Virus record (IMG/VR): IMGVR_UViG_3300045988_167691
Direction: 5' to 3' (one strand)
Origin: a virus
DNA length: 64,000 bases
Below, piece by piece: positions 1-64,000 of this stretch; the first letter of the stretch is position 1, and every line of letters starts with the position of its first letter. The position numbers and the translations under genes are program-made. The notes under the pieces are model-generated. The model worked only from the letters and a program-made list of their open reading frames with translations, had not been told where the DNA came from and did no database searches.

Positions 1-209
1 GCACTCATTGCTCTATAGTCTATATTATCCTGTTTTCTAAACATACTATCAAGATCAGTATATCTTATCCACTTTCCCGTACTAAGAAACTCTTTCTTTA
101 TTGTATATAAAGCAGCATTATACAAGTTCTTAGACAAGAAACAAATTCGATCTAAATCTTTGTATCTCTTATCATTTACAGAAATAATATGTTGTTCTAC
201 CAAATACAT
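1..209 (-). CDS. tnpB: TnpB-like (IS200/IS605 OrfB family) nuclease, first ~70 codons only; the gene runs off the left edge
   Basis: Hand translation of the minus strand from ATG at 209 gives MYLVEQHIISVNDKRYKDLDRICFLSKNLYNAALYTIKKEF... This aligns with the N-terminus of the full TnpB at 59920 (MRLVEQHTIKPSSVYYNELYDLLHKCKNLYNKGLYVV). It is not in the ORF track because it is truncated. Confidence 0.55.
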   Translation of the reverse strand, partial: MYLVEQHIISVNDKRYKDLDRICFLSKNLYNAALYTIKKEFLSTGKWIRYTDLDSMFRKQDNIDYRAMS

Positions 210-271
210 AGTGCAAATTTAAATAGAATATTTGAAATTTCCTATTTAAAATCTACAACTTTAAATATTTC

Positions 272-293
272 TGTAAACTGGTATATAGTTACA
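272..293 (+). repeat. TnpB-element end motif, copy C (tgtaaactggtatatagttaca), 63 nt upstream of the left-edge tnpB
   Basis: 18/22 identity to the motif at 61168..61189. Position and orientation relative to its tnpB match those of copy D at 59843..59864. Confidence 0.5.
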
Positions 294-579
294 TCATTAT
301 TTGTTTCCCGTAAACTCTTGCTATTTCAAACTCTGCCATACAACCTTTTGATGTTGCCCAATCAAAAACAAAATAAACGGCATCACACTCTAAAAGAGCT
401 TTAATGCTCTCTCCCATGTAATAGGAATAGGGTTTATCCGGTTCACTGCAATCGTCAAAAGGTGTTATCACTTCATATCCCTTTTCTTCGATCCATTTCT
501 TGACTTGATTTGCATATTTCTTTGTTTCTTCCAAATCATGCCCTGTTATAGGCAAGCTAACATACACTTTTGTTTTCAT
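289..579 (-). CDS. DUF4406 / nucleoside 2-deoxyribosyltransferase-like protein
   Basis: 96 aa. The pattern MKTKVYVSLPITG...ITPFD...YMGESIKALLECDAVYFVFDWATSKGCMAEFEIARVYG matches my recollection of the DUF4406 family (ISGPMTG...CDAV..L.GWE.S.GA..E). Confidence 0.6.
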   Translation of the reverse strand: MKTKVYVSLPITGHDLEETKKYANQVKKWIEEKGYEVITPFDDCSEPDKPYSYYMGESIKALLECDAVYFVFDWATSKGCMAEFEIARVYGKQIMM

Positions 580-818
580 CTTCTAAATTTTTGTCTATTT
601 GTATCTCTTACAAGCTGCCAAAGTCTTACATTTCCTCCTTCCGGTACACATGGATCGATATACAGATTTCCTCCACCTATATAAGCAGGAACATTCCCTG
701 TCGTGCTATAAGCTCTAATATCCCACAGAGTGAATTTCTTGCCATTTCTTTTCGAGAAATGTTGATTGAAATACTCTGTCATCCCTGTAAGATTCAAATT
801 TTTTGTTAATATTTCCAC
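576..818 (-). CDS. hypothetical protein
   Basis: 80-aa ORF packed tightly (4-nt overlap) in the minus-strand gene train. No motif recognised. Confidence 0.4.
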   Translation of the reverse strand: MEILTKNLNLTGMTEYFNQHFSKRNGKKFTLWDIRAYSTTGNVPAYIGGGNLYIDPCVPEGGNVRLWQLVRDTNRQKFRR

Positions 819-824
819 ACTCTA

Positions 825-1235
825 TCAGTTTAAAACTAATTTCAGTCTATCAAAATCACGAGAACAATCATCCTCGTTTTCATATCGTATATGGATATTT
901 TTATAGGGGTTGTCTTTTAAATTGACAGCATCCGGCATTTCATTTATGATTATTTCCGGTATCCCCTCATCCGTATATTTCATTTCAGCAGAGACTATGT
1001 ATATCCTTGTAAGCGCCAGTTTCCCGTTTGAAAAGACAAACAGTCTCTCTTTCTTGAAATAGTTCTTTTCGCTCCATTTTGTGTATTCTTCTATGAAATC
1101 CGCTACACTTGTGTCACTTGGAAGAGCAATCACCTTCTCCAGTTTCTCTTTGAAAACGTTCATTTTCATATCCCCAAGCAATTCGGAAATAGAAGTAAGA
1201 AGCAATTCCATGTTTTCATTCAATCGCATTTCCAT
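825..1235 (-). CDS. hypothetical protein
   Basis: 136-aa ORF in the co-directional gene train. No motif recognised. Confidence 0.45.
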   Translation of the reverse strand: MEMRLNENMELLLTSISELLGDMKMNVFKEKLEKVIALPSDTSVADFIEEYTKWSEKNYFKKERLFVFSNGKLALTRIYIVSAEMKYTDEGIPEIIINEMPDAVNLKDNPYKNIHIRYENEDDCSRDFDRLKLVLN

Positions 1236-1417
1236 CCCCCCCCTATTTCAATTAATGTGTTCCATTCTCTAAGAACGAATCGGTTTCTGCCATTCTCTGC
1301 TTCTACCACTAACATCGTCCCATCTTCCACAGGGTAGGAATCAATCACTTCCCCTTCGAAGTAGTTTCCTTCTTCTGTCCAACGCACTTTCATGGCATCA
1401 AAATTTATAAATTGCAC
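1220..1417 (-). CDS. hypothetical small protein
   Basis: 65-aa ORF overlapping both neighbours by a few codons. Confidence 0.35.
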   Translation of the reverse strand: MQFINFDAMKVRWTEEGNYFEGEVIDSYPVEDGTMLVVEAENGRNRFVLREWNTLIEIGGGWKCD

Positions 1418-1824
1418 ATTTCGCTTTTAACTTTCTTGATATATTTCTTCGAAACCTTTCCTCTATGAAGAACAATCGCCCTATCAATATCCTTAGATGG
1501 ATTGTAGTGTTGTTGATAGATTTCAAACATCTCTCTTGCTTTAGTAGGATTGAGCCTATCGTTATAGGAATAAGCTCTCTTTCCTTTGATACGGTTCACT
1601 TCATCCACATAAATTTTCAACATTTGAAATCTGCCGGAAGCTGAACTTTTAGGATTTCTTGCACTATCGTCACAGCCTGATTCAACCATGCAAATAGCAT
1701 GAACCAATCTTTCCCAAACCACCCTGTCCATCGCGTCTTTCTTGTCACTAATAGTAGGAACTCTAGCATCAGAAACAAGTAACGGAAACAAAGATAATAT
1801 TGACACGACAATTATTCTTCTCAT
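1405..1824 (-). CDS. secreted lytic transglycosylase (SLT-like) / endolysin candidate
   Basis: 139 aa. It has an N-terminal hydrophobic signal-like segment (MRRIIVVSILSLFPLLVS) and an SLT-type catalytic signature (VESGCDDSARNPKSSASGRFQM; Glu-Ser then S.A.G..Q). Confidence 0.65.
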   Translation of the reverse strand: MRRIIVVSILSLFPLLVSDARVPTISDKKDAMDRVVWERLVHAICMVESGCDDSARNPKSSASGRFQMLKIYVDEVNRIKGKRAYSYNDRLNPTKAREMFEIYQQHYNPSKDIDRAIVLHRGKVSKKYIKKVKSEMCNL

Positions 1825-2303
1825 AAAATTTCCCTTTCTCCAAATTCATGTAACCTATGACAAGCGGAGCAAAGAAGTTCAATGTTATCTTTGTCCATTT
1901 TCAAGTCCGGTCTCGCTCCGCGTGATCGTATGTGTGAAAAGAAAATGGCTTTTGGTTCATCTCCCAAAGGCTTTCCACATTTCGCGCATACATGTTCTCT
2001 TTCTCCCCATATTTCCATGAATAGGGTTTTAAGATCACCTCTCCTTTCTTTCCCTATTTTCTTGTCACATTCTTTACAGAGCCACTTCATCCTATTGTAG
2101 ATGTAATGATTTTCACCACATCTTTTACAAGGACGATATTTGTATTTCTCCTTCTTTTTCAGCACGTTACTCAAACTTATAGCTTTTAATTCTTTCAATC
2201 TGATTTTCAAGATACTGAACTCTCTTATCAACCGTTGCGTTAATAGCTTTCTTTGCTTCTTCTTTTGTGAAAAACACATCTCTGCCAATTTTAGCCATTT
2301 CAC
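1821..2303 (-). CDS. HNH endonuclease (NinG/Rap-like arrangement possible)
   Basis: Cys pairs CKRCG...CKEC, then HVCAKCG...FFSHIRSRG...DNIELLCSACH. The maximal ORF overlaps the 85-aa ORF upstream by 137 nt, so the true start may be the internal GTG/TTG near 2165. Confidence 0.65.
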   Translation of the reverse strand: MKWLKLAEMCFSQKKKQRKLLTQRLIREFSILKIRLKELKAISLSNVLKKKEKYKYRPCKRCGENHYIYNRMKWLCKECDKKIGKERRGDLKTLFMEIWGEREHVCAKCGKPLGDEPKAIFFSHIRSRGARPDLKMDKDNIELLCSACHRLHEFGEREIL

Positions 2304-2424
2304 GTTCTCCTTCCGGGATGATATACTCCAGACCTCTGAAAGTAGTTGTTTCCCATTTTTTTACTTCTTTAATTTCACCTGTCATAAGTGCTGAACGCAC
2401 GTCATACATTACTTTTTCTTCCAT
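2167..2424 (-). CDS. hypothetical protein
   Basis: 85-aa ORF with a helical/charged C-terminus. Confidence 0.4.
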   Translation of the reverse strand: MEEKVMYDVRSALMTGEIKEVKKWETTTFRGLEYIIPEGEREMAKIGRDVFFTKEEAKKAINATVDKRVQYLENQIERIKSYKFE

Positions 2425-2644
2425 AACAATTTAAACTTTGTATTCTGTTAAACCTATCTATTAATTCACACACATAGTCCATCTTTTTCTCACTTTCCTT
2501 ACTCGAAAGATAGATAAACCCGAAACTCCTTACAAACTTAGGGTTTCCAAACCATCCGTACCTTACGATCAAAAGCTCTGCTCTTTTCGTATCGTAAAAA
2601 CAAGGGACAATTTTAACTTCAAGTTCCTTTCTTCTTTTTCTCAT
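2402..2644 (-). CDS. hypothetical protein
   Basis: 80-aa ORF in the gene train. Confidence 0.35.
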   Translation of the reverse strand: MRKRRKELEVKIVPCFYDTKRAELLIVRYGWFGNPKFVRSFGFIYLSSKESEKKMDYVCELIDRFNRIQSLNCYGRKSNV

Positions 2645-3141
2645 CTGTCCTTATATTTTTCTTCACACAATTTTATATACCTGCATCCTTTGCATTTCTT
2701 TTCATGATACAAAAACCCATCATAGCTTTCACAAAGGATGTATCCTCTCGGAGAATCAAAATAAAGCTGTCTTTCTTTATCCAAATAGGAATCAGACAAG
2801 GCTTCTTCTTTCTGGATAGGGTTTCTAAGGTCGTATTCCATAACGAATTTAGAGGTAAACCACATATCCTTTTGTGTTCGTTTTCTCCATCTTTCAATAG
2901 CTGCTTTCCCTATCACATTAGGAAGAGGAATAATACTCAATTTCGACACCGACAAAATAAAAACCTGCCTATTAAATTGAAAAGTAAGATAGTTCCAAAG
3001 ATTCCCCACTATTTCATTTTCAAGAAAATCTTTTATCCTTTCCCTGTCCTTTCTTTTTGCATGAAACTCATACTTCGGGTTGTTTGTCAGTTTCCCCTGT
3101 AAGTATTCATAAATCGTTTCAAATTCTTCTCGTCTTGTCAT
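2641..3141 (-). CDS. hypothetical protein
   Basis: 166-aa ORF, the first gene after the terminator hairpin at 3206..3226. It has a C-terminal CKGC..C cluster. Confidence 0.45.
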   Translation of the reverse strand: MTRREEFETIYEYLQGKLTNNPKYEFHAKRKDRERIKDFLENEIVGNLWNYLTFQFNRQVFILSVSKLSIIPLPNVIGKAAIERWRKRTQKDMWFTSKFVMEYDLRNPIQKEEALSDSYLDKERQLYFDSPRGYILCESYDGFLYHEKKCKGCRYIKLCEEKYKDR

Positions 3142-3205
3142 TGCTGTCGAAATTAGATTATAAAATCATTGCATACAAAAGTTGTATATTTTAAGTGATA
3201 AAAGA

Positions 3206-3226
3206 AGGGGAAGTTTTTGTTCCCCT
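3206..3226 (-). terminator. hairpin terminator after the fibre-gene cluster
   Basis: aggggaa-gtttttg-ttcccct. On the minus strand it is followed by tcttttatc. Confidence 0.5.
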
Positions 3227-3256
3227 GTCTCGCTGACAAAACTACAACTTTTGTAA

Positions 3257-3823
3257 CTATTCCCAAACCAAATTAATGTTAAAAATCTCATCGGTCTCTT
3301 TTTCAACCTTCTTATAGCGGTTCTGCGTGTTCATATCTCTCTCTGCCACAAGATCATAGTCATTTTTTATAATTTTCTTATCAAGCGACCGACAGAACCA
3401 CAAACAGATTTCATCCCCAGCTTCCATATCACCAAGCGATACCGGTTCTTCCTCTTTTGCTTCATAAAATTGAATCCAATAAGGTTTTTCGTTCATGGAA
3501 GATGTGCGCGAAGTAACCGGATTTTCTTCTTCATCCTTTCCCATCCCTATAGCTCCTACCGTGATTGTCCCGTAGGGGTTATCCGTTACAGAAGAAAACC
3601 ATAATTCGACATTTTTAAGCGTTTCTGTGCCCTCATTTTTCAAAACAAGAGCAACGTATTGGCTATGAGGATTTGAAGCCAAATTAAGGCTTATTTCATC
3701 AAATAAATTGCCAAATACATCATTAGGCACAAGAGTGGAAGATTTATATCCACCCAACGAATCTGAAACTTTGGACTGCGGACTGTTATATCCCGAACTG
3801 ACCGTATAATAAAACCGTAACAT
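3257..3823 (-). CDS. hypothetical virion-associated protein (last gene of the fibre cluster)
   Basis: 188-aa ORF. The call is by position only. Confidence 0.4.
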   Translation of the reverse strand: MLRFYYTVSSGYNSPQSKVSDSLGGYKSSTLVPNDVFGNLFDEISLNLASNPHSQYVALVLKNEGTETLKNVELWFSSVTDNPYGTITVGAIGMGKDEEENPVTSRTSSMNEKPYWIQFYEAKEEEPVSLGDMEAGDEICLWFCRSLDKKIIKNDYDLVAERDMNTQNRYKKVEKETDEIFNINLVWE

Positions 3824-3828
3824 AAGCC

Positions 3829-4674
3829 TTAACTTTTAGAAGTTGACATGAATATATTCCCAAGCGACCAATATTCGCTTTTCACTTCATTGTAAACAGA
3901 TACCGTGCCGCCAGAATTTTGTACACGAGCGATATAATATTCATCCACTTCTTTGTCTGGCGGAGTGCTGATGCTTACTTCTGGGACTAAAGAAATGACA
4001 TAATCATCATAAGTGTACAAACCGTTTCGCTGCTCGGAAGTCAATACACCTCCCAAAGGAAGTGTCCCAAGCACAATAGCTCTTAAATTCGATTCCGCTA
4101 CAAATGTAGTTGCGGATGTAAGAAGTAAGTTTTGGCTGTCAATTATGTTTACAATCTGATAAACGCCATTATTCAAAAGAACAGAACCGTCTTGTTTTTC
4201 AAACCTAATAGAAATAGGAGTTGACGAAGACTGCCCTCTCACCTTGCCTGAAAAATCAACCGAACCAGACACAATACCTTGTGAGTTTACGCTTACATAT
4301 CCCTTTTCGTAATTTCTTGTTTTGTAAGCAATCTTCACCCAATAGAAATTGCTGTCGTTCGGTACAAGAATATTATCTTCTACATTGATATCTATAAAGT
4401 TCCCGGCACTGGTAAGAGCCATCCCAGGAAGTACCTTAATAGTGCCAGAGTTTGTTCCTGTTTCCACTTTAAAAGGTTCTACAAGATTTTCGTTTTCTTC
4501 CGGTTTATTGACTGTATTAGGATTGATCTTAGACGGGTCATTCGTAATCATCCCAAAAGAATAAGATGCCTGTAGCACCGCCTTCATAAGCGGTGCTGTA
4601 GCAAAGAAAGAAATCATATTTGAAAGTTCTTCTTTCTCTAAAAAAACATTTCTGCTAACATTTAACTTGCTCAT
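3829..4674 (-). CDS. hypothetical tail fibre-associated protein
   Basis: 281-aa ORF directly downstream of the 1648-aa adhesin gene. The call is by position only. Confidence 0.4.
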   Translation of the reverse strand: MSKLNVSRNVFLEKEELSNMISFFATAPLMKAVLQASYSFGMITNDPSKINPNTVNKPEENENLVEPFKVETGTNSGTIKVLPGMALTSAGNFIDINVEDNILVPNDSNFYWVKIAYKTRNYEKGYVSVNSQGIVSGSVDFSGKVRGQSSSTPISIRFEKQDGSVLLNNGVYQIVNIIDSQNLLLTSATTFVAESNLRAIVLGTLPLGGVLTSEQRNGLYTYDDYVISLVPEVSISTPPDKEVDEYYIARVQNSGGTVSVYNEVKSEYWSLGNIFMSTSKS

Positions 4675-4700
4675 TCTCAGTATATTTTAAAATTTTCAAC

Positions 4701-7700
4701 TTATTTCCATCCACTTGGAACACCCTCGCAATTTGTGCCTGTAAAAGTCTGACTATGACTTGTTACATTATTGTTCCCAGACTCCGTTATCTTTACATAA
4801 TTGGATGATCCGGAAAGAATTTGAATAACAGGGACAGTTCCAAGTTTCGAGCAACCATAAAACATTCTGTCCATATTAACCTTTCCTACACCTGCTGATG
4901 ATCTATCGTATAGGGACGTGTATGAAACTGCATAGGTCTGTTCTGTTCCTAAAGAAAGATTTGTACAGTTTGCAAACATTTCAGTACAATTCAAATTACC
5001 ACTGATATTCTCAAAATTGGTATCATTAAACTGATTTCCTATATCCACATTCACAGGTCGTGCAGATGTTCCTGGTTGTCCTACATAATTCCCTGTTCTT
5101 CCAAAAGAAGTGAGTGACGTGCATCCTGCAAAGCATCTCCTAAGATTAGTAAGTGTCGTAAGATCATTAAAGAACTTAGCGGGAATTTGTTTCACACCCG
5201 TGTTCTCAAACATACTTTCTGCATTCTGCAACTTTCCATTCTTCATATTAAAAGAAGATATATCAGATAAATTCCTACAATTCGCAAACATTCTTGAAGC
5301 GTTTGTTACACTTGACGGAAGTCCCTGTCCATAAGGAATAGACAAATAAGTACAATTCTCAAACAATGACTGCATATTTGTTGCCTTCGAAGAGTAAGAA
5401 AACATAGCGGTAGACCAGCCGTCGACAAGACTTGTACAACCGACAAAGCAACCAACAAAAGAAACAATGTTTGTGCAATATCTGAACCATAATACCGGAA
5501 GTTCGGTTATGGCTGTGCAGCCTTGAAATGTATATTGCATATACTGTGCATTCGTTGAATTGCTAAATGGAGAACTTGTAGCTGATTGACCTCCTGTATT
5601 TTTCAAAGCCGTACATTCAAGAAATACAGCATGGAAATCTTCTGCGCCACCTCCCCTTCCAAAAGTACCATTGCCAACGCATGAAGTCAAACTCTTACAA
5701 CTTCTAAACAAGGAAGAATGATAAACACATGAAGTAGGAACAAGTTGACCACTCGGGAGACTTGTAACCCCACTGCTCCAGAAAGCACCCGCACAAGAAT
5801 TACCTGTCATTTTGGTAAACAAACCAGAAGGAATAGACCTAAGACTTGTGCAATCTCTAAACCAACAGATAACACCCCCTGAAATAGAAGGAATTGTGTT
5901 TGTTGCAATCGATGAAAGACTTGTACATCCTCTAAAGGCAGAATGGTTGCCGCCGGCATCGTCCACATTATAAGTGCCAGAACTTCCCTGAATAGAAAAT
6001 GATTCGGGCCACTGTTTGATTGCAGTAGCTCTTGTATGATTTCTGAAATTGGCATACACAGTAGAAGGGTTACTTGTATTTCTACTTCCGCCTTGTACCC
6101 TTACCTCTCTCCCCACTATTTCATAAACGCCATTTGATACAGATGGCGTTTGAGGCGATCCGCTATAAGAAACGATAAGAGCTTTCCAAAGATAAAGGTA
6201 AATACTGTTCCCTCCTGCGTTCGTTGATTCATCCCCTGTCCCTACACATTCCGAATCCGTAGCGGAAGCATACACATAACCTCCAGAAGGAGAAGAAACC
6301 GTTATCCTACCACTTCCATTTGTCTGATCTGTACCACTGTAATAAGACGATCCGTCAGGCGCGGTAGTTCTTATATTCACGGAAGCATAAGGTTGCAATA
6401 CATTTTCCTTTCTAAGATAAATATAAGTTGTCGTAAGCTCATAGTCAAGGGTGAAATCTATATACGTGTCAGCTCCCGATATTGCAATATTGTTTTTCGT
6501 TTGGGATTGATAATTGTCTGCCGTACAAGTGGCATTATACGACCCTGATTGTATTCCAGTAAGTGTAAGCTGTCCTTGTGAGTTGGTGTACCCACTCTTT
6601 CCTCCATAAGTTACGTAAGCTCGATTAATGTTATATCCATTTCGGGATTTCACTGTAATATGAGCACTGTAAGTCTTGTTAGAAACACCTACCCTTTGTT
6701 GTGGCATTGATTCCTGATTAACTGTGACAGAACCTTCCGTAGGCTGATAGTCATAAACGGAAACTTCATATCTGTAAGTTTTCCCCATCTGCATCATAAA
6801 GGTCGTTGTACCGTCCGACCCTGTATTTTGCGTACTAAGTCCTTCTGGTTTTACAGAAGCTCCTGAAACTGGAAGCCCTGTATCGGAATTATAAACATAG
6901 AACTGCACTCTCGTTTCTTTTCTTGGCATTGCAACATTCACCGTCTTTGGAAGGTCATTTGGTTGCACAACCCCTGTCTGGTTACTGAAATATTGCTTCG
7001 AAGCCACCCAATCATAACGCATTCTCGGAACAGAGAATTTGCTCTGTCCGTTATTAGTCAGACCTGTTTGTTCTCCTGCACCTCCTTGATTAAGCGTTAT
7101 CCTTGTACCGTTGGAAATGATACCGTTATCCTCTGTTACAACAAATGTAAGATCATACAAGGTTTGATCCATATAGATGCTCACCACTTGATCATTTCCA
7201 TTTACAGTAAATTGCTGCTCTCTGTCCTCATATTCCTCATAGGATGCTATGACAGTGTATTGTCCATTGGGAAGTTCCAACACAACACCAGAAGAATCTT
7301 CCTGCACAAAATCCTTATCGTTTACTTTCACTTTCGCACCTTCAACGACTGTTCCTCCTGCGCCATACACCTTGATAGTAGTCTTATAGGTAAGCTGTTT
7401 CAAGTCTATCGTAAGGTTCGAATTATTATAAAACTCATAGTTTTCCACATATACCCGTTGATGATTGTTGTCGTAAAATACATCATAAGAATATTTTCCA
7501 CCCAACACTCCTTCAAAAACAGCCTGCCCATTGTCAGAAGTCTGTTTTGTCAAACCTGCAAATCTTACGGTAGCTCCATTTAAAGGCTTTTTCTCTCCTG
7601 TAAAAGTGTTGTAGTCATTCACAGCAAACGTCATGCCAAAAGTAGGCATAGGATTGAAATTCACTTGTATATCCTTATTACTGTCCACAACAACATCCCC

Positions 7701-9647
7701 ATTTACAGGAATCCAGTTTTGCTTTTCAACAAGATAAGTGTAATCACCTCCCAATATATTCGTGAATGTCACTTTCCCATTCGTGCCCGTTCTTTTGCTT
7801 TCCGAATAAGCGACAGTATCCTCTGTTGCCAGTCTGTCCTTTGCGGTAAGTGTCACATTTGCACCTTCCACTGCGCCAGTAGATGAATTTGTCACCGTAA
7901 ATGTAATCGTATATCTTGGTATCAATATAAGCGTTACAGGTTCGGATTGATCGTCTTGTACATTGATGTTCTTCCTTATGGTATAATAATCCGTCTTGCT
8001 TACAGTATAAGGGTATAAGCCAGGAAAAGCCATAAATATGGCATTACCAGAAGAATCCGTATGTTTAAATTCACCATTAAAAGTAACAAGGGCATTTTGT
8101 ATAGGTCTTTCATTTTCGTCCTTTACAACGAACGTGACTTTTCTTTCATACACATCTCCTTGCATTTGAATATATTCCACCTGCGTTTCTTCATCGTCTT
8201 CCAATACCTGAAACAATCTATCTTCTATATTCATGAACAAAGACTTCTCCACATCAATAGAATAATCACCAGGATAAAGTACAATAGATGCTTCCCCGTT
8301 TCTGTCCGTCACAAGACGTTTGTCTAAAATGGAAATAGAAGCTCCTTCTATGTAAGCTCCCCTATCCGACAATACTTTGAAAATAACATTCTTCTCTTTC
8401 AAAGGCTGAATATCCTCACTACCCATTATGTTTTTGTAGGTAACAAGGTAATCTTCTGTAAATCCTTTTACTCCTTCCTCGCTTGTAAGGGAATTATTAA
8501 GATAATAAGCAGCTATCACATCCTTTTCCCCTAAATTACCTTGATAGAATGGAAGGAAAAGTGGCTTTATCTTTATATCATAAATATACACGGAAGAGGA
8601 AGGATTTGACCTGTCTTGTGTAAGACTTAATGACAAGAATTTCATTCCGTCTTTCATTTGAAGCCCTCTCCCTTTCGGGAAATTAAGCTCTAACTGCTTC
8701 GCGTATGCCCTGTTCTTTCTCGATAGAATTGCCCGGCATTCATAATACACTCCAGCTACAGGAAGTTCCAGGATTCCTTTACTGCCGGAAACAAAATTGT
8801 TGCTCTCTGCACTTCCATAAGATTCCTTGCATATCATAGGTTGAACGGCTTCGTTAAACACTTCCACACCGAATTTCAAATTTTGGTTGCTTGCGGAAGA
8901 TGTTTTAACCTTAAAAGAAATCTGATAAGAAAGATTTTCTGAAATAGGAAGGAGCTTCGTTTTGTCAATTTCAGAAGAAATACCCACCAAAGCATTTCCA
9001 ACGAAAGTCATTGCCTGTATAGGAGTGCCATTGTTGTCTATATCATCCACAATAACAACACCTGTAGGGTTCACAAGTGGATAGGCATTCAAATCTTTTA
9101 CGCTTTCCGTTGTCTCATACCCTTTTGTAACATTCAAAACCGTGTCTGTCCTGTTCCATGTAGGAGAGCTATGTCCCATTGTCCATCCAGTATCACGAGA
9201 CATCAAAAGGGCAAATATAAACTCATCCTCCGTCTTATATCTAATAAGACGGAGAAGCTCCCCAAGTATCGCGCCTTCCTTGTTTACAATATCAAGTGTT
9301 CCTCTTTTTCTATATTCCTTCACATAATTATTGAACAGATATTTCATCTGTTCGAGTGTGTCCACTTCATCTGTCACAAGTCCTCTGTTTTCAACAAAAA
9401 GTTCAAACAGAATCTTGTTCGTATCAATCTCGTTATATTGCTTTGCATACAAGACAACAAGCGCAAAGATATGACAGACTGTTTCCCAATACGCCTTAAA
9501 ATCCTCTCCGTCCTTCTTTATAAAAGTAGGAAGAATGCCGGGAGAAGATACCTTTTCAAGTACATTCTCCGCCCATTCCATTACGGCAGGGTCATTTTCT
9601 TCAAAGAACCGTTTGAACACGGTTTTATTGTAAATTTCCTGCGACAT
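4701..9647 (-). CDS. giant tail fibre/adhesin: N-terminal domain, ~9 carboxypeptidase-regulatory-like beta-sandwich repeats, C-terminal BspA-type leucine-rich repeats
   Basis: 1648 aa. It has a recurring ~85-aa unit (e.g. VTFVVKDENERPIQNALVTFNG...GNA...PG.Y.Y.VSK.DY). The C-terminal third has repeated F..C.SL.SI / F..CT.L units (FRGCTSLSSI, FRDCTSLRSIP, FRSCKSLTS, FAGCTSLTSF, FANCTNLS), typical of BspA-like LRRs. Confidence 0.6.
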   Translation of the reverse strand: MSQEIYNKTVFKRFFEENDPAVMEWAENVLEKVSSPGILPTFIKKDGEDFKAYWETVCHIFALVVLYAKQYNEIDTNKILFELFVENRGLVTDEVDTLEQMKYLFNNYVKEYRKRGTLDIVNKEGAILGELLRLIRYKTEDEFIFALLMSRDTGWTMGHSSPTWNRTDTVLNVTKGYETTESVKDLNAYPLVNPTGVVIVDDIDNNGTPIQAMTFVGNALVGISSEIDKTKLLPISENLSYQISFKVKTSSASNQNLKFGVEVFNEAVQPMICKESYGSAESNNFVSGSKGILELPVAGVYYECRAILSRKNRAYAKQLELNFPKGRGLQMKDGMKFLSLSLTQDRSNPSSSVYIYDIKIKPLFLPFYQGNLGEKDVIAAYYLNNSLTSEEGVKGFTEDYLVTYKNIMGSEDIQPLKEKNVIFKVLSDRGAYIEGASISILDKRLVTDRNGEASIVLYPGDYSIDVEKSLFMNIEDRLFQVLEDDEETQVEYIQMQGDVYERKVTFVVKDENERPIQNALVTFNGEFKHTDSSGNAIFMAFPGLYPYTVSKTDYYTIRKNINVQDDQSEPVTLILIPRYTITFTVTNSSTGAVEGANVTLTAKDRLATEDTVAYSESKRTGTNGKVTFTNILGGDYTYLVEKQNWIPVNGDVVVDSNKDIQVNFNPMPTFGMTFAVNDYNTFTGEKKPLNGATVRFAGLTKQTSDNGQAVFEGVLGGKYSYDVFYDNNHQRVYVENYEFYNNSNLTIDLKQLTYKTTIKVYGAGGTVVEGAKVKVNDKDFVQEDSSGVVLELPNGQYTVIASYEEYEDREQQFTVNGNDQVVSIYMDQTLYDLTFVVTEDNGIISNGTRITLNQGGAGEQTGLTNNGQSKFSVPRMRYDWVASKQYFSNQTGVVQPNDLPKTVNVAMPRKETRVQFYVYNSDTGLPVSGASVKPEGLSTQNTGSDGTTTFMMQMGKTYRYEVSVYDYQPTEGSVTVNQESMPQQRVGVSNKTYSAHITVKSRNGYNINRAYVTYGGKSGYTNSQGQLTLTGIQSGSYNATCTADNYQSQTKNNIAISGADTYIDFTLDYELTTTYIYLRKENVLQPYASVNIRTTAPDGSSYYSGTDQTNGSGRITVSSPSGGYVYASATDSECVGTGDESTNAGGNSIYLYLWKALIVSYSGSPQTPSVSNGVYEIVGREVRVQGGSRNTSNPSTVYANFRNHTRATAIKQWPESFSIQGSSGTYNVDDAGGNHSAFRGCTSLSSIATNTIPSISGGVICWFRDCTSLRSIPSGLFTKMTGNSCAGAFWSSGVTSLPSGQLVPTSCVYHSSLFRSCKSLTSCVGNGTFGRGGGAEDFHAVFLECTALKNTGGQSATSSPFSNSTNAQYMQYTFQGCTAITELPVLWFRYCTNIVSFVGCFVGCTSLVDGWSTAMFSYSSKATNMQSLFENCTYLSIPYGQGLPSSVTNASRMFANCRNLSDISSFNMKNGKLQNAESMFENTGVKQIPAKFFNDLTTLTNLRRCFAGCTSLTSFGRTGNYVGQPGTSARPVNVDIGNQFNDTNFENISGNLNCTEMFANCTNLSLGTEQTYAVSYTSLYDRSSAGVGKVNMDRMFYGCSKLGTVPVIQILSGSSNYVKITESGNNNVTSHSQTFTGTNCEGVPSGWK

Positions 9648-9664
9648 CCTTAACTTATTAATAA

Positions 9665-10321
9665 TTAAACTTTCTCAACATATAATCCAACAAGGGCTGA
9701 TAAATCATGTGTAAGAGGTTGTTCACTATTTCTTGTACATTTATATTTTATACCATTTTGGATATAGTATTTGTCTTTGAATATTTCCATAGGTGGAATG
9801 TAAACAATAGGATCATCGATAGTTCCTTTATGTTCTTCTTCTACTACTTTCCACAAGCTTGCAGTAGCCATAGAAGGTTTCCAGTTTTCCTGTGTTGTGT
9901 GCCCCTGGATACATTCCCAAAGAATATCATCAGATAAATATCTTTCTCCTACTTTAACAGTAATACCAGCAATCCATTCTAGATAACGATCTTTTACCTG
10001 TAAGGCTTCACTTGGAGTTAATTTATATGTATTTATATTCTTAGCTACTTCTTCATCAAGAATGTTTAAAGCCAATATGCGACTAAAATCTCTGTTAATT
10101 ACAGGTTCTTCTCCTTCCGGATAAGTCCATTCGTCGCTTGATAAAAGGTTAATAAATTCCGGATCGCTAAACGAATATCTCGGAAAATCTTCGTCACTAA
10201 ATGGTAATAGCATCTCTTCGTGCAGGATCACTTTGCTTTGATCCACACTTGTTCTCATTTCGGGCAGTATTTCAATACCGTGGGACTTTACCCATAATAA
10301 ATCAACAATTGCGTACACCAT
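9665..10321 (-). CDS. hypothetical fibre-associated protein, possible CBM5/12-like carbohydrate-binding motif
   Basis: 218 aa. The segment VGERYLSDDILWECIQGHTTQENWKPSMATASLWKVV resembles the aromatic W...W pattern of CBM5/12. The match is weak. Confidence 0.3.
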   Translation of the reverse strand: MVYAIVDLLWVKSHGIEILPEMRTSVDQSKVILHEEMLLPFSDEDFPRYSFSDPEFINLLSSDEWTYPEGEEPVINRDFSRILALNILDEEVAKNINTYKLTPSEALQVKDRYLEWIAGITVKVGERYLSDDILWECIQGHTTQENWKPSMATASLWKVVEEEHKGTIDDPIVYIPPMEIFKDKYYIQNGIKYKCTRNSEQPLTHDLSALVGLYVEKV

Positions 10322-10323
10322 AA

Positions 10324-12339
10324 TTATTTTGCTTTTAAAGTTTGTAAATAGTTATATGCTTTGATACAGTCGTCTTTGGAGAGGAGTTGATCGTTGTAGA
10401 TGCCTAAGTTTTTTAGGGCTATTTTGGTAAAATTTGATTCATAAAAACCTAAAAATAAACGTTTTGAAATATCAATATCACTTCCAATAGGATAAACTTT
10501 GTATTTATCCCATTTTTCATCATACACCCATCCATCAGAAGTCAAAGCGTTAATCTTTTTACAAGAAAAAGGATAGCTTCTTAAACCCTGTTTTAAATAA
10601 ATCCTCATTCCTGTTATAGCATTATAGATGTAAATTTGATTTGCTTTCAATAATCCTGCATTATCTTTTCTATCTTCCATAAACTTCCAATCACCAACAA
10701 TGGTAAATTTATCTGCGAATTGAATTGGTTTAGCACTGATTATTCCATCATCCACCCCATCAGTAATGAGGTATCCTTCGTATTCGGGGATTTGCTCAAC
10801 TAAAACATCTACTTCTTGTGAAGAATTATACCATATACCATTTGTCGAAGTTGCAGCATACTGTTTTTGGAAAGTGTATGTACCATCTTCATTAACGCTA
10901 ATATATTCACCGCTTTTGTTTGCATTTCCAATAAAACAACGATCACCTTCTTTCATGCCTGTGATACGTATCTTCCAATCAGCAGAATTAGATGTATTTA
11001 ATAAAACCAAAGCATTACTGTTGTTCCCAGTTCCGATTATTCTAAATGAATCTTTTTTTACATCTGTGGGCTTAACTACATTATCTTTAAGATTAAATGA
11101 GTTGAAGTTATATGCATACAACCCATACCCACTCCCTTCTGCAAACCCAAAATTAGACAGCACAAGATCATTACCATTGCCCGTAATGTTGGCAATAGTA
11201 GCACGATCTTCGTCCTCATTGGTTTTGCCGGTGACAGTCCATGCCTGGTCGGGGAAGAGCCAGGGATAGGTTTTAACGAAGTAGTCTTTGATCTTGGTCA
11301 GCTCTTCTTCAGTGGCATCGTGGTCGAGAAATACAAGTTCCCAAATAGCAGCGTTAATACAAATTCCTACATTTCTTGTAGCTAATTTTCCAACATATAG
11401 CACATCTGTTCCTGTAAAATTACCAGTTATAATCGAAACACCATTATAACTTTTAGATGTCTGATAAGTAAGGATGTGTGGTGAATCCTTTTCACTCCCT
11501 ATTGTTCCAAAAGACATCGGACGATTAAAATAATTGGTATTTACATTACGATATTCTAACAAGAAGGCACCATCATTGAACCAATCCTTTACATTAGATA
11601 CTAATCCTGAGACTATTTCACCCCTTGTAATCCACTGTCTCAACGCCACAACCGTATATCCCTTTTCTTTAGTCAGAATAGGGAAGTTATCACAGGTACC
11701 GTAATCATCTACTCCGTCAAAAACGAGTGCACCGGGGTAGAGAGGTAGTTGTTCGATGGTGATATTGCATGATTCCTGTAATTTTAAGAACCTGAATCCG
11801 TAATAAGCTTTTTTAGCTCCAAAATCAAAACTTGGTAGATGATATATACCATCATTTTCAATTCTCATTATAACAGTTGCTTGTGTCCCATTCGAAACAT
11901 ATTCAATTCCTTGTCCGTCTGTTAAACCAGAAACTTTGATAGTACATGATAAAACCCTAAATCCAGTATCACTTAGTAATGATTGATAAAATAATTGAGC
12001 TAATCCATTATCCTTTATTGATCTTGCATTAAAAGACTTATAAGTCCAAGTGACATCAATTCTTGATTCTACCTTATACCATTTATTACTATTATAGTTC
12101 TCTGTATATCCACCTACCCCACTCATTCCACCCCAAGCAAAATTCTTCATCTGTAAATCATGTCCATTGCCTGTAAGGTCTTTCCATACAGGGTTCTCTG
12201 CCATCTGTTCATTAGTAAGACCTAATGCTGAATACCTTGCAATCATACCAGGTACAGATGGGAAAGGAGTTACTCCACCCCCTCCCCTAAATCTCCTAAA
12301 AGGAATTGCATTAATATTTCCTATTAAATTCATTGTCAA
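10324..12339 (-). CDS. tail fibre / receptor-binding protein with an internally duplicated LamG (concanavalin-like) module
   Basis: 671 aa. It has two copies of LTGNGHDLQMKNFAW.. / ITGNGNDLVLSNFGF.. and of PGALVFDGVDDYG / EGYLITDGVDDG. The DGVDDY motif is typical of Laminin_G_3-type domains. Confidence 0.5.
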   Translation of the reverse strand: MTMNLIGNINAIPFRRFRGGGGVTPFPSVPGMIARYSALGLTNEQMAENPVWKDLTGNGHDLQMKNFAWGGMSGVGGYTENYNSNKWYKVESRIDVTWTYKSFNARSIKDNGLAQLFYQSLLSDTGFRVLSCTIKVSGLTDGQGIEYVSNGTQATVIMRIENDGIYHLPSFDFGAKKAYYGFRFLKLQESCNITIEQLPLYPGALVFDGVDDYGTCDNFPILTKEKGYTVVALRQWITRGEIVSGLVSNVKDWFNDGAFLLEYRNVNTNYFNRPMSFGTIGSEKDSPHILTYQTSKSYNGVSIITGNFTGTDVLYVGKLATRNVGICINAAIWELVFLDHDATEEELTKIKDYFVKTYPWLFPDQAWTVTGKTNEDEDRATIANITGNGNDLVLSNFGFAEGSGYGLYAYNFNSFNLKDNVVKPTDVKKDSFRIIGTGNNSNALVLLNTSNSADWKIRITGMKEGDRCFIGNANKSGEYISVNEDGTYTFQKQYAATSTNGIWYNSSQEVDVLVEQIPEYEGYLITDGVDDGIISAKPIQFADKFTIVGDWKFMEDRKDNAGLLKANQIYIYNAITGMRIYLKQGLRSYPFSCKKINALTSDGWVYDEKWDKYKVYPIGSDIDISKRLFLGFYESNFTKIALKNLGIYNDQLLSKDDCIKAYNYLQTLKAK

Positions 12340-12348
12340 TTCCTTTCC

Positions 12349-12675
12349 TTAAAAACCTATACTAAGATTGGTTGCCGTTGTCCCTTCTTTCAAAATCTTC
12401 TGAACCATGTACATGAGTGGCATTCCTATATTTGCACTCACTTCCGCTTCCGAAATGGTATATTCCATTCCACCTGAAAGGATTACCTTAATTGCCCCTT
12501 CGGAAAGAGGAATAACTACAAACGGAACTTCTTGTCCGTTTTGGTCAATCAGCACAATATCTTCTTCAATTGTGGCAAAATTCCATGCACTGCTGATTAA
12601 AGAAGGTGCTGCTTCACCATTAGTAGTTATCAGCTTATTGGAATTAGCTGTTACTGTTCTTTTAACTATATCCAT
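12349..12675 (-). CDS. hypothetical small protein next to the invertible segment
   Basis: 108-aa ORF. No recombinase-like motif. Confidence 0.4.
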   Translation of the reverse strand: MDIVKRTVTANSNKLITTNGEAAPSLISSAWNFATIEEDIVLIDQNGQEVPFVVIPLSEGAIKVILSGGMEYTISEAEVSANIGMPLMYMVQKILKEGTTATNLSIGF

Positions 12676-12774
12676 GATTATGAAATTTTTAAACGTTTAA
12701 AACAAAGTATATACTTACCCACAAAAATAACCTTTCTTTTTGAGAAAATACAAAACCTACCTTCTTTTCTTTCG

Positions 12775-12841
12775 CCAATCCAATTACCAATTAGATACAT
12801 CATACAAATACGTTTCCCTTTTGATAGTTGGAAGGGGAGGT
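12775..12841. repeat. inverted repeat, left arm (IR-L), 67 bp, perfect
   Basis: The reverse complement of 12775..12841 equals 14394..14460 base for base (checked by hand). In both copies it encodes QSNYQLDTSYKYVSLLIVGRGG in frame. Confidence 0.95.
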
Positions 12842-13558
12842 TACGGTAAAGATACCGACAATGCTCCAAATGCGCCTGAATGGTATGGAGGTTGCATGGG
12901 TGGAGACAGTGCAATTGTTGCTTATCAGAAGAATTTTATAATAAGTCAATCTATAGACGGAATGTGGAGATATGAAACTATAGATTTCAGAAAATCAATA
13001 TCAGGAAACATGGGTCTTTACGTAAAATTTGTGTGTTATGGCTCTACATATGAAGTGTTTTTGGGCGATCAAAAAAATGGACAAGAACATAGAGATACAT
13101 ATTGGTTTTTCAAAGTGAACGGGCAAGGAAATCTTTCGCCGTTCATTTATGGTAGAAACGAAGGAGGTCTCGCAACACCTGAATTGGTTGCAGGAGCAGG
13201 AGGAAGTAGCAGTAGCGGACAGTATAGTACATCTATTTCTGGTATGAAATACGGTGGGGTAGGTGGAGATGGAAGATATGGCAATCAAGGTCCAGAGTAT
13301 AATTCAGGACTAAAAGCTGATTCTACTATCCCTGTTCAATCTATTTTTGGAGGTACAGGGTACGGAGCAGGGAGTTATTTCGCTTCAACCGACAACTGCA
13401 AAGCCGGCGGCGCGGGAGGTTATGGAGATGGAAGTATGAACGGCAGAGCTGGATATGGTGCTGGCGGAACAGCTTTCAAAATATCTTCATCTTCAACTGA
13501 TTTTTATAATGAAGGCAACGGGATTGTCTGCTTGTATTATCATAACAACCCTCTGTAA
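12842..13558 (+). other. silent alternative C-terminal cassette for the 2297-aa baseplate-J/fibre protein (no ATG start of its own)
   Basis: The plus-strand ORF 12740..13558 is open only from a TTG. After the IR it reads YGKDTDN...GGAGGYGDGS...GIVCLYYHNNPL. This is paralogous to the active tail ...GGAGYGDSY...GIFCIYYHNEPI, and both share IPVQSIFGGT. Confidence 0.8.
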
Positions 13559-13567
13559 ACAAAAAGA

Positions 13568-13596
13568 AAAGGGAGAGTGAAAAATATGCTCTCCCT
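13568..13596. terminator. bidirectional hairpin between the two convergent cassette stop codons
   Basis: aagggagag-tgaaaaatatg-ctctccctt, a 9-bp stem in the 55-nt gap between the stops at 13558 (+) and 13614 (-). Confidence 0.55.
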
Positions 13597-13613
13597 TAAT
13601 GATTCTCAACAAG

Positions 13614-16600
13614 TTATATAGGTTCGTTGTGGTAGTATATACAAAATATACCTTCTCCTGGTCTTGTAATATTTCCCGCATCATCATCTGCCGGAGAAGA
13701 TTCTTCTCCAGAACCATACCCAGCAATTCTTGTCTTTCCTCCGTCTGGAGAAGTGAAATAAGAATCACCATAGCCTGCGCCTCCATATGCGGATGCACCA
13801 GTTCTTTGTCCAGATAAAGTGTTCAAATACCCAGCTCCACCTTTACTTGTACCACCAAAAATAGATTGGACAGGAATAACAACTGAGGATTGAATAGGTT
13901 TAGTCACTTTTCCCAAAACAGTATCTTCATAAGAACTTTTAAATCCATATTTACCATCTCCACCTGGTGCACCGTCTGGTTGTATTCTTAGACCTGTAGA
14001 AGGATAAGTTTCTTCTTTTGCGTTTTGGCTTCCCGGACTTCCACTACAATAGAATGTACCTATCATGTGGGCAGCAAAACCACCGGAACTTTTTGCATTA
14101 TATACAGAATAATTGCCCAATCTACTTCCTTGTGGCATGGGGAGATCGGCATCATTTTGAGCATTACCTTTCCCATTATAGGCTCTACATTCATAAGTTG
14201 TTATTCCTAATCTTATGGAATACTCTGTGCCTTCTGTCCAACTGCCTGTATTTGGTATAGAACTAAATGTAATTTTATTTATTTGGCCATTTGAAATATC
14301 CGACATCAATATATTAGGAATATACACAATTTGTCCAGTTGTTCCACCCATCAATACAAATTCATTCCAAGAATCCCAATACTCAAATTTTTCACCTCCC
14401 CTTCCAACTATCAAAAGGGAAACGTATTTGTATGATGTATCTAATTGGTAATTGGATTGGTCACTTGTTATCTGCACCAACTTGTTCGGTTTAGTTAGGG
14501 TGTATTCCAAATTCACACTTGTTTGATAAACCCCACTTATACTTCCTGTCGTTGAAAAATCACTGAAACCAGAAGATGTAATCTTAATCTGATAATTTCC
14601 CGCAGGAATTTTGTCAAACCGTGCCGTGTATGTTGCTGGTCCTGCCGAACCTGTATGCTTCTGCCCTTCTGAATCTGTAAATTCCACATTACCACCAGTA
14701 GGGTTTACTTTTACTTGCACCATATACAGCGGAGTAAGATTTACTTGCACCTGCATTCCTTCACTGTTCACAGTAATGCTTTGGGATGTTTCTTTGGAAA
14801 AATCCCCTTCCGGTACATACAAGATATACTGTCCGTATGCGACATTGGCGAACGTTACGGTAGTGGTTATATTTTTAGTCTGAATCACCTCTAGCCCCGT
14901 ACTGTCCTTTAGTTGGATTTGGCTTGGCATACCTTGCATTTGTCCAACTCTTCTTACCTGAACATTCAGAGCACTGTATATCTTCTTTAAAGAAATATTT
15001 ATCTCTTTAGAAGAAGTTACATAGTCCGAATAGACTGTGTTTTCATAGCCACTCTTTTCTACGGTAAAGATATTTGAGCCACTCTTTACCGTAAGAACAG
15101 CATTCCCTTGCGAATTTGTAACGCCCGTTACTTTTACATTCCCGTTTTCGGCTGTAACCTTTGCGCCTGAAACAGGAGAACCGCTTGATGTATTCTCCCT
15201 TACAGTTACAGTTACACTCACACCCTTTTCCAATGTAACAGAAATACTTTTTATTTCAGAAATAACACCAGTTTCTCCAGTTGCAGTCATATATCCATCG
15301 GCAGCAACTTCATAACTGAATGACTGTCCTAATGGGACATTTATTCTTGCCACGCCATCTTGTCCTGTCGTACCGGAATATATTTTCCCATCAGTTTCCG
15401 ATACAGTAATCCTTGCACCCTCTAAAAAAGTTGTTCCGCTATCGCCACCATACACCAAGAAAAGCAATGTTGTAGTTGAAGAAATAAACACTTCTTGATT
15501 TACAGAGGGCAAATGAACAGACATAAAGCCTTTTTTAGGCTGCAATGGTAAAGGTGGGGTTACCACATAATCATAACTTCCATACAAAACTTTATTTTCT
15601 GGAATATCCGAACTTTTTACCTTCTTTCCGTAGAAAGAGAATGTGATATTCAAATCTTTCAAATCATCTGCGGATAATGTACCTCCGTCAAAAGATTGCA
15701 CATACACTGACCAAATGGTAGGATTACCTATTGTTTTTGTATCCAACAAAAGATCAGAAAGCTGGAATCTTTGAATTACATCATTTTCCATCTCCACCGT
15801 TAAGGGAGCGTTTTGCGAGCCATAAGTTATAACTATCTTCAGATTGGACGGAACACCACTTACCTTAAAACCAAAATCCAAAGCCTTGTGATAATCCACT
15901 GTCTTTTCTGTGCCAATTTGGAAAAGACCATTCGAAAACCCTATAAGTCCGGCATCCACATTAAACAAAACATAAGTCTCTGTAGAAGCTGTCGATGTCT
16001 TAATTACACTCGTTAAAGTAAGGTTCTTTTTCGTTTTATCCCAGCTTCCCTCCCAGCCATCTATTTTATTTGAATTGTAAATTCTGGTAAGACTTTCCGT
16101 AATACCACCATTATCCTTATCCTGAACAATTGTCAATGGAGAAACAATTACACCATTGGGGAAATAGGTTTTTAATTGATCTGTTGTTACACCTTCCGAT
16201 GGAACAAGATATTTTTCATCTTCTTGAAAAACAGGACAACCGGAAAAATCCGCATCGCTGTCTTGTGACCACTCAAACTCTCCACCATCAAACGTCATAA
16301 TAGCAACACCACTGCTGTTTGTAGTTCCTTTATATTTATTGGAAGAGTTATTTCGATCAACCATCGTCACGACAGCGTTTTCTATTGCAGTATTTTCATC
16401 TTCAACCTTGACGGTAAACTGGACATCTGATATTTGCTTCATTTCAAAGCTAATATCAGCCTGTCCATTGCTTACCGTAAACTCGCCACTAAAATCCAAA
16501 TAGCCGTCTTTTGTTGCTGTATAAGTGTAATTCCCGTTTCTGTTCTGGAATGTAGCAACACCACTCGATGCTTTGCCTGAATCAATCACCGTGCCAGGAG

Positions 16601-19600
16601 CTTCCTTTCTATAAATATTGATATCTGGATTTGCATAAGCAGGCGTTATCTGAAATATAATGCTATACTTCACGTAATCAGTAAGGTCAATATCAACCTG
16701 TTTCGCTTGTAATCCAACTTCAAAGCTGCCGTCCGGTACATCTATCAAATCAGAATTATTGCTTTCGTCAGTCGGGATCGAATAAGTATAGCTCCCCTCC
16801 GGTAAAGAAATAGTAGCTATTCCACTTTGATTAGTAACGATCGTTTGGGGAAGAACCCTTTGTGTCGCACTATTTACTACAATCTTAACATCTGACTTGA
16901 CACTGTTACTTACTATTGTCTTAAACGTGACAATAGCTCCCCGTATCATCGTTATACTTACACTCGTTTCAGCTTCGTTTACCCTTACCGTGCCGTTCCC
17001 AGATTGATAACCTTCCTTCGAATAGGTGTATGAATGTGTACCTGTAGAAAGATTTGTTTTTGCTGTACCATCCTGTGTTGTTGTGATTGTTTCTGCGTTA
17101 TCTATAACAATTTTAGCACCATCAACAAAACCTCCTTCTTCGTCTTTTACAGTAAATGTCGTTTCAAACCCAAAAACCAGTTCAACTGCTTTTTCTTGGT
17201 CGGCATCCTGTATGCTGCCTACACCTTCTTCTGGTGAGTATCCTGCAAGTAACGCACCCCAATCATAAGCACCGTTTATTACCTGTACAGGGTCAGTCGT
17301 ACCATCGTCTTTTGTTTTGAGGCTTACAGTGTTCCCACTTAATATGGCTGCACCACTCACACTGACGGCTACATCCTTTAATCCTGATTTTCCTGCGGCA
17401 GTCACTTTAAAGGTAAGATTCCATATCTTCTTTAAAATCTGTGTAAACGTTTCCTCTTTTGTTACTTCAAAAGGTAGTTCTTCACCCTTATACCCTTCTT
17501 TTGAAAATGTAGCCGTGTATCGCCCTGCTTTCAATTTTAAAGTAGCTTCACCATTTGTTCCGGTAACAAGAGCTTCTTCTTTACCGGAAATCCCAATAGA
17601 TACGCCTTGCAAAAGATTGGGGGAACTCATATTGTCTTTTGCAATAAACGTAATATTGTAAGACATAGGAACAAGCTGCACCAGCACATCTTTATTGCTG
17701 CCAGAAACCGATATGCTACCTTGTGTCTGTACATATCCGTCTTTTGTTACAGTGTAAGGGTAATCTCCATCAGAAAGACGAACTGTTACCAATCCACCCT
17801 GCGAAGTCTGATAGTCCTTTTCGTTGATATGAATATTAGCGTTTTCAATTGCAACACCTTCATCTGTCTGTACAGTAAATACAATATCGTATTTCTTGTA
17901 CTCCATATTTACAGGGAAAGACGGAATATCCGCACTTACAACTTCCAGCTCGCCTAAATAATCGTCCATACCATTGGCAACCACCGTAAACGGATATGTA
18001 CCATTTTTTAACTGCAAGGACACCTCACCATTATCCTGTGTCTGATAAGACGTTGCATTTATCTCCACTGTAGCCCCCTTAATAGGTTCTTTCAATGGAT
18101 TTTTTACCGTCATTATGACATTGTAAAGTCTTGCCTTTAAACTTATTACACTACTGTTATCACTGTCAAGAACAGTAACCGAAGAACTGCCGTCATAATA
18201 TCCCGACTTTGTTACGGTATAAGGATATGTCCCGTTTTGAAGGCTTGCAACAGCTTGACCTCTTTCATTTGTAGGATAAGAAGAGCCATTGATATTTACT
18301 GCTGCTCCTTGTGCCGGACTACTGTTATCACTGTTCTTGACAGTGATAACCACATTATAATGTTTCAATACAAGGGTTCTTCGAATTAATGTATCCTGTC
18401 CTTCTACGTTGAACGATCCGGTCAAATCATCATATCCCTTTTTCTGCACGGTGTAGCTGTAATTTCCACTCTTTAATTTTATAGTAGCTTGTCCAGAACC
18501 GTTTACATTCAATACTCCCGGCTGTCCTTCTATTTTGATTGTAGCTCCTTCTGCCGGATTCCCCTGATTTACCTGCGAAATATTAAATTCCACATTGTAT
18601 AAAAAGAAATCCATCTCAAAGGTAACGTCCGCATTCTGGTTGTTGACCTTAATTTCCCCCTGTAAAGTATCATACCCTGTCTTTTCGATTGTTACAGGAT
18701 ATTCACCATTTACAAGTGGTATTTCCACCTCTCCATGCTGGCTCGTAAGATATTCTCCATTGTTCACCTTTACAATGACATTCGGTATAAGCTGATTTTC
18801 CTTATCCTTTACAATGACAGTAATCGTCCATACCTTAAATTCCAATTCAGGATATACTTCTTTATCTCTACCATCCACAACTACACTGCCGGAATACTCA
18901 TCATATCCCAACTTTTCAATAGTGTAGGGATAGTTCCCGTTCCTTGCGGACAAAGAAGCCACACCTTGCAAATTGGTAGTGGTTGTTCTGTTATCCATCG
19001 TTACATTTGCATAAGGAACAACCCCTCCCTTTTCGTCCGTCATATGGAAAGTGACCGTATAAGGAGCTAAAACCATTTGTACATCAATGAAAACACTACC
19101 GTTCAACACTACAAACATTCCTTCTGCGGGGATATATCCCGAAGCGGAAACAATATATTCATACTGTCCGTTTGCAAGTTGGATAATAGCTTGTCCGTTG
19201 TCATTAGTTACAACCGCATTGTTTCCTATAGAAATATTTGCACCCTCAACAGGTCTCCCATCCGAATCTGTTACATTGAAATAAACCTCTTGATAAAGGT
19301 TAAGTGAACTGTCATTAATACCCACAAACAAATCTTCCGATTCTGCCGGATAGAATAGTGGTGAAAGGTTGCTGTCAGAATCGTACAAAACATTGCCGTC
19401 TTGATCTCGCATAACGAACCCTCTGATACGCGGTAACTGGTTTGCCGGAACTTGCTGGTCGTAATACGGAAAAAAGTATTCGTCCGGCACATATTTTACA
19501 CCATCGGTCTTTTTTACAATATCCAGCAAATCGTCCCATTCTACGATTTTTCCAGGTGTCCAAAAACGAAAATCAAGATATTTAGTAAGGCTCACTTGTA

Positions 19601-20507
19601 TGTTCTGACGCACAGTAGACACATCGTAATCCGGTTGAAGCTGAACACGGAAATCCAACCCCCTTTCTGAACCCACATAGAACCAATCAATATTCTTGAT
19701 ACCAATACCAACTACTTTCCCTTCAATATTCAGTTCTGAAATACCAAAATATCCTTGTGCGCTTTCAAGAAGTGTATCAAGTTCTTCTTCGGTAAAGAAA
19801 ATACCGTTCTGCGAAACAACATAGAGATTATATATGCCCTTTTCGTCCAGACCGGCACTCATTACTTTTAAGACACGATCGTCTATGTTGCTAAGTGTCT
19901 GTGTCCAGTATTCTATTGTATTCTTGCTAAGGATATTCAGATTGTTCTTAATACGGATTCTAAACGTTTCATCATCCTCACTATCACGTCCTCCAATAGC
20001 ATAATATTCATTCGTACATTCGATATGACCTTGTGGCTGCGGAGAAACATTAGTAATGCTATTAGGCGGTACGTTTGTGGAATACCCTGCGTTGATACTT
20101 CTTACCTTTACATATCCGTAACCACTTTCCCCTACAGTCAATGCTTCGTCAACTTGGAAACGAATACCGTTCTTGTTCACAAAAGTAACGTCAGTACCAT
20201 ACACAGTACCAGGATCAGCAGACACCCTTATATATGTCGAAGAACCCAAAGCACCTTTACGCGGGCTGACACCATACAAAGCAGCAGCCTTATCCAGATA
20301 AACGCCTGTAGCTGTATCTGGAAATATCTGCGCTTCCTTTATGGCAATATCCTTCATTGCCTTTTGAGCAACTTTCGCTACACCGAATGCCGTAGCATTC
20401 ACAACCGAACCGTCAGCTACATTACTTACCTTGGCAGTCTTATCCAAAAACATCTCTATAAAGAGATTTTTCAAATTGGTTATCGTTGCACTTGTTTTTG
20501 TAATCAT
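13614..20507 (-). CDS. baseplate J (Mu gp47 / P2 gpJ / T4 gp6)-like protein fused to a long repeat-domain fibre, with an exchangeable Gly-rich C-terminal tip
   Basis: 2297 aa. The N-terminal ~200 aa show the Baseplate_J pattern (...VYLDKAAALYGVSPRKGALGSSTYIRV...GGRDSEDDETFRIRIKN). At least 13 consecutive ~85-90-aa carboxypeptidase-regulatory-like repeats follow, with ~4 more after an unrelated ~350-aa domain. The C-terminal ~260 aa lie inside the IR-bounded segment. Confidence 0.8.
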   Translation of the reverse strand: MITKTSATITNLKNLFIEMFLDKTAKVSNVADGSVVNATAFGVAKVAQKAMKDIAIKEAQIFPDTATGVYLDKAAALYGVSPRKGALGSSTYIRVSADPGTVYGTDVTFVNKNGIRFQVDEALTVGESGYGYVKVRSINAGYSTNVPPNSITNVSPQPQGHIECTNEYYAIGGRDSEDDETFRIRIKNNLNILSKNTIEYWTQTLSNIDDRVLKVMSAGLDEKGIYNLYVVSQNGIFFTEEELDTLLESAQGYFGISELNIEGKVVGIGIKNIDWFYVGSERGLDFRVQLQPDYDVSTVRQNIQVSLTKYLDFRFWTPGKIVEWDDLLDIVKKTDGVKYVPDEYFFPYYDQQVPANQLPRIRGFVMRDQDGNVLYDSDSNLSPLFYPAESEDLFVGINDSSLNLYQEVYFNVTDSDGRPVEGANISIGNNAVVTNDNGQAIIQLANGQYEYIVSASGYIPAEGMFVVLNGSVFIDVQMVLAPYTVTFHMTDEKGGVVPYANVTMDNRTTTTNLQGVASLSARNGNYPYTIEKLGYDEYSGSVVVDGRDKEVYPELEFKVWTITVIVKDKENQLIPNVIVKVNNGEYLTSQHGEVEIPLVNGEYPVTIEKTGYDTLQGEIKVNNQNADVTFEMDFFLYNVEFNISQVNQGNPAEGATIKIEGQPGVLNVNGSGQATIKLKSGNYSYTVQKKGYDDLTGSFNVEGQDTLIRRTLVLKHYNVVITVKNSDNSSPAQGAAVNINGSSYPTNERGQAVASLQNGTYPYTVTKSGYYDGSSSVTVLDSDNSSVISLKARLYNVIMTVKNPLKEPIKGATVEINATSYQTQDNGEVSLQLKNGTYPFTVVANGMDDYLGELEVVSADIPSFPVNMEYKKYDIVFTVQTDEGVAIENANIHINEKDYQTSQGGLVTVRLSDGDYPYTVTKDGYVQTQGSISVSGSNKDVLVQLVPMSYNITFIAKDNMSSPNLLQGVSIGISGKEEALVTGTNGEATLKLKAGRYTATFSKEGYKGEELPFEVTKEETFTQILKKIWNLTFKVTAAGKSGLKDVAVSVSGAAILSGNTVSLKTKDDGTTDPVQVINGAYDWGALLAGYSPEEGVGSIQDADQEKAVELVFGFETTFTVKDEEGGFVDGAKIVIDNAETITTTQDGTAKTNLSTGTHSYTYSKEGYQSGNGTVRVNEAETSVSITMIRGAIVTFKTIVSNSVKSDVKIVVNSATQRVLPQTIVTNQSGIATISLPEGSYTYSIPTDESNNSDLIDVPDGSFEVGLQAKQVDIDLTDYVKYSIIFQITPAYANPDINIYRKEAPGTVIDSGKASSGVATFQNRNGNYTYTATKDGYLDFSGEFTVSNGQADISFEMKQISDVQFTVKVEDENTAIENAVVTMVDRNNSSNKYKGTTNSSGVAIMTFDGGEFEWSQDSDADFSGCPVFQEDEKYLVPSEGVTTDQLKTYFPNGVIVSPLTIVQDKDNGGITESLTRIYNSNKIDGWEGSWDKTKKNLTLTSVIKTSTASTETYVLFNVDAGLIGFSNGLFQIGTEKTVDYHKALDFGFKVSGVPSNLKIVITYGSQNAPLTVEMENDVIQRFQLSDLLLDTKTIGNPTIWSVYVQSFDGGTLSADDLKDLNITFSFYGKKVKSSDIPENKVLYGSYDYVVTPPLPLQPKKGFMSVHLPSVNQEVFISSTTTLLFLVYGGDSGTTFLEGARITVSETDGKIYSGTTGQDGVARINVPLGQSFSYEVAADGYMTATGETGVISEIKSISVTLEKGVSVTVTVRENTSSGSPVSGAKVTAENGNVKVTGVTNSQGNAVLTVKSGSNIFTVEKSGYENTVYSDYVTSSKEINISLKKIYSALNVQVRRVGQMQGMPSQIQLKDSTGLEVIQTKNITTTVTFANVAYGQYILYVPEGDFSKETSQSITVNSEGMQVQVNLTPLYMVQVKVNPTGGNVEFTDSEGQKHTGSAGPATYTARFDKIPAGNYQIKITSSGFSDFSTTGSISGVYQTSVNLEYTLTKPNKLVQITSDQSNYQLDTSYKYVSLLIVGRGGEKFEYWDSWNEFVLMGGTTGQIVYIPNILMSDISNGQINKITFSSIPNTGSWTEGTEYSIRLGITTYECRAYNGKGNAQNDADLPMPQGSRLGNYSVYNAKSSGGFAAHMIGTFYCSGSPGSQNAKEETYPSTGLRIQPDGAPGGDGKYGFKSSYEDTVLGKVTKPIQSSVVIPVQSIFGGTSKGGAGYLNTLSGQRTGASAYGGAGYGDSYFTSPDGGKTRIAGYGSGEESSPADDDAGNITRPGEGIFCIYYHNEPI
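14394..14460. repeat. inverted repeat, right arm (IR-R), 67 bp, perfect
   Basis: See IR-L. This arm lies inside the 2297-aa ORF at ...ITSDQSNYQLDTSYKYVSLLIVGRGG|EKFEY... Confidence 0.95.
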
Positions 20508-20518
20508 CTGAATATCAA

Positions 20519-21427
20519 TTATATAGGAACATTTACTAAATAATCTTTCTTTGTTACCGTTTTACATTGCAAAGAAAGGAACACGGCATCTTCCTCTCTT
20601 TTTACATCCATCAACTCCACAGAGTCCCATCTTGAATCCCTTTGGAACATATTCATTACATCCTTAAAAATAGAAGGGTACTGGATTGCGTTCACCGTTG
20701 TTCCTATGAACTCATTTGCAATTCCATAATCCTTAAACTCTGGTATACAACCTTTCTGTGCTGACAAAATAGCATCAAGAGCTTGCTTTATCGCATCATC
20801 TCCCACTACTATTTTCAAATCATTATTCTCAAACACAAAATTAAGGTCTATATCTCTTCCCAATATGTTTTCTCCTACCAGCACATCCACTACCGTATCA
20901 AGATAATTTCCTCCAATGTTTCTAAGATTGACGTAGAACCTGTTCCCTCCATCTGAAAAAGAATAATCTGTTTCTTCTATATACTGCGGAATGGTAATAT
21001 CCATCCAATCGTCTTCCGGGTTCTCACTATTAAGTTGTCTTGCCACATCTTCAAACCGCTCTCCCGTCCGAAGTGTCTTTTCAAGCTGTAAAGTATTGTT
21101 CTTGTCCAAAGAGGAACTGCGAAGCCACCTTGCAGAACTCTTTATAGTGGAAAGTTTGGTCTGTGTTTCAGTAAAATTATCCAAAATATCCCACATGGAA
21201 ATATCATCCAAAGTGTTTTCATGTAGGATAAACAAAGGTTCAATAGTTTCTGATTCCTTTGTAAGTTCCACAAGACGTAAAAAAGAATCCTTGTCCACCT
21301 CTCCGCCGTTGCTATAGTAGTCAACAATCAAAGGATAGTCGTTGGTACAGAAATCCACAAACTTTTGAAAATAGGATTTAATGTCGTACCCTGTTATGTT
21401 ATAAAATTTTTCAAACGCTTTATCCAT
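20519..21427 (-). CDS. baseplate wedge protein with a gp25/GpW-like C-terminal domain
   Basis: It sits immediately upstream of the baseplate-J gene, as in Mu/P2. IKQALDAILSAQKGCIPEFKDYGIANEFIG resembles the gp25-family motif (I.qsi..iL.T..GER...P.fG). The start is set at the internal ATG 21427, which removes the 47-nt overlap of the maximal ORF (to 21466). Confidence 0.5.
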   Translation of the reverse strand: MDKAFEKFYNITGYDIKSYFQKFVDFCTNDYPLIVDYYSNGGEVDKDSFLRLVELTKESETIEPLFILHENTLDDISMWDILDNFTETQTKLSTIKSSARWLRSSSLDKNNTLQLEKTLRTGERFEDVARQLNSENPEDDWMDITIPQYIEETDYSFSDGGNRFYVNLRNIGGNYLDTVVDVLVGENILGRDIDLNFVFENNDLKIVVGDDAIKQALDAILSAQKGCIPEFKDYGIANEFIGTTVNAIQYPSIFKDVMNMFQRDSRWDSVELMDVKREEDAVFLSLQCKTVTKKDYLVNVPI

Positions 21428-22202
21428 TGCCCAACAAACCTTTTGAAAGTGAACTTGCGAACTCATTTACACCTTTTTGGATCACATTGGAAGCACATGC
21501 AGACACCAAAGAACCTTTAGCTCCCTTAGTTCCCAAAACAGCTTCCATAGGAGCAATAACAGTCATTTCAAGATTATATTCCCAAATCATGTTCTTTGAT
21601 ACATTTTGACTGAAAGTAATCCCTCTTGGCGGAATGGTAACCAAATAGCTTTCACCAAATGCCATGTTATAAAAATATAGCTTCATAGGGAAACCCAGAC
21701 TATCCACACCGTTACTTTTGTCTATGATAGACTGCAATATTTTTATACAACCGTATCCTGTTTTTATTCCTACATCAAAAGAAGGCATTTTTAAAGAACT
21801 TGTGCTCTTACCTTGCAACTGATACAAATAGCGTTTTCCGGCAGATATACTGAAAGCTGCACCTGTCAAGGAAACACTATCAGAACCGGATAGAAGAATC
21901 TTGAATGTCCTACCGAAGTTCCCTTTTATGGATATTGACTGTGGTGTAAACACCGGAGAAGTAAGAACCGTTATGCCACCTGCCGTATTAACTACTGTAG
22001 TTCTTTTCGGTTCACTCTTGTCTATGCTTTCCGGGCTGATGGGGAAAGTAAAGACATCAATCGTATTGTCCTTAGAATCTGTCAATTCCAAAGAACACAT
22101 ATACACTTCAAAATCATTCGGGAATTGCGTTGCCATCATGGAACGTCCCAAATTTTTAAGCGTTGACTTTGCTGTTTTTACTACTGAATCCAAAACTGCC
22201 AC
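21420..22202 (-). CDS. baseplate / tube-initiator-like protein (hypothetical)
   Basis: 260 aa between the spike and the gp25-like gene. The call is mainly by position. Confidence 0.35.
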   Translation of the reverse strand: MAVLDSVVKTAKSTLKNLGRSMMATQFPNDFEVYMCSLELTDSKDNTIDVFTFPISPESIDKSEPKRTTVVNTAGGITVLTSPVFTPQSISIKGNFGRTFKILLSGSDSVSLTGAAFSISAGKRYLYQLQGKSTSSLKMPSFDVGIKTGYGCIKILQSIIDKSNGVDSLGFPMKLYFYNMAFGESYLVTIPPRGITFSQNVSKNMIWEYNLEMTVIAPMEAVLGTKGAKGSLVSACASNVIQKGVNEFASSLSKGLLGNG

Positions 22203-22256
22203 GGCTATAGATATTTAAATTGTTTATCAAAAATACAAACTTTTCTTCGCAACTCC

Positions 22257-23261
22257 TTATCCCTGTGTTATTTTTTCATTCTCATAATCAGAAGCATTGA
22301 AAGATTGTGCCGACTGCATGGGAAAAGTTACAGGTACAGGTGCAGGACTTGGTACGCCTGCTGTTGCTCCCACAAGAAAAGAACCTGCTGGTACATTATG
22401 AGTATGAGAATTGAATGTATTTACAAACGTATTCAGCTTGCTTGTAAGATTATCCAATTCCACCAATCCTTTCAATCCACCACCATTAAACTCAATTATA
22501 TCATTGTTCATTTTGAGTGTAGAAGCTCCTGTTTTCAAGTCCAATTGTTCTTTGGTTATTGTACTTTGTACATTATCCCCTATTTTGACCATAACACCTG
22601 TATTATCCACCTGTAGGGATTGCTCCATTTCTTCTGTTTTCCAATGGAAAGAAACCTTTTCCAAATCCATAGAAACACGTCTTTCTTCTTCCTCCGGTTT
22701 TTCAGGGTTTACGACTTTCGCTTCCATTTGAGTATAACTCTTTACAGAAACCATTTCTCCACCCAACACATTCACGCTTCCAGTTGATTCAACGTTTACT
22801 TCCGATTCTAAAGAACCTGTTGACCTAACGCTGACGGAAGCCTTTTCAGGGGAATTAATAGAAACCATAATTGTGTTGTCGCTCGGATTGACCACCAAAG
22901 AAGCTGTTACATTCCCTACCGTCTTTCTAAATTGAAAAGTATTTTCTTTCCACATAGGAGACTGATCGTTTCTGCAATAACTACCTATCACAATAGGGAT
23001 ACCGTCATACGGATTGCTTGCCAACACAACTGCCGACCCTTGCTCATTTTCTTTTGAAGGAAACTCGATATTTGCCAATACTTCGTTTGTGATATACACA
23101 TCCCTAAAGAAAGCTCCACCATTGCCCATAACAGAAACGCGTCCTGTTCGCAAACAAGTTTCCACATACAAATCCCTATCCACTCCGTTAGGAATAACTA
23201 TAAACCCGAATGAAATGGGTTCAGAAGAGCCGTTTAATTTTCTTGTTTTTCCTCCTGCCAT
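22257..23261 (-). CDS. baseplate central spike (P2 gpV / Mu gp45-like)
   Basis: 334 aa. It has an N-terminal OB-like region and a beta-helix-like repetitive middle (VNVESTGSVNVLGGEMVSVKS). A C-terminal SHTHNVPAG His-x-His motif (22398..22406) resembles the metal-binding apex of gpV-type spikes. Confidence 0.5.
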   Translation of the reverse strand: MAGGKTRKLNGSSEPISFGFIVIPNGVDRDLYVETCLRTGRVSVMGNGGAFFRDVYITNEVLANIEFPSKENEQGSAVVLASNPYDGIPIVIGSYCRNDQSPMWKENTFQFRKTVGNVTASLVVNPSDNTIMVSINSPEKASVSVRSTGSLESEVNVESTGSVNVLGGEMVSVKSYTQMEAKVVNPEKPEEEERRVSMDLEKVSFHWKTEEMEQSLQVDNTGVMVKIGDNVQSTITKEQLDLKTGASTLKMNNDIIEFNGGGLKGLVELDNLTSKLNTFVNTFNSHTHNVPAGSFLVGATAGVPSPAPVPVTFPMQSAQSFNASDYENEKITQG

Positions 23262-23263
23262 GA

Positions 23264-25429
23264 TTAGCTAAACATTTTTCTGTTAAGGAAATAATCGAAT
23301 TGATCTTTATCTACTTTAGGCATGACAAGTGTTGCTATCTTTCCTGCCTCCGCCTGTTTTGCTGCATTCCTTATTTCCGTCAAATCAATCAATTTGAAAT
23401 AATCCGGTTTGACATCTTTGCTTTCTTCTCCGGCATTGTCTTTCCTATCCTTTACATTCGAGAAAGAATTGGAAAGAATTGGCATATACATACCCCTTTC
23501 CACTTGTACAATCGTCTGTCTTTGTAAATTACCATCCAAAAACGAAACGTTGTTGACAACTGAAGAAACATAAAAGAACTCATTTGTCGGTTCAAAATAA
23601 ATAAACGTGCCAACCTTTATTCTTCTGTCCCCGTTTATCGTGATAGTCCCTGTCCTTGTGAACGGCAAATAAGCCGTTGATTCCATAATGTAAATCAAAT
23701 CATTTGTTGCTGCTGCTTGGAAATTCGCAAGAGATTGGGTTGCTTTCACTCCCTCTGTTTCCTTGTAGTTCAAATATTGATCCGTAAAGGACATTTTCTT
23801 GTTTCCAAAAACTTCTGCATACTCACTCAAATACACAATAGGAACAAAAGCAAGGCTTGTTGTGTTGTTCTGTCCTGCATGATTACTCATTACCCTTAAC
23901 TGATACCAAGAATAACTTCTCGTATCATAAGACAAATCATATCCGTATGTATTTTCAGTCTTAACTGTGATGTACTGCCCGTTCTTATATGCACCCAAAA
24001 TAGCATCTTTGTTGAATGGTGGTTGCCTTACAACAAGATCTATCGTGTTGACGTAAGTATCAAAATAAAACTCGACCAAAGGAAATTGACAAACTCTGTT
24101 CATGTATTCCAAAAGTGTACCGTTCGGATTGGCAATAGAAGAATCTATGAGCACTCTTTTTTCAAGCACATCTTCCACAAACACTTTGAATATTTGCCAA
24201 ATACCGTTTACCGACTGTTTTTCTTTGACACCCAAGTCATAACTTTTTGTTCTTTTGTCCTGCCATGAATCGAATACATTGTTTTTCGCTACCCCTATAT
24301 TAGACATCACATTCACAATAAACCAAATACATTCCCTAATAGGTTTCATTTGGTATGACCATAAAAGATTAGAGAATGCACCTGTAAGAACATTTCTTTT
24401 GAACCAAATGCTATCCTCGTTCATCTCATACCAATGAGAAAACGTATCGGTTACATTGAGTAAAGGAATGAAATAACAACCATCATCTGAAAACAATTTA
24501 TTTATATCACGACCTTCTATTGTGATAGATTTAGTGTTCCCTTGCGCTTCATAAGATGTAGTGCAAGTATCCACAAACCCTATCATATCCCAAATATTGT
24601 TTCTCGCCACTTTGGAAATAGGAATTTCAAGCTCTACGCGTTTCCCTGTCTCCAGCTCTCCTTTATTTTTTTCTTTTTGCAGACGTTCAAAACGTATAAA
24701 AACAATATCGTTATTCTGAATAAACTTTTCTTGAAACGGTTTTACCTGTGCTCCCGTATTGGAAACTACATTAAACTGCTCCAAAACAGAATCCCCAAAT
24801 TTGAACGAACTTCCATTAAAGTAAAACGGTGCAAGTAAAACACTGAACTCCCCTGTTTGTTTAGATTTGGTTGTAACCACTTGCAGTACATAAGGAGATA
24901 AATCAATCACTTTATCAATGGACTTTACATAAATCCATATCCTTACATTCATGGAGATAATTTTGGCATTCACACCCGTTCCATTCAAAGCAGAAGTCAC
25001 ATTTGTATCGGGCAAATATTCTTCATCACTTATCAGTTCTTCGTAATTATCTCCCCAATAAGCCTTAAAATTCTGCTGCGAAACAAACTGCCCTTCTTTT
25101 GCTGCTTTTACAAGAGAAATAGGTGTATCTCCTTTTGGACAGAATACAGTTGTTCCTTGTTTTATATAAGGCAACGTACCGGAATCATAATCACTTTTAT
25201 ATTTGTTCTGTTCTTCCTTATCGTATGTTCCCCAAATAATATCAAGGTTAGAAATACCTTTTTCGTTCTTTACCTTCATCAAATCAGAAGGTGTATATCT
25301 TTTCGTACCGGTAGGAACATATTTTTGCCATACATTTATAAAATCCTGTACGGTTGAATATTTGTATGCCGGAATAGGATAAACTGGTGGCGTACTTTGT
25401 TCTTTCTTATTTTTCTTATCCTGTGCCAT
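23264..25429 (-). CDS. baseplate hub / distal tail protein (hypothetical)
   Basis: 721 aa directly downstream of the tape measure gene. The call is by position only. Confidence 0.4.
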   Translation of the reverse strand: MAQDKKNKKEQSTPPVYPIPAYKYSTVQDFINVWQKYVPTGTKRYTPSDLMKVKNEKGISNLDIIWGTYDKEEQNKYKSDYDSGTLPYIKQGTTVFCPKGDTPISLVKAAKEGQFVSQQNFKAYWGDNYEELISDEEYLPDTNVTSALNGTGVNAKIISMNVRIWIYVKSIDKVIDLSPYVLQVVTTKSKQTGEFSVLLAPFYFNGSSFKFGDSVLEQFNVVSNTGAQVKPFQEKFIQNNDIVFIRFERLQKEKNKGELETGKRVELEIPISKVARNNIWDMIGFVDTCTTSYEAQGNTKSITIEGRDINKLFSDDGCYFIPLLNVTDTFSHWYEMNEDSIWFKRNVLTGAFSNLLWSYQMKPIRECIWFIVNVMSNIGVAKNNVFDSWQDKRTKSYDLGVKEKQSVNGIWQIFKVFVEDVLEKRVLIDSSIANPNGTLLEYMNRVCQFPLVEFYFDTYVNTIDLVVRQPPFNKDAILGAYKNGQYITVKTENTYGYDLSYDTRSYSWYQLRVMSNHAGQNNTTSLAFVPIVYLSEYAEVFGNKKMSFTDQYLNYKETEGVKATQSLANFQAAATNDLIYIMESTAYLPFTRTGTITINGDRRIKVGTFIYFEPTNEFFYVSSVVNNVSFLDGNLQRQTIVQVERGMYMPILSNSFSNVKDRKDNAGEESKDVKPDYFKLIDLTEIRNAAKQAEAGKIATLVMPKVDKDQFDYFLNRKMFS

Positions 25430-25432
25430 AAA

Positions 25433-27538
25433 TTATTCCCCCTTCATTTTTTCTTTTACCCAAGCAGCAGCAGTCCTTAGAAGGATTTCTGACGATAATC
25501 CCGCCAATCCCCCAAAAGCAATTTTTGAAACAGAAGAAGACGTTGCGGAATCTTTAGAAAACAAAAATTCAGATGCCTTCTTTATATCTTGCGTTAAGCC
25601 ATCGTTAGCAAAATAAGTATAAATACCATTTATAGTATTCAATATCTTACCTAATCTATCCATATTCGCTTCCCCAATACCAATCATCTTATTCTCATAG
25701 GCTGACATCATCTTTTCTCCTGCCGTAACAGTTCTTTCGGCAGCAGTAGGAGCGTATCTGTTTGTCGGATCATTCTGCGCTTGGAGTGCTTGGCTTGATT
25801 CTTTGACCACCTCAAACGTTTTTTTATAATCCAGCGTTCCCGTTTCCGTAAGCGCATTAATGTCCGTATAGGTCAATTTCGTAAAAGCACCCCGCATCAA
25901 ATGACGAAGTGTTTCCAGACTTCCACCCGCCATTTGCGTTAAAGCATCGAGAAAACGCTTCATTACGTTTTCATCGCCTTTCCCTTTTGTCAAATCATCC
26001 AAAGCAGCAAGAATTTCAGAAGGAGTTGTCGAACCGGTAGCTTGCTGGGCTGCTCTGAACAAAAGTGTCTGTGTCACCTCGTCTTGTGAAATTCCTTGTC
26101 CCATAAAAGCCTGCTGTACGCGCTCCAATTGCCTACCTTCCATTCCTGTCTGCAAACGAACGGCACGCATGATAGAAGCTATGCTTGCTGCATCTATTTC
26201 ACCTGTACGAGAAAGAATATCATCGGCAGAACGGATAAAGGTAGTCATACTTTCATCCATTGTAGAGGCAATCTCACTAAGAGGAATTTGAAGCTGTTTC
26301 ATTGTCTGCTCAAATGAACGGATAATAGCAGATGAAGAAGCTGTTTGTCCTTCCTCTGTACGGGCAAAACGCATCGCCCCTTGCATTCCCATTACAGTAC
26401 GATCACTAAGTCCATATAAACGCTGTACAGCCATCAAACTTTGTGTTTCCGGTACAGGTGCAACTGTTTCTTCCTTTCCTCCTGCGGCACGGATAAGTGC
26501 AGCACGCCTTTGAATATACTCTCCTACATTCATTCCAAGAGCACCAGCAGCATAACTACCTTCTCCAAAGGCTGTGCGCATGGCTTGTCCTGCGGAAACG
26601 CCCATTGTCTGCGCATAAGGTATGGTTCTCTTTTGCGCTTCCATAGCCTTTTCAACAGATGTAGTGAAAATTCCCGTCATGACATTGGCGACCGCAGTGG
26701 TTACACCGCCTAAAAATCCCCCTACACCAGGTATCAAAGAAAGACCTTCTCCCACAATTCCGCCCAAAGAAGATATAAGTCCTCCACCCATAGCAGCAGG
26801 ACTTTGGAATGTAGCTCCAACACCGGAAATCACTCTTGTGGCAATGTTAGTAGCTGTACTTCTGTCACTTCCTCTTTGTACATTTTCCCTTCTTTCTCTT
26901 GTAATAGGTGTTTCTTCTCTTGCTGGCACTGGTGATGGTGTGGGCACTGGAATAGGCCGTATTCCCGATCCACCCACAGAAGAAGTTCCTCTTTGATTGT
27001 ATAGAGTTTCATCAACAGAAAAGACACCTTCTTGTATTCCCTCTAAAGCGCGTGCTCCTGCTTGCACGTTTTGAAGAATTTGCTTTGTTATATCAGACAA
27101 ATCGCTATTGCCGGAAGAAATAGCTTCCACAATATCACGAAAACCTTCTTGATTGACACCAAGCAAAGCTGACAAGTCGATAGCTCTTGTTCCTCTATCT
27201 TGATAGGATTCGCCTCTTTCATCAGAAATGTCCGCTTCTGGTTGCTTTCTTCTTCTCCTTCGTGTGGGTGCTGTAGTCTCTTGTTCCTCTCCTTCCGGTT
27301 GTGGAGTAGGCTGAACAACTGGACGTGTGGGTGCTGTAGTCTGTCTACCCTTTTCAGAATTTTGCTGTCCCAAAAGGTTCAATTGTTCCCTAAGTTGGTT
27401 AAGATCGTCGTTCTGCTGGCGAATAATGTCGTTGTTGTTCTCGACTATTCTTCGCTGCATATTCTCGACATCTCTCCCGACCGACCTAAGTTGAGAGACA
27501 TCCACCGACACCCTAAGTCTTTTTTCGTTATCAGCCAT
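25433..27538 (-). CDS. tail tape measure protein
   Basis: 701 aa directly after the chaperone pair. It has an N-terminal coiled-coil and Gly/Ala-rich hydrophobic stretches (GGLISSLGGIVGEGLSLIPGVGGFLGGVTTAVANVMTGIF). Confidence 0.7.
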   Translation of the reverse strand: MADNEKRLRVSVDVSQLRSVGRDVENMQRRIVENNNDIIRQQNDDLNQLREQLNLLGQQNSEKGRQTTAPTRPVVQPTPQPEGEEQETTAPTRRRRRKQPEADISDERGESYQDRGTRAIDLSALLGVNQEGFRDIVEAISSGNSDLSDITKQILQNVQAGARALEGIQEGVFSVDETLYNQRGTSSVGGSGIRPIPVPTPSPVPAREETPITRERRENVQRGSDRSTATNIATRVISGVGATFQSPAAMGGGLISSLGGIVGEGLSLIPGVGGFLGGVTTAVANVMTGIFTTSVEKAMEAQKRTIPYAQTMGVSAGQAMRTAFGEGSYAAGALGMNVGEYIQRRAALIRAAGGKEETVAPVPETQSLMAVQRLYGLSDRTVMGMQGAMRFARTEEGQTASSSAIIRSFEQTMKQLQIPLSEIASTMDESMTTFIRSADDILSRTGEIDAASIASIMRAVRLQTGMEGRQLERVQQAFMGQGISQDEVTQTLLFRAAQQATGSTTPSEILAALDDLTKGKGDENVMKRFLDALTQMAGGSLETLRHLMRGAFTKLTYTDINALTETGTLDYKKTFEVVKESSQALQAQNDPTNRYAPTAAERTVTAGEKMMSAYENKMIGIGEANMDRLGKILNTINGIYTYFANDGLTQDIKKASEFLFSKDSATSSSVSKIAFGGLAGLSSEILLRTAAAWVKEKMKGE

Positions 27539-27875
27539 CTTTCTCTTTATTTTCTTTTGCCTTCTGTTCCATCTCGATCATTTTAAACATCTGATCTTCA
27601 TAAAAGGCAGTATCTTGTTCCGAAATTCCACCTTCCGGTGCTTTTAGCCAATCTCCAATATTAGGAATATATTCTTGTTTTTCTTTTTCTTCTTTTTCCT
27701 GTTGCAGTTCATAAAAAACTTTGTCTTCCTCAAATTCCATAAGTTCTGCAAAGAAATCACATTTCTTATGTTCTTCTGAAAGAAACGGGATTTTATGCTT
27801 GTTCCTATACCACCTATCAATAGGAAACATATTGTCCCATCTTATGACAAAGTTTTTATATTCTTCTCGGTTCAT
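27531..27875 (-). CDS. tail assembly chaperone, second ORF (gpT-like, -1 frame relative to the first)
   Basis: 114 aa. Its start overlaps the upstream stop as ATGA, and it sits between the tube and the tape measure. Confidence 0.5.
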   Translation of the reverse strand: MNREEYKNFVIRWDNMFPIDRWYRNKHKIPFLSEEHKKCDFFAELMEFEEDKVFYELQQEKEEKEKQEYIPNIGDWLKAPEGGISEQDTAFYEDQMFKMIEMEQKAKENKEKDG

Positions 27876-28213
27876 CAGTCTACAGATGAAAGTATTTTTT
27901 CAGCTTCTTTCAAGAACGGAAATACATCTTGCATATAAATATCACAAATTTCTTTGTAATCTTTCAGTCCCAGCTCAGAGAAACTTTTTACTTTCAAGTC
28001 AGACATCAATTGCGGACATAAAACAGAAATAGCAGCTTCCACATCTATCATGTCCAAAGCACGCTGTGCTGAAATAGTTGGGTTGCCGATCATGGAATTA
28101 TAACTTCCTTTACCAAGTCTCTGTTTATTTACCTCAATTTGGTAATACTGCCCTACATTAGGAAATTGAATTTCGTACTTTCTTCCTTTTACTGTAATTT
28201 CTTTCGTATTCAT
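27875..28213 (-). CDS. tail assembly chaperone, first ORF (gpG-like)
   Basis: 112 aa in the canonical position. An A6 run (27895..27900) lies 27 nt before its stop. Confidence 0.5.
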   Translation of the reverse strand: MNTKEITVKGRKYEIQFPNVGQYYQIEVNKQRLGKGSYNSMIGNPTISAQRALDMIDVEAAISVLCPQLMSDLKVKSFSELGLKDYKEICDIYMQDVFPFLKEAEKILSSVD

Positions 28214-28265
28214 ACTTTGTTTTGTGATTAATTTGTTGATATATGCAAAGATAGTAATAAAGCAG

Positions 28266-28293
28266 AGAAAGCAGAACTTTTGCTCTGCTTTCT
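28266..28293 (-). terminator. hairpin terminator after the P63C gene
   Basis: agaaagcaga-acttttgc-tctgctttct, a 10-bp stem 12 nt after the stop. A TAtcTTTG -7 box (28246..28253, minus strand) follows it. Confidence 0.5.
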
Positions 28294-28304
28294 AAGATAA
28301 TGCC

Positions 28305-29249
28305 TCAATAAATTTCAAATGAAGTATTCTCGATTGTATTCATAGCACAATCAAAATCATCAGAAGTATCGTCTTTCTGAATTTCTTCTTCGAACTCCGA
28401 CTGTAATTGTACAGGAACAGTTTTATATTTCAATTGGAATAAATCATCAAACTGTTCTTTTGTCTTAGAAATAGACATCAATGTTGTAACTTCTATAATC
28501 TGTTTCTTTAAATGCTCTCGTCCAATTTCAGGAGTTAAAGATTGATGCCATTTGTATTTCCAATTCCCCTTAGAAGTCTTTCCTGTCTTTTCTTTAATCT
28601 TATCCACAACACCTTGCGGAAGCAGTTCGTAAATATATTTGCTCGTCAATTTACCAATAAAAGAAGGTTTATTTCGAATATATTTAGGAACGAACGGCAA
28701 CCCCCATAACCTATAAATATTTTTATAAAAATCATCCGTAAAAGTAAGCTGCCATTTTAATATTTCGTCAGAAATGTAAGCGTTAAGAATTTTTTGAAGC
28801 TCAAACCTCTCTCTGTCATATTGATAACCTGTAGCTTCATCGACCAAAGAAATAATACCTACTTTGGCAAAAGATCGAACCAATACTTCACATTGATCTG
28901 CAATTATCTTTTGTCTATCTGTCAATTCAATATGTTTTCTCGCTTCAAGCATCCCATCACAAATATCTACTAACACAGTAGCTTCATATCCATTAATTTT
29001 CAAAACGCCATCATAGCATTCTAAAGGTTCGAAATGGGCCGGGTCTAAGTTTCTGAAAATAAATGGTTTAAGTGTCAAATTATTTAAAATAAGCCCTATT
29101 TTTGTGCCACTATTTTTATTCTCAACTATTTTCAAAGATTGCTGAATCCCCCTACCTGAAATAACTCTCGTTCCGTTTTCCAAAACATAGCAAGGGATTG
29201 AAAAATCTCCTAACTTTAGTTCTCCCTTACATTCAATCTTATTAATCAT
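28305..29249 (-). CDS. P63C-domain protein
   Basis: 314 aa. The N-terminus ...KGELKLGDFSIPCYVLENGTRVISGRGIQQSLK matches my recollection of the P63C family start. The call is from memory only. Confidence 0.45.
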   Translation of the reverse strand: MINKIECKGELKLGDFSIPCYVLENGTRVISGRGIQQSLKIVENKNSGTKIGLILNNLTLKPFIFRNLDPAHFEPLECYDGVLKINGYEATVLVDICDGMLEARKHIELTDRQKIIADQCEVLVRSFAKVGIISLVDEATGYQYDRERFELQKILNAYISDEILKWQLTFTDDFYKNIYRLWGLPFVPKYIRNKPSFIGKLTSKYIYELLPQGVVDKIKEKTGKTSKGNWKYKWHQSLTPEIGREHLKKQIIEVTTLMSISKTKEQFDDLFQLKYKTVPVQLQSEFEEEIQKDDTSDDFDCAMNTIENTSFEIY

Positions 29250-29250
29250 A

Positions 29251-29631
29251 TTATTTCTCGTTTAAATTATTTTTCAAACAAAATCTTATCCTTCTTATCA
29301 TTTCCCATGCGGTACGCTGACTAACATCTATTCTATTGCATAAATCAACAGAAGTTATTTCTTTGTCCTGTAGGAATAACCACACAGCTTTAAACCACTT
29401 TATAAGTGGAGTTGATGTTCCAAAGAAAATAGTTTTTGTTTTCGCATCAAAAGTCCTGTTTGTGCTACAACAAAAATACTTTCGTCCTTTTATTTTTACC
29501 TTCGCTTCCTTATCATAAGGTGAAATAGGATAACCGTCACCCCATTTAAGAAGCTCCAAAAATCTAACACAACTTTCCTCTGTCGGAAAGGCCACATCTA
29601 AATCTTCTAAACTTTTGAATCTACTATTCAT
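29251..29631 (-). CDS. IS1595-type transposase N-terminal (zinc-ribbon/HTH) domain-only protein with its metal-binding Cys lost
   Basis: 126 aa. FPTEESCVRFLELLKWGDGYPISPYD...YFCCSTNRTFDAKTKTIFFGTSTPLIKWFKAVWLF...SQRTAWEMIRRIR follows the Zn_Tnp_IS1595 pattern. The first CPxCG is replaced by ISPYD and no DDE domain follows. Confidence 0.5.
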   Translation of the reverse strand: MNSRFKSLEDLDVAFPTEESCVRFLELLKWGDGYPISPYDKEAKVKIKGRKYFCCSTNRTFDAKTKTIFFGTSTPLIKWFKAVWLFLQDKEITSVDLCNRIDVSQRTAWEMIRRIRFCLKNNLNEK

Positions 29632-29654
29632 AAAAATAATTTTTAATTACGCTA

Positions 29655-29685
29655 CAAATATAGTAAAATATTTCAACAACACAAA
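29655..29685 (-). promoter_or_regulatory. Bacteroides-type promoter for the IS1595-like/P63C pair
   Basis: The minus strand reads TTTG-19 nt-TATATTTG, the consensus -33 TTTG / -7 TAnnTTTG, 24 nt upstream of the ATG. Confidence 0.55.
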
Positions 29686-29711
29686 ATAAATATAGTTTTT
29701 GCTGCAAAAAA

Positions 29712-29739
29712 AGTAAGGTGAGGTAAATCTCACCTTACT
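29712..29739 (-). terminator. rho-independent terminator after the sheath-tube operon
   Basis: agtaaggtgag-gtaaat-ctcaccttact, an 11-bp stem followed by TTTTTT on the minus strand. A second 11-bp hairpin lies at 29821..29860. Confidence 0.65.
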
Positions 29740-29913
29740 AAAATTATTTATTATGATTAATAGAAATATTTCGCTTCACAGCGATGAATGCAAAGGTTAA
29801 TTGATATATAAATACGGAGAAAGGTAAGAACTTCGAGAATAAATCTTTGGTTCTTACCTTTAAATTATGTTAATGATAAAATATTACGTTGTAACCTATT
29901 AAAAATAAATAAC

Positions 29914-30396
29914 TTAATATTCAGTAGTTGTAACTGGGAAAAGGTAGCGAATATTTACATTATAGCTTGCAACTCCTTGCGTTTGCAACTGCCAATTCTG
30001 ATTTTCAATGAAACACGGAGTTAAAAGAGCAACCGTCTGCCCTGTCGGATCAACCTGCGTCACCATCTTACGGGCATCATCAAAGTTCTGAACCAATTTC
30101 TTATAGATCATGATAGAGAAACCTTGTTCTGCGAATGTAAGAGTGTCCAAAACTTCCTGCAAAGTTCCCAACCGATGAATCATTGCTTCTACCACCGGAG
30201 CTTTGAAAGACAAAAAGAACTGATCCACAGTTGCGGAACATCTGTAAGATACAGGTGGGATCTCCTGAATAGGCAAACTACCCAATCCCTGTACATCCAC
30301 ACGATTGATCTGTTCCTGTACGGTAATATTTCTGACAAAACCAGCCGTTTCATTGCCGATTTTGATATATGCCATAGGTGCGCTAAATGTCTGCAT
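29914..30396 (-). CDS. tail tube protein
   Basis: 160 aa immediately downstream of the sheath gene. Its size and position are typical of contractile tails. Confidence 0.6.
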   Translation of the reverse strand: MQTFSAPMAYIKIGNETAGFVRNITVQEQINRVDVQGLGSLPIQEIPPVSYRCSATVDQFFLSFKAPVVEAMIHRLGTLQEVLDTLTFAEQGFSIMIYKKLVQNFDDARKMVTQVDPTGQTVALLTPCFIENQNWQLQTQGVASYNVNIRYLFPVTTTEY

Positions 30397-30419
30397 GATA
30401 TTCTATATTTTTAGAATTA

Positions 30420-32063
30420 TTATCCACGAATTAAGAAGCCTGTAAAGAACAACTTATTGATTTCATTGTTGACAACAATCTTATAAGTAACAAACCAAGC
30501 ATCTTCCTGTCTTGTTACGACAACATCTTTAAAAGAAAGAAGCAAGTTATCCTGTGCTTCCGTTGCTACTCTGGATTGCAAATAAGCAACCGTCCAATCC
30601 TTCACCGCTCCGGCAGACAAAGTATTGACGTTTACACCATTTTCCTGTCCAAGCAGATCAATAGAAGCATTTACAACCAATTCCTTGTTAATCTGTGCGA
30701 CAATACGCATGAACTGAATGCTGTGGCTCTGACCATTGGAGTTGAATAACACCTTGTTATCTTGCAAAGTATTCACACCCTGCAACACAACAAAATTGTT
30801 AGTGTAGTCATTGTAAACCGTCACAAGCATACCAGCATCCAAAGCCTTCGTTTTTTCAACTTCACTCAAAGTATGCTGTAATTTGTCAATACCGATCGTC
30901 TTGTTTGTAACAGGAATATAAGGCGGTTTTCCAGCTGTTCTTCCCAAGATACAACACAAATTATACATCACACCCCACCAACGTGTTTTTACACCTGTAA
31001 TACCGGAAGTCATGCCTGCGCCTCCATGTACCAACTGGACAAGCTCACTATTAAAGCCTTTTGCCAAATCAAGTGATTTAGAGAAATTAGCAGCATCAGC
31101 ATATCCTCCAACAAACAAGAAATGGGTGTATTTTGCCTGGCTGTTCATGTGGGCAATATACTGTTTCTGTAACGCAGAATCCGCATTTTGTCCAAACTGA
31201 TCTGTAAGAGCAAAACTATAATCCAACCCTGTGATAGCAGAAAGAGCCTGTGTCATGTAATCGGCATTATAAGTTTCCGTACCGCCTTTTGCAAGTACGA
31301 ATTTCTTTCCTGCAAGTGCCGTTGTTACGTCGTTTCCCACTACAGTTCCTTCACCTTCTTTCTTTGCATTGCTTGTCAATACAAACAAATTCGCAAAATT
31401 GGAGTCTGATTTAGCCCAATCAATCAAAGTCTGAATATTATTAAATTCAGGCGACTGCAATACCAAAGTAGGTGCTGCCTGATCTTCCGGTGTTTCTCCA
31501 ATAGGATAACCATCCTCTGCATAACCGGTAAAAGAGCCAACGTAAAACTTCATGATCCATTTTTCAGGATCATCTTCTCCTGCCACAATAGAAACGCCAT
31601 AACCAGTAATCAGATTGTCAGCTTCCGAAAGTGTACCATTTGCTCCCTTTCCTTCGTCCAAAGTTTTAACTTCAAATGTTCCGCCTGCCGTTGTTGCAAA
31701 AGTGATAGTGGCAGAAGTTGTCTGTGCAGCTCTAACAAACAAAAGCTGTGAAATACCAGTAGAGGCAGGATTTGAATAGTCCGGTGTAAAAAGTGCCTCT
31801 GCAATTTTCCAATACATACCGCCTTTCATGAAAGAACGAAACTCTGCCAAAGTATCAAATCTATATACAGAATCCAATCCCTGAAAGTTTTCCCCAGATA
31901 CACCAGAGCCACCGCACCAATTTGCACCATAAACTCCTGTGTCAACTATGATGCAACGACCGTAATCAAGCGTTCTCGAAGGGCTTGTTTCTGACGTTGT
32001 GATCCGACTATAAACACCCGGAAGGGTTATTTGCTTGTTATTGAAAATAAAAGATGTGCTCAT
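30420..32063 (-). CDS. contractile tail sheath protein
   Basis: 547 aa. The N-terminal ...ITLPGVYSRITTSE is a typical sheath start, and a tube-sized ORF follows. Confidence 0.7.
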   Translation of the reverse strand: MSTSFIFNNKQITLPGVYSRITTSETSPSRTLDYGRCIIVDTGVYGANWCGGSGVSGENFQGLDSVYRFDTLAEFRSFMKGGMYWKIAEALFTPDYSNPASTGISQLLFVRAAQTTSATITFATTAGGTFEVKTLDEGKGANGTLSEADNLITGYGVSIVAGEDDPEKWIMKFYVGSFTGYAEDGYPIGETPEDQAAPTLVLQSPEFNNIQTLIDWAKSDSNFANLFVLTSNAKKEGEGTVVGNDVTTALAGKKFVLAKGGTETYNADYMTQALSAITGLDYSFALTDQFGQNADSALQKQYIAHMNSQAKYTHFLFVGGYADAANFSKSLDLAKGFNSELVQLVHGGAGMTSGITGVKTRWWGVMYNLCCILGRTAGKPPYIPVTNKTIGIDKLQHTLSEVEKTKALDAGMLVTVYNDYTNNFVVLQGVNTLQDNKVLFNSNGQSHSIQFMRIVAQINKELVVNASIDLLGQENGVNVNTLSAGAVKDWTVAYLQSRVATEAQDNLLLSFKDVVVTRQEDAWFVTYKIVVNNEINKLFFTGFLIRG

Positions 32064-32265
32064 AACTTATTGATTTTCAATTAATTATCGAATTTATATG
32101 ATTTTATCCCGTCTATCCTTTCTAAATAATTGGATGGTAATGTAGATCGCTTTTCCATATTTTCATCTTCCCATAATGGTTGAAGGTTTAAATAATGATT
32201 AGCAATAGACATTCCTTCTTCAAATTTGTTTTTCCAAAGGTAATCATTTTTCAATCAACGTACTA

Positions 32266-32961
32266 TCAACTTCCTTTAATTTCCGATTCTACTCCTGGAA
32301 GTCCGTCAGTAATAGCTGGATTGCCAAGAGCAATACTATCCACTTGGTTGACCTTTCCAAAGATGATCTTTCCAAGTGAAGTTGTATCCACAAGTCCTGG
32401 AGCTATTTCTTCCGAAGATAATTCCAATCCTATGGAACGAATAAAAATAGGAGTTGGCATCAAATGGTTCTCCATCATCAGTTCTTTCATGGAAAACTCT
32501 ATTTTAAGAAATTGAGAAGCCAATAAATCCCAAGAACCAAGTAAAAGCGCATACAAAACTTCCGACATCAGAATTGATTCATTCATGTTTACAGAAAAAC
32601 ACATAATTTCCAATCCATATTGTCTTGTATCTCTGTACATAGGAACACCGCCCATAAAAGATTCTATCTTACCTATGGAGTTGGCGATACCACTTTTCTT
32701 TCCCGGCTCACGAATCACATAAGATGGAAGTCCTGCTCTGTCCTTCGGATATTCCAGCAATACCTTTATGTTGTTAGGGTTTGTTTCTTTACGCAAAAAC
32801 AAATTCTTTGCCTGTTCATAGAAGTTGTAAGAGCCATCCTGCGTGTCTCCCAACACCTTATACAAGAAAGAATCCTTTTCATTGTTTTTACTTTCAAAGT
32901 CAGTCTGAACATATTCCAAACAACTTTCTACAATCTTTTTTATTTTAACTATCTGTATCAT
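32266..32961 (-). CDS. neck / tail-completion protein (hypothetical)
   Basis: 231 aa between the head genes and the sheath. The call is by position only. Confidence 0.35.
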   Translation of the reverse strand: MIQIVKIKKIVESCLEYVQTDFESKNNEKDSFLYKVLGDTQDGSYNFYEQAKNLFLRKETNPNNIKVLLEYPKDRAGLPSYVIREPGKKSGIANSIGKIESFMGGVPMYRDTRQYGLEIMCFSVNMNESILMSEVLYALLLGSWDLLASQFLKIEFSMKELMMENHLMPTPIFIRSIGLELSSEEIAPGLVDTTSLGKIIFGKVNQVDSIALGNPAITDGLPGVESEIKGS

Positions 32962-32963
32962 AA

Positions 32964-33731
32964 CTAAATAGCCTTTAAAAATTCGTTTATAACCCTATCC
33001 GCGACAACATCTATTTTAGCTTGTTCAAGAGCCTTGTCCATGAGCTTATATGGAATAATACCACCATTCCACCAACTGTTAGGATCAGAAGCGTCACTTA
33101 CCCTTCTCCATGTAAAGTAACCACTTCTTGTTTCGTTTGCAGTAGAAGCAATGTTTACTTTCGTCAAGCCTTGATAAATAGGTGCTTTGTGCATGTAAGA
33201 TGGTTTGTTTACTCCCAACCTGTTTATCTCTTTCCTCTCTCCTTTTTCGGCAAACCTTCCTTGTAAATTTCCAATTCCCAGTCTTCCTGTCTTTCGAACT
33301 GCATCGTAAATCTGTTGAGGCATTATAGTTGAAAACAATCCAGAATCCGCTACCGCTTCCGAAGTTGCGTGACGGAAAGGAATATCAATGTACCAACCTC
33401 CACCTTCCGCTTCTTTTCTTTTTGGGGAATTTCTAAATCCTTCTTTTTCATCAAAAGGTGGTTGCCCTTCTTCTATCATTAAAGGAATAGAAGATTCTCT
33501 ATTTGTCAATCCAAATGTAACAGACAAAGGGGATTCCCTTTCTATGAAAACTCCCCTTTTATATTCATTCCTTGTCTTATGAAGTTCGCTTGATATAAGA
33601 TTTTGCCACCTAAGCTGATATTCCGAGACAACCGCATCAATAATGGAAGAACCTAAAAACACAGATTGATCCCCTGAAAGATTAAACTCTTCCACAAGAT
33701 CACCTAAATCTATGTTTATCGGTAAAATCAT
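32964..33731 (-). CDS. neck / head-tail joining protein (hypothetical)
   Basis: 255 aa. The call is by position only. Confidence 0.35.
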   Translation of the reverse strand: MILPINIDLGDLVEEFNLSGDQSVFLGSSIIDAVVSEYQLRWQNLISSELHKTRNEYKRGVFIERESPLSVTFGLTNRESSIPLMIEEGQPPFDEKEGFRNSPKRKEAEGGGWYIDIPFRHATSEAVADSGLFSTIMPQQIYDAVRKTGRLGIGNLQGRFAEKGERKEINRLGVNKPSYMHKAPIYQGLTKVNIASTANETRSGYFTWRRVSDASDPNSWWNGGIIPYKLMDKALEQAKIDVVADRVINEFLKAI

Positions 33732-34519
33732 TCCACCACTTTCATTTGTATGTTATCGTTCAAAATAACGCCAGAACCGTCGAAATTAGGTTTTTCAGAG
33801 ACTATCAAATGCGTTCTTCTTGCTACCGCCTGGATAGGAAGCCTTGTTCTTTCCAATTGTCCTGATTCCTTATTCTTTTTCCATGAAGCACGTACTTCGT
33901 GTGGGAAATCCAATACATGAAACTCCAGTTGATGCTGATAATAAACGCTCACAACTGGGTTTAAAGCCATATCAGCAGTCAAAATTATGCAATAAGGATT
34001 CGCATCACTTACTTTGTAATCTGCCACTGAAAGTTGTCTTAAAGGCATCGTAGAACCATCAAACACATGTATGCTGTATATGGATAACGGCTTATAAGTA
34101 GTAAATATGAAAAAGTTCTCTCCGTCTGTTCTGACAGGAAGATTTTCGCTGAAATAAGAATATTCCTTTTGAATTGTGATCCTGTCAAAATACCCCATAT
34201 TCGGTTTATCTGTATCCGTCACCGTTACATTGATAGTTCCTATCAGTTCTTCCGACCAACGTTTATAGTCGTTGTTTCCGTTTATTCCGGCTATGAGTGC
34301 ATGTGTACTTACAGGGTTCACATAAAAATATCCTGTACCGAAACAATTCTGACAATCCGTCAAAGGAGAATCTGGCGCGTTACAAGGACATCTCAAAGCC
34401 TTTTCGATTACCACCTCATATCCTTTCAAATACACAGCAGAATCGAACTCTGAACGCATAAATTCAGGACTTGCATTGCTTAAAGCCGGAATAGGTGATT
34501 GTAAAATGCTTTTTGCCAC
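33728..34519 (-). CDS. neck protein with a DnaJ-like CxC...CxxCxGxG zinc knuckle (hypothetical)
   Basis: 263 aa containing CPCNAPDSPLTDCQNCFGTGYF. Confidence 0.35.
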   Translation of the reverse strand: MAKSILQSPIPALSNASPEFMRSEFDSAVYLKGYEVVIEKALRCPCNAPDSPLTDCQNCFGTGYFYVNPVSTHALIAGINGNNDYKRWSEELIGTINVTVTDTDKPNMGYFDRITIQKEYSYFSENLPVRTDGENFFIFTTYKPLSIYSIHVFDGSTMPLRQLSVADYKVSDANPYCIILTADMALNPVVSVYYQHQLEFHVLDFPHEVRASWKKNKESGQLERTRLPIQAVARRTHLIVSEKPNFDGSGVILNDNIQMKVVE

Positions 34520-34531
34520 GATACGTCCTCC

Positions 34532-35338
34532 TTATAATACCAAAAATTTAAACTGATCGTACACAAGTTTTATCCGTCCTACCGTTTCCTCTATTTCTTT
34601 CTGATACTGTTTCAGACGTGCCCCATACCCTGCATTTTCAGCAGAAGCAGTAGAGTTTATGGATTGTCTAAGTCCGTCTATCTCCAGGTGCATGGACGCA
34701 ATACCCGGAAGATTGAATATCATATCTCCAGCAATATTTAACGGGCCGAATGAAGCGAGCTTACCAACCAGATTTATCAAATCAACCGGCATTTTATCCA
34801 AATCAAATCCGGTTATATACTGAATATCCCAATAGTCCGGTATGTTTGTGTACCGTTGAAATCCTATTTGAGTTGTTATACCTGTAAGAATAACATCGGC
34901 ATTTCCCCTGACCGAACTTGCCCCAGTAGGTACTACACTCATTCTCCGTTTCCCTATCCCGTCCATATCCTTTTCACATGTAAGCCATGCTTGCGGATAA
35001 ATAATCTGCTCCATCTTATTCAACATACCTGTTAGCGCAAGAGGAACTCTTACAGGACAGTTGGTTTGTATGATAGGGAATTGCTGAAAATAATCTGTCC
35101 TGTAATAAGAATGCGTTTCCGATTCAACCAACTGTTTTACAAATTTAAGATTGAAATAGTTCTCAACCTCTCTCTGCGCTGCACTAAGATAAGTTCTAAG
35201 AGCATCATCAGAAAAAGCCGTACCAGTTCCAGCCTGTATAGTGATACCATACAAGTAGTTGTTCCACATTTCGGCTACCGAAATGACCGATCCTGTGTTC
35301 TTTTTATATTTTATTGTAAACGTCAGTTGTCCCGGCAT
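34532..35338 (-). CDS. head-tail connector/adaptor (hypothetical)
   Basis: 268 aa. The call is by position only. Confidence 0.35.
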   Translation of the reverse strand: MPGQLTFTIKYKKNTGSVISVAEMWNNYLYGITIQAGTGTAFSDDALRTYLSAAQREVENYFNLKFVKQLVESETHSYYRTDYFQQFPIIQTNCPVRVPLALTGMLNKMEQIIYPQAWLTCEKDMDGIGKRRMSVVPTGASSVRGNADVILTGITTQIGFQRYTNIPDYWDIQYITGFDLDKMPVDLINLVGKLASFGPLNIAGDMIFNLPGIASMHLEIDGLRQSINSTASAENAGYGARLKQYQKEIEETVGRIKLVYDQFKFLVL

Positions 35339-35344
35339 AACCTT

Positions 35345-35911
35345 TTATTTTTTAGGTAAAGAAATTATCGCATTGATAAGTTCGTCCTTCTGATCTTCTT
35401 CTTTGAATCTTCCTGCCTTTTGCTTAGACATACCATTTTCAATAGCAAGAGTTTTCAAATCTTCGAAAGACATTTTGGACATATCTTCTTTCAAAGAAGC
35501 AATTTCTTCTTCATTATAAGAACTTTCTTCTTTCTCTTTCTCTTCTTCTATTTCTTTTGGCTTTCCACCATTCATCAATCTTTCACACTCTTTTCTCCAA
35601 ACATCAGCAGCTTGTTTCATTTTTTCAATTTGAGCGTTCTTGTCGCTGATAATACCGTTCAAACGTTTGATTTCAAAGTCATACTCATCTTTCAGAACTT
35701 TGATAGTGGCTTCATCATCCTTTTCTCTTTCAGATTTTTCCTTTTCCAAATTCTCTGCATCTTCCAAAGAAGTGATTCCTTTAAAGCCGCCCGTTCTGAT
35801 ATATTCCCAAGTCTCATCCTTTACGGTTGACTTACCGTTCGTAAACTTCACAAGTTCGTCTCCAAATTGGATAACAGTGTTCTTATAGATTGTTGATACG
35901 ATTGTTACCAT
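35345..35911 (-). CDS. Lys/Glu-rich coiled-coil protein (head decoration or accessory)
   Basis: 188 aa directly after the major capsid gene, highly charged and helical. Confidence 0.35.
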   Translation of the reverse strand: MVTIVSTIYKNTVIQFGDELVKFTNGKSTVKDETWEYIRTGGFKGITSLEDAENLEKEKSEREKDDEATIKVLKDEYDFEIKRLNGIISDKNAQIEKMKQAADVWRKECERLMNGGKPKEIEEEKEKEESSYNEEEIASLKEDMSKMSFEDLKTLAIENGMSKQKAGRFKEEDQKDELINAIISLPKK

Positions 35912-35997
35912 ATTTCAAACTTAAATTATTAAGGGAAGGGAAGATGTTGCCAAGAACCCTTTCCTTCCCTCTTGTTTATTTTAATTCCTATGATCTC

Positions 35998-37515
35998 TTA
36001 TGCACCTAAGCCTTCATCACCGATATTGATGACACGACACATCTTAGCGGGCTGATACAAAACCGGAGTGCCGTAGTTCAAAATTGCAAATCTACGAGAC
36101 GGAGCAGTGATTGCAAAGTCGATCTTACGAGTGTCGCCGAACTGCAAGTATTCATTGACCTGACTGTCATTGTAATAAATCAAAGCAGACTTAGTTCCTG
36201 CAATGATACGGTTGCGGTCACGAACTTTAGTTGCAGCAGCACCATCATATCCAGCAGCCAGCATAGAAGCCGGAATAGTAAAGATAGGATAATATTCTGT
36301 CGTGTCTGTCAAAGCAGTTACTTTCTTAGTACGATAAACCACATAAGCGGTAGCCTGATAAGCTCCACCTACACCGGCTGTCCATTGTAAGTCAACTGAC
36401 TGATTAGCTGCAACAGCCAAAGCGGTATCTGTCAATTTAAGCGGAGCAGATTCGCCATAGCGATTCTTTGCAGTTACCAGATAGCCATAAGAACCTGCAT
36501 GTAATGTAAAGTTGGTTCTAGCATCTATAATAACAGCCGATTTTCTTTCACCTGCAACAGGAGTTGCCGGAGCTTTCGGAGAAGTAGCTGTAGCAGTTGC
36601 CTTAATAGGTTTACGAACGTCAAAGAACTTATCGCTCTTAACTGCAACGCTACCAAACTGCGTTACGATATTGTTTACAGACTGACCCATCGTTGCACCT
36701 ACAACACTGTTAGCCATACCGACAACAACACGTTTCGATTCATGGAATTTCTTCACATAGTTGTTAAATACAACCGGAGCGGAAACGATACGGTCGATAT
36801 AACCGTTGTAAACATTTACAACAGCGTCAGCAGCATCTTCTACCAAAGCATCAGTCAAAATGCCACCCTGTGCATCAATAACGGCAGCAGAGCCATAATA
36901 AGCATCCAAAATCTGTTCTGTACTCATACCTTCCGTAGAACCACGATCAGCAGAAGCAACACCCATCATGTGCTGACGGAAAATGCCATCAAATTCTTCT
37001 TCCACACAAGTAGAATCCGCACTCGTCAAGTTAGTGTCAATCAAAGTAAGTAACAGAGTTGTCTTGTTCTGTACCTCACGAGTGTACATGTTCATACCAC
37101 CTGCCAACTTCGCCAACATTGCCGGGTCTGTTACTTGACCTGTCAAGCCCATAAACTTAGCGATAACAGATTTACGAATGTATTGAGTATCGGTTTCTTC
37201 CGGCGTTTCACCTTCGCGGTTGAAGATACCTACATCTTCACCGTATTTGTATAACTGGTTGTACTGGTGAACCGTATTCTCGATTCTCTGTTTCGGCATT
37301 TCATTATAAACGACCAACTGATTCAAACGGTTGGCAAGAACCTTGATGTAAGCATCCAAAGATTCAACTTTCAGACCGCCACCATTGTTAATCTGATCGT
37401 TATATTGCATACCGGTCTGTAAACCAGCTTCCATAGCTTTCAATACGTCAGCAACGTTATTGCTACCTCCAAAAGCTGCCAAATCATTATAATTGTATAA
37501 TTCCATGATTATCAA
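35998..37515 (-). CDS. major capsid protein
   Basis: 505 aa following the protease and scaffold genes in the canonical order. A hairpin (about 35931..35975) follows it. The start may be the second ATG (MELYNY...). Confidence 0.65.
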   Translation of the reverse strand: MIIMELYNYNDLAAFGGSNNVADVLKAMEAGLQTGMQYNDQINNGGGLKVESLDAYIKVLANRLNQLVVYNEMPKQRIENTVHQYNQLYKYGEDVGIFNREGETPEETDTQYIRKSVIAKFMGLTGQVTDPAMLAKLAGGMNMYTREVQNKTTLLLTLIDTNLTSADSTCVEEEFDGIFRQHMMGVASADRGSTEGMSTEQILDAYYGSAAVIDAQGGILTDALVEDAADAVVNVYNGYIDRIVSAPVVFNNYVKKFHESKRVVVGMANSVVGATMGQSVNNIVTQFGSVAVKSDKFFDVRKPIKATATATSPKAPATPVAGERKSAVIIDARTNFTLHAGSYGYLVTAKNRYGESAPLKLTDTALAVAANQSVDLQWTAGVGGAYQATAYVVYRTKKVTALTDTTEYYPIFTIPASMLAAGYDGAAATKVRDRNRIIAGTKSALIYYNDSQVNEYLQFGDTRKIDFAITAPSRRFAILNYGTPVLYQPAKMCRVINIGDEGLGA

Positions 37516-37546
37516 TATTTTATATTATATTCAATCGAATTGTTTC

Positions 37547-38233
37547 TTACTTGTGGAACTTGATATTATACTTTTCGTACATGAACTTCGCCAAGTTCTT
37601 GCCAATAGTTTCGGCTTGCGTATCTGCCAAGAAAGCTAAAGCATCATCGCCAATGGATTTTTCAAGTTCTTCTCCTTCGTTTTCAATAGCCTTATTGATG
37701 GCAGCAGTAACTAAAGGTCGCTGTTTAGTGACAGACAATAAAGTCTTTCCTCCTTCGTCCACTTCCAGTTTCATAGATTTTTCCAAAACGGCAGAAGTCT
37801 GGACACCTTTGAAAGATGGAGTTTGTGCACCAAAAGTTTCCAAAGATTTTTCAATGTTACCAAAACGTTCGTTCATAACCTCTGTCATTCCTTTTACGAT
37901 ATTGGCAGCCAAAGAAGCACCGAAAGATTTCATATCTTCCATAGAGAAAGATTTCTCAACTTTATCTTCTTTTTCCTTGATGTCTTCTTTCAAATCCTTT
38001 ACGTCTTTCTTGTCCTCTTTTTCGTCCTCTTTAAGAGCATCTTCATGCTTCTTATCGTTGCCGATATTTTTTTCTTCCTTCTTTTCGGAATCCTTCATTT
38101 CAGCAACAGTTTTAGACTTCTCAAAAGTTACATCACCTCTTTCCACCATAGAAGCAATATCTTCCGCACTAAAACCAGAGTTTTCGAGTGCCTTGTACAA
38201 CGGATCGTTTTTAAATTCATTCAAGTTTAACAT
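37547..38233 (-). CDS. scaffolding protein
   Basis: 228 aa, very acidic/basic and helical (KDSEKKEEKNIGNDKKHEDALKEDEKEDKKDVKDLKEDIKEKEDK), between the protease and the capsid gene. Confidence 0.6.
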   Translation of the reverse strand: MLNLNEFKNDPLYKALENSGFSAEDIASMVERGDVTFEKSKTVAEMKDSEKKEEKNIGNDKKHEDALKEDEKEDKKDVKDLKEDIKEKEDKVEKSFSMEDMKSFGASLAANIVKGMTEVMNERFGNIEKSLETFGAQTPSFKGVQTSAVLEKSMKLEVDEGGKTLLSVTKQRPLVTAAINKAIENEGEELEKSIGDDALAFLADTQAETIGKNLAKFMYEKYNIKFHK

Positions 38234-38254
38234 AATATACTATCTATTTAAAAA

Positions 38255-38995
38255 TTATTGTCGAACTCTTTCTACAAGTGTATCAAGAACACTTCTATCC
38301 AATCTTCCTTTTTGAACTGATTTGTAAATTTCCCAAAAAGAACCAACATCAAAAGAATGCGACTTTTGGAAATTTACCTTAAAATTGTTATCTATCTGAA
38401 CTATCCCATTTTCGGTACAATACTCAAAAAGGATAGCGGATTTCTGCATTTCCAACAAATCGTTCCCCCTGTTCCCTTTACTTTTCTCAATATCAAGATA
38501 AGTTTTGGTATTAACAGGTGTCATAGTCAACGCTATGTTTGTAATAAGGGCTTTTGTCACTCTTTTTGGATTCCGCTTATCTCTTTCCAAAGCCTTTCCT
38601 TCAACACTCATTCCAGGCTTTCTTGTTGAACCGGATTCCTTCATCTCAATAGCCTTATCCCAAAAGGCGCGAGCTTCTGGTGACTTTTCCCATAATTTAC
38701 CTTTCACAAAAAACTTATTATCTCTCACATAGGCTTCAATAGGCTCGCCTATCCAAAATCTACTTTTATTGATAGGCGATCTTGTCGGCAAATGATCGAG
38801 ATTGAACAATCCTGATTTCAAAAATCTATCATATATAAACCCGGACGGCTCTAATACTTCTTCTTCGTCGTCCTTTGAAGAATCAGAAGCTACGCCAGAA
38901 AAGACCATATTAGAATACGGAGATTCATTTGCAGAATCATCCTTTTTAGCCTTTTCCAAGTCCAAGTCTACATATAATTTGAAACTATCAAACAT
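38255..38995 (-). CDS. prohead serine protease (HK97/S78-like)
   Basis: 246 aa. FSGVASDSSKDDEEEVLEPSGF...LFNLDH...KGKLWEKSPEARAFWDKAIE...PGMSVEG matches the Gy.s......d..ge.i.pgaf...HD...G.l...a..v...i..g...SvG pattern. Confidence 0.65.
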   Translation of the reverse strand: MFDSFKLYVDLDLEKAKKDDSANESPYSNMVFSGVASDSSKDDEEEVLEPSGFIYDRFLKSGLFNLDHLPTRSPINKSRFWIGEPIEAYVRDNKFFVKGKLWEKSPEARAFWDKAIEMKESGSTRKPGMSVEGKALERDKRNPKRVTKALITNIALTMTPVNTKTYLDIEKSKGNRGNDLLEMQKSAILFEYCTENGIVQIDNNFKVNFQKSHSFDVGSFWEIYKSVQKGRLDRSVLDTLVERVRQ

Positions 38996-39122
38996 TCTAT
39001 GATTGTTATATTAAATATAAACGTAATAGCGACACTCAAAAATACTGCAAAAATAGGTATAAATTGCAATAACCCAATATTTTAACTTTTATTAATAATT
39101 ATCACAATCTATACCTTTTGTA

Positions 39123-41120
39123 TTAATGCAACTGTAATCTGTATTTCGATTGTTTGAGTGTGGCAAGAAAATCATCAATCCAACTCACCTCACCATTGTA
39201 TTCGTCCCGTCCGGCAAGTTCCTTTCTAAACTCAACCGTCTTGTCGAAAATCATCTGGCAAATAGCGATAGGATCAGATTCTTCCACCTCGTCACCTTGT
39301 ATTTCTCCATCTTTAAACCGTCCGAATCCTGCTTGACCGGCTTCTGCGATCTTATCTTCAAATTCAGAAACATTTTCTGAAAGATCATCAAGATAAACGT
39401 GCTTCGAGTTATCCTCCTCTCCCCAATGAATGTTTTTAAGGCGCGTTTTAGCTCCTTCCAGAAAATTAAGATAAATGTTAAAAATGCTCTTATCTTTCTT
39501 CTCGGACTTTTCAAGTTCATCTTCCTTTTCTTCCTTAGAAATAGTGTCCTCTTGTGATTTTCTAATATCTTCTGTTTTGGAAACGCCGTTTAATCTGAAT
39601 TTAGTACCAAACTTCCATTCTTGTTCACCGTTATCTTCTGTCTTGATAGTTACAGAAAAGGGTTTGTTCAAATCTGCCACTTTTTGAAAGGTAGCTAAGA
39701 GATCGGCAAACTTATTCCCATGATCTCCATCATTGTCACTAAAAGCAATTTGGAAGTTTCCATAAGTATATTTGTTTGGCTCTTTTTCTTCGTAAACAGT
39801 TCCCTTGAAAGTGATAGCTTTCTCAATTTCTTTTTCATGAGAACAGCCTTCCCCTACTCCATCTTCTGTACGGACGATATTTTTAGTTTCTCCATCCAAA
39901 GATTCACGTTGCAATGTATGTGCATCTTCCGTGTCCATTGTTTTTTCAACTTTCCAATCTTCCGGCAGTTCATCTTCCAAATTAAGCTCTTTTGCACGCT
40001 TCTTGATCCATTTCTTTACATCTTCCTTCGACATAGAGGAACTACCGGACAAACGGATAGCATCTTTCAAATCTTGACGATTTCTAATAGGATATTTCCC
40101 GTTCGGCATTGCCTCGCCTTTCTTTGCTAAATCTTTTCTTTCTTCATGCGTGAAAGAAGTCTTGTTTGCTGATTTTTCCAGTTTTTCAGGATTTTTCTCG
40201 CAATAGGTGGTAAATACTTCCTTTGATATTTTTCCGTCCTTGAATGACTTCATTACAAGTTGAAATTCGTCCAGCACTTCAATACCAAGAATACGCTTGA
40301 TATTATCCTTCATATCAAAAATGAAGTTGTAAAGATCAAGTTCCGTGTAAGGATTGATCCATTCCGACCCTGTTTCCTCTTCCGCATCCACAAGGATATT
40401 AACTGGTGTCTGATCGTCAATATGACACATAAAATAGTGAATCTCTATCCCTTTTCTTTTGGGGATATACTTACCGACAGGAATCAATAAACTTTCCGAC
40501 ATATCAATGCCAGTTTCTTCAAACAGCTCTCTTTTGGCTGCTTGCAAGAAAGTTTCTCCTGGATCAACATGTCCCCCTGGAATGCACCAATCGTTCGATA
40601 CCGCTCCCTTTTCTCCCACACGGTTCAAGATAAGAAGTTTGTCACCTCTAAAAACCAGTACATCGGCAAATTGCACCTTTCCTTGCTTTGCTTTGAACAA
40701 ATCAAAATAAACCGATTTTTTAATCAACCCTTGTTTCCAAAGTTCCCGACATTCAAAAAGGTGACGAATATCTTTTGCCATTTCAGCAAAATCTTCATCG
40801 TTTTCCAGCCTCTCTATCGACTTCTGGATAGAATTTCTTCTATTGTAAACACTCATTAAATCCTTTGATTGCTGTTTCAAGAACTCACTGAAACAACTCT
40901 CTACCTTCATAGCGGCTTCCGCATTGTCGCTACCTCTCAAAGAATCGTATTGAGACTTCTGTAAAGAGTAATTCTCCGCAAGTGAATCTACTTCTTGCTT
41001 TATTTCTCTTTCCTTTTTCAGAAGTCCTTTATACTCATCTATTTTTTCTTTTTGCGTCTGTAATCCAAGTAACGCTTTCAGGTTCAATCCCATATCATTA
41101 AATTTTTGAATTATTGTCAC
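39123..41120 (-). CDS. multidomain head-module protein: coiled-coil + Nudix hydrolase + linker + Dps/ferritin-like C-terminal domain
   Basis: 665 aa. It has a perfect Nudix box, G-HVDPG-E-TFLQAAK-RELFEETGI, at 40506..40574. The C-terminal TRLKNIHWGEEDNSKHVYLDDLSENVSEFEDKIAEAGQAGFG parallels the Dps pattern ...nfHWnvkG..F..lHe.fee.y.....iDeiAERi..lGg, including the His, His and D-x3-E positions. Confidence 0.6.
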   Translation of the reverse strand: MTIIQKFNDMGLNLKALLGLQTQKEKIDEYKGLLKKEREIKQEVDSLAENYSLQKSQYDSLRGSDNAEAAMKVESCFSEFLKQQSKDLMSVYNRRNSIQKSIERLENDEDFAEMAKDIRHLFECRELWKQGLIKKSVYFDLFKAKQGKVQFADVLVFRGDKLLILNRVGEKGAVSNDWCIPGGHVDPGETFLQAAKRELFEETGIDMSESLLIPVGKYIPKRKGIEIHYFMCHIDDQTPVNILVDAEEETGSEWINPYTELDLYNFIFDMKDNIKRILGIEVLDEFQLVMKSFKDGKISKEVFTTYCEKNPEKLEKSANKTSFTHEERKDLAKKGEAMPNGKYPIRNRQDLKDAIRLSGSSSMSKEDVKKWIKKRAKELNLEDELPEDWKVEKTMDTEDAHTLQRESLDGETKNIVRTEDGVGEGCSHEKEIEKAITFKGTVYEEKEPNKYTYGNFQIAFSDNDGDHGNKFADLLATFQKVADLNKPFSVTIKTEDNGEQEWKFGTKFRLNGVSKTEDIRKSQEDTISKEEKEDELEKSEKKDKSIFNIYLNFLEGAKTRLKNIHWGEEDNSKHVYLDDLSENVSEFEDKIAEAGQAGFGRFKDGEIQGDEVEESDPIAICQMIFDKTVEFRKELAGRDEYNGEVSWIDDFLATLKQSKYRLQLH

Positions 41121-41571
41121 AAACTACATCCGGGATGCAGACATTATCTGCAAAAAAGAAGTCCGGCTTATCAAGCTCAAAACTATAAAAATATTGCGAA
41201 ACATTGTCAATAGGTATCTGTATAATATTGGTTACTTTACCCTTACAGCCATTTTTCAACATGATAACATCTCCTGGTCGTATCTTGTTAGCTCTTTTCA
41301 TTTTGTTGCTACACAAAACAAATGAATCTTCTGTTATTCTGTGTAGCGCATCTTCCCGATACCCCTTTTCAAGAGTTTCATCCTCGGTAATATAGCACAC
41401 GTCCAGGATACGGGGAATAGATGATAATTCAAACTGCGTCACTCTAACTACTCTCCTATAGCCAGAAGCGGTTCTTATAACGTCTCCTACTTGAATATCC
41501 TTTATCCATTTAGAGCTATCCACTGTAGGGATATTGATATAACCAGAGTTGAAAATTGTTCTTGTTCTCAT
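41098..41571 (-). CDS. hypothetical protein, possibly a degenerate Hint-like fold
   Basis: 157 aa. It has two ..GDVI..(x)G..(x)V.. segments and a C-terminal FFFADNVCI in place of an intein-type ..vvHN. It has no Cys1. The match is weak. Confidence 0.25.
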   Translation of the reverse strand: MRTRTIFNSGYINIPTVDSSKWIKDIQVGDVIRTASGYRRVVRVTQFELSSIPRILDVCYITEDETLEKGYREDALHRITEDSFVLCSNKMKRANKIRPGDVIMLKNGCKGKVTNIIQIPIDNVSQYFYSFELDKPDFFFADNVCIPDVVCDNNSKI

Positions 41572-42524
41572 TACACTTCGAAATATTTTGTACCTACTGT
41601 AATTTTCACTTTCGACTTCCTTTGAACACGATCTTTATCTTCCACTTTTTTGGGTTCAAAAGACTGTGTTTTATCATCCCATTCATAGCCATCTGGAACA
41701 TATCTTAACAAACAACGGCAGAAAGGGTGAATATTTGTTAAAACAGGCTTCCAATCCTTTGATTTTCTGCCTATATTAGTACCGTTAGCAATCAATTCAG
41801 ACAAATCAAAGATAACAGGTTTAGAACCTATACCATTAGTAGTATAAGCGTTTATACAATAGCGGCACGCTTGTGGCATTGTTTGTTTATATACCTTAGC
41901 ATGGATGCCATGTTCCTTCATTATCATTTGAGCCGTACCTATCTGAAAAATGTTCTCCATTTCGGTGGCGACTATACGCCCCCAGTCACGATTCCATTCA
42001 TCCAATCTATGTCCAAGTGCACTTACTATAGACTGAACAGATTTCCTTTTTATAACCCCTTCTGAAAGTTCTTCTTTAATAGCTGTTTCAACTTCCCTTT
42101 CTCGCTCCGCAACAGCTATTTTCATTTCTTCTTCCGATATGGTGGAAGAAAGAGAATCCTTTATTTTGTTTCCCATTCCTTTTATATAGGAATAAGAGCG
42201 CATAGCAGACGCATTATATTCTGCCTTTTCTCTTGCTGTCAATTGCGGGTATTGTTCTTTCTCGACATATTGTCTCAAATCATCAAAATTAAGCGAAGAA
42301 AGCTGTGCAGGGGAAAGTATGGCTGCTAACCGTCCAAATATGAATGCTTGCCAGTAAGGTGGTATTTTAAGGATTTCTGTCTTTAAGTCAAAATCGAACC
42401 TTTTAAGTACATCTATGTCGTCTGGGGAGAGATAATCTTTTCCCAATACATCGGCAATCACTCGTGCAATACGATAATCAACAATGAAAAACAACTGCTG
42501 TATTTCTTTCGGTGTGAATAACAT
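41571..42524 (-). CDS. head morphogenesis protein (Mu F / SPP1 gp7 family)
   Basis: 317 aa just downstream of the portal gene, with the C-terminal signature CRYC...NIHPFCRCLLRYVP. Confidence 0.65.
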   Translation of the reverse strand: MLFTPKEIQQLFFIVDYRIARVIADVLGKDYLSPDDIDVLKRFDFDLKTEILKIPPYWQAFIFGRLAAILSPAQLSSLNFDDLRQYVEKEQYPQLTAREKAEYNASAMRSYSYIKGMGNKIKDSLSSTISEEEMKIAVAEREREVETAIKEELSEGVIKRKSVQSIVSALGHRLDEWNRDWGRIVATEMENIFQIGTAQMIMKEHGIHAKVYKQTMPQACRYCINAYTTNGIGSKPVIFDLSELIANGTNIGRKSKDWKPVLTNIHPFCRCLLRYVPDGYEWDDKTQSFEPKKVEDKDRVQRKSKVKITVGTKYFEV

Positions 42525-42528
42525 AGAC

Positions 42529-42726
42529 CTACTTTGATTTTTGACTAACCATTTTCTTCGTCAAGTCCATTAACATATTGTTTATCTGTGTCGAGAAAAT
42601 GACCTGCGCCATCCCTTCATAACCTTCTTGTACTTTAGGATAACGCATAGGGTCAACATGATGATGTATATTTGACACCAACGGCATTTTCTCGACTTTT
42701 ATGTTCTTTACATATCGAACGTTCAC
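42529..42726 (-). CDS. hypothetical small protein
   Basis: 65-aa ORF between the portal and MuF-like genes. Confidence 0.35.
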   Translation of the reverse strand: MNVRYVKNIKVEKMPLVSNIHHHVDPMRYPKVQEGYEGMAQVIFSTQINNMLMDLTKKMVSQKSK

Positions 42727-45700
42727 GATCCCCCCCAGTTCTTCTCAATGTAAGACATAGCAGCATCCATGATAGGATTCGAACTGAAAGATTTTTGTGT
42801 ATCTTCCTTTTCTTCCGAAGCTATCTGACGATCCACTTCTTCATTCATCGCTTCTCCACCATACATAGCTTGCTGTAATTGCATTTGCTTTTGAAGCTGG
42901 TAAGATTGATTCAGGATAGTATCCGTTTCGGGATTGAATTTACGTCCAGAGTATTTTTCAAAAATATCCTCTAAGCAAACCATACCGTTTTGAATCTTCT
43001 TAGCATCAATCTCAACCTGTCTGCCTTCATCCTCTGCGTCTACACCTGTAAAGACAAATTCAAAATCTTCGTCCAATTCTGATACAAGATAGTAATTGAT
43101 CACCTCTTGTAAGAACACAAGAATAGGTTTTAATCCTTTGTCTTTTGAATGTTGCAAACGCTCCTTTTGTCCAGCTTGTCCAAAGATATTTGTCTGATCT
43201 TTAAATTGGAAACCAAGTTCTGATGGATCAATACGATAGACGGCACAAGTCATAACAAGTAGGAATTTCACCCACTCGCTAAACTCCATGTCACGGTTGG
43301 TATTCTTACTTAAATCTAACCACTGGAGGTCTAACCCGTTGATAATGGGCGTTCTGTGGCTATTATGGGTAAGAATACCGTTGGCAATAAATTGATGCTC
43401 GTTGTCAAAAACTTCTACATCATACATTTCGACTTCTTCTTCCGTTTCCTCTAAAAATTTGATTTCCGAAAAATAAAAATCATTATATTCGTAAGGAAGA
43501 TCAAAATTCATTTTTTTAGCAACTTCAAGAAGTCCAGCTTGCGTTATCCCATCATGACCAATTCCTATACCAATTAATTTTCTCGAAAGATTTTTGTCTA
43601 TTTGGTCTTCTTCTTTGAAAACATTTCTTCTAAAAGACTCTACCCTCATCTCATTAGCAATCCTTTGCATCATTTTGGGGTGCAGAGAAAACGGTTCTTT
43701 GTAATCCAACAAAGACGATCTTTGTTTGTAAGGCTGAATAAAAGATATCCTTTCAAAGAAATCTTTTCTATTTTTAATCAAAAGAAGAAATCCGCCTTCA
43801 TGCGGTTCTTTATTTAGTTTTGTCTTTCTTCTTACGTTACCTTCCGAATAAGTGCATTGAATCCCTTCAGCTAACAATAATTCTCTAAATTGATGTCTTA
43901 ATCTATTGTTAACTATTGTTATTTGAGGGGAAGGTGAACTTTTAATAGTACATCCATCAGCAGAAAACATACCTCTTATAAAGGCACATCTGCATTCAGA
44001 AGAAATCCTAAACAATACTGGAGCTATTGTTTTGCCTTTACAACTTGGAGTAAAACCCAACTCCATCAAAAATTCAAAAAACTGTTTGTCGGAACACAAG
44101 ATAGAAAGTCTTTCTAAAAGAGTTGATTTAAACCCATACCTTCTTTTTGTATCTTCAGCCTTTTCTTCTGTTATCTTAGTTCTTTTTATATAATTATTTA
44201 TTCCATATTTGTTTAAAATTGAATGAATGTGTTCGCTTATATAAACTTCTTTAATACTATGAAAATAAAAAGAGATTCTCTTTCTACTTGGATTTCCATT
44301 ATCAATATGTCCGTCACCAATCAGCCACCCAAGCATCTCAAAGAAATCGGCTTCAAGTTCTTTTCCTTTATAATATAAAGTCAAAGTTTGAGGTAATGAT
44401 TTTTTGTTAGATAAAACATAATCTCCTAATTTAATATCTTTTCTCTCTTTCCATTCTATAACCCCATTATCAGACACAACCTTAAATCTATGCTCTGGAG
44501 AAGATTCAATATACATCCCATTAGCAACACCCAATTTGCATATTTTCTTCTTCTGCGTTTTCGTAACTCGAGCATCGACAAAAGATTTACCTGTCCATAT
44601 TTTTACATCCCTATACTCCAATCCATTCAATACGCCTTCCAAAGACACAAGTCCTTCGTTTTCTGTTACAATTTTAGTGCTTCCAACCAGACAATTACGA
44701 GTCCCCACCATAGTCTGTTGCCAAGCCTGTCTGAACTCATCCAAAGAAGATTGAGATATGTTCGGATTCTTAACATTTATGATTCCTTTTGGTTGAGAAG
44801 ATTTGCTAAAATAATTTCCGTTATATTCAAACCCCCACAAAATCCACATCATAACACTGGACAATGTTTCCAGTTCTGACGTGCCATACCCATTTTTATA
44901 GATGTTGGTGGATTTATTGCGGATACCGATGCCCAATTCCCAGGGATAAAAAATAACACTTTCATGCGTAACAGGATTTTCCATGATCTGTCCTTGCCAT
45001 GCCATACAATATTTTGGCAAATAACCTTTGAACCGGTACTGTTCAAATTCTTCCCGGAACTTTGGATCAATGCTATCAAGAAAACGTATCAAAGAAGCAT
45101 CCACAGCCCGGTAACGAGCCAAATTCCAAGACCTGTCTCTTACTATTTCAAAAGCAAGCTGATCAAGAGTAAGGCTATCAAACACAACCTTTCTCCCAAA
45201 GTCTTGGAATGTATCAAATGATTCCCATTTGTCATGGAAACCGCCTTCTTCCAAGAATTTACGAATATAGGCTATCTTTATCTGATCTTCTCTTGAATGT
45301 TCTGTACTTTGTTTCTCAAAAGGATTTCTTTTTCTTCGGATAGTGTAACCTTCTTTCTGTTCATCTGTTGAAAAATGCAAGAAATTCTGTACCTGTTCAA
45401 CACGGGTATTCACCACAGCCCGGACAACAAAAATGTCCCCCATCCTTCGAAGTACTTCAAAAGGAAGCGACCCGTAAAACATAGGGTCTTTATATCCTCT
45501 TCCCGTATCACTTGCTTCATCTGGATTAAAGAACACAGCCTTTACATTGTCCTGTCTTTGATTGACATTATCCAGGTACAAATTAGCTTTTAAAAGATTT
45601 TCCAAATCATCAGAACGAGACATCTGCTGTAATTTGGATTGAAGCAAAGTAGGAAGAGTTTTCTGCAATCCTACAATATCTTCCAAAGAAAGGCTGGCCA

Positions 45701-45758
45701 GACCCTTTAACAGGTCTGACTTTCCTTGATTTTTATTTTTGTCTCTTTTCCTACTCAC
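42723..45758 (-). CDS. portal protein interrupted by an intein (precursor 1011 aa; predicted spliced product 567 aa)
   Basis: It lies upstream of the MuF-like, protease, scaffold and capsid genes. The ORF is continuous, with an intein signature inserted after ...QQTMVGTRN. Confidence 0.65.
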   Translation of the reverse strand: MSRKRDKNKNQGKSDLLKGLASLSLEDIVGLQKTLPTLLQSKLQQMSRSDDLENLLKANLYLDNVNQRQDNVKAVFFNPDEASDTGRGYKDPMFYGSLPFEVLRRMGDIFVVRAVVNTRVEQVQNFLHFSTDEQKEGYTIRRKRNPFEKQSTEHSREDQIKIAYIRKFLEEGGFHDKWESFDTFQDFGRKVVFDSLTLDQLAFEIVRDRSWNLARYRAVDASLIRFLDSIDPKFREEFEQYRFKGYLPKYCMAWQGQIMENPVTHESVIFYPWELGIGIRNKSTNIYKNGYGTSELETLSSVMMWILWGFEYNGNYFSKSSQPKGIINVKNPNISQSSLDEFRQAWQQTMVGTRNCLVGSTKIVTENEGLVSLEGVLNGLEYRDVKIWTGKSFVDARVTKTQKKKICKLGVANGMYIESSPEHRFKVVSDNGVIEWKERKDIKLGDYVLSNKKSLPQTLTLYYKGKELEADFFEMLGWLIGDGHIDNGNPSRKRISFYFHSIKEVYISEHIHSILNKYGINNYIKRTKITEEKAEDTKRRYGFKSTLLERLSILCSDKQFFEFLMELGFTPSCKGKTIAPVLFRISSECRCAFIRGMFSADGCTIKSSPSPQITIVNNRLRHQFRELLLAEGIQCTYSEGNVRRKTKLNKEPHEGGFLLLIKNRKDFFERISFIQPYKQRSSLLDYKEPFSLHPKMMQRIANEMRVESFRRNVFKEEDQIDKNLSRKLIGIGIGHDGITQAGLLEVAKKMNFDLPYEYNDFYFSEIKFLEETEEEVEMYDVEVFDNEHQFIANGILTHNSHRTPIINGLDLQWLDLSKNTNRDMEFSEWVKFLLVMTCAVYRIDPSELGFQFKDQTNIFGQAGQKERLQHSKDKGLKPILVFLQEVINYYLVSELDEDFEFVFTGVDAEDEGRQVEIDAKKIQNGMVCLEDIFEKYSGRKFNPETDTILNQSYQLQKQMQLQQAMYGGEAMNEEVDRQIASEEKEDTQKSFSSNPIMDAAMSYIEKNWGGS
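43362..44693 (-). mobile_element. intein (444 aa) with a LAGLIDADG homing endonuclease domain
   Basis: It starts at Cys356 (CLVGSTKIVTENEG..., codon tgt at 44691..44693). It ends ...FIANGILTHN (Asn799, 43362..43364), followed by the +1 Ser. It has two LAGLIDADG-type motifs, LGWLIGDGHI and IRGMFSADGC. Confidence 0.8.
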
Positions 45759-45771
45759 GTCAATAAAAAAA

Positions 45772-47601
45772 TTAAGCAGAAGTGCCTGCTGCCTGTGATA
45801 GCGTAATTGTTATTTGCTTTGTTCCTTCCGATTGTTTTACAACTGCTGACCCTTCTCTTACTGTACCAGTATTGACCGCTGCTACAACGGAATATTCGGT
45901 TGTTCCTTTCGAAAAACCTGTACCGGAAACTGTCGTAGTATAATTCACAGCCACAGGACTACCACTATTCTTTCCATTTACCGTCTTTTGTTTTGTAGAA
46001 GAAATAGAAAGAGTTTTTGTTTCACCCGTAGCAACAAATTCCACTCTTGAAGGGTTTGAAGTCAAATTATAAGTATAAGCAACGGTTGCTTTAGGCTGAC
46101 TTAAATTAATCGTAATTGATTTTGCGCCCGACCCTTCTTGTGTCACAACAAGAGTTCCTGTTCTTCCGGTAGTCTCATTTGTATTTTCAGTGGCGGAAAC
46201 AGTATAATTTGCTCCCGATTGAGTTTTCAAAGAGAAACCCGTACCGGTTACCTTTCCTGTAGTATTTACGGTAGTTGGAGAACCACTGTTCTTACCGTTC
46301 AGCTTCTTTTGTCTGGTAGAAGTGATTGTGACCACTTGATCACCTGCCGTTGCAGCAAAAGTAAGAGTTGTCTTATTGGCTGTGATCGTATTTTCATAAG
46401 TAATAACAGATGCAGCTTGACTTAAAGAAATGGTTGCTGTTTTTCCACTCTCATTCTGAATGATTGTAGCTGTACCAGTTCTTTGCTTGTCAGTAGGATT
46501 CTCTGTAGCAGAAATTTGACTTATTCCCGCATTACCCGAAAAACCTGTACCGGAAACTGTCGTAGTATAATTCACAGCCACAGGACTACCACTATTCTTT
46601 CCATTTACCGTCTTTTGTTTTGTAGAAGAAATAGAAAGAGTTTTTGTTTCACCCGTAGCAACAAATTCCACTCTTGAAGGGTTTGAAGTCAAATTATAAG
46701 TATAAGCAACGGTTGCTTTAGGCTGACTTAAATTAATCGTAATTGATTTTGCGCCCGACCCTTCTTGTGTCACAACAAGAGTTCCTGTTCTTCCGGTAGT
46801 CTCATTTGTATTTTCAGTGGCGGAAACAGTATAATTTGCTCCCGATTGAGTTTTCAAAGAGAAACCCGTACCGGTTACCTTTCCTGTAGTATTTACGGTA
46901 GTTGGAGAACCACTGTTCTTACCGTTCAGCTTCTTTTGTCTGGTAGAAGTGATTGTGACCACTTGATCACCTGCCGTTGCAGCAAAAGTAAGAGTTGTCT
47001 TATTGGCTGTGATCGTATTTTCATAAGTAATAACAGATGCAGCTTGACTTAAAGAAATGGTTGCTGTTTTTCCACTCTCATTCTGAATGATTGTAGCTGT
47101 ACCAGTTCTTTGCTTGTCAGTAGGATTCTCTGTAGCAGAAATTTGACTTATTCCCGCATTACCCGAAAAACCTGTACCGGAAATTTTAATCTGAATAGCA
47201 ACGGCTATGGGTTTCCCGTAAGGCGCACCGTCCCGATATTCCTGCTTGCTGGAAGTAACAACAAAATTCTTGCTTTCACCCGTATTAACGAAAGAAAGAG
47301 ATTTTGTCTGCAATGTAAACGTATATTCCGTTCTATCAAGAACGTTTACATAATTGATCTTTTCTTCTTCCAGTCCTTCGGGATAGCCGATAAGACCCAA
47401 TTCATTAGCAAGACACCATTCTATAAACTTACCGATATTATAGGTAATACCAGCTTTTATTACAATCCCTAAAGATTTGTAATAGTCTACATCACCTACC
47501 GTATTTTCAGTTACAAAAACATTCATCTGACTGTCTACACCATCTGTTATGACAGTCATTTGCTTGCTTAAATCTTTTGTTGTAAATAAAAGCCTAAGCA
47601 T
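45772..47601 (-). CDS. repeat-domain surface protein (Ig/BACON-like repeats); head fibre or decoration candidate
   Basis: 609 aa. After a ~120-aa N-terminal domain there are repeated ~105-aa units ending ...RTGTATIIQNESGKTATISLSQ / ...RTGTLVVTQEGSGAKSITINLSQ, resembling BACON/Ig-like modules. The N-terminus is paralogous to the next gene. Confidence 0.45.
   Translation of the reverse strand: MLRLLFTTKDLSKQMTVITDGVDSQMNVFVTENTVGDVDYYKSLGIVIKAGITYNIGKFIEWCLANELGLIGYPEGLEEEKINYVNVLDRTEYTFTLQTKSLSFVNTGESKNFVVTSSKQEYRDGAPYGKPIAVAIQIKISGTGFSGNAGISQISATENPTDKQRTGTATIIQNESGKTATISLSQAASVITYENTITANKTTLTFAATAGDQVVTITSTRQKKLNGKNSGSPTTVNTTGKVTGTGFSLKTQSGANYTVSATENTNETTGRTGTLVVTQEGSGAKSITINLSQPKATVAYTYNLTSNPSRVEFVATGETKTLSISSTKQKTVNGKNSGSPVAVNYTTTVSGTGFSGNAGISQISATENPTDKQRTGTATIIQNESGKTATISLSQAASVITYENTITANKTTLTFAATAGDQVVTITSTRQKKLNGKNSGSPTTVNTTGKVTGTGFSLKTQSGANYTVSATENTNETTGRTGTLVVTQEGSGAKSITINLSQPKATVAYTYNLTSNPSRVEFVATGETKTLSISSTKQKTVNGKNSGSPVAVNYTTTVSGTGFSKGTTEYSVVAAVNTGTVREGSAVVKQSEGTKQITITLSQAAGTSA
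45911..47183. repeat. perfect tandem duplication, 2 x 627 bp (+19 bp)
   Basis: 45911.. equals 46538.. equals 47165.., an offset of 627. Identical antisense ORFs at 46138 and 46765 and an exact 209-aa protein repeat confirm the identity. Confidence 0.9.
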
Positions 47602-47603
47602 AG

Positions 47604-48191
47604 TTACTTACTGTTTTTAGCCACAACTTCAAATTTCTGCACTCCGGCATCTGCCATTACGACAAGGTTTAAATCTTCCTTAGCATCCAATCCTAAGTCT
47701 GCCAAAGTAAATTCCATAGGAGTGCGACCATTTACTTTTGATGTAAGCACTTTTCTATCACCTCTAATAACACCATATCTTCCTATAGAGTTATTGAGTT
47801 TTACTGAATTGAGGAAATAAATTTCAATTTCCTTTTCTGCCGGAACAGTAATGTAAACAGACAGCACACAAGCATTCTCATCGTTCCATTCTGCATTCAC
47901 AGCGACAACCTCATTTAGTCCTTGCGGTTCGATTGTAAGAGTAAGCGCGTTGTTTTCTGCAAACGCAACCAACTCTTCATGTTGAACACTTTCCCCCACA
48001 TTCCATTTCCAACCCAAAGCAAGAAAAGCATCGCTTCCTGCTTTTTCATCAGCAGAAGGATTGACAGAACCAGCAGGAACAACACCTCTTGGAGATTCAG
48101 TGATAAAAACTCTTTTTTGTTCACAAGAACCATCTGTAACGACAACTACGTCAATTTTCTTGTCTGTATCGATAAATCTATATAAACGCAT
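47604..48191 (-). CDS. hypothetical protein, N-terminal paralogue of the 609-aa repeat protein
   Basis: MRLYRFIDTDKKIDVVVVTDGSCEQKRVFITESP compared with MLRLLFTTKDLSKQMTVITDGVDSQMNVFVTENT. Confidence 0.45.
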   Translation of the reverse strand: MRLYRFIDTDKKIDVVVVTDGSCEQKRVFITESPRGVVPAGSVNPSADEKAGSDAFLALGWKWNVGESVQHEELVAFAENNALTLTIEPQGLNEVVAVNAEWNDENACVLSVYITVPAEKEIEIYFLNSVKLNNSIGRYGVIRGDRKVLTSKVNGRTPMEFTLADLGLDAKEDLNLVVMADAGVQKFEVVAKNSK

Positions 48192-48216
48192 ATCTCAAAA
48201 ATTTAAAATTACCTAT

Positions 48217-48720
48217 CTAAATAGAAGGACGGTTGTCGCTCTTGTCCTTCATTTTTAAAAATCCATTTTCGTCAAAGTCCCTTAAATATTTCCTGATCCA
48301 TGAAGGGACAAGGTTAGGACTGATCTTTCCTGCATTCTCAACAATGGAAACAGATTCCCTGACGATAAGAGCCGTGCTCATCAAAGACCGAAACCAAGTA
48401 AAAGTAGTGGTGATTTGTCCATCTATCGTATACCCACCCAAAACATGAGCTACAATAAGCAAACAACTATACACAAAAAGTTTTGTCATAATCATTGCAA
48501 ACCCTTTAGAGGAAAAATCCTTCTTCCTTAGATGAAACACCCAGCTTACAAGAGTGTCAATCACAATAAGTACGACAAGAAACTTTAAAAACTCCCAGTC
48601 CCTAAATATATATTTTTCTATCCAATCCACAATAGGAGATAAAGGTATAGCGACAAGTAATGGATAACAGAAGCTACCCAAGTAAGCCTTTATATAATGT
48701 ATTCTCTGTTTTCTTTCCAT
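48217..48720 (-). CDS. holin (Phage_holin_4_1-like)
   Basis: It has multiple TM helices and the motif ALIVRESVSIVENAGKISPNLVP, cf. the family motif ..NE.iSIlEN....G. The start is set at MERKQRIHY (48720), because the maximal ORF (to 48819) overlaps the upstream gene. Confidence 0.6.
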   Translation of the reverse strand: MERKQRIHYIKAYLGSFCYPLLVAIPLSPIVDWIEKYIFRDWEFLKFLVVLIVIDTLVSWVFHLRKKDFSSKGFAMIMTKLFVYSCLLIVAHVLGGYTIDGQITTTFTWFRSLMSTALIVRESVSIVENAGKISPNLVPSWIRKYLRDFDENGFLKMKDKSDNRPSI

Positions 48721-48733
48721 TACTTCACAAGGC

Positions 48734-49165
48734 TTAGTCTTCTTTCTTGTCGGATTTTTCGGAATCTTCTTTTGCTTTCTTCTTATATTCGGTATCTTTC
48801 TTGTAGGGCATACCCACAATACCTTTTCTTCTGTTTTCGGGGGTATCTTTGTAAAAACCGATCTTGTTCTTTACGGGAAGTCCGGTTGCCCCGGCTTTTT
48901 CAATTGTTTCTGGGTCTGCGTCCTTCCATTCAATCTGTGGGTCACGATAATATACAACAGATTTGTTGAAGTTTTCGTCAACCACAACAACACGGTTTAG
49001 GGACACGAAGTCAATAGCTCCATGTTCCTGTTCAATAGGGTCAATACTTTTAACTACATCAGAAGCAAAGTCTCTGACTTGCTCCAATGAATAAACCTCC
49101 CAGTTATTCTTTTCTGCAAGGTCTTTAAATTCATTTATAGGATATTCTCTAATCATTTTGTGCAC
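48734..49165 (-). CDS. hypothetical protein
   Basis: 143-aa ORF. Confidence 0.45.
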   Translation of the reverse strand: MHKMIREYPINEFKDLAEKNNWEVYSLEQVRDFASDVVKSIDPIEQEHGAIDFVSLNRVVVVDENFNKSVVYYRDPQIEWKDADPETIEKAGATGLPVKNKIGFYKDTPENRRKGIVGMPYKKDTEYKKKAKEDSEKSDKKED

Positions 49166-49229
49166 AATTTAATTAGGTGAAATTCAACACACAAATGTAA
49201 CTAAAATTTCCTATATCGAACAATTTTCA

Positions 49230-49723
49230 AAAATAAAAAACTCTTAGCAAGCACTTTCCTTGTTGGGGTGGCAACCGTACTAATACTTGCTAAGAGTGCC
49301 GTTCTCGCTCCACCCAGCGATCGAAGGTAACGGCTTAGCCTTTTAAGGTAGGAAGAAATTAAACTGAATTTTTTGATTGTTCCTATGCGCGAAGAGCAAT
49401 GTTACTTCAAAAGAAGCCTTTCTCACGGGAAACCAATTATCCCACGACATCCTATAGGAAGCCTTAATGCCAGTGTTGCAGGACTTATCGTATCGGTTTA
49501 TACTTCTATAGGGGAGCCGGCATCCTCAAACTCCGTTGGTCGCTCCAATCATTCAATCTAACACTTCCAAAGTGGGGATTTAATGTTGTTCCCCTCAACA
49601 TCACATAGCCTTCAAGAAAAGAAGGGAAGCTACCGCGAATCACCTCCAATCTTCAACTTTTTAGCTATCTCATCTCGACTGCAAATATACAACTATTGTA
49701 TTCAACAATTGAAATTTTTGCAG
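49230..49723 (-). ncRNA. candidate structured non-coding RNA (class unknown)
   Basis: This is ~490 nt without a credible ORF, lying between two minus-strand genes. It is visibly more GC-rich than its flanks and contains many helices. A terminal 11-bp hairpin (49241..49251 / 49286..49296) is followed on the minus strand by TTTTTTATTTTT. Confidence 0.3.
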
Positions 49724-49954
49724 TTAAAAGTTGTTAATGTCAATGCCACATGCAGCAGCAATCAATAGAGACACCTCCTGTTCCTCTATTGACATCTGCC
49801 GGATAGTGGTAAAATATCTTTCTGAATCATGTTGATAGCTGTCAAGAACAGCTTCTTTTTGATCATTTGTAACTCCGTAAAAAGACAGTACATTTTTCTT
49901 TTCTTCTTCCGTTAGATTCTTTCTGTCTTTGATGTATAATGTTTTCTTTTTCAT
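49724..49954 (-). CDS. hypothetical small protein
   Basis: 76-aa ORF. Confidence 0.4.
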   Translation of the reverse strand: MKKKTLYIKDRKNLTEEEKKNVLSFYGVTNDQKEAVLDSYQHDSERYFTTIRQMSIEEQEVSLLIAAACGIDINNF

Positions 49955-50000
49955 TATTTTCTGTGTGTTTTCTTATTCTTGTTTTTCTTTCTCCGTTTAG

Positions 50001-50465
50001 CTATGTTCTTTTTGTTGCATCCTTTTTAGTAGAAGAACAGAAATATAAACTATCGCTAAATAGAAGTTCATCCAACATATCTTCGTTGATATCATTTTCA
50101 TCTGAAAAATCGTCCTCATCTTCTTCATCCATTTCTTTACAAATTCTTTCATAAGGTACACGCCCACAAAATCCACGTTTTTGTTTATTTTGCTTTTCAC
50201 AAACAAAATATTCATCTATGTCAATTCCTGCCGCGCATAAATCCATCAAATATTCTTCTATTTCCTTAATAGAACCTCCCCCTACAATCATCCAATAAAA
50301 TTCATTAGGATCATTTATAAAATTTTCCTTCAAGGCTGGAAAATAAAAAGAACCACCATGTTTTCCGACACCTCTTTTGGACACTGTCTTTTCAAGAAAT
50401 TCAAGTTTATACTTTGCAGCTTCCTTAATGCTTTCAAAAGTGTGAATAGTTCCGTCAAACTTCAA
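50001..50465 (-). CDS. hypothetical protein
   Basis: 154-aa ORF. Confidence 0.45.
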   Translation of the reverse strand: MKFDGTIHTFESIKEAAKYKLEFLEKTVSKRGVGKHGGSFYFPALKENFINDPNEFYWMIVGGGSIKEIEEYLMDLCAAGIDIDEYFVCEKQNKQKRGFCGRVPYERICKEMDEEDEDDFSDENDINEDMLDELLFSDSLYFCSSTKKDATKRT

Positions 50466-50483
50466 TTAAAATCTTTTCCATGA

Positions 50484-51755
50484 TTAAGCCACCTCCGATG
50501 CTTTAGATTTCTTTAAAATATTTCTTTGATAGTTACCATACTTAACAGCACAAGAAAGACCTATAGGAGACTTTTCGCAAGATTCTATTCCATAAAAAGC
50601 CCACTTCTTTCGCGATTCCTTTTTCCTTGCATCAGATTTTTCTTTATCTGCGGCACGTTTCTTTTTCCAATATTCAGAAGCCTTGGGGAAAGGAACAAAT
50701 TTCTTCTTTATTTTAGATTTCCCAAAAATAAGATCATGAAGCCATTTTATCATAGTTTTTCGCCTTTCCTTCCCTTTTGCAAATTTCGTAAAATAAAGGC
50801 GTTCTTTCTTTATGTATTTCCCCAAAAAGATTACCCTATCATATTCCTTGTTACCCTCATTTGAAGAACTTTCTTTGTAAACCTTATTCTTTTTCTTTTT
50901 ACGGGACATTTTACGTAGTGCCTTACAATCTTCATCAGTATATTCTTTTCTTAACACAGAACGTCCGGCATTATGTGAAAGCAAACGAACCTTTCTTGAA
51001 ATAATAGTATCCCACTCTCTAAAAGGAGGAATATTTATCTGAAAATTCCAACTTCTTGGGTCTTTTCTTGCAAGTTTTTCTTCTTTAGTTGGTGCTCTAA
51101 AAAAGTCTTCCCCAAAATAATAGGTGAGTTTTTTTAAGCTATAACGAACCTGATCAACAGTCCAGCTTAAATCATAAGCTATTGTTGCCTGAGAAAGATA
51201 TAAGCAAGACTTCCATTTGATAGAAGGATCTTTTGTATAAGCCTGTTCCCAAACAAAGTCCATGATTACCCTTTCGTTTTCCAAATAAGTAAGCAAAACA
51301 CGCTCATTAAATCCAAGTCTCAGATCGCTATCTGCTAAATTTTGAGTAAGCTCAAAAGATTTAATAGGAGCAAGAAGACGCGGTGCAAGGTTACCCATTT
51401 TGCGATAATGAGATCGATTAACTACTTCAAAAAACCATAATTTTACGCCATCTTCCTTTACAGAAACAATCTCTATAAAAGCCAGCTTCTCTTTTAAAAG
51501 TCTCACAGCGGTTTTCCTGGAAACATTCCCTAATGCTTCACGAGCAAAATTTAGAAGGGCTTCCTTTGAAGAGAAACGCAATTTTTCCAAATTGTGATGA
51601 TTTTCTTCGCTACGGAAAGTTTTTACTTTAGCGTTAATGCTGTCATTGTCATAGCCTTTCTTTTTTAAAGAAGCTATATAAAATGTTTTTCTTTTTTCAA
51701 AAGCGGCTCTTTCTAAATCTGACCGCAATTGATATGAGGACATGTCTATCCGCAT
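50484..51755 (-). CDS. hypothetical protein, Lys/Arg-rich (possible DNA-binding or replication-initiation role)
   Basis: 423-aa ORF next to a 1-kb ORF-free region. No motif recognised. Confidence 0.45.
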   Translation of the reverse strand: MRIDMSSYQLRSDLERAAFEKRKTFYIASLKKKGYDNDSINAKVKTFRSEENHHNLEKLRFSSKEALLNFAREALGNVSRKTAVRLLKEKLAFIEIVSVKEDGVKLWFFEVVNRSHYRKMGNLAPRLLAPIKSFELTQNLADSDLRLGFNERVLLTYLENERVIMDFVWEQAYTKDPSIKWKSCLYLSQATIAYDLSWTVDQVRYSLKKLTYYFGEDFFRAPTKEEKLARKDPRSWNFQINIPPFREWDTIISRKVRLLSHNAGRSVLRKEYTDEDCKALRKMSRKKKKNKVYKESSSNEGNKEYDRVIFLGKYIKKERLYFTKFAKGKERRKTMIKWLHDLIFGKSKIKKKFVPFPKASEYWKKKRAADKEKSDARKKESRKKWAFYGIESCEKSPIGLSCAVKYGNYQRNILKKSKASEVA

Positions 51756-51846
51756 AGAAATATTATTTTGAAATTAAACTTTCGAAATAGAACATTATGT
51801 TCCGTATGACGCACAAAAATAACAAATAAAATTAAAGACACAAAAA

Positions 51847-51870
51847 AAAGCACGTTAAAAAACGTGCTTT
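51847..51870. terminator. bidirectional hairpin terminator
   Basis: aaagcacgtt-aaaa-aacgtgcttt, a 10-bp stem with an A-run before it and a T-rich tail after it. Confidence 0.55.
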
Positions 51871-52744
51871 AATGTTTTGGAGATGCGGTACACCAAAACG
51901 ATAATATTTCTATGCACTGCAAAGATACAACAAAATTAGATAATTCCAAAAAAAACGAGAAAAATTTTAGATCAAACTGAAAAATCGCCCGTTCGCACGC
52001 CTCGCTTCGCTCACGCGCGCCCGAAGGGTTTCCTCCCCACCCTCCATCCCTTTACTTTGCTTTCAATTTTCCTTACGCGTGTACGCGTTCGCGTTTTTAT
52101 TTCTTTTCTTTTTCTTAGTAGGAGTATCATCTATCATATTCCTTTCGTTCTTTCTCTATACTCTCTTTTCTTAATAGAGATCTCTTCCTACTAATGGGAA
52201 TGGTGATGGACTTTCCACCAAAGGAAACCAATGAGAGGCAATTCCTATTGCCGGAGTTGGTTTCCGGGTGTAAATTATTTGAAAACTTTATGTTTTCTAT
52301 ATAATATATGCAATTACTACAGAATGTTGGGAAAAATGGAAAATGGGAATTTTTCAGTACCCAAATGATGTTTTTTGAATGAAATTTACAAATTCAAAAT
52401 AACAGAATGAAGGGTCTTGTTTCCCCAACATTGAGCCCCTTTGGGAGGTCGAAAGGGGTAGGGGGATTGGGTGGGTCACCGGAACGTAGTGACGGAATAG
52501 AAACAATGATTCCATTAAAAGAAAGTATATGTATTAGGTAGGTATTATGAAAGCAAAAAGAATATATGGCGATAAAACGAAAAATGGTTAGCAAATCAAA
52601 TAGACCGCTACCCATCCATCGAATAGTAATAAGAATTTGAAGAAAATGCTAAGGTTTTTGATTTAGGATACTATGTGTATTGTTTTTGTAGGTGAGGACA
52701 ATTTCTCAACCATCCTCACCTTGCTGTTCACATGACAAACGATT

Positions 52745-53215
52745 TTAAAATTCCAAATCTTTATTTTCGTTTTCTACTCTTTGCTTCAAAGATACAAATT
52801 TCGGACGATATTCAGTAACTCTTATCATGCCAGGTTTTACTTTTGTTTTGCCTTTTTCTCTTATAGCTATTATCTTTTCTATTTTTACAGGGTTGTTTAT
52901 TTTCTTCCAATTTTTCTGTTGAAAGAAGGTGTTTTGTTTTGTATAGTTTTTATCTCTATACATTTTCTTGACACCTTTCCATTCATAGCTTCTTAAAATA
53001 CCGTCTCCTACTCTTAACAGTATTTTTCTTCCTGGTAAGTATTCTATCATAAGGAGATTTTCTCCAGACATGTTTTCTTCTTTGGGAATCATTTCTACAG
53101 ACATATCTTTAGGGAAGAAACCTGACTTGAAAGCATCTAAAGCCTTTCCATTCCAAGTAAATAGTAAGAACACCCTACCCTTTCTGTCTAAGTAATATGT
53201 GACTACCTTTTCCAT
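52745..53215 (-). CDS. hypothetical protein
   Basis: 156-aa ORF. Confidence 0.45.
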   Translation of the reverse strand: MEKVVTYYLDRKGRVFLLFTWNGKALDAFKSGFFPKDMSVEMIPKEENMSGENLLMIEYLPGRKILLRVGDGILRSYEWKGVKKMYRDKNYTKQNTFFQQKNWKKINNPVKIEKIIAIREKGKTKVKPGMIRVTEYRPKFVSLKQRVENENKDLEF

Positions 53216-53219
53216 ATCC

Positions 53220-53768
53220 CTACTTTTTATTTTGTTTACTCATGTTGTAATAGTTGGTGATGATAAGTTCGCAAGTGAACCCATTGTCAGAAATATCCAA
53301 CATACTAAATCCTCCTTTCCAAAGAAAGATCATCTTTTTCCGGTCAGCTTCATTTAAGGTAGTCATACTTTCACCTTTAAAGCCTTTCTTGTCTTTTAAA
53401 TAGTCGATAAAATCATCTATGAAGGACATTATGCTTTCCGTATCATAGGAGCTTCGCTTTATCCTCAAATCGACTGCTGGAACAACATCACCTTCACCAC
53501 CTATCTTTTCGTTTACGTTTACCTGGAATCCGGTGACAAGGTTATATCCTACAGAGTTTCCTTCAAATCCCCACTCTACCCTTTGGTTGTAGCTGCCTTT
53601 AGGTAAAATGGAATCCGCTCTTTCTATCAAAGAATCTTTTGAACTGCAATCCAGTATTCTAAAATGGATATCCATTATCTCATAAACTCTCAAAGGTCTG
53701 AAATCGTCCTGGCAGAAGCCATACACTGAAAAAAGTGTAAAAAGTACGATTAATGCTATTCTTTTCAT
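53220..53768 (-). CDS. secreted protein or lipoprotein
   Basis: 182 aa with the signal peptide MKRIALIVLFTLFSVYGFCQDD, where the Cys follows the hydrophobic core. Confidence 0.55.
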   Translation of the reverse strand: MKRIALIVLFTLFSVYGFCQDDFRPLRVYEIMDIHFRILDCSSKDSLIERADSILPKGSYNQRVEWGFEGNSVGYNLVTGFQVNVNEKIGGEGDVVPAVDLRIKRSSYDTESIMSFIDDFIDYLKDKKGFKGESMTTLNEADRKKMIFLWKGGFSMLDISDNGFTCELIITNYYNMSKQNKK

Positions 53769-54097
53769 GATAATTTGTTGTTGTTTAAAATTTCACTTTT
53801 GATTTTCTCGTTTGTGCTGTTAGCAAGAGGAACTGCAATAATGATGCAGAGTAACCACCATCCAAGTAGCCACAAGAGATGGCTTACACAGTTTACCAGA
53901 TCGACCTTAAATAAGGTAATCACAGCCCCTAAAAGATTGTACAAGGTACAAATAGTTAGGATAGATGCAATAACAGGCTTACCAGTGTAATAAAGCCCAA
54001 ATCCAGCCCACATACAAGCCGCAAGGAAAGCTCTATACGGCTTTTTCTTTTTCATTTCAAACAAAATTTCTTGTCTTTCGGTCATTTTCTTTTCCAT
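53765..54097 (-). CDS. TM2-domain-like small membrane protein
   Basis: 110 aa. KKKPYRAFLAACMWAGFGLYYTGKPVIA resembles the TM2-domain signature, and a second TM helix follows. Confidence 0.45.
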   Translation of the reverse strand: MEKKMTERQEILFEMKKKKPYRAFLAACMWAGFGLYYTGKPVIASILTICTLYNLLGAVITLFKVDLVNCVSHLLWLLGWWLLCIIIAVPLANSTNEKIKSEILNNNKLS

Positions 54098-54281
54098 ACT
54101 TTTATTTGTTTTTTGTTACTTGAATATGCTGCAAAAGTAATATCATTTTGTACAAAAACGAAGTCTTATATGTTAATTTATATGAAAATGTAATAGTATA
54201 TTCTTACACTTTTGTGAATGGAAATAAAAATCCCCGCCTCTTAAAAGAAGAAAGGCGGGGAGAAACACTGTGGCTAAGATT

Positions 54282-55463
54282 TTAAGCAATTAATTGTTTG
54301 GACAACTTCAAGTAACAATACAAAGTTAGAAATTTCACCGGAGATTCAAGCGAATTTTCGTCAAATTCATACTCATTCAGCCATTTTTCCATTTCTTCCA
54401 GGTTCAGATATTGCCATTTTCCCTGTTTCATGCACTCTGCAAGCGCGGGAAAGGTATATCCCTTATCCTTGTTGAACTTCTTGCATACCCTTTTGAGATA
54501 ACTTTTCCTTCCTGAATACCAAACATCACCGGCAGACGACATGCAGTAATAGGAGTTATCTTTTCTTTTTACTCCGAACCGGGTAACAATAGGGAAATAT
54601 ACCCTATCAGCAAGAAAAATGAATGGAATATACCATAAACCGTACAAAAAAGTCAGGAAACCGTTCAATTTTGCTTCTGGAATGAATTTTTTGAGCGTTT
54701 TTCTGAATCCATAAGCAAAATACCAGTTGTTAGCACCTCTTTTTACTTTGATTGTGTATTTCAAATGAATATTCCTGTCATTAACCCTATCCCATGGTTT
54801 TACTTTTTCTGTATTCATAGAAGGGAGATATGTCCAAAAATGCTTCAATGCACTGAAATAGGGATTGTAAATGGTATGTCCGTGATTAGAAACATAGGAA
54901 AGGATGTTTTTCAGTATTTCTTTTGCCAAAATACCTGTTTTGTGCTCTCCCCATTCCTCCGCTATTAATGCAAGAGATGGAAGTAAGTTCCAAATTTGGT
55001 CTTGCGAGACAAAAGGAGAAAAACAGGGGTCTTCATTTTCAAGTTCGATACCGTTCGAGTAACCGCTTTCTATTTTGTAAGCATTAAAAAGGTCTTTTGA
55101 ATTTACCGATATGTCGTCTCTAAGGAAGAATCCAGGCTCGTATTTAAAATATACTTTTGGATTCTTCATCTTTTCATCCTCATAGGCACTCAAAGAAAGT
55201 CTTTCTATTGATTTCAGACACCAGTAAATTTTATCTACACAAGATTTATCCCCCAGCACAGCTTCTACATATAAATAATGTAGGTATTCCGCCATATTGA
55301 TCGTCCCGTCTCCCCAATATAAGATTTTCAGCCCTGTTGTGTTACTCTTTGTCACTTTACTTGCTGGGATATTAGTTCCTCGGCAATTGTAGTTCTCTGT
55401 CACTACTACAAAATCTTTAAAGAAAATGCTTTTCAGCTTCGTATATTTTTCGTCTATTGTCAT
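54282..55463 (-). CDS. hypothetical protein
   Basis: 393-aa ORF. No motif recognised. Confidence 0.45.
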   Translation of the reverse strand: MTIDEKYTKLKSIFFKDFVVVTENYNCRGTNIPASKVTKSNTTGLKILYWGDGTINMAEYLHYLYVEAVLGDKSCVDKIYWCLKSIERLSLSAYEDEKMKNPKVYFKYEPGFFLRDDISVNSKDLFNAYKIESGYSNGIELENEDPCFSPFVSQDQIWNLLPSLALIAEEWGEHKTGILAKEILKNILSYVSNHGHTIYNPYFSALKHFWTYLPSMNTEKVKPWDRVNDRNIHLKYTIKVKRGANNWYFAYGFRKTLKKFIPEAKLNGFLTFLYGLWYIPFIFLADRVYFPIVTRFGVKRKDNSYYCMSSAGDVWYSGRKSYLKRVCKKFNKDKGYTFPALAECMKQGKWQYLNLEEMEKWLNEYEFDENSLESPVKFLTLYCYLKLSKQLIA

Positions 55464-55494
55464 GTTATAAAAATATTAAATTCAATAAAACCTA

Positions 55495-56184
55495 TTATAG
55501 TAAAGGCGGAACTTTCGCCCCGCCTGAACCAATAAAAACAAAAAAAGTGTGATGAAGAAGATTATCTTTTTTTTGTATTTTAGGCTGTAAACATTCCCAT
55601 TCTGATTTAAACATAAAAATGAACCCTTTGTGAGATTTTGATTTATGATTACAACAATCATTTAAACGGGACTGTGTAGCATTAATTGATCTACAACAAA
55701 ATCTTCCTGATTTCCATTCTTTTATTAAATTAAAATTTAAATCTAATTGAACTATAGGAATGCTATTGTAATTATAGTTCAATTTTGATAATCTAATTTT
55801 TTCGTTCCTTGTGCCATAATTATTGTTGTAAAGTATGTTACACCATTCTAAATTAGATACAATGTTATTGTCTTTTGTTTCGTCTTTATGGTTTATTATT
55901 GGAAATTTATTGGGATTTGGTATAAATTCCCAAGCAACCAAACGATGCACTTTAACTAAATGAGATTTTGAATGTTTACTTTTCAAACAAACTGTTTTAT
56001 ATCCATTTTTGTCTGTTCCTAATTTTAGAATTTTAGGGGTATTTACTATAATTCGATCTTTTTCTCCTTGCCTTTTAATAATATAAGTGAAAGGCAAGGA
56101 TCGAACTCTTCCTAAATTAGAAACTTGATATCTTCCTTTAAAGATGTTGTTTAAAAAGGTAATATCTTTCCAAACTTCATCCAT
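55495..56184 (-). CDS. free-standing HNH homing endonuclease (NUMOD4 + HNH_3 type)
   Basis: MDEVWKDI...YQVSNLGRVRSL (NUMOD4-like), then NGYKTVCL...VHRLVAWEFIPNPNKFPIINHKDETKDNNIVSNLEW. Confidence 0.65.
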   Translation of the reverse strand: MDEVWKDITFLNNIFKGRYQVSNLGRVRSLPFTYIIKRQGEKDRIIVNTPKILKLGTDKNGYKTVCLKSKHSKSHLVKVHRLVAWEFIPNPNKFPIINHKDETKDNNIVSNLEWCNILYNNNYGTRNEKIRLSKLNYNYNSIPIVQLDLNFNLIKEWKSGRFCCRSINATQSRLNDCCNHKSKSHKGFIFMFKSEWECLQPKIQKKDNLLHHTFFVFIGSGGAKVPPLL

Positions 56185-56606
56185 ATTTTATTTTTCTTAG
56201 TGAATAATCCAAATAGCCATTCGATAAGACCGCAATCCCATAATCCGTTCGATGCTAATCCTGCTCCAAATCCCCATAAGAGTGCTTGCCACCAATCCAG
56301 ACCTTCAAACATTCCAAGATTGAATCCCCAGGCAAACATTCCAAGTCCGATACCGATCACCCAAGAGATGATCCGTTGTACCCATTCGGAAGGTTCTACT
56401 TTGAAAAGTTTCTTGATAAATTCGGTTACGACTGCTGTAACACCCACTACTCCTGCAAAAGTAGCGAAATTTGCAGCGTAATCTACTGTTTCTTCTGGAA
56501 GTTCCCCTTGTGCAAAAATACAGGCGACATAGGAGAACATAAAAGCCAATGTCAATAAAATTTTGTTCATGATGATTTTTGTTTTTGAGTTAATTAACCG
56601 CTTCAA
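56151..56606 (-). CDS. membrane protein (signal peptide + Gly-rich TM helices)
   Basis: 151 aa, with ...MNKILLTLAFMFSYVACIFAQ and then the TM segments WVIGIGLGMFAWGFNLGMF and ALLWGFGAGLA. Confidence 0.5.
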   Translation of the reverse strand: MKRLINSKTKIIMNKILLTLAFMFSYVACIFAQGELPEETVDYAANFATFAGVVGVTAVVTEFIKKLFKVEPSEWVQRIISWVIGIGLGMFAWGFNLGMFEGLDWWQALLWGFGAGLASNGLWDCGLIEWLFGLFTKKNKIWMKFGKILPF

Positions 56607-56708
56607 ATATAAAAAGAAAAGGGCACTTTCACAAGCACCCCTTTCAACACACTGTTTAACCGCAATGTCATCGATCGACTTAATATGATAAAAGTAGATA
56701 CGATTTCG

Positions 56709-56927
56709 TTATTTTTTCACTCCAACCTTTACCCGATAGGCTTCATAAAGGTTGTTGACTACAATTTCCAAAGCATTTACGTTCATGCTTTCAATGATCT
56801 TCTCTCCTGGAATGGTTGTTTGCCAAATGGCATTCCCATTCTGATCAATAGTTTGTTCTACCGTTGCATTAGGATAGACCTTTTGTAGCTTTTTGATAGC
56901 TGCTTCTAAACGTTCTTGATATGTCAT
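56709..56927 (-). CDS. hypothetical small protein (first gene of the leftward operon)
   Basis: 72-aa ORF next to the divergent promoter region. Confidence 0.4.
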   Translation of the reverse strand: MTYQERLEAAIKKLQKVYPNATVEQTIDQNGNAIWQTTIPGEKIIESMNVNALEIVVNNLYEAYRVKVGVKK

Positions 56928-57007
56928 GACTTTATTTTTTCTTCAAAAATAGATGTAAGCTCTTTCAATCGCAAATACATTAACATATGTTAAACTTCTT
57001 CTTGTGG

Positions 57008-57039
57008 TTTGTAATAACATATTCTTACATTTACCTTTG
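57008..57039 (+). promoter_or_regulatory. Bacteroides-type promoter with an inverted TGTAAGAATA motif in the spacer
   Basis: TTTG (57008..57011), a 20-nt spacer, then TAccTTTG (57032..57039). tattcttaca lies at 57020..57029. Confidence 0.5.
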
Positions 57040-57061
57040 CTGTCAAACATATTTTATACTG

Positions 57062-57328
57062 ATGAAAAGGAAAGGAAAAGATTTTGTAATAAAAAACAGG
57101 AGGTATGAGAGTTGTATTATCCTGGCTGATGCTGGTTTTAAGCCTTTGTACTGTTCACAGACAATGGAAAACTATGCCGACTATATAAAGATAGAAGGTG
57201 ATTTGTACTACGGAATAACGAAAGATCAAGTCTTGCCAGGAGATAAGATTGTGAGTGTGGAAGATTTTCTTGAAGAATGGAACGAAAGGAAAGAAAAACA
57301 GAATCCGGTATGGTACGGTCAGTTATGA
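57062..57328 (+). CDS. hypothetical protein
   Basis: 88 aa from the ATG at 57062 (MKRKGKDFV...), 23 nt after the -7 box. The upstream part of the maximal ORF overlaps the promoter. Confidence 0.4.
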   Translation: MKRKGKDFVIKNRRYESCIILADAGFKPLYCSQTMENYADYIKIEGDLYYGITKDQVLPGDKIVSVEDFLEEWNERKEKQNPVWYGQL

Positions 57329-57460
57329 TGTATCTTTTTGTAGACGCAATGGCAAAATATTGTACCCAAGAAAACGAGTTATGCATCTTGATATTGACTA
57401 TTTTGATAACAAGTGTCATTCTTACACTAAAAATATTTTGAAGAAAATATAAGAATATAT

Positions 57461-57491
57461 TTTGACATGTAAGAATAAACTATTACATTTG
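57461..57491 (+). promoter_or_regulatory. consensus Bacteroides promoter with TGTAAGAATA in the spacer
   Basis: TTTG (57461..57464), a 19-nt spacer containing tgtaagaata (57468..57477), then TAcaTTTG (57484..57491), 20 nt upstream of the HTH gene. Confidence 0.6.
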
Positions 57492-57511
57492 CAACAGAAA
57501 AATAATCAAAA

Positions 57512-57763
57512 ATGAAGGAGAATAAATTAAGGATACGTGAAGTCATGCTTGAAAAAGGCATTTCAGTCAATGAAATGTCCGAAAAGTTAGGAATAACTCG
57601 GCAATCGTTTTATTCTATCGTGAACGGGAATCCTACTATGGATACATTGATTAGAATAGCAAAATTTTTAGGCGTGAACATAAAACAACTATTTAAAGAA
57701 GATGATAATGGAAATATTAGTGATAACGAAAAAGAAGAAAACAATGAAAGAAATGAAATTTAA
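57512..57763 (+). CDS. XRE/Cro-type helix-turn-helix transcriptional regulator
   Basis: 83 aa. IREVMLEKGISVNEMSEKLGITRQSFYSIVNGNPTMDTLIRIAKFLGVNIKQLF is a classic HTH_3 pattern. Confidence 0.75.
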   Translation: MKENKLRIREVMLEKGISVNEMSEKLGITRQSFYSIVNGNPTMDTLIRIAKFLGVNIKQLFKEDDNGNISDNEKEENNERNEI

Positions 57764-58325
57764 AGTAGGTGATATTGTTAAGGTCAAATCTCTTGACTGG
57801 TACAACAGTAACAAAACAGAAAATGGTTCTGTGACTGTTGAAGGTTCTTTTACATTCACAAATAACATGAAAAAATTATGTGGCAAGTTCTTTTGTATCG
57901 AAAAGATAGATGAAGTATGTATTTCTTTGAAGACACAGAAAGACTCTGTGTTCCATAGTTGGATGTTGGAAGATCAGGTGTACGAACTTGAAGAAGTAGA
58001 CCTTTCAAAAGAAGAAGTGAATGTGAATGATCCCAAATTCTTCACAAGGAATCTCGTTCCTTTATGGATAGAAGGTAAACTTATCTTACCTATTTACAAA
58101 GCTGTGCCGGCAGTTACGAAATTTCAGCCATTTCAGAAAGTTCTTGTAAAAGACAAAGAATCAATTAACGATTGTTTTACTGTATGGTCGGTTGATTTTT
58201 ATTCGTATTTTGATATGGAACGCCACAGACACCGCTGCTTAGGGGGACTGTGGGATCATTGTATTCCGTATGAAGGAAACGAACACCTTCTTGGCACAAG
58301 AAAAGAAATTCAGGTGACTGTATAA
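57744..58325 (+). CDS. hypothetical protein
   Basis: 193 aa from the internal ATG (MKEMKFKVGD...), which overlaps the end of the HTH gene by 20 nt. Confidence 0.45.
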   Translation: MKEMKFKVGDIVKVKSLDWYNSNKTENGSVTVEGSFTFTNNMKKLCGKFFCIEKIDEVCISLKTQKDSVFHSWMLEDQVYELEEVDLSKEEVNVNDPKFFTRNLVPLWIEGKLILPIYKAVPAVTKFQPFQKVLVKDKESINDCFTVWSVDFYSYFDMERHRHRCLGGLWDHCIPYEGNEHLLGTRKEIQVTV

Positions 58326-58629
58326 CAATTTTGCATCAAAAAAAATGAAAAATGATATACATTTGTATGAAGTATCATACTGGGTATCACCAATACCCTC
58401 TACCGGTTGCTCAAGAGTGAGATCGCCGGATTCTTTTGCTGGACAAAACGTTTTTGATTTTACTTACCCAACGAATATTTTTTAGGGTAAAAACCTTATA
58501 TCAAAGACCTCTTTTGTTTCAATCGTCTTGTCCAAAACAGGGGACTGTGTGATTCGATTGAACGAAACGAAGTTAGAAAAAAGAAATATTAAACCAAACA
58601 ACATCTATATGTTTTTATGACATGGCTGA

Positions 58630-58651
58630 TGTAAAGTGGTATACAATCACT
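58630..58651 (+). repeat. solo copy (A) of the TnpB-element end motif
   Basis: tgtaaagtggtatacaatcact, 20/22 identical to 61168..61189 and in the same orientation. Confidence 0.6.
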
Positions 58652-58676
58652 TATATTAATTTCATATTTTAAGTTT

Positions 58677-58720
58677 CCCGGCGGAATGTTCCGCGCAAGG
58701 CTTCCGCCGGGTTTTATTTT
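58677..58720 (+). terminator. rho-independent terminator
   Basis: cccggcgga-(17 nt)-tccgccggg, followed by ttttatttt. Confidence 0.7.
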
Positions 58721-58741
58721 ACCACTGTAAATTTTACCGCA

Positions 58742-59125
58742 ATGAGCTATTTTATCTTAATGGGAAGAAGAATCCCAAAACAAGTTGTGACAGGCTTCAA
58801 GTTTCAAAACGAAACAAGTAATGTCCTTCCTTTCCTTTCAATTAGAATAAGAGGAAAGGAAAGAATCATTCCTTTTAAAGAGAATAGAGAAATGTTTCCT
58901 GTAAAAGATCATCTTTGTTCCATCTTTTCTGGATTTGTAAAAATAGGAGACTGGTATCTCAGGATGTCGGAGGTTAAGGAATATAAGCCGGTGACCGCCG
59001 AAGACATGAATCCCTACATCTTGTTTAAGACATCTAAGTTCGGAAACATAAAAGTTCGTTTCCCGAAAGATGAAGATATGAATGCAGAATTACTGGTATT
59101 GGATCAACTTTTTAATGTAGAGTAG
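58742..59125 (+). CDS. hypothetical protein
   Basis: 127-aa ORF. Confidence 0.45.
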   Translation: MSYFILMGRRIPKQVVTGFKFQNETSNVLPFLSIRIRGKERIIPFKENREMFPVKDHLCSIFSGFVKIGDWYLRMSEVKEYKPVTAEDMNPYILFKTSKFGNIKVRFPKDEDMNAELLVLDQLFNVE

Positions 59126-59126
59126 T

Positions 59127-59627
59127 ATGGAAAAGACAAAACAACAAATCTCTATTGAATTAAGAGAAATTCAAAGAGAAATCAGCAAAGCGAGAAGCAT
59201 GCGGAACTGGGCTAAAATCACATATTTGAACCAGAAAAGATTGAAGCTCCAGGAAGAAATGGACTATATAAAATCAAAGGACAAGTTCTATTACCAGGAA
59301 CAGAACATGGAAAAATCTCTTGTTTCCTGGGCTGCGAAAACACTTAACTTATCACTTAATATGGCGGACTTGTCTGTCTATTATCTTGATCTGTACATGG
59401 CCCATTTCAAGGAAAGAGGGTTTGTTCCTACTGATGAATGGAAGGAAAAGGAAAGGAATTTTCGTAATGCAGCCAATCAATTGTCAGACTATATGAGGTA
59501 TTTCTTCAAAGGAAAATCATCTGACGATAATTCTGAAAGCATGTCCGAACTTATGGACTTAATAGAAAGAGATTACTACACTGACAGAGAGAAGGTTCAC
59601 CATAAACAATATGAAGATAAAGTGTGA
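59127..59627 (+). CDS. hypothetical protein
   Basis: 166-aa ORF, tightly coupled to its neighbours. Confidence 0.45.
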   Translation: MEKTKQQISIELREIQREISKARSMRNWAKITYLNQKRLKLQEEMDYIKSKDKFYYQEQNMEKSLVSWAAKTLNLSLNMADLSVYYLDLYMAHFKERGFVPTDEWKEKERNFRNAANQLSDYMRYFFKGKSSDDNSESMSELMDLIERDYYTDREKVHHKQYEDKV

Positions 59628-59896
59628 AACAAGAAGATATTGAAAAAGCAGCAAAGTCTTATCAAGAAAAAGATCATGATATTTGGACTGGTAAAGGTAT
59701 GGCAACAGAATTACAAAAAGCCTTCAAAGCTGGTGCAGAGTGGCGTATTAATTCGGTGTGGCATCCTACAACCGTAATTCCAGAATGCTATTGTTTTGTT
59801 GTGTTTCTCCCTAAGAAATCAACAATAGGATCAAAAAATTCAGGTGATTATATACTACTTTACACCACAAATATAAGAAATTGTTTTTATATATAA
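59624..59896 (+). CDS. hypothetical protein; its 3' end runs into the TnpB element end
   Basis: 90-aa ORF. The last ~18 codons lie inside the element end motif and beyond it (from 59843), so the native C-terminus may have been replaced by the insertion. Confidence 0.4.
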   Translation: MKQEDIEKAAKSYQEKDHDIWTGKGMATELQKAFKAGAEWRINSVWHPTTVIPECYCFVVFLPKKSTIGSKNSGDYILLYTTNIRNCFYI

Positions 59897-61189
59897 ATAA
59901 TAATTCCTACATCTGTGTCATGAGATTAGTCGAACAACATACAATCAAGCCAAGTTCTGTTTATTACAATGAACTTTATGATCTATTGCATAAGTGTAAA
60001 AACTTATACAATAAAGGATTGTATGTTGTTAGACAACACTATTTTCAATACAAGGATGATAATACTGTAAAATACAAATACCTAAACTACTATTCTCTTG
60101 AAAAGAAATTAAGGGATGAAAATGATCCTGATTACAGAGCTTTACCTACTCCAGTTTCACAGCAAGTTCTTATGATGGTAGATAGAAATTTTAAATCTTT
60201 CTTCAATCTTCTTAATAAGAAAAATAGAGGAGAATATTCTGATCCAGTTAGGATACCCAAGTATCTTAGCAAAGATGGATTGTTTATGGCTGTATTTACT
60301 ACCATCGCATTTTCGCAAAAATGGATAAAACAAGGTGTTGTTAAGTTGCCTAAACAATTTTCTTTTACAACTCGTACTAACAAGCAAAATATTCAACAAC
60401 TTAGATTCATTCCTAAGAATGGGTATATTGTTCTTGAAATAGTTTACAATAAGAAGGAAAAAGATCTTATGCCCGATAATGGGAACTACCTTGGTATCGA
60501 CATAGGATTAGATAATTTAGCCTCTTGTGTATCCAACAACGGTTCTTGTTTTATCATCAATGGTAGACCACTGAAGTCTATTAACCAGTATTATAATAAA
60601 AAATTAGCATTCTTAAAATCTAAATTAAAAGATAATAAACATACTTCAAAACAAATCAGGTCATTAACCAACAAAAGGAATAACAAGATCAAAGATTATC
60701 TTCACAAAGCGAGTAGGATATTGATTAATCACGTAGTTTCCAATGGTATTAATACGATCATAATCGGTCATAACAAATGCTGGAAACAAGAGATCAATAT
60801 CGGAAAACGAAATAATCAGAACTTTGTTTCTATTCCTTTTAATGTGTTTATCTCAATGATATCTTATAAAGCGACATTAGAAGGTATTAATGTTAAGATT
60901 GTTGAAGAATCTTATACTTCAAAATGTAGCTTTTTGGATAATGAACGGATTTGTAAACATGAATCTTACAAAGGAAGAAGGATTAAACGAGGATTGTTTA
61001 AAACTTCTTCTGGTAGTATTATTAATGCTGATATCAATGGTGCTTTTAACATCATTAGAAAATCAGAAAAAGAATCCTTTGATGTAACGATGTTACCAAA
61101 AGGTAGAGGGTTTTGGTGGAACCCGGTACGGATTTCCGTATAAATGTGTACTATTTTACGCTTTTAATGTAAAGTGGTATATAATCACC
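59843..61189 (+). mobile_element. TnpB-only insertion element bounded by 22-bp inverted end motifs
   Basis: ggtgattatatactactttaca (59843..59864) compared with the reverse complement of tgtaaagtggtatataatcacc (61168..61189) gives 21/22 identity. The pair encloses tnpB only, with no tnpA. Confidence 0.55.
59920..61143 (+). CDS. tnpB: TnpB (IS200/IS605 OrfB family) RNA-guided nuclease
   Basis: 407 aa. The RuvC triad candidates are LGIDIGLDN (D), IVEESYTSK (E) and INADINGAFNI (D). The zinc-finger region is degenerate, with only two Cys (CSFLDNERIC) and the second CxxC absent. Confidence 0.75.
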   Translation: MRLVEQHTIKPSSVYYNELYDLLHKCKNLYNKGLYVVRQHYFQYKDDNTVKYKYLNYYSLEKKLRDENDPDYRALPTPVSQQVLMMVDRNFKSFFNLLNKKNRGEYSDPVRIPKYLSKDGLFMAVFTTIAFSQKWIKQGVVKLPKQFSFTTRTNKQNIQQLRFIPKNGYIVLEIVYNKKEKDLMPDNGNYLGIDIGLDNLASCVSNNGSCFIINGRPLKSINQYYNKKLAFLKSKLKDNKHTSKQIRSLTNKRNNKIKDYLHKASRILINHVVSNGINTIIIGHNKCWKQEINIGKRNNQNFVSIPFNVFISMISYKATLEGINVKIVEESYTSKCSFLDNERICKHESYKGRRIKRGLFKTSSGSIINADINGAFNIIRKSEKESFDVTMLPKGRGFWWNPVRISV

Positions 61190-61203
61190 TCTGTCAAAAC
61201 GGA

Positions 61204-61443
61204 ATGGAGATCGGACAAAACAGATTATTCAAGTGGTTAAGAAAGAAAGGTTATCTGGGAACAAAAGGAGAATACTACAATCAGCCTATGCAACGCTATG
61301 TAGAAGCAGGATTGTTTGAAATAAAGAAAAGGGTAATCACAAAACCAAACGGAAGTACGATAACCGTATCGACACCTATGGTAACTCCGGCAGGACAACT
61401 GCATATCTTGAACAAGTTTCTGGAATACTATTCCAAGATGTAG
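61204..61443 (+). CDS. small protein with a phage antirepressor C-terminal (ANT/KilAC-like) domain
   Basis: 79 aa from ATG 61204. NRLFKWLRKKGYL...YNQPMQRYVEAGLFEIKKRVITKPNGSTITVSTPMVTPAGQLHILNKF matches my recollection of the ANT family pattern. Confidence 0.45.
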   Translation: MEIGQNRLFKWLRKKGYLGTKGEYYNQPMQRYVEAGLFEIKKRVITKPNGSTITVSTPMVTPAGQLHILNKFLEYYSKM

Positions 61444-63093
61444 TGATCTTCCCATAGTATAGTATTGCTGGAAATGTTAAAATCATTTTTCTTGAAAATG
61501 TAATACTATACTATGACAAACAAAGCCTATTTTCCATGTAAAAATTACAATAAGTCAAACTTTTTTGCATATAGAGGGTACTCAAAGAATGAAAATTTAT
61601 AAATTATTGACAATCAATACCTTAACTTCAAAAATTACCAAAAACCGATTTTTAATACTCATTTAAAAAATATACAATAAGTCCTCCTACTCCAAAATCA
61701 GTATCATTTTACCCAAATGTTAATTACCTTTTTAAAAATGTAAGAATATACCTTTACAAATAGGCAGGAAAAATGTTACCACCTGTTAAAATAGGAAGAT
61801 TTACTCCTATCGAAAGAAATAACACTTATTCTATTGCTACAAATGTGTCTATAGATACTACTCGGAAACAGGAAGAATCCTGTGATTTGTAATAATATAT
61901 TCTTACATTTTGGACTGATTTTGGCAATTTACGAGTATCATTTTGAAAGAATATACATATAAAAGTTTACAAATAGTCAAAAATTGAAAAGATGAGAATT
62001 TGCGTCATTCTAAAACCAACCAAAATTTTCAATTATTTAAAAATCAGACATTTGCAATTTTTCAATTTTGCCTACCCCCTTATAGGGTTTGGAGTTTGAA
62101 AATCTTCATTTTTACCATATCATTTTGATAGGAATTGTTTTGCTTAGTTTTACAAATTGTCATTTTTATGTATTGAGCGCAGCGATTCCCGCTCGGAAGG
62201 GGTTAAAAGGCGGCTTTAGCCGACCCCCTTCCGAAAAAGAATAGGTATGGACAACCCCACAAAATTTCCCTTATAGGAAAGAAAGTCAACTTCCCTATAT
62301 ATATCCACTTTTAAAAATCAACAAAGAAAAACCTATATGTAGAAAAACAAATACCCCCACCCCTCCTATCTCATAGGAATAGAGATTTGAAAAGCCCATA
62401 GGGATGATGTTTTAGGATTTTGTATATATGTAAATAGCTGAAAATCAATGATATAAATGTATATTTTGTCTTAAAAACACCCTTGTAGAAGTATATTTGA
62501 ATGTTTTGTCCTATTTGGAATTTTCCTATAAGGAGGGTGTCTGAAGATTATATATAACTTATTGATTATCAAAGAGATAAATATGAGCACATTCTTTCAG
62601 AATCCCTATAAGGGAACTGTTTGGAAGTTTTGTCCTGAAAATCCTAATAGAAGTACATTTAAGAGTTTTTGCCTTACAATAAAGGCTTTAAATGTCCCTA
62701 ATAGAAGTATGTTTTTAAATTTTATGTATATAAGTATCTGATAATTAGGTATATAAATAAAATTATTATTTTTGAAAATGCCCATATGGGTGCTATTTGG
62801 AAGTTTTATCTTGTGAGGTATTAGAGACGCAGGCTTTATATGGAGAGTCCTCAAACAGTCCCTAAAGATACCCTGGATAAACAAAATACCCCCACCAGCC
62901 TATCTATTATCGTTTTCTTGGCACTTTCTTATCAAAATGGTATAGACGTACCACCTACCAAAAGAAAGTGCCTTAAATCGTCTTATTTAGATTTACTTGT
63001 TTTGAGGGAATGGAAGCTACTTTAAACTATAGGAACACACCACCCTAAGGATATCACCACACAAGCGTATGAGATAGTTAGATACATTGAAAG

Positions 63094-63127
63094 TTCCTAT
63101 ATATAGTATATATACTATATATAGGAA
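63094..63127. repeat. 34-bp perfect AT-rich palindrome
   Basis: ttcctatatatagtatatatactatatataggaa equals its own reverse complement (checked by hand). Confidence 0.9.
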
Positions 63128-63921
63128 AATAGATTTGTAGCTGGTTTTATAGCTCCTAAAATGGTATCGTACATTCGCGCTCCAGCGAATAGATACCATT
63201 TTAAAAACAATCATTATACACCACCAACGAAGAAGATAGTATAAGTATATAGATAAAAGAAGACGAAAAAGAGGTTATCAACCACTCCAAAAACCGCATA
63301 AACAAAGAGGATAGAGGGAATAGAGGGTGATTTAGGGAAAGGGAATGAGAATAGGAAAGTGCGAGGCGACGAGAGCATAACTAAACCATACCGGCAAAAA
63401 CATACTGACCAAACCAAACCATACTATCATAAATAAAGCAGCATAACCATACCGGCGAAAATAAAGCACAACCGTTATATGTGTCAATTTGCAGAGCATT
63501 TCCGGCAATGAGAGTGCATACATATCTCCTGAATCAACATCTTCTACCTACTTTTAAACTCTTTTCTATTTACTCCAAACCTTTATAAGCACATTCACGT
63601 AATTGCTTTCTATTGTTTAGACTAATTCTAAATAACGGTATTTCCTATTCCTTGGCATACTCTTTTCCTATTTTCTTGCACAAGTTTCCCCGATTTTTAG
63701 CTAATTTATTGATATTCAACTATTTGTGTATCAAGTTATTTTAAGCTCTTTTTATAGGGGTCTTTTTAATTGGTAGGGCAATACTGCTTTTCCTTCCAAA
63801 GCGTGCTACATTCGCGCGATAACGCGCTACCATTTCGCGCACTTTGGTACAATAAGTAACAAACTATCAGCATAAAAACATACATTCCACTACTTAATTA
63901 ACCTTTCTTAACTGTATTTCC

Positions 63922-63952
63922 CTTGTTATGTAAGAATAAAGTATTACCTTTG
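63922..63952 (+). promoter_or_regulatory. Bacteroides-type promoter with TGTAAGAATA in the spacer; the gene starts at the window edge (ATG 63998)
   Basis: cTTG, a 19-nt spacer containing tgtaagaata (63929..63938), then TAccTTTG (63945..63952). Confidence 0.5.
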
Positions 63953-64000
63953 TATCAAAGAAAAGAACTAATAATAACAACTAAAATAATTACAATCATG

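Follow-up and report, generated by a model that had tools for sequence, protein, structure and literature searches.

Probable switching of the receptor-binding tip of a Baseplate_J fibre by DNA inversion in a human-gut Bacteroidota phage

The Baseplate_J fibre described here probably has a two-state, gene-splicing inversion switch for its receptor-binding tip, with general homologous recombination as the leading candidate for the route of exchange. The window, that is the whole stretch of 64,000 nucleotides analysed (IMG/VR virus record IMGVR_UViG_3300045988_167691), belongs to a human-gut Bacteroidota myophage that is uncultured and looks virulent: there is no integrase, and DnaB, PolIII alpha and RecA are all phage-encoded. 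Members of the family occur commonly in metagenomes of the human gut, with dozens of contigs of 85-108 kb across many samples. The features of the locus, including the two arms of an inverted repeat (IR), are as follows.

12349..12675, minus strand: gp108 (108-aa ORF), a conserved downstream gene with no match in Pfam or PHROG
12722..12754, minus strand: putative Bacteroidota-type promoter of gp108 (TTTG, 21 nt, TAtttTTG), recognized by eye
12775..12841, plus strand: left IR arm, on the gp108 side, encoding QSNYQLDTSYKYVSLLIVGRGG from 12776 in the tipB frame
12842..13558, plus strand: tipB, the silent class-II tip, 238 aa plus stop, without a conserved start codon
13569..13597, no strand assigned: hairpin between the tip stop codons, within the invertible segment, resembling an intrinsic terminator for the minus-strand fibre mRNA
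13614..14393, minus strand: tipA, the class-I tip, 259 aa plus stop, presently fused to the fibre body
14394..14460, minus strand: right IR arm, on the body side, repeating the 22 residues of the left arm, in frame with the 2297-aa ORF
14461..20507, minus strand: constant fibre body of ~2040 aa, with Baseplate_J as its N-terminal domain and then 10 CarboxypepD_reg/PEGA-like repeats

The two arms (12775-12841 and 14394-14460) are 67 nt each and 100% complementary, with 1552 nt between them. As the initial annotation had proposed, this perfect repeat lies within coding sequence, and both of its arms encode one 22-residue stretch in frame. No other inverted repeat of the region approaches it in length; the runners-up, of 54 nt (76%) and 31 nt (81%), fall within the two tip cassettes. 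The 2297-aa ORF spans 13614..20507, with tipA forming its C-terminus, and the fibre body ends in the first strand of the Gly-rich tip domain (...SYKYVSLLIVGRGG). The cassettes themselves are convergent, Gly-rich and about 30-31% identical, and both contain IPVQSIFGGT and the ending GI(F/V)C(I/L)YYHN(E/N)P(I/L), in agreement with the earlier description of two diverged paralogous tips, one of them fused to the Baseplate_J ORF. Matches to Gly_rich_2 (PF21722) missed the gathering score (for tipB, E 0.005 and 17.3 bits, the cut-off being 24.3), and weak matches to this family were seen in five of 25 tip family members. A profile search of PDB sequences with the tip found no match; its AlphaFold model was poor (pLDDT 56), and a Foldseek search with that model returned nothing significant, the best being the Bxb1 tail tip (E 0.012, TM 0.28). 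Scans of the window for tRNAs and Rfam families were both empty.

The case for inversion comes from relatives of the window. In a sister lineage carrying a tipC/tipB' pair, both orientations are present, in independent assemblies: in L005-L009 the expressed tip is tipC and tipB' is silent, and in the flipped genomes (L065, L274, L271/L277 and L272/L273) tipB' is joined to an intact fibre ORF of 2660/2661 aa and tipC is silent. Comparison of flipped and unflipped genomes by blastn shows collinear flanks and an inverted inter-arm segment, the alignments overlapping exactly at the IR arms. Pairs of A-class and D-class tips are likewise found in both arrangements: in L275 the D-class tip is the expressed one and the A-class tip is silent, and L020, L029, L043 and L051 show the opposite. 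The flipped segment of L271 is 99.2% identical to that of the unflipped L006 and 88.9% identical to that of the flipped L065, and the flipped segment of L274 is 97.8% identical to that of the unflipped L009. Orientation is thus independent of segment phylogeny, which calls for at least two independent inversions, and the opposite orientation of segments that are 97.8-99.2% identical indicates that inversion is recent and repeated. Given that close relatives occur in both orientations, the phage appears able to swap its receptor-binding tip by DNA flipping, and we consider it very likely that loci of this kind invert in nature. The proposal of an invertible segment that swaps the C-terminal tip of the fibre in frame is accordingly supported by relatives that occur both ways round, their breakpoints lying within the IR, and further by purifying selection on the start-less tipB and by concerted evolution of the arms.

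Genomes with the window's own tipA/tipB pair have tipA expressed in all four cases, and the flipped form of this pair was not found in IMG/VR, the JGI metagenome collection or protein clusters. In IMG/VR, a search for exact matches to the flipped junction (body-IR-tipB) gave 0 matches; a looser-pattern scan of metagenomes gave one, L277, which is a tipB'/tipC strain identical to L271 and not the window's pair. Among 5.8 billion protein clusters, tipB was found in short proteins only, and its absence from long fusions there is uninformative because known 2297-aa tipA fusions were missed by the same search. A second cassette is missing from about 37 of 50 tipA genomes, so the switch is dispensable. 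The window's own copy, with 67/67 perfect arm positions and an intact tipB, is quite likely still switch-competent. The only hint of a flipped state for the tipA/tipB pair is the ENA scaffold L270 (P0020), which seemed to show tipA in the silent state but is ambiguous, since an N10 gap coincides with its IR and its junction is odd.

Within genomes the arms are identical in the window and in L003, L005, L006, L008, L043, L051, L274 and L275; between lineages they differ at many synonymous sites, and they are mosaics of polymorphic blocks. The arms of the IR evolve in concert, and such concerted evolution across relatives agrees with the earlier suggestion that IR identity points to ongoing recombination or gene conversion. 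The length of the IR depends on the lineage (39, 45-48, 53 or 65-68 nt), its inner end lying always at GRGG and its outer end varying. Every arm in all lineages has an invariant core, TACAAATAC(G/A)TTTC ... GG, which includes the terminal G-rich run and could just as well mark a site that a protein recognizes. In some relatives the arms have decayed (seven mismatches in L004, four in L029 and three in L020), suggesting that the switch may be dying in some lineages.

The silent cassette is maintained as a functional coding sequence. tipB is intact in nine genomes, with dN/dS of 0.12-0.22 at dS of 0.2-0.97 (about 0.16-0.2 at dS of about 0.9), values which indicate that it is under purifying selection. 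The reading of tipB as a decaying pseudogene, which the initial annotation had set against a switch, is contradicted by the intact ORFs, the dN/dS values and the IR identity. In the window its reading frame is open, and TTG at 12740 is the only start codon that precedes it in frame; an ATG is lacking, as previously noted. A start is lacking in four of the nine genomes, and gene callers choose inconsistent starts.

Between the stop codons of the two tips, the hairpin has fold energies of -15.6 and -14.9 kcal/mol (z -4.1 and -3.1). It had been described as bidirectional; the stable fold between the stops stands, but its bidirectionality is not clear, since a proper U-tract is found on the minus-strand transcript only and that of the plus strand is poor. 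The putative promoter of gp108, which presumably follows the Bacteroides consensus, lies outside the invertible segment, and by eye no comparable Bacteroidota-type promoter faces tipB. As gp108 is found in cassette-bearing and cassette-less relatives, it is not cassette-specific, and family searches with this ORF in Pfam and PHROG revealed no recombinase. The 671-aa neighbour had been called a LamG fibre, a label that finds no support here: a Pfam scan gave no match, and phage csAssE-Sib has a homologous stretch whose annotation is pentaxin family.

In the switch that we propose, reciprocal exchange within the IR would invert the 1552-bp segment, after which the body would be fused in frame to tipB and tipA would be silent; gp108 and the downstream fibre genes would retain their own promoter outside the segment. 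Assembly artefacts could in principle imitate the flipped genomes, as an IR can confuse de Bruijn graph assemblers, some of which use a k shorter than the IR, and the gap and odd junction of L270 fit such an explanation. However, the k value is k141 for L065 and L274 (both from MEGAHIT) and k127 for the contig L272, in each case more than the 66-68-nt IR, so that k-mers span the whole IR plus both flanks; the flipped state moreover occurs in at least three strains, which differ in sample and assembler and include a NODE contig from SPAdes, and the flipped fusion ORFs are intact. An artefact is thus very improbable. Inversion might also have ceased in the window's lineage, with tipB being a separate protein of ~245 aa or a conversion reservoir, the IR kept by conversion and flips being rare rearrangements. 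We hold this to be unlikely: class-I and class-II tips are each found both fused and silent, segments of 97.8-99.2% identity differ in orientation, and all 67 nt match between the arms of the window, whose flanks are unrelated. The single orientation of the four tipA/tipB genomes and the lack of the cassette in most relatives would be expected if the lineage no longer inverts, as would the start codon (ATG; TTG in the window) that often lies within the IR at the L/M of VS(L/M)L(I/L)VGRGG and is used by gene callers, but such starts are inconsistent and missing from the four genomes mentioned, and by eye tipB has no Bacteroidota-type promoter facing it.

As to what catalyses inversion, Pfam or PHROG scans covered about 85 ORFs (of at least about 100 aa) in the window and in the rest of contig 163890, a 106-kb cassette-bearing relative whose remaining ~42 kb were thereby included. 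There was no match to Resolvase (PF00239), Phage_integrase or Recombinase among these ORFs, and neither gp108 nor the 671-aa ORF, the places for an adjacent serine invertase, matched Resolvase. Gene clusters of the ~45-kb replication/recombination module did not co-occur with the cassette, the largest frequency difference being 0.28. The earlier remark that no invertase is in sight therefore holds for the window, the rest of the 106-kb relative and the ~45-kb co-occurrence test. No gix site was found in the IR at up to three mismatches, in line with the reported lack of a hix/gix-like crossover, although this test is weak; matches in the window to the Mpi consensus ARACGTWCGT were at chance level and none lay in the IR. 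Two other candidates were rejected: a diversity-generating retroelement (DGR), given that no RVT_1 was present among the scanned ORFs and that the repeat is inverted with identical arms, and an Rci-type shufflon, given the single IR pair and the absence of a Phage_integrase match. The phage does encode RecA (PF00154, E 2.7e-69), just outside the window, and, also outside it, an SbcD/Mre11-like Metallophos protein and an SbcC-like protein of 832 aa (phrog_77, 3.7e-43).

Our tentative preference, held at slightly less than even odds, is that flipping occurs by homologous recombination between the short IRs and not by a site-specific enzyme. Identical repeats of variable length, mosaic arms, both isomers and RecA/SbcCD-like genes speak for this reading. 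Against it, repeats of 39-68 nt normally recombine poorly by this route. Catalysis would fall to the phage RecA with its SbcC/SbcD-like (Rad50/Mre11-like) machinery, or to that of the host, and the outcome would be a low-rate, bet-hedging switch in which recombination and gene conversion keep the arms identical. The main alternative, site-specific exchange by an enzyme that recognizes the IR core, either a host (Bacteroidales) invertase acting in trans or a highly divergent phage protein, seems to us rather unlikely. Many Bacteroidales tyrosine and serine invertases do act on unlinked inverted repeats (PMC8042965; PMC9881135), dozens of the phage ORFs match no family, and the inner boundary of the IR is fixed, next to a core and terminal G-rich run that are invariant in the arms of all lineages. 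That core, however, also encodes the conserved YKYVS...GRGG strand, and constraint on the protein explains most of its conservation; the variable outer boundary and the mosaic arms are those expected from variable crossover and conversion tracts; and a site-specific enzyme would have to be reconciled with about 106 kb in which no recombinase family is matched, a ~45-kb module in which no gene accompanies the cassette, and an IR in which neither an Mpi-type nor a gix-type site was found. Returning to homologous recombination, a programmed and reversible host-range switch that has no dedicated recombinase, in which RecA and SbcCD-like proteins flip a 40-70-nt IR at a low but useful rate, is a possibility that we advance with still more reserve.

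Tail-fibre inversion switches are textbook knowledge for temperate enterobacterial phages with Gin-type invertases. The established serine-invertase systems comprise Mu G/Gin, P1 and P7 C/Cin, e14 P/Pin and p15B Min (cited in PMC9881135). As in the Mu G/P1 C group, a constant N-terminal fibre is here spliced in frame to one of two opposed C-terminal parts through inversion between intragenic inverted repeats, and a host-range switch is the presumed outcome. Unlike in that group, there is no Gin-family invertase, adjacent or elsewhere in about 106 kb, and no gix/cix-like site (by a weak test); the segment consists of the two tips plus a hairpin and lacks the U/U' genes for tail-fibre assembly; and the protein is a Baseplate_J fusion with Gly-rich tips in a virulent-looking phage of a Bacteroidota host. 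A bioRxiv study of Bacteroidales reportedly describes intragenic invertons, with inverted repeats inside coding sequence. In the SusC/SusD shufflons of Bacteroidales, which have Tsr tyrosine invertases, intragenic inverted repeats exchange parts of genes (PMC9881135). These gene-altering inversions share with our locus the host phylum and the intragenic repeats, but they are chromosomal and served by nearby or global host invertases, whereas the present segment is phage-borne with no linked recombinase.

Isomers are also described for cyanophages of the A-1(L)/N-1 group and Elbi, in which no dedicated recombinase was identified and general recombination was proposed (bioRxiv 10.64898/2026.02.14.705889). 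In both cases the isomers coexist or occur in relatives without an identified dedicated recombinase; the cyanophage IRs, however, are of 400-700 nt and surround a ~30-kb module with no gene being spliced, in contrast to the in-frame intragenic IRs of 39-68 nt that here rewrite the C-terminus of a protein. The R64 Rci shufflon uses inversion to exchange the specificity domain at the C-terminus of an adhesin or receptor-binding protein, and a shufflon of a receptor-binding protein is said to have been found in a study of Bifidobacterium prophages. The exchange of a C-terminal specificity domain through inversion is common to those systems and ours, but shufflons have several segments, their sites are short and sfx-like, and a tyrosine or serine recombinase is linked to them, whereas our locus has a single segment with one pair of IR arms and lacks a linked recombinase. 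In the literature we found no description of a tail-fibre inversion switch for Bacteroidota gut phages, nor of any such switch without a linked recombinase.

Bacteroidales hosts phase-vary their surfaces by DNA inversion, and a flip switch on the side of the phage would mirror that arms race. Should the recombinase-less reading be true, this would be a minimal and portable inversion switch made of sequence alone; short in-frame inverted repeats could, provided that general recombination suffices, be widespread and easily missed carriers of spare receptor-binding tips, and would offer a simple design for engineered host-range switching. For annotation, start-less "hypothetical" ORFs of ~250 aa that adjoin fibre genes can be silent tips.

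The observation behind the initial annotation of this locus is confirmed, with a small correction at the hairpin: a perfect inverted repeat (IR) lies inside coding sequence and encloses two convergent, paralogous tip cassettes.

12775-12841 and 14394-14460: IR arms from a repeat search, 67 nt, 100% complementary, spacing 1552 nt
12842-13558, plus strand: tipB, a class-II tip cassette; open frame whose sole in-frame upstream start is a TTG at 12740
13569-13597: hairpin between the tipA and tipB stops, within the invertible segment
13614-14393, minus strand: tipA, a class-I tip cassette; C-terminus of the 2297-aa ORF 13614..20507

Translation of either IR arm gives QSNYQLDTSYKYVSLLIVGRGG in frame, and the two tips are ~30-31% identical and have in common the motifs first noticed in them. 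TipA is fused to the 2297-aa ORF, in which a Baseplate_J domain at the N-terminus is followed by ten CarboxypepD_reg repeats (Pfam); tipB is open, has no ATG and is silent here. The hairpin had been called bidirectional, but a U-tract follows it only on the minus-strand transcript. After inversion, a fused tipB mRNA would reach the hairpin in the orientation without a good U-tract, so that the two states might differ in read-through into gp108, a conserved 108-aa minus-strand gene beyond the left arm. The constant part of the fibre (the body, 14461-20507) varies among relatives, with gaps in its alignment and, presumably, differing numbers of CarboxypepD_reg repeats; the whole protein has 2297 aa in the window and 2660-2661 aa and 2859 aa in the relatives L065, L271 and L275.

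Using tipB as a query against IMG/VR, eight loci (L002-L009) were found, all with the gene order of the window: gp108 (minus), IR, tipB-like cassette (plus), hairpin, another tip (minus), IR and body (minus). The silent cassette is intact in all nine genomes, one of which has an in-frame deletion of 16 codons, and tipB-type cassettes show pairwise dN/dS of 0.12-0.22 at dS 0.2-0.97; the possibility raised earlier that the plus-strand cassette is a decaying relic is thus ruled out. A conserved start is absent: in four of the nine genomes the frame lacks ATG, GTG and TTG from its preceding stop codon up to the IR, and public gene calls scatter the start of the tipB-type ORF over varying positions. 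Purifying selection on a frame without its own start is how the silent cassette of a switch would be expected to look. Between L002 and the window (12349-14393), identity is 99.6-100% over the stretch that starts at gp108 and runs to the hairpin, tipB included, whereas tipA is only 90.8% and the body ~98% identical; this drop past the hairpin therefore indicates that a recombination breakpoint lies there, within the invertible segment.

Both orientations occur among relatives. A tipC-like protein from a short ORF (P0018) led to the ENA contig k141_388717 (L065, 105 kb), where the C-terminal tip of an intact Baseplate_J fibre of 2661 aa is of the tipB' type (77% identity to the tipB of the window) and the silent slot is occupied by a cassette of tipC type (79% identity to the expressed tip of L005); tipC and tipB' are the sister tip pair of L005-L009 and of the flipped relatives. 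Aligned with L008 (blastn), L065 is collinear through the left flank and the left arm, inverted at 1861-3528 (93% identity) and collinear again from 3463, and the alignment overlaps are the IR arms; inversion at the IR thus splices the tips in frame, as predicted. The same flipped state was seen in L271, L272/L273, L274 and L277. Three of the flipped contigs are MEGAHIT assemblies at k127/k141, with k-mers covering the entire IR, so that an assembly artefact is unlikely. L275 (HMP sample) expresses a D-class tip and keeps an A-class tip silent, the opposite of L020, L029, L043 and L051; every dual locus pairs one class-I (A/C-like) with one class-II (B/D-like) tip, and either class can be fused. 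Orientation does not follow segment identity: the flipped segment of L271 is 99.2% identical to unflipped L006 and only 88.9% to flipped L065 and L274, and that of L274 is 97.8% and 96.7% identical to unflipped L009 and L008. Inversion at the IR has therefore recurred, with at least two orientation changes over very short evolutionary distances. For the tipA/tipB pair of the window itself, neither the IMG/VR loci, an IMG/VR junction pattern nor a metagenome scan yielded a flipped version. At L270 5900-6010 (ENA ERZ28621432 scaffold_2205), ten Ns separate the body end from 12 nt of the flank on the gp108 side, after which come the IR and tipA; this arrangement could be a trace of the flipped tipA/tipB junction, if the population is mixed, or could have arisen through faulty scaffolding at the IR. 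On these sequence comparisons, the locus appears to be a real and evolutionarily active tip-inversion switch.

The IR arms are identical within the genomes of the window, L003, L005, L006/7, L008, L043, L051, L274 and L275, whereas between lineages they differ at many synonymous positions (for example ...CCCTTTTGATAGTTGGAAGGGGAGG vs ...CAATGTTACTTGTAGGAAGGGGAGG vs ...CCCTTCTGATAGTAGGGAGAGGGGG); a derived T is present in both arms of L003. The arms are evolving in concert. Polymorphic blocks, among them ACATCATAC/ACTTCTTAC and CCAATT/CCTCTT/CTTCTT, make up the arms in mosaic fashion, and some genomes have diverged arms (seven mismatches in L004, four in L029, three in L020).

A recognisable or cassette-linked invertase is absent, in keeping with the initial annotation. 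Pfam scans of ~50 ORFs (100 aa or longer) in the window gave no serine or tyrosine recombinase; what they did match were a TnpB, endonucleases of the HNH and NUMOD4 types and a portal-gene intein.

1821-2303: HNH ORF
42723-45758, minus strand: portal gene, with an intein carrying LAGLIDADG domains
55495-56184: NUMOD4 ORF
59881-61143, plus strand: TnpB ORF (OrfB_IS605 and TNB domains)
Relatives, TnpB ORFs: L027, L032, L038, L045, L058 (about 4850-6170); L061 8573-9778; L064 6158-7369; L271 2725-3909; L066 1038-2270

For contig 163890 (IMGVR_UViG_3300045988_163890), a 106-kb relative that carries the cassette, the remainder was reconstructed from L004, L127, L131 and L203; existing Pfam annotation of ENA and Logan contigs to either side of the window was also consulted, and neither source showed a recombinase family. 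Beyond the window the genome encodes DnaB, PolIII alpha, TerL, UvrD and SNF2 helicases, NAD ligase, two methylases, RNase H and antirepressor-like proteins. Also encoded there is a RecA (E 2.7e-69), with a Metallophos (SbcD/Mre11-like) protein on one side and an SbcC-like protein of 832 aa on the other. In L131 48-4561 these three form one block, followed by an NAD-dependent ligase and Dam, and the module is conserved in >60 related contigs. No gene tracked the cassette across the ~45 kb replication module of nine cassette-bearing and 19 cassette-less genomes, the largest gene-cluster frequency difference being 0.28. As also noted initially for hix/gix-like sites, the IR matched neither the Mpi nor the gix consensus in the forms used here.

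We tentatively propose, at a little short of even chances, that general homologous recombination between the IR arms would make the strand exchange. The variable length and outer boundary of the IR (39-68 nt), the mosaic and concerted arms and the phage's own RecA and SbcCD-like genes argue for this; the latter toolkit has an analogue in T4-like phages, whose recombination system comprises UvsX and gp46/47. Against it count the shortness of the repeats for RecA-type recombination and an IR core invariant in all lineages, which could be a protein site and would then suit a phage or host invertase of an unrecognised kind. The same core, however, encodes a conserved YKYVS...GRGG strand. We rate such an invertase, the main rival, as less likely than homologous recombination; the remaining probability falls to other explanations.

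TipA is fused to the body in 50 IMG/VR contigs. In ~37 of these just ~145 nt separate the tipA stop from gp108, five have an IS605-type TnpB ORF inserted there, and eight carry an inverted start-less cassette, three of tipB type and five of the related tipD type. The tipD-type IRs are shorter (38-43 nt by arm extension, 39-50 nt by BLAST) and perfect in L043 and L051. The sole GenBank relative, MT835500.1, has no cassette, and the same genes adjoin the locus whether it is present or absent. As only a minority of relatives carry it, the switch is accessory in this phage family, which is widespread in the human gut. The sites of TnpB-only IS605-type ORFs (OrfB_IS605 plus a Cas12f-like TNB domain) vary among family members; the insertion in five relatives occupies exactly the gap that houses the silent cassette in others.

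The logic is already known from Mu G, P1 C and p15B Min; the switch falls outside that family on both invertase and crossover site. The remaining novelty lies mostly in the flipping mechanism. The closest recombinase-less precedent found is a 30-kb isomerisation in cyanophages (bioRxiv 10.64898/2026.02.14.705889), whose IRs measure 400-700 nt and splice no gene, in contrast to the 67-nt IR and in-frame fusion seen here. Prophage tail fibres appear in systematic surveys of gene-altering inversions, with recombinases enriched nearby (PMC9881135); we found no literature on fibre inversion in Bacteroidota phages.

In its major capsid protein the phage shares 33-36% identity with the Bacteroides thetaiotaomicron myophages DAC16-23 and SJC03 and a Chryseobacterium phage, and ~30% with SPO1-like Bacillus phages. 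No integrase was found among the ORFs scanned in the window and the cassette-bearing relative, and a virulent lifestyle is therefore likely. A receptor-binding role of the tips is suggested by their distal position on a baseplate fibre and weak Gly_rich_2 similarity; PDB-sequence profile search, AlphaFold modelling, Foldseek and domain matching assigned no fold. Selfish elements are unusually abundant in the genome; in relatives (L061-L064, L127 15484-18018, L203 20-4651), TerL, DnaB, PolIII alpha and UvrD carry inteins or homing endonucleases. At 61450-64000 the window has ~2.5 kb of gene-poor sequence with small ORFs only, in which no tRNA or Rfam family was found; relatives are gene-free at this site (for example L067 12317-14872). 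A 671-aa fibre-like ORF (10324-12339, minus) contains patches of 85-92% DNA identity to the crAss-like phage cr1_1, csAssE-Sib and Parabacteroides merdae phages, the matching csAssE-Sib stretch being annotated as pentaxin family, which suggests that fibre modules are exchanged between unrelated gut phage families.
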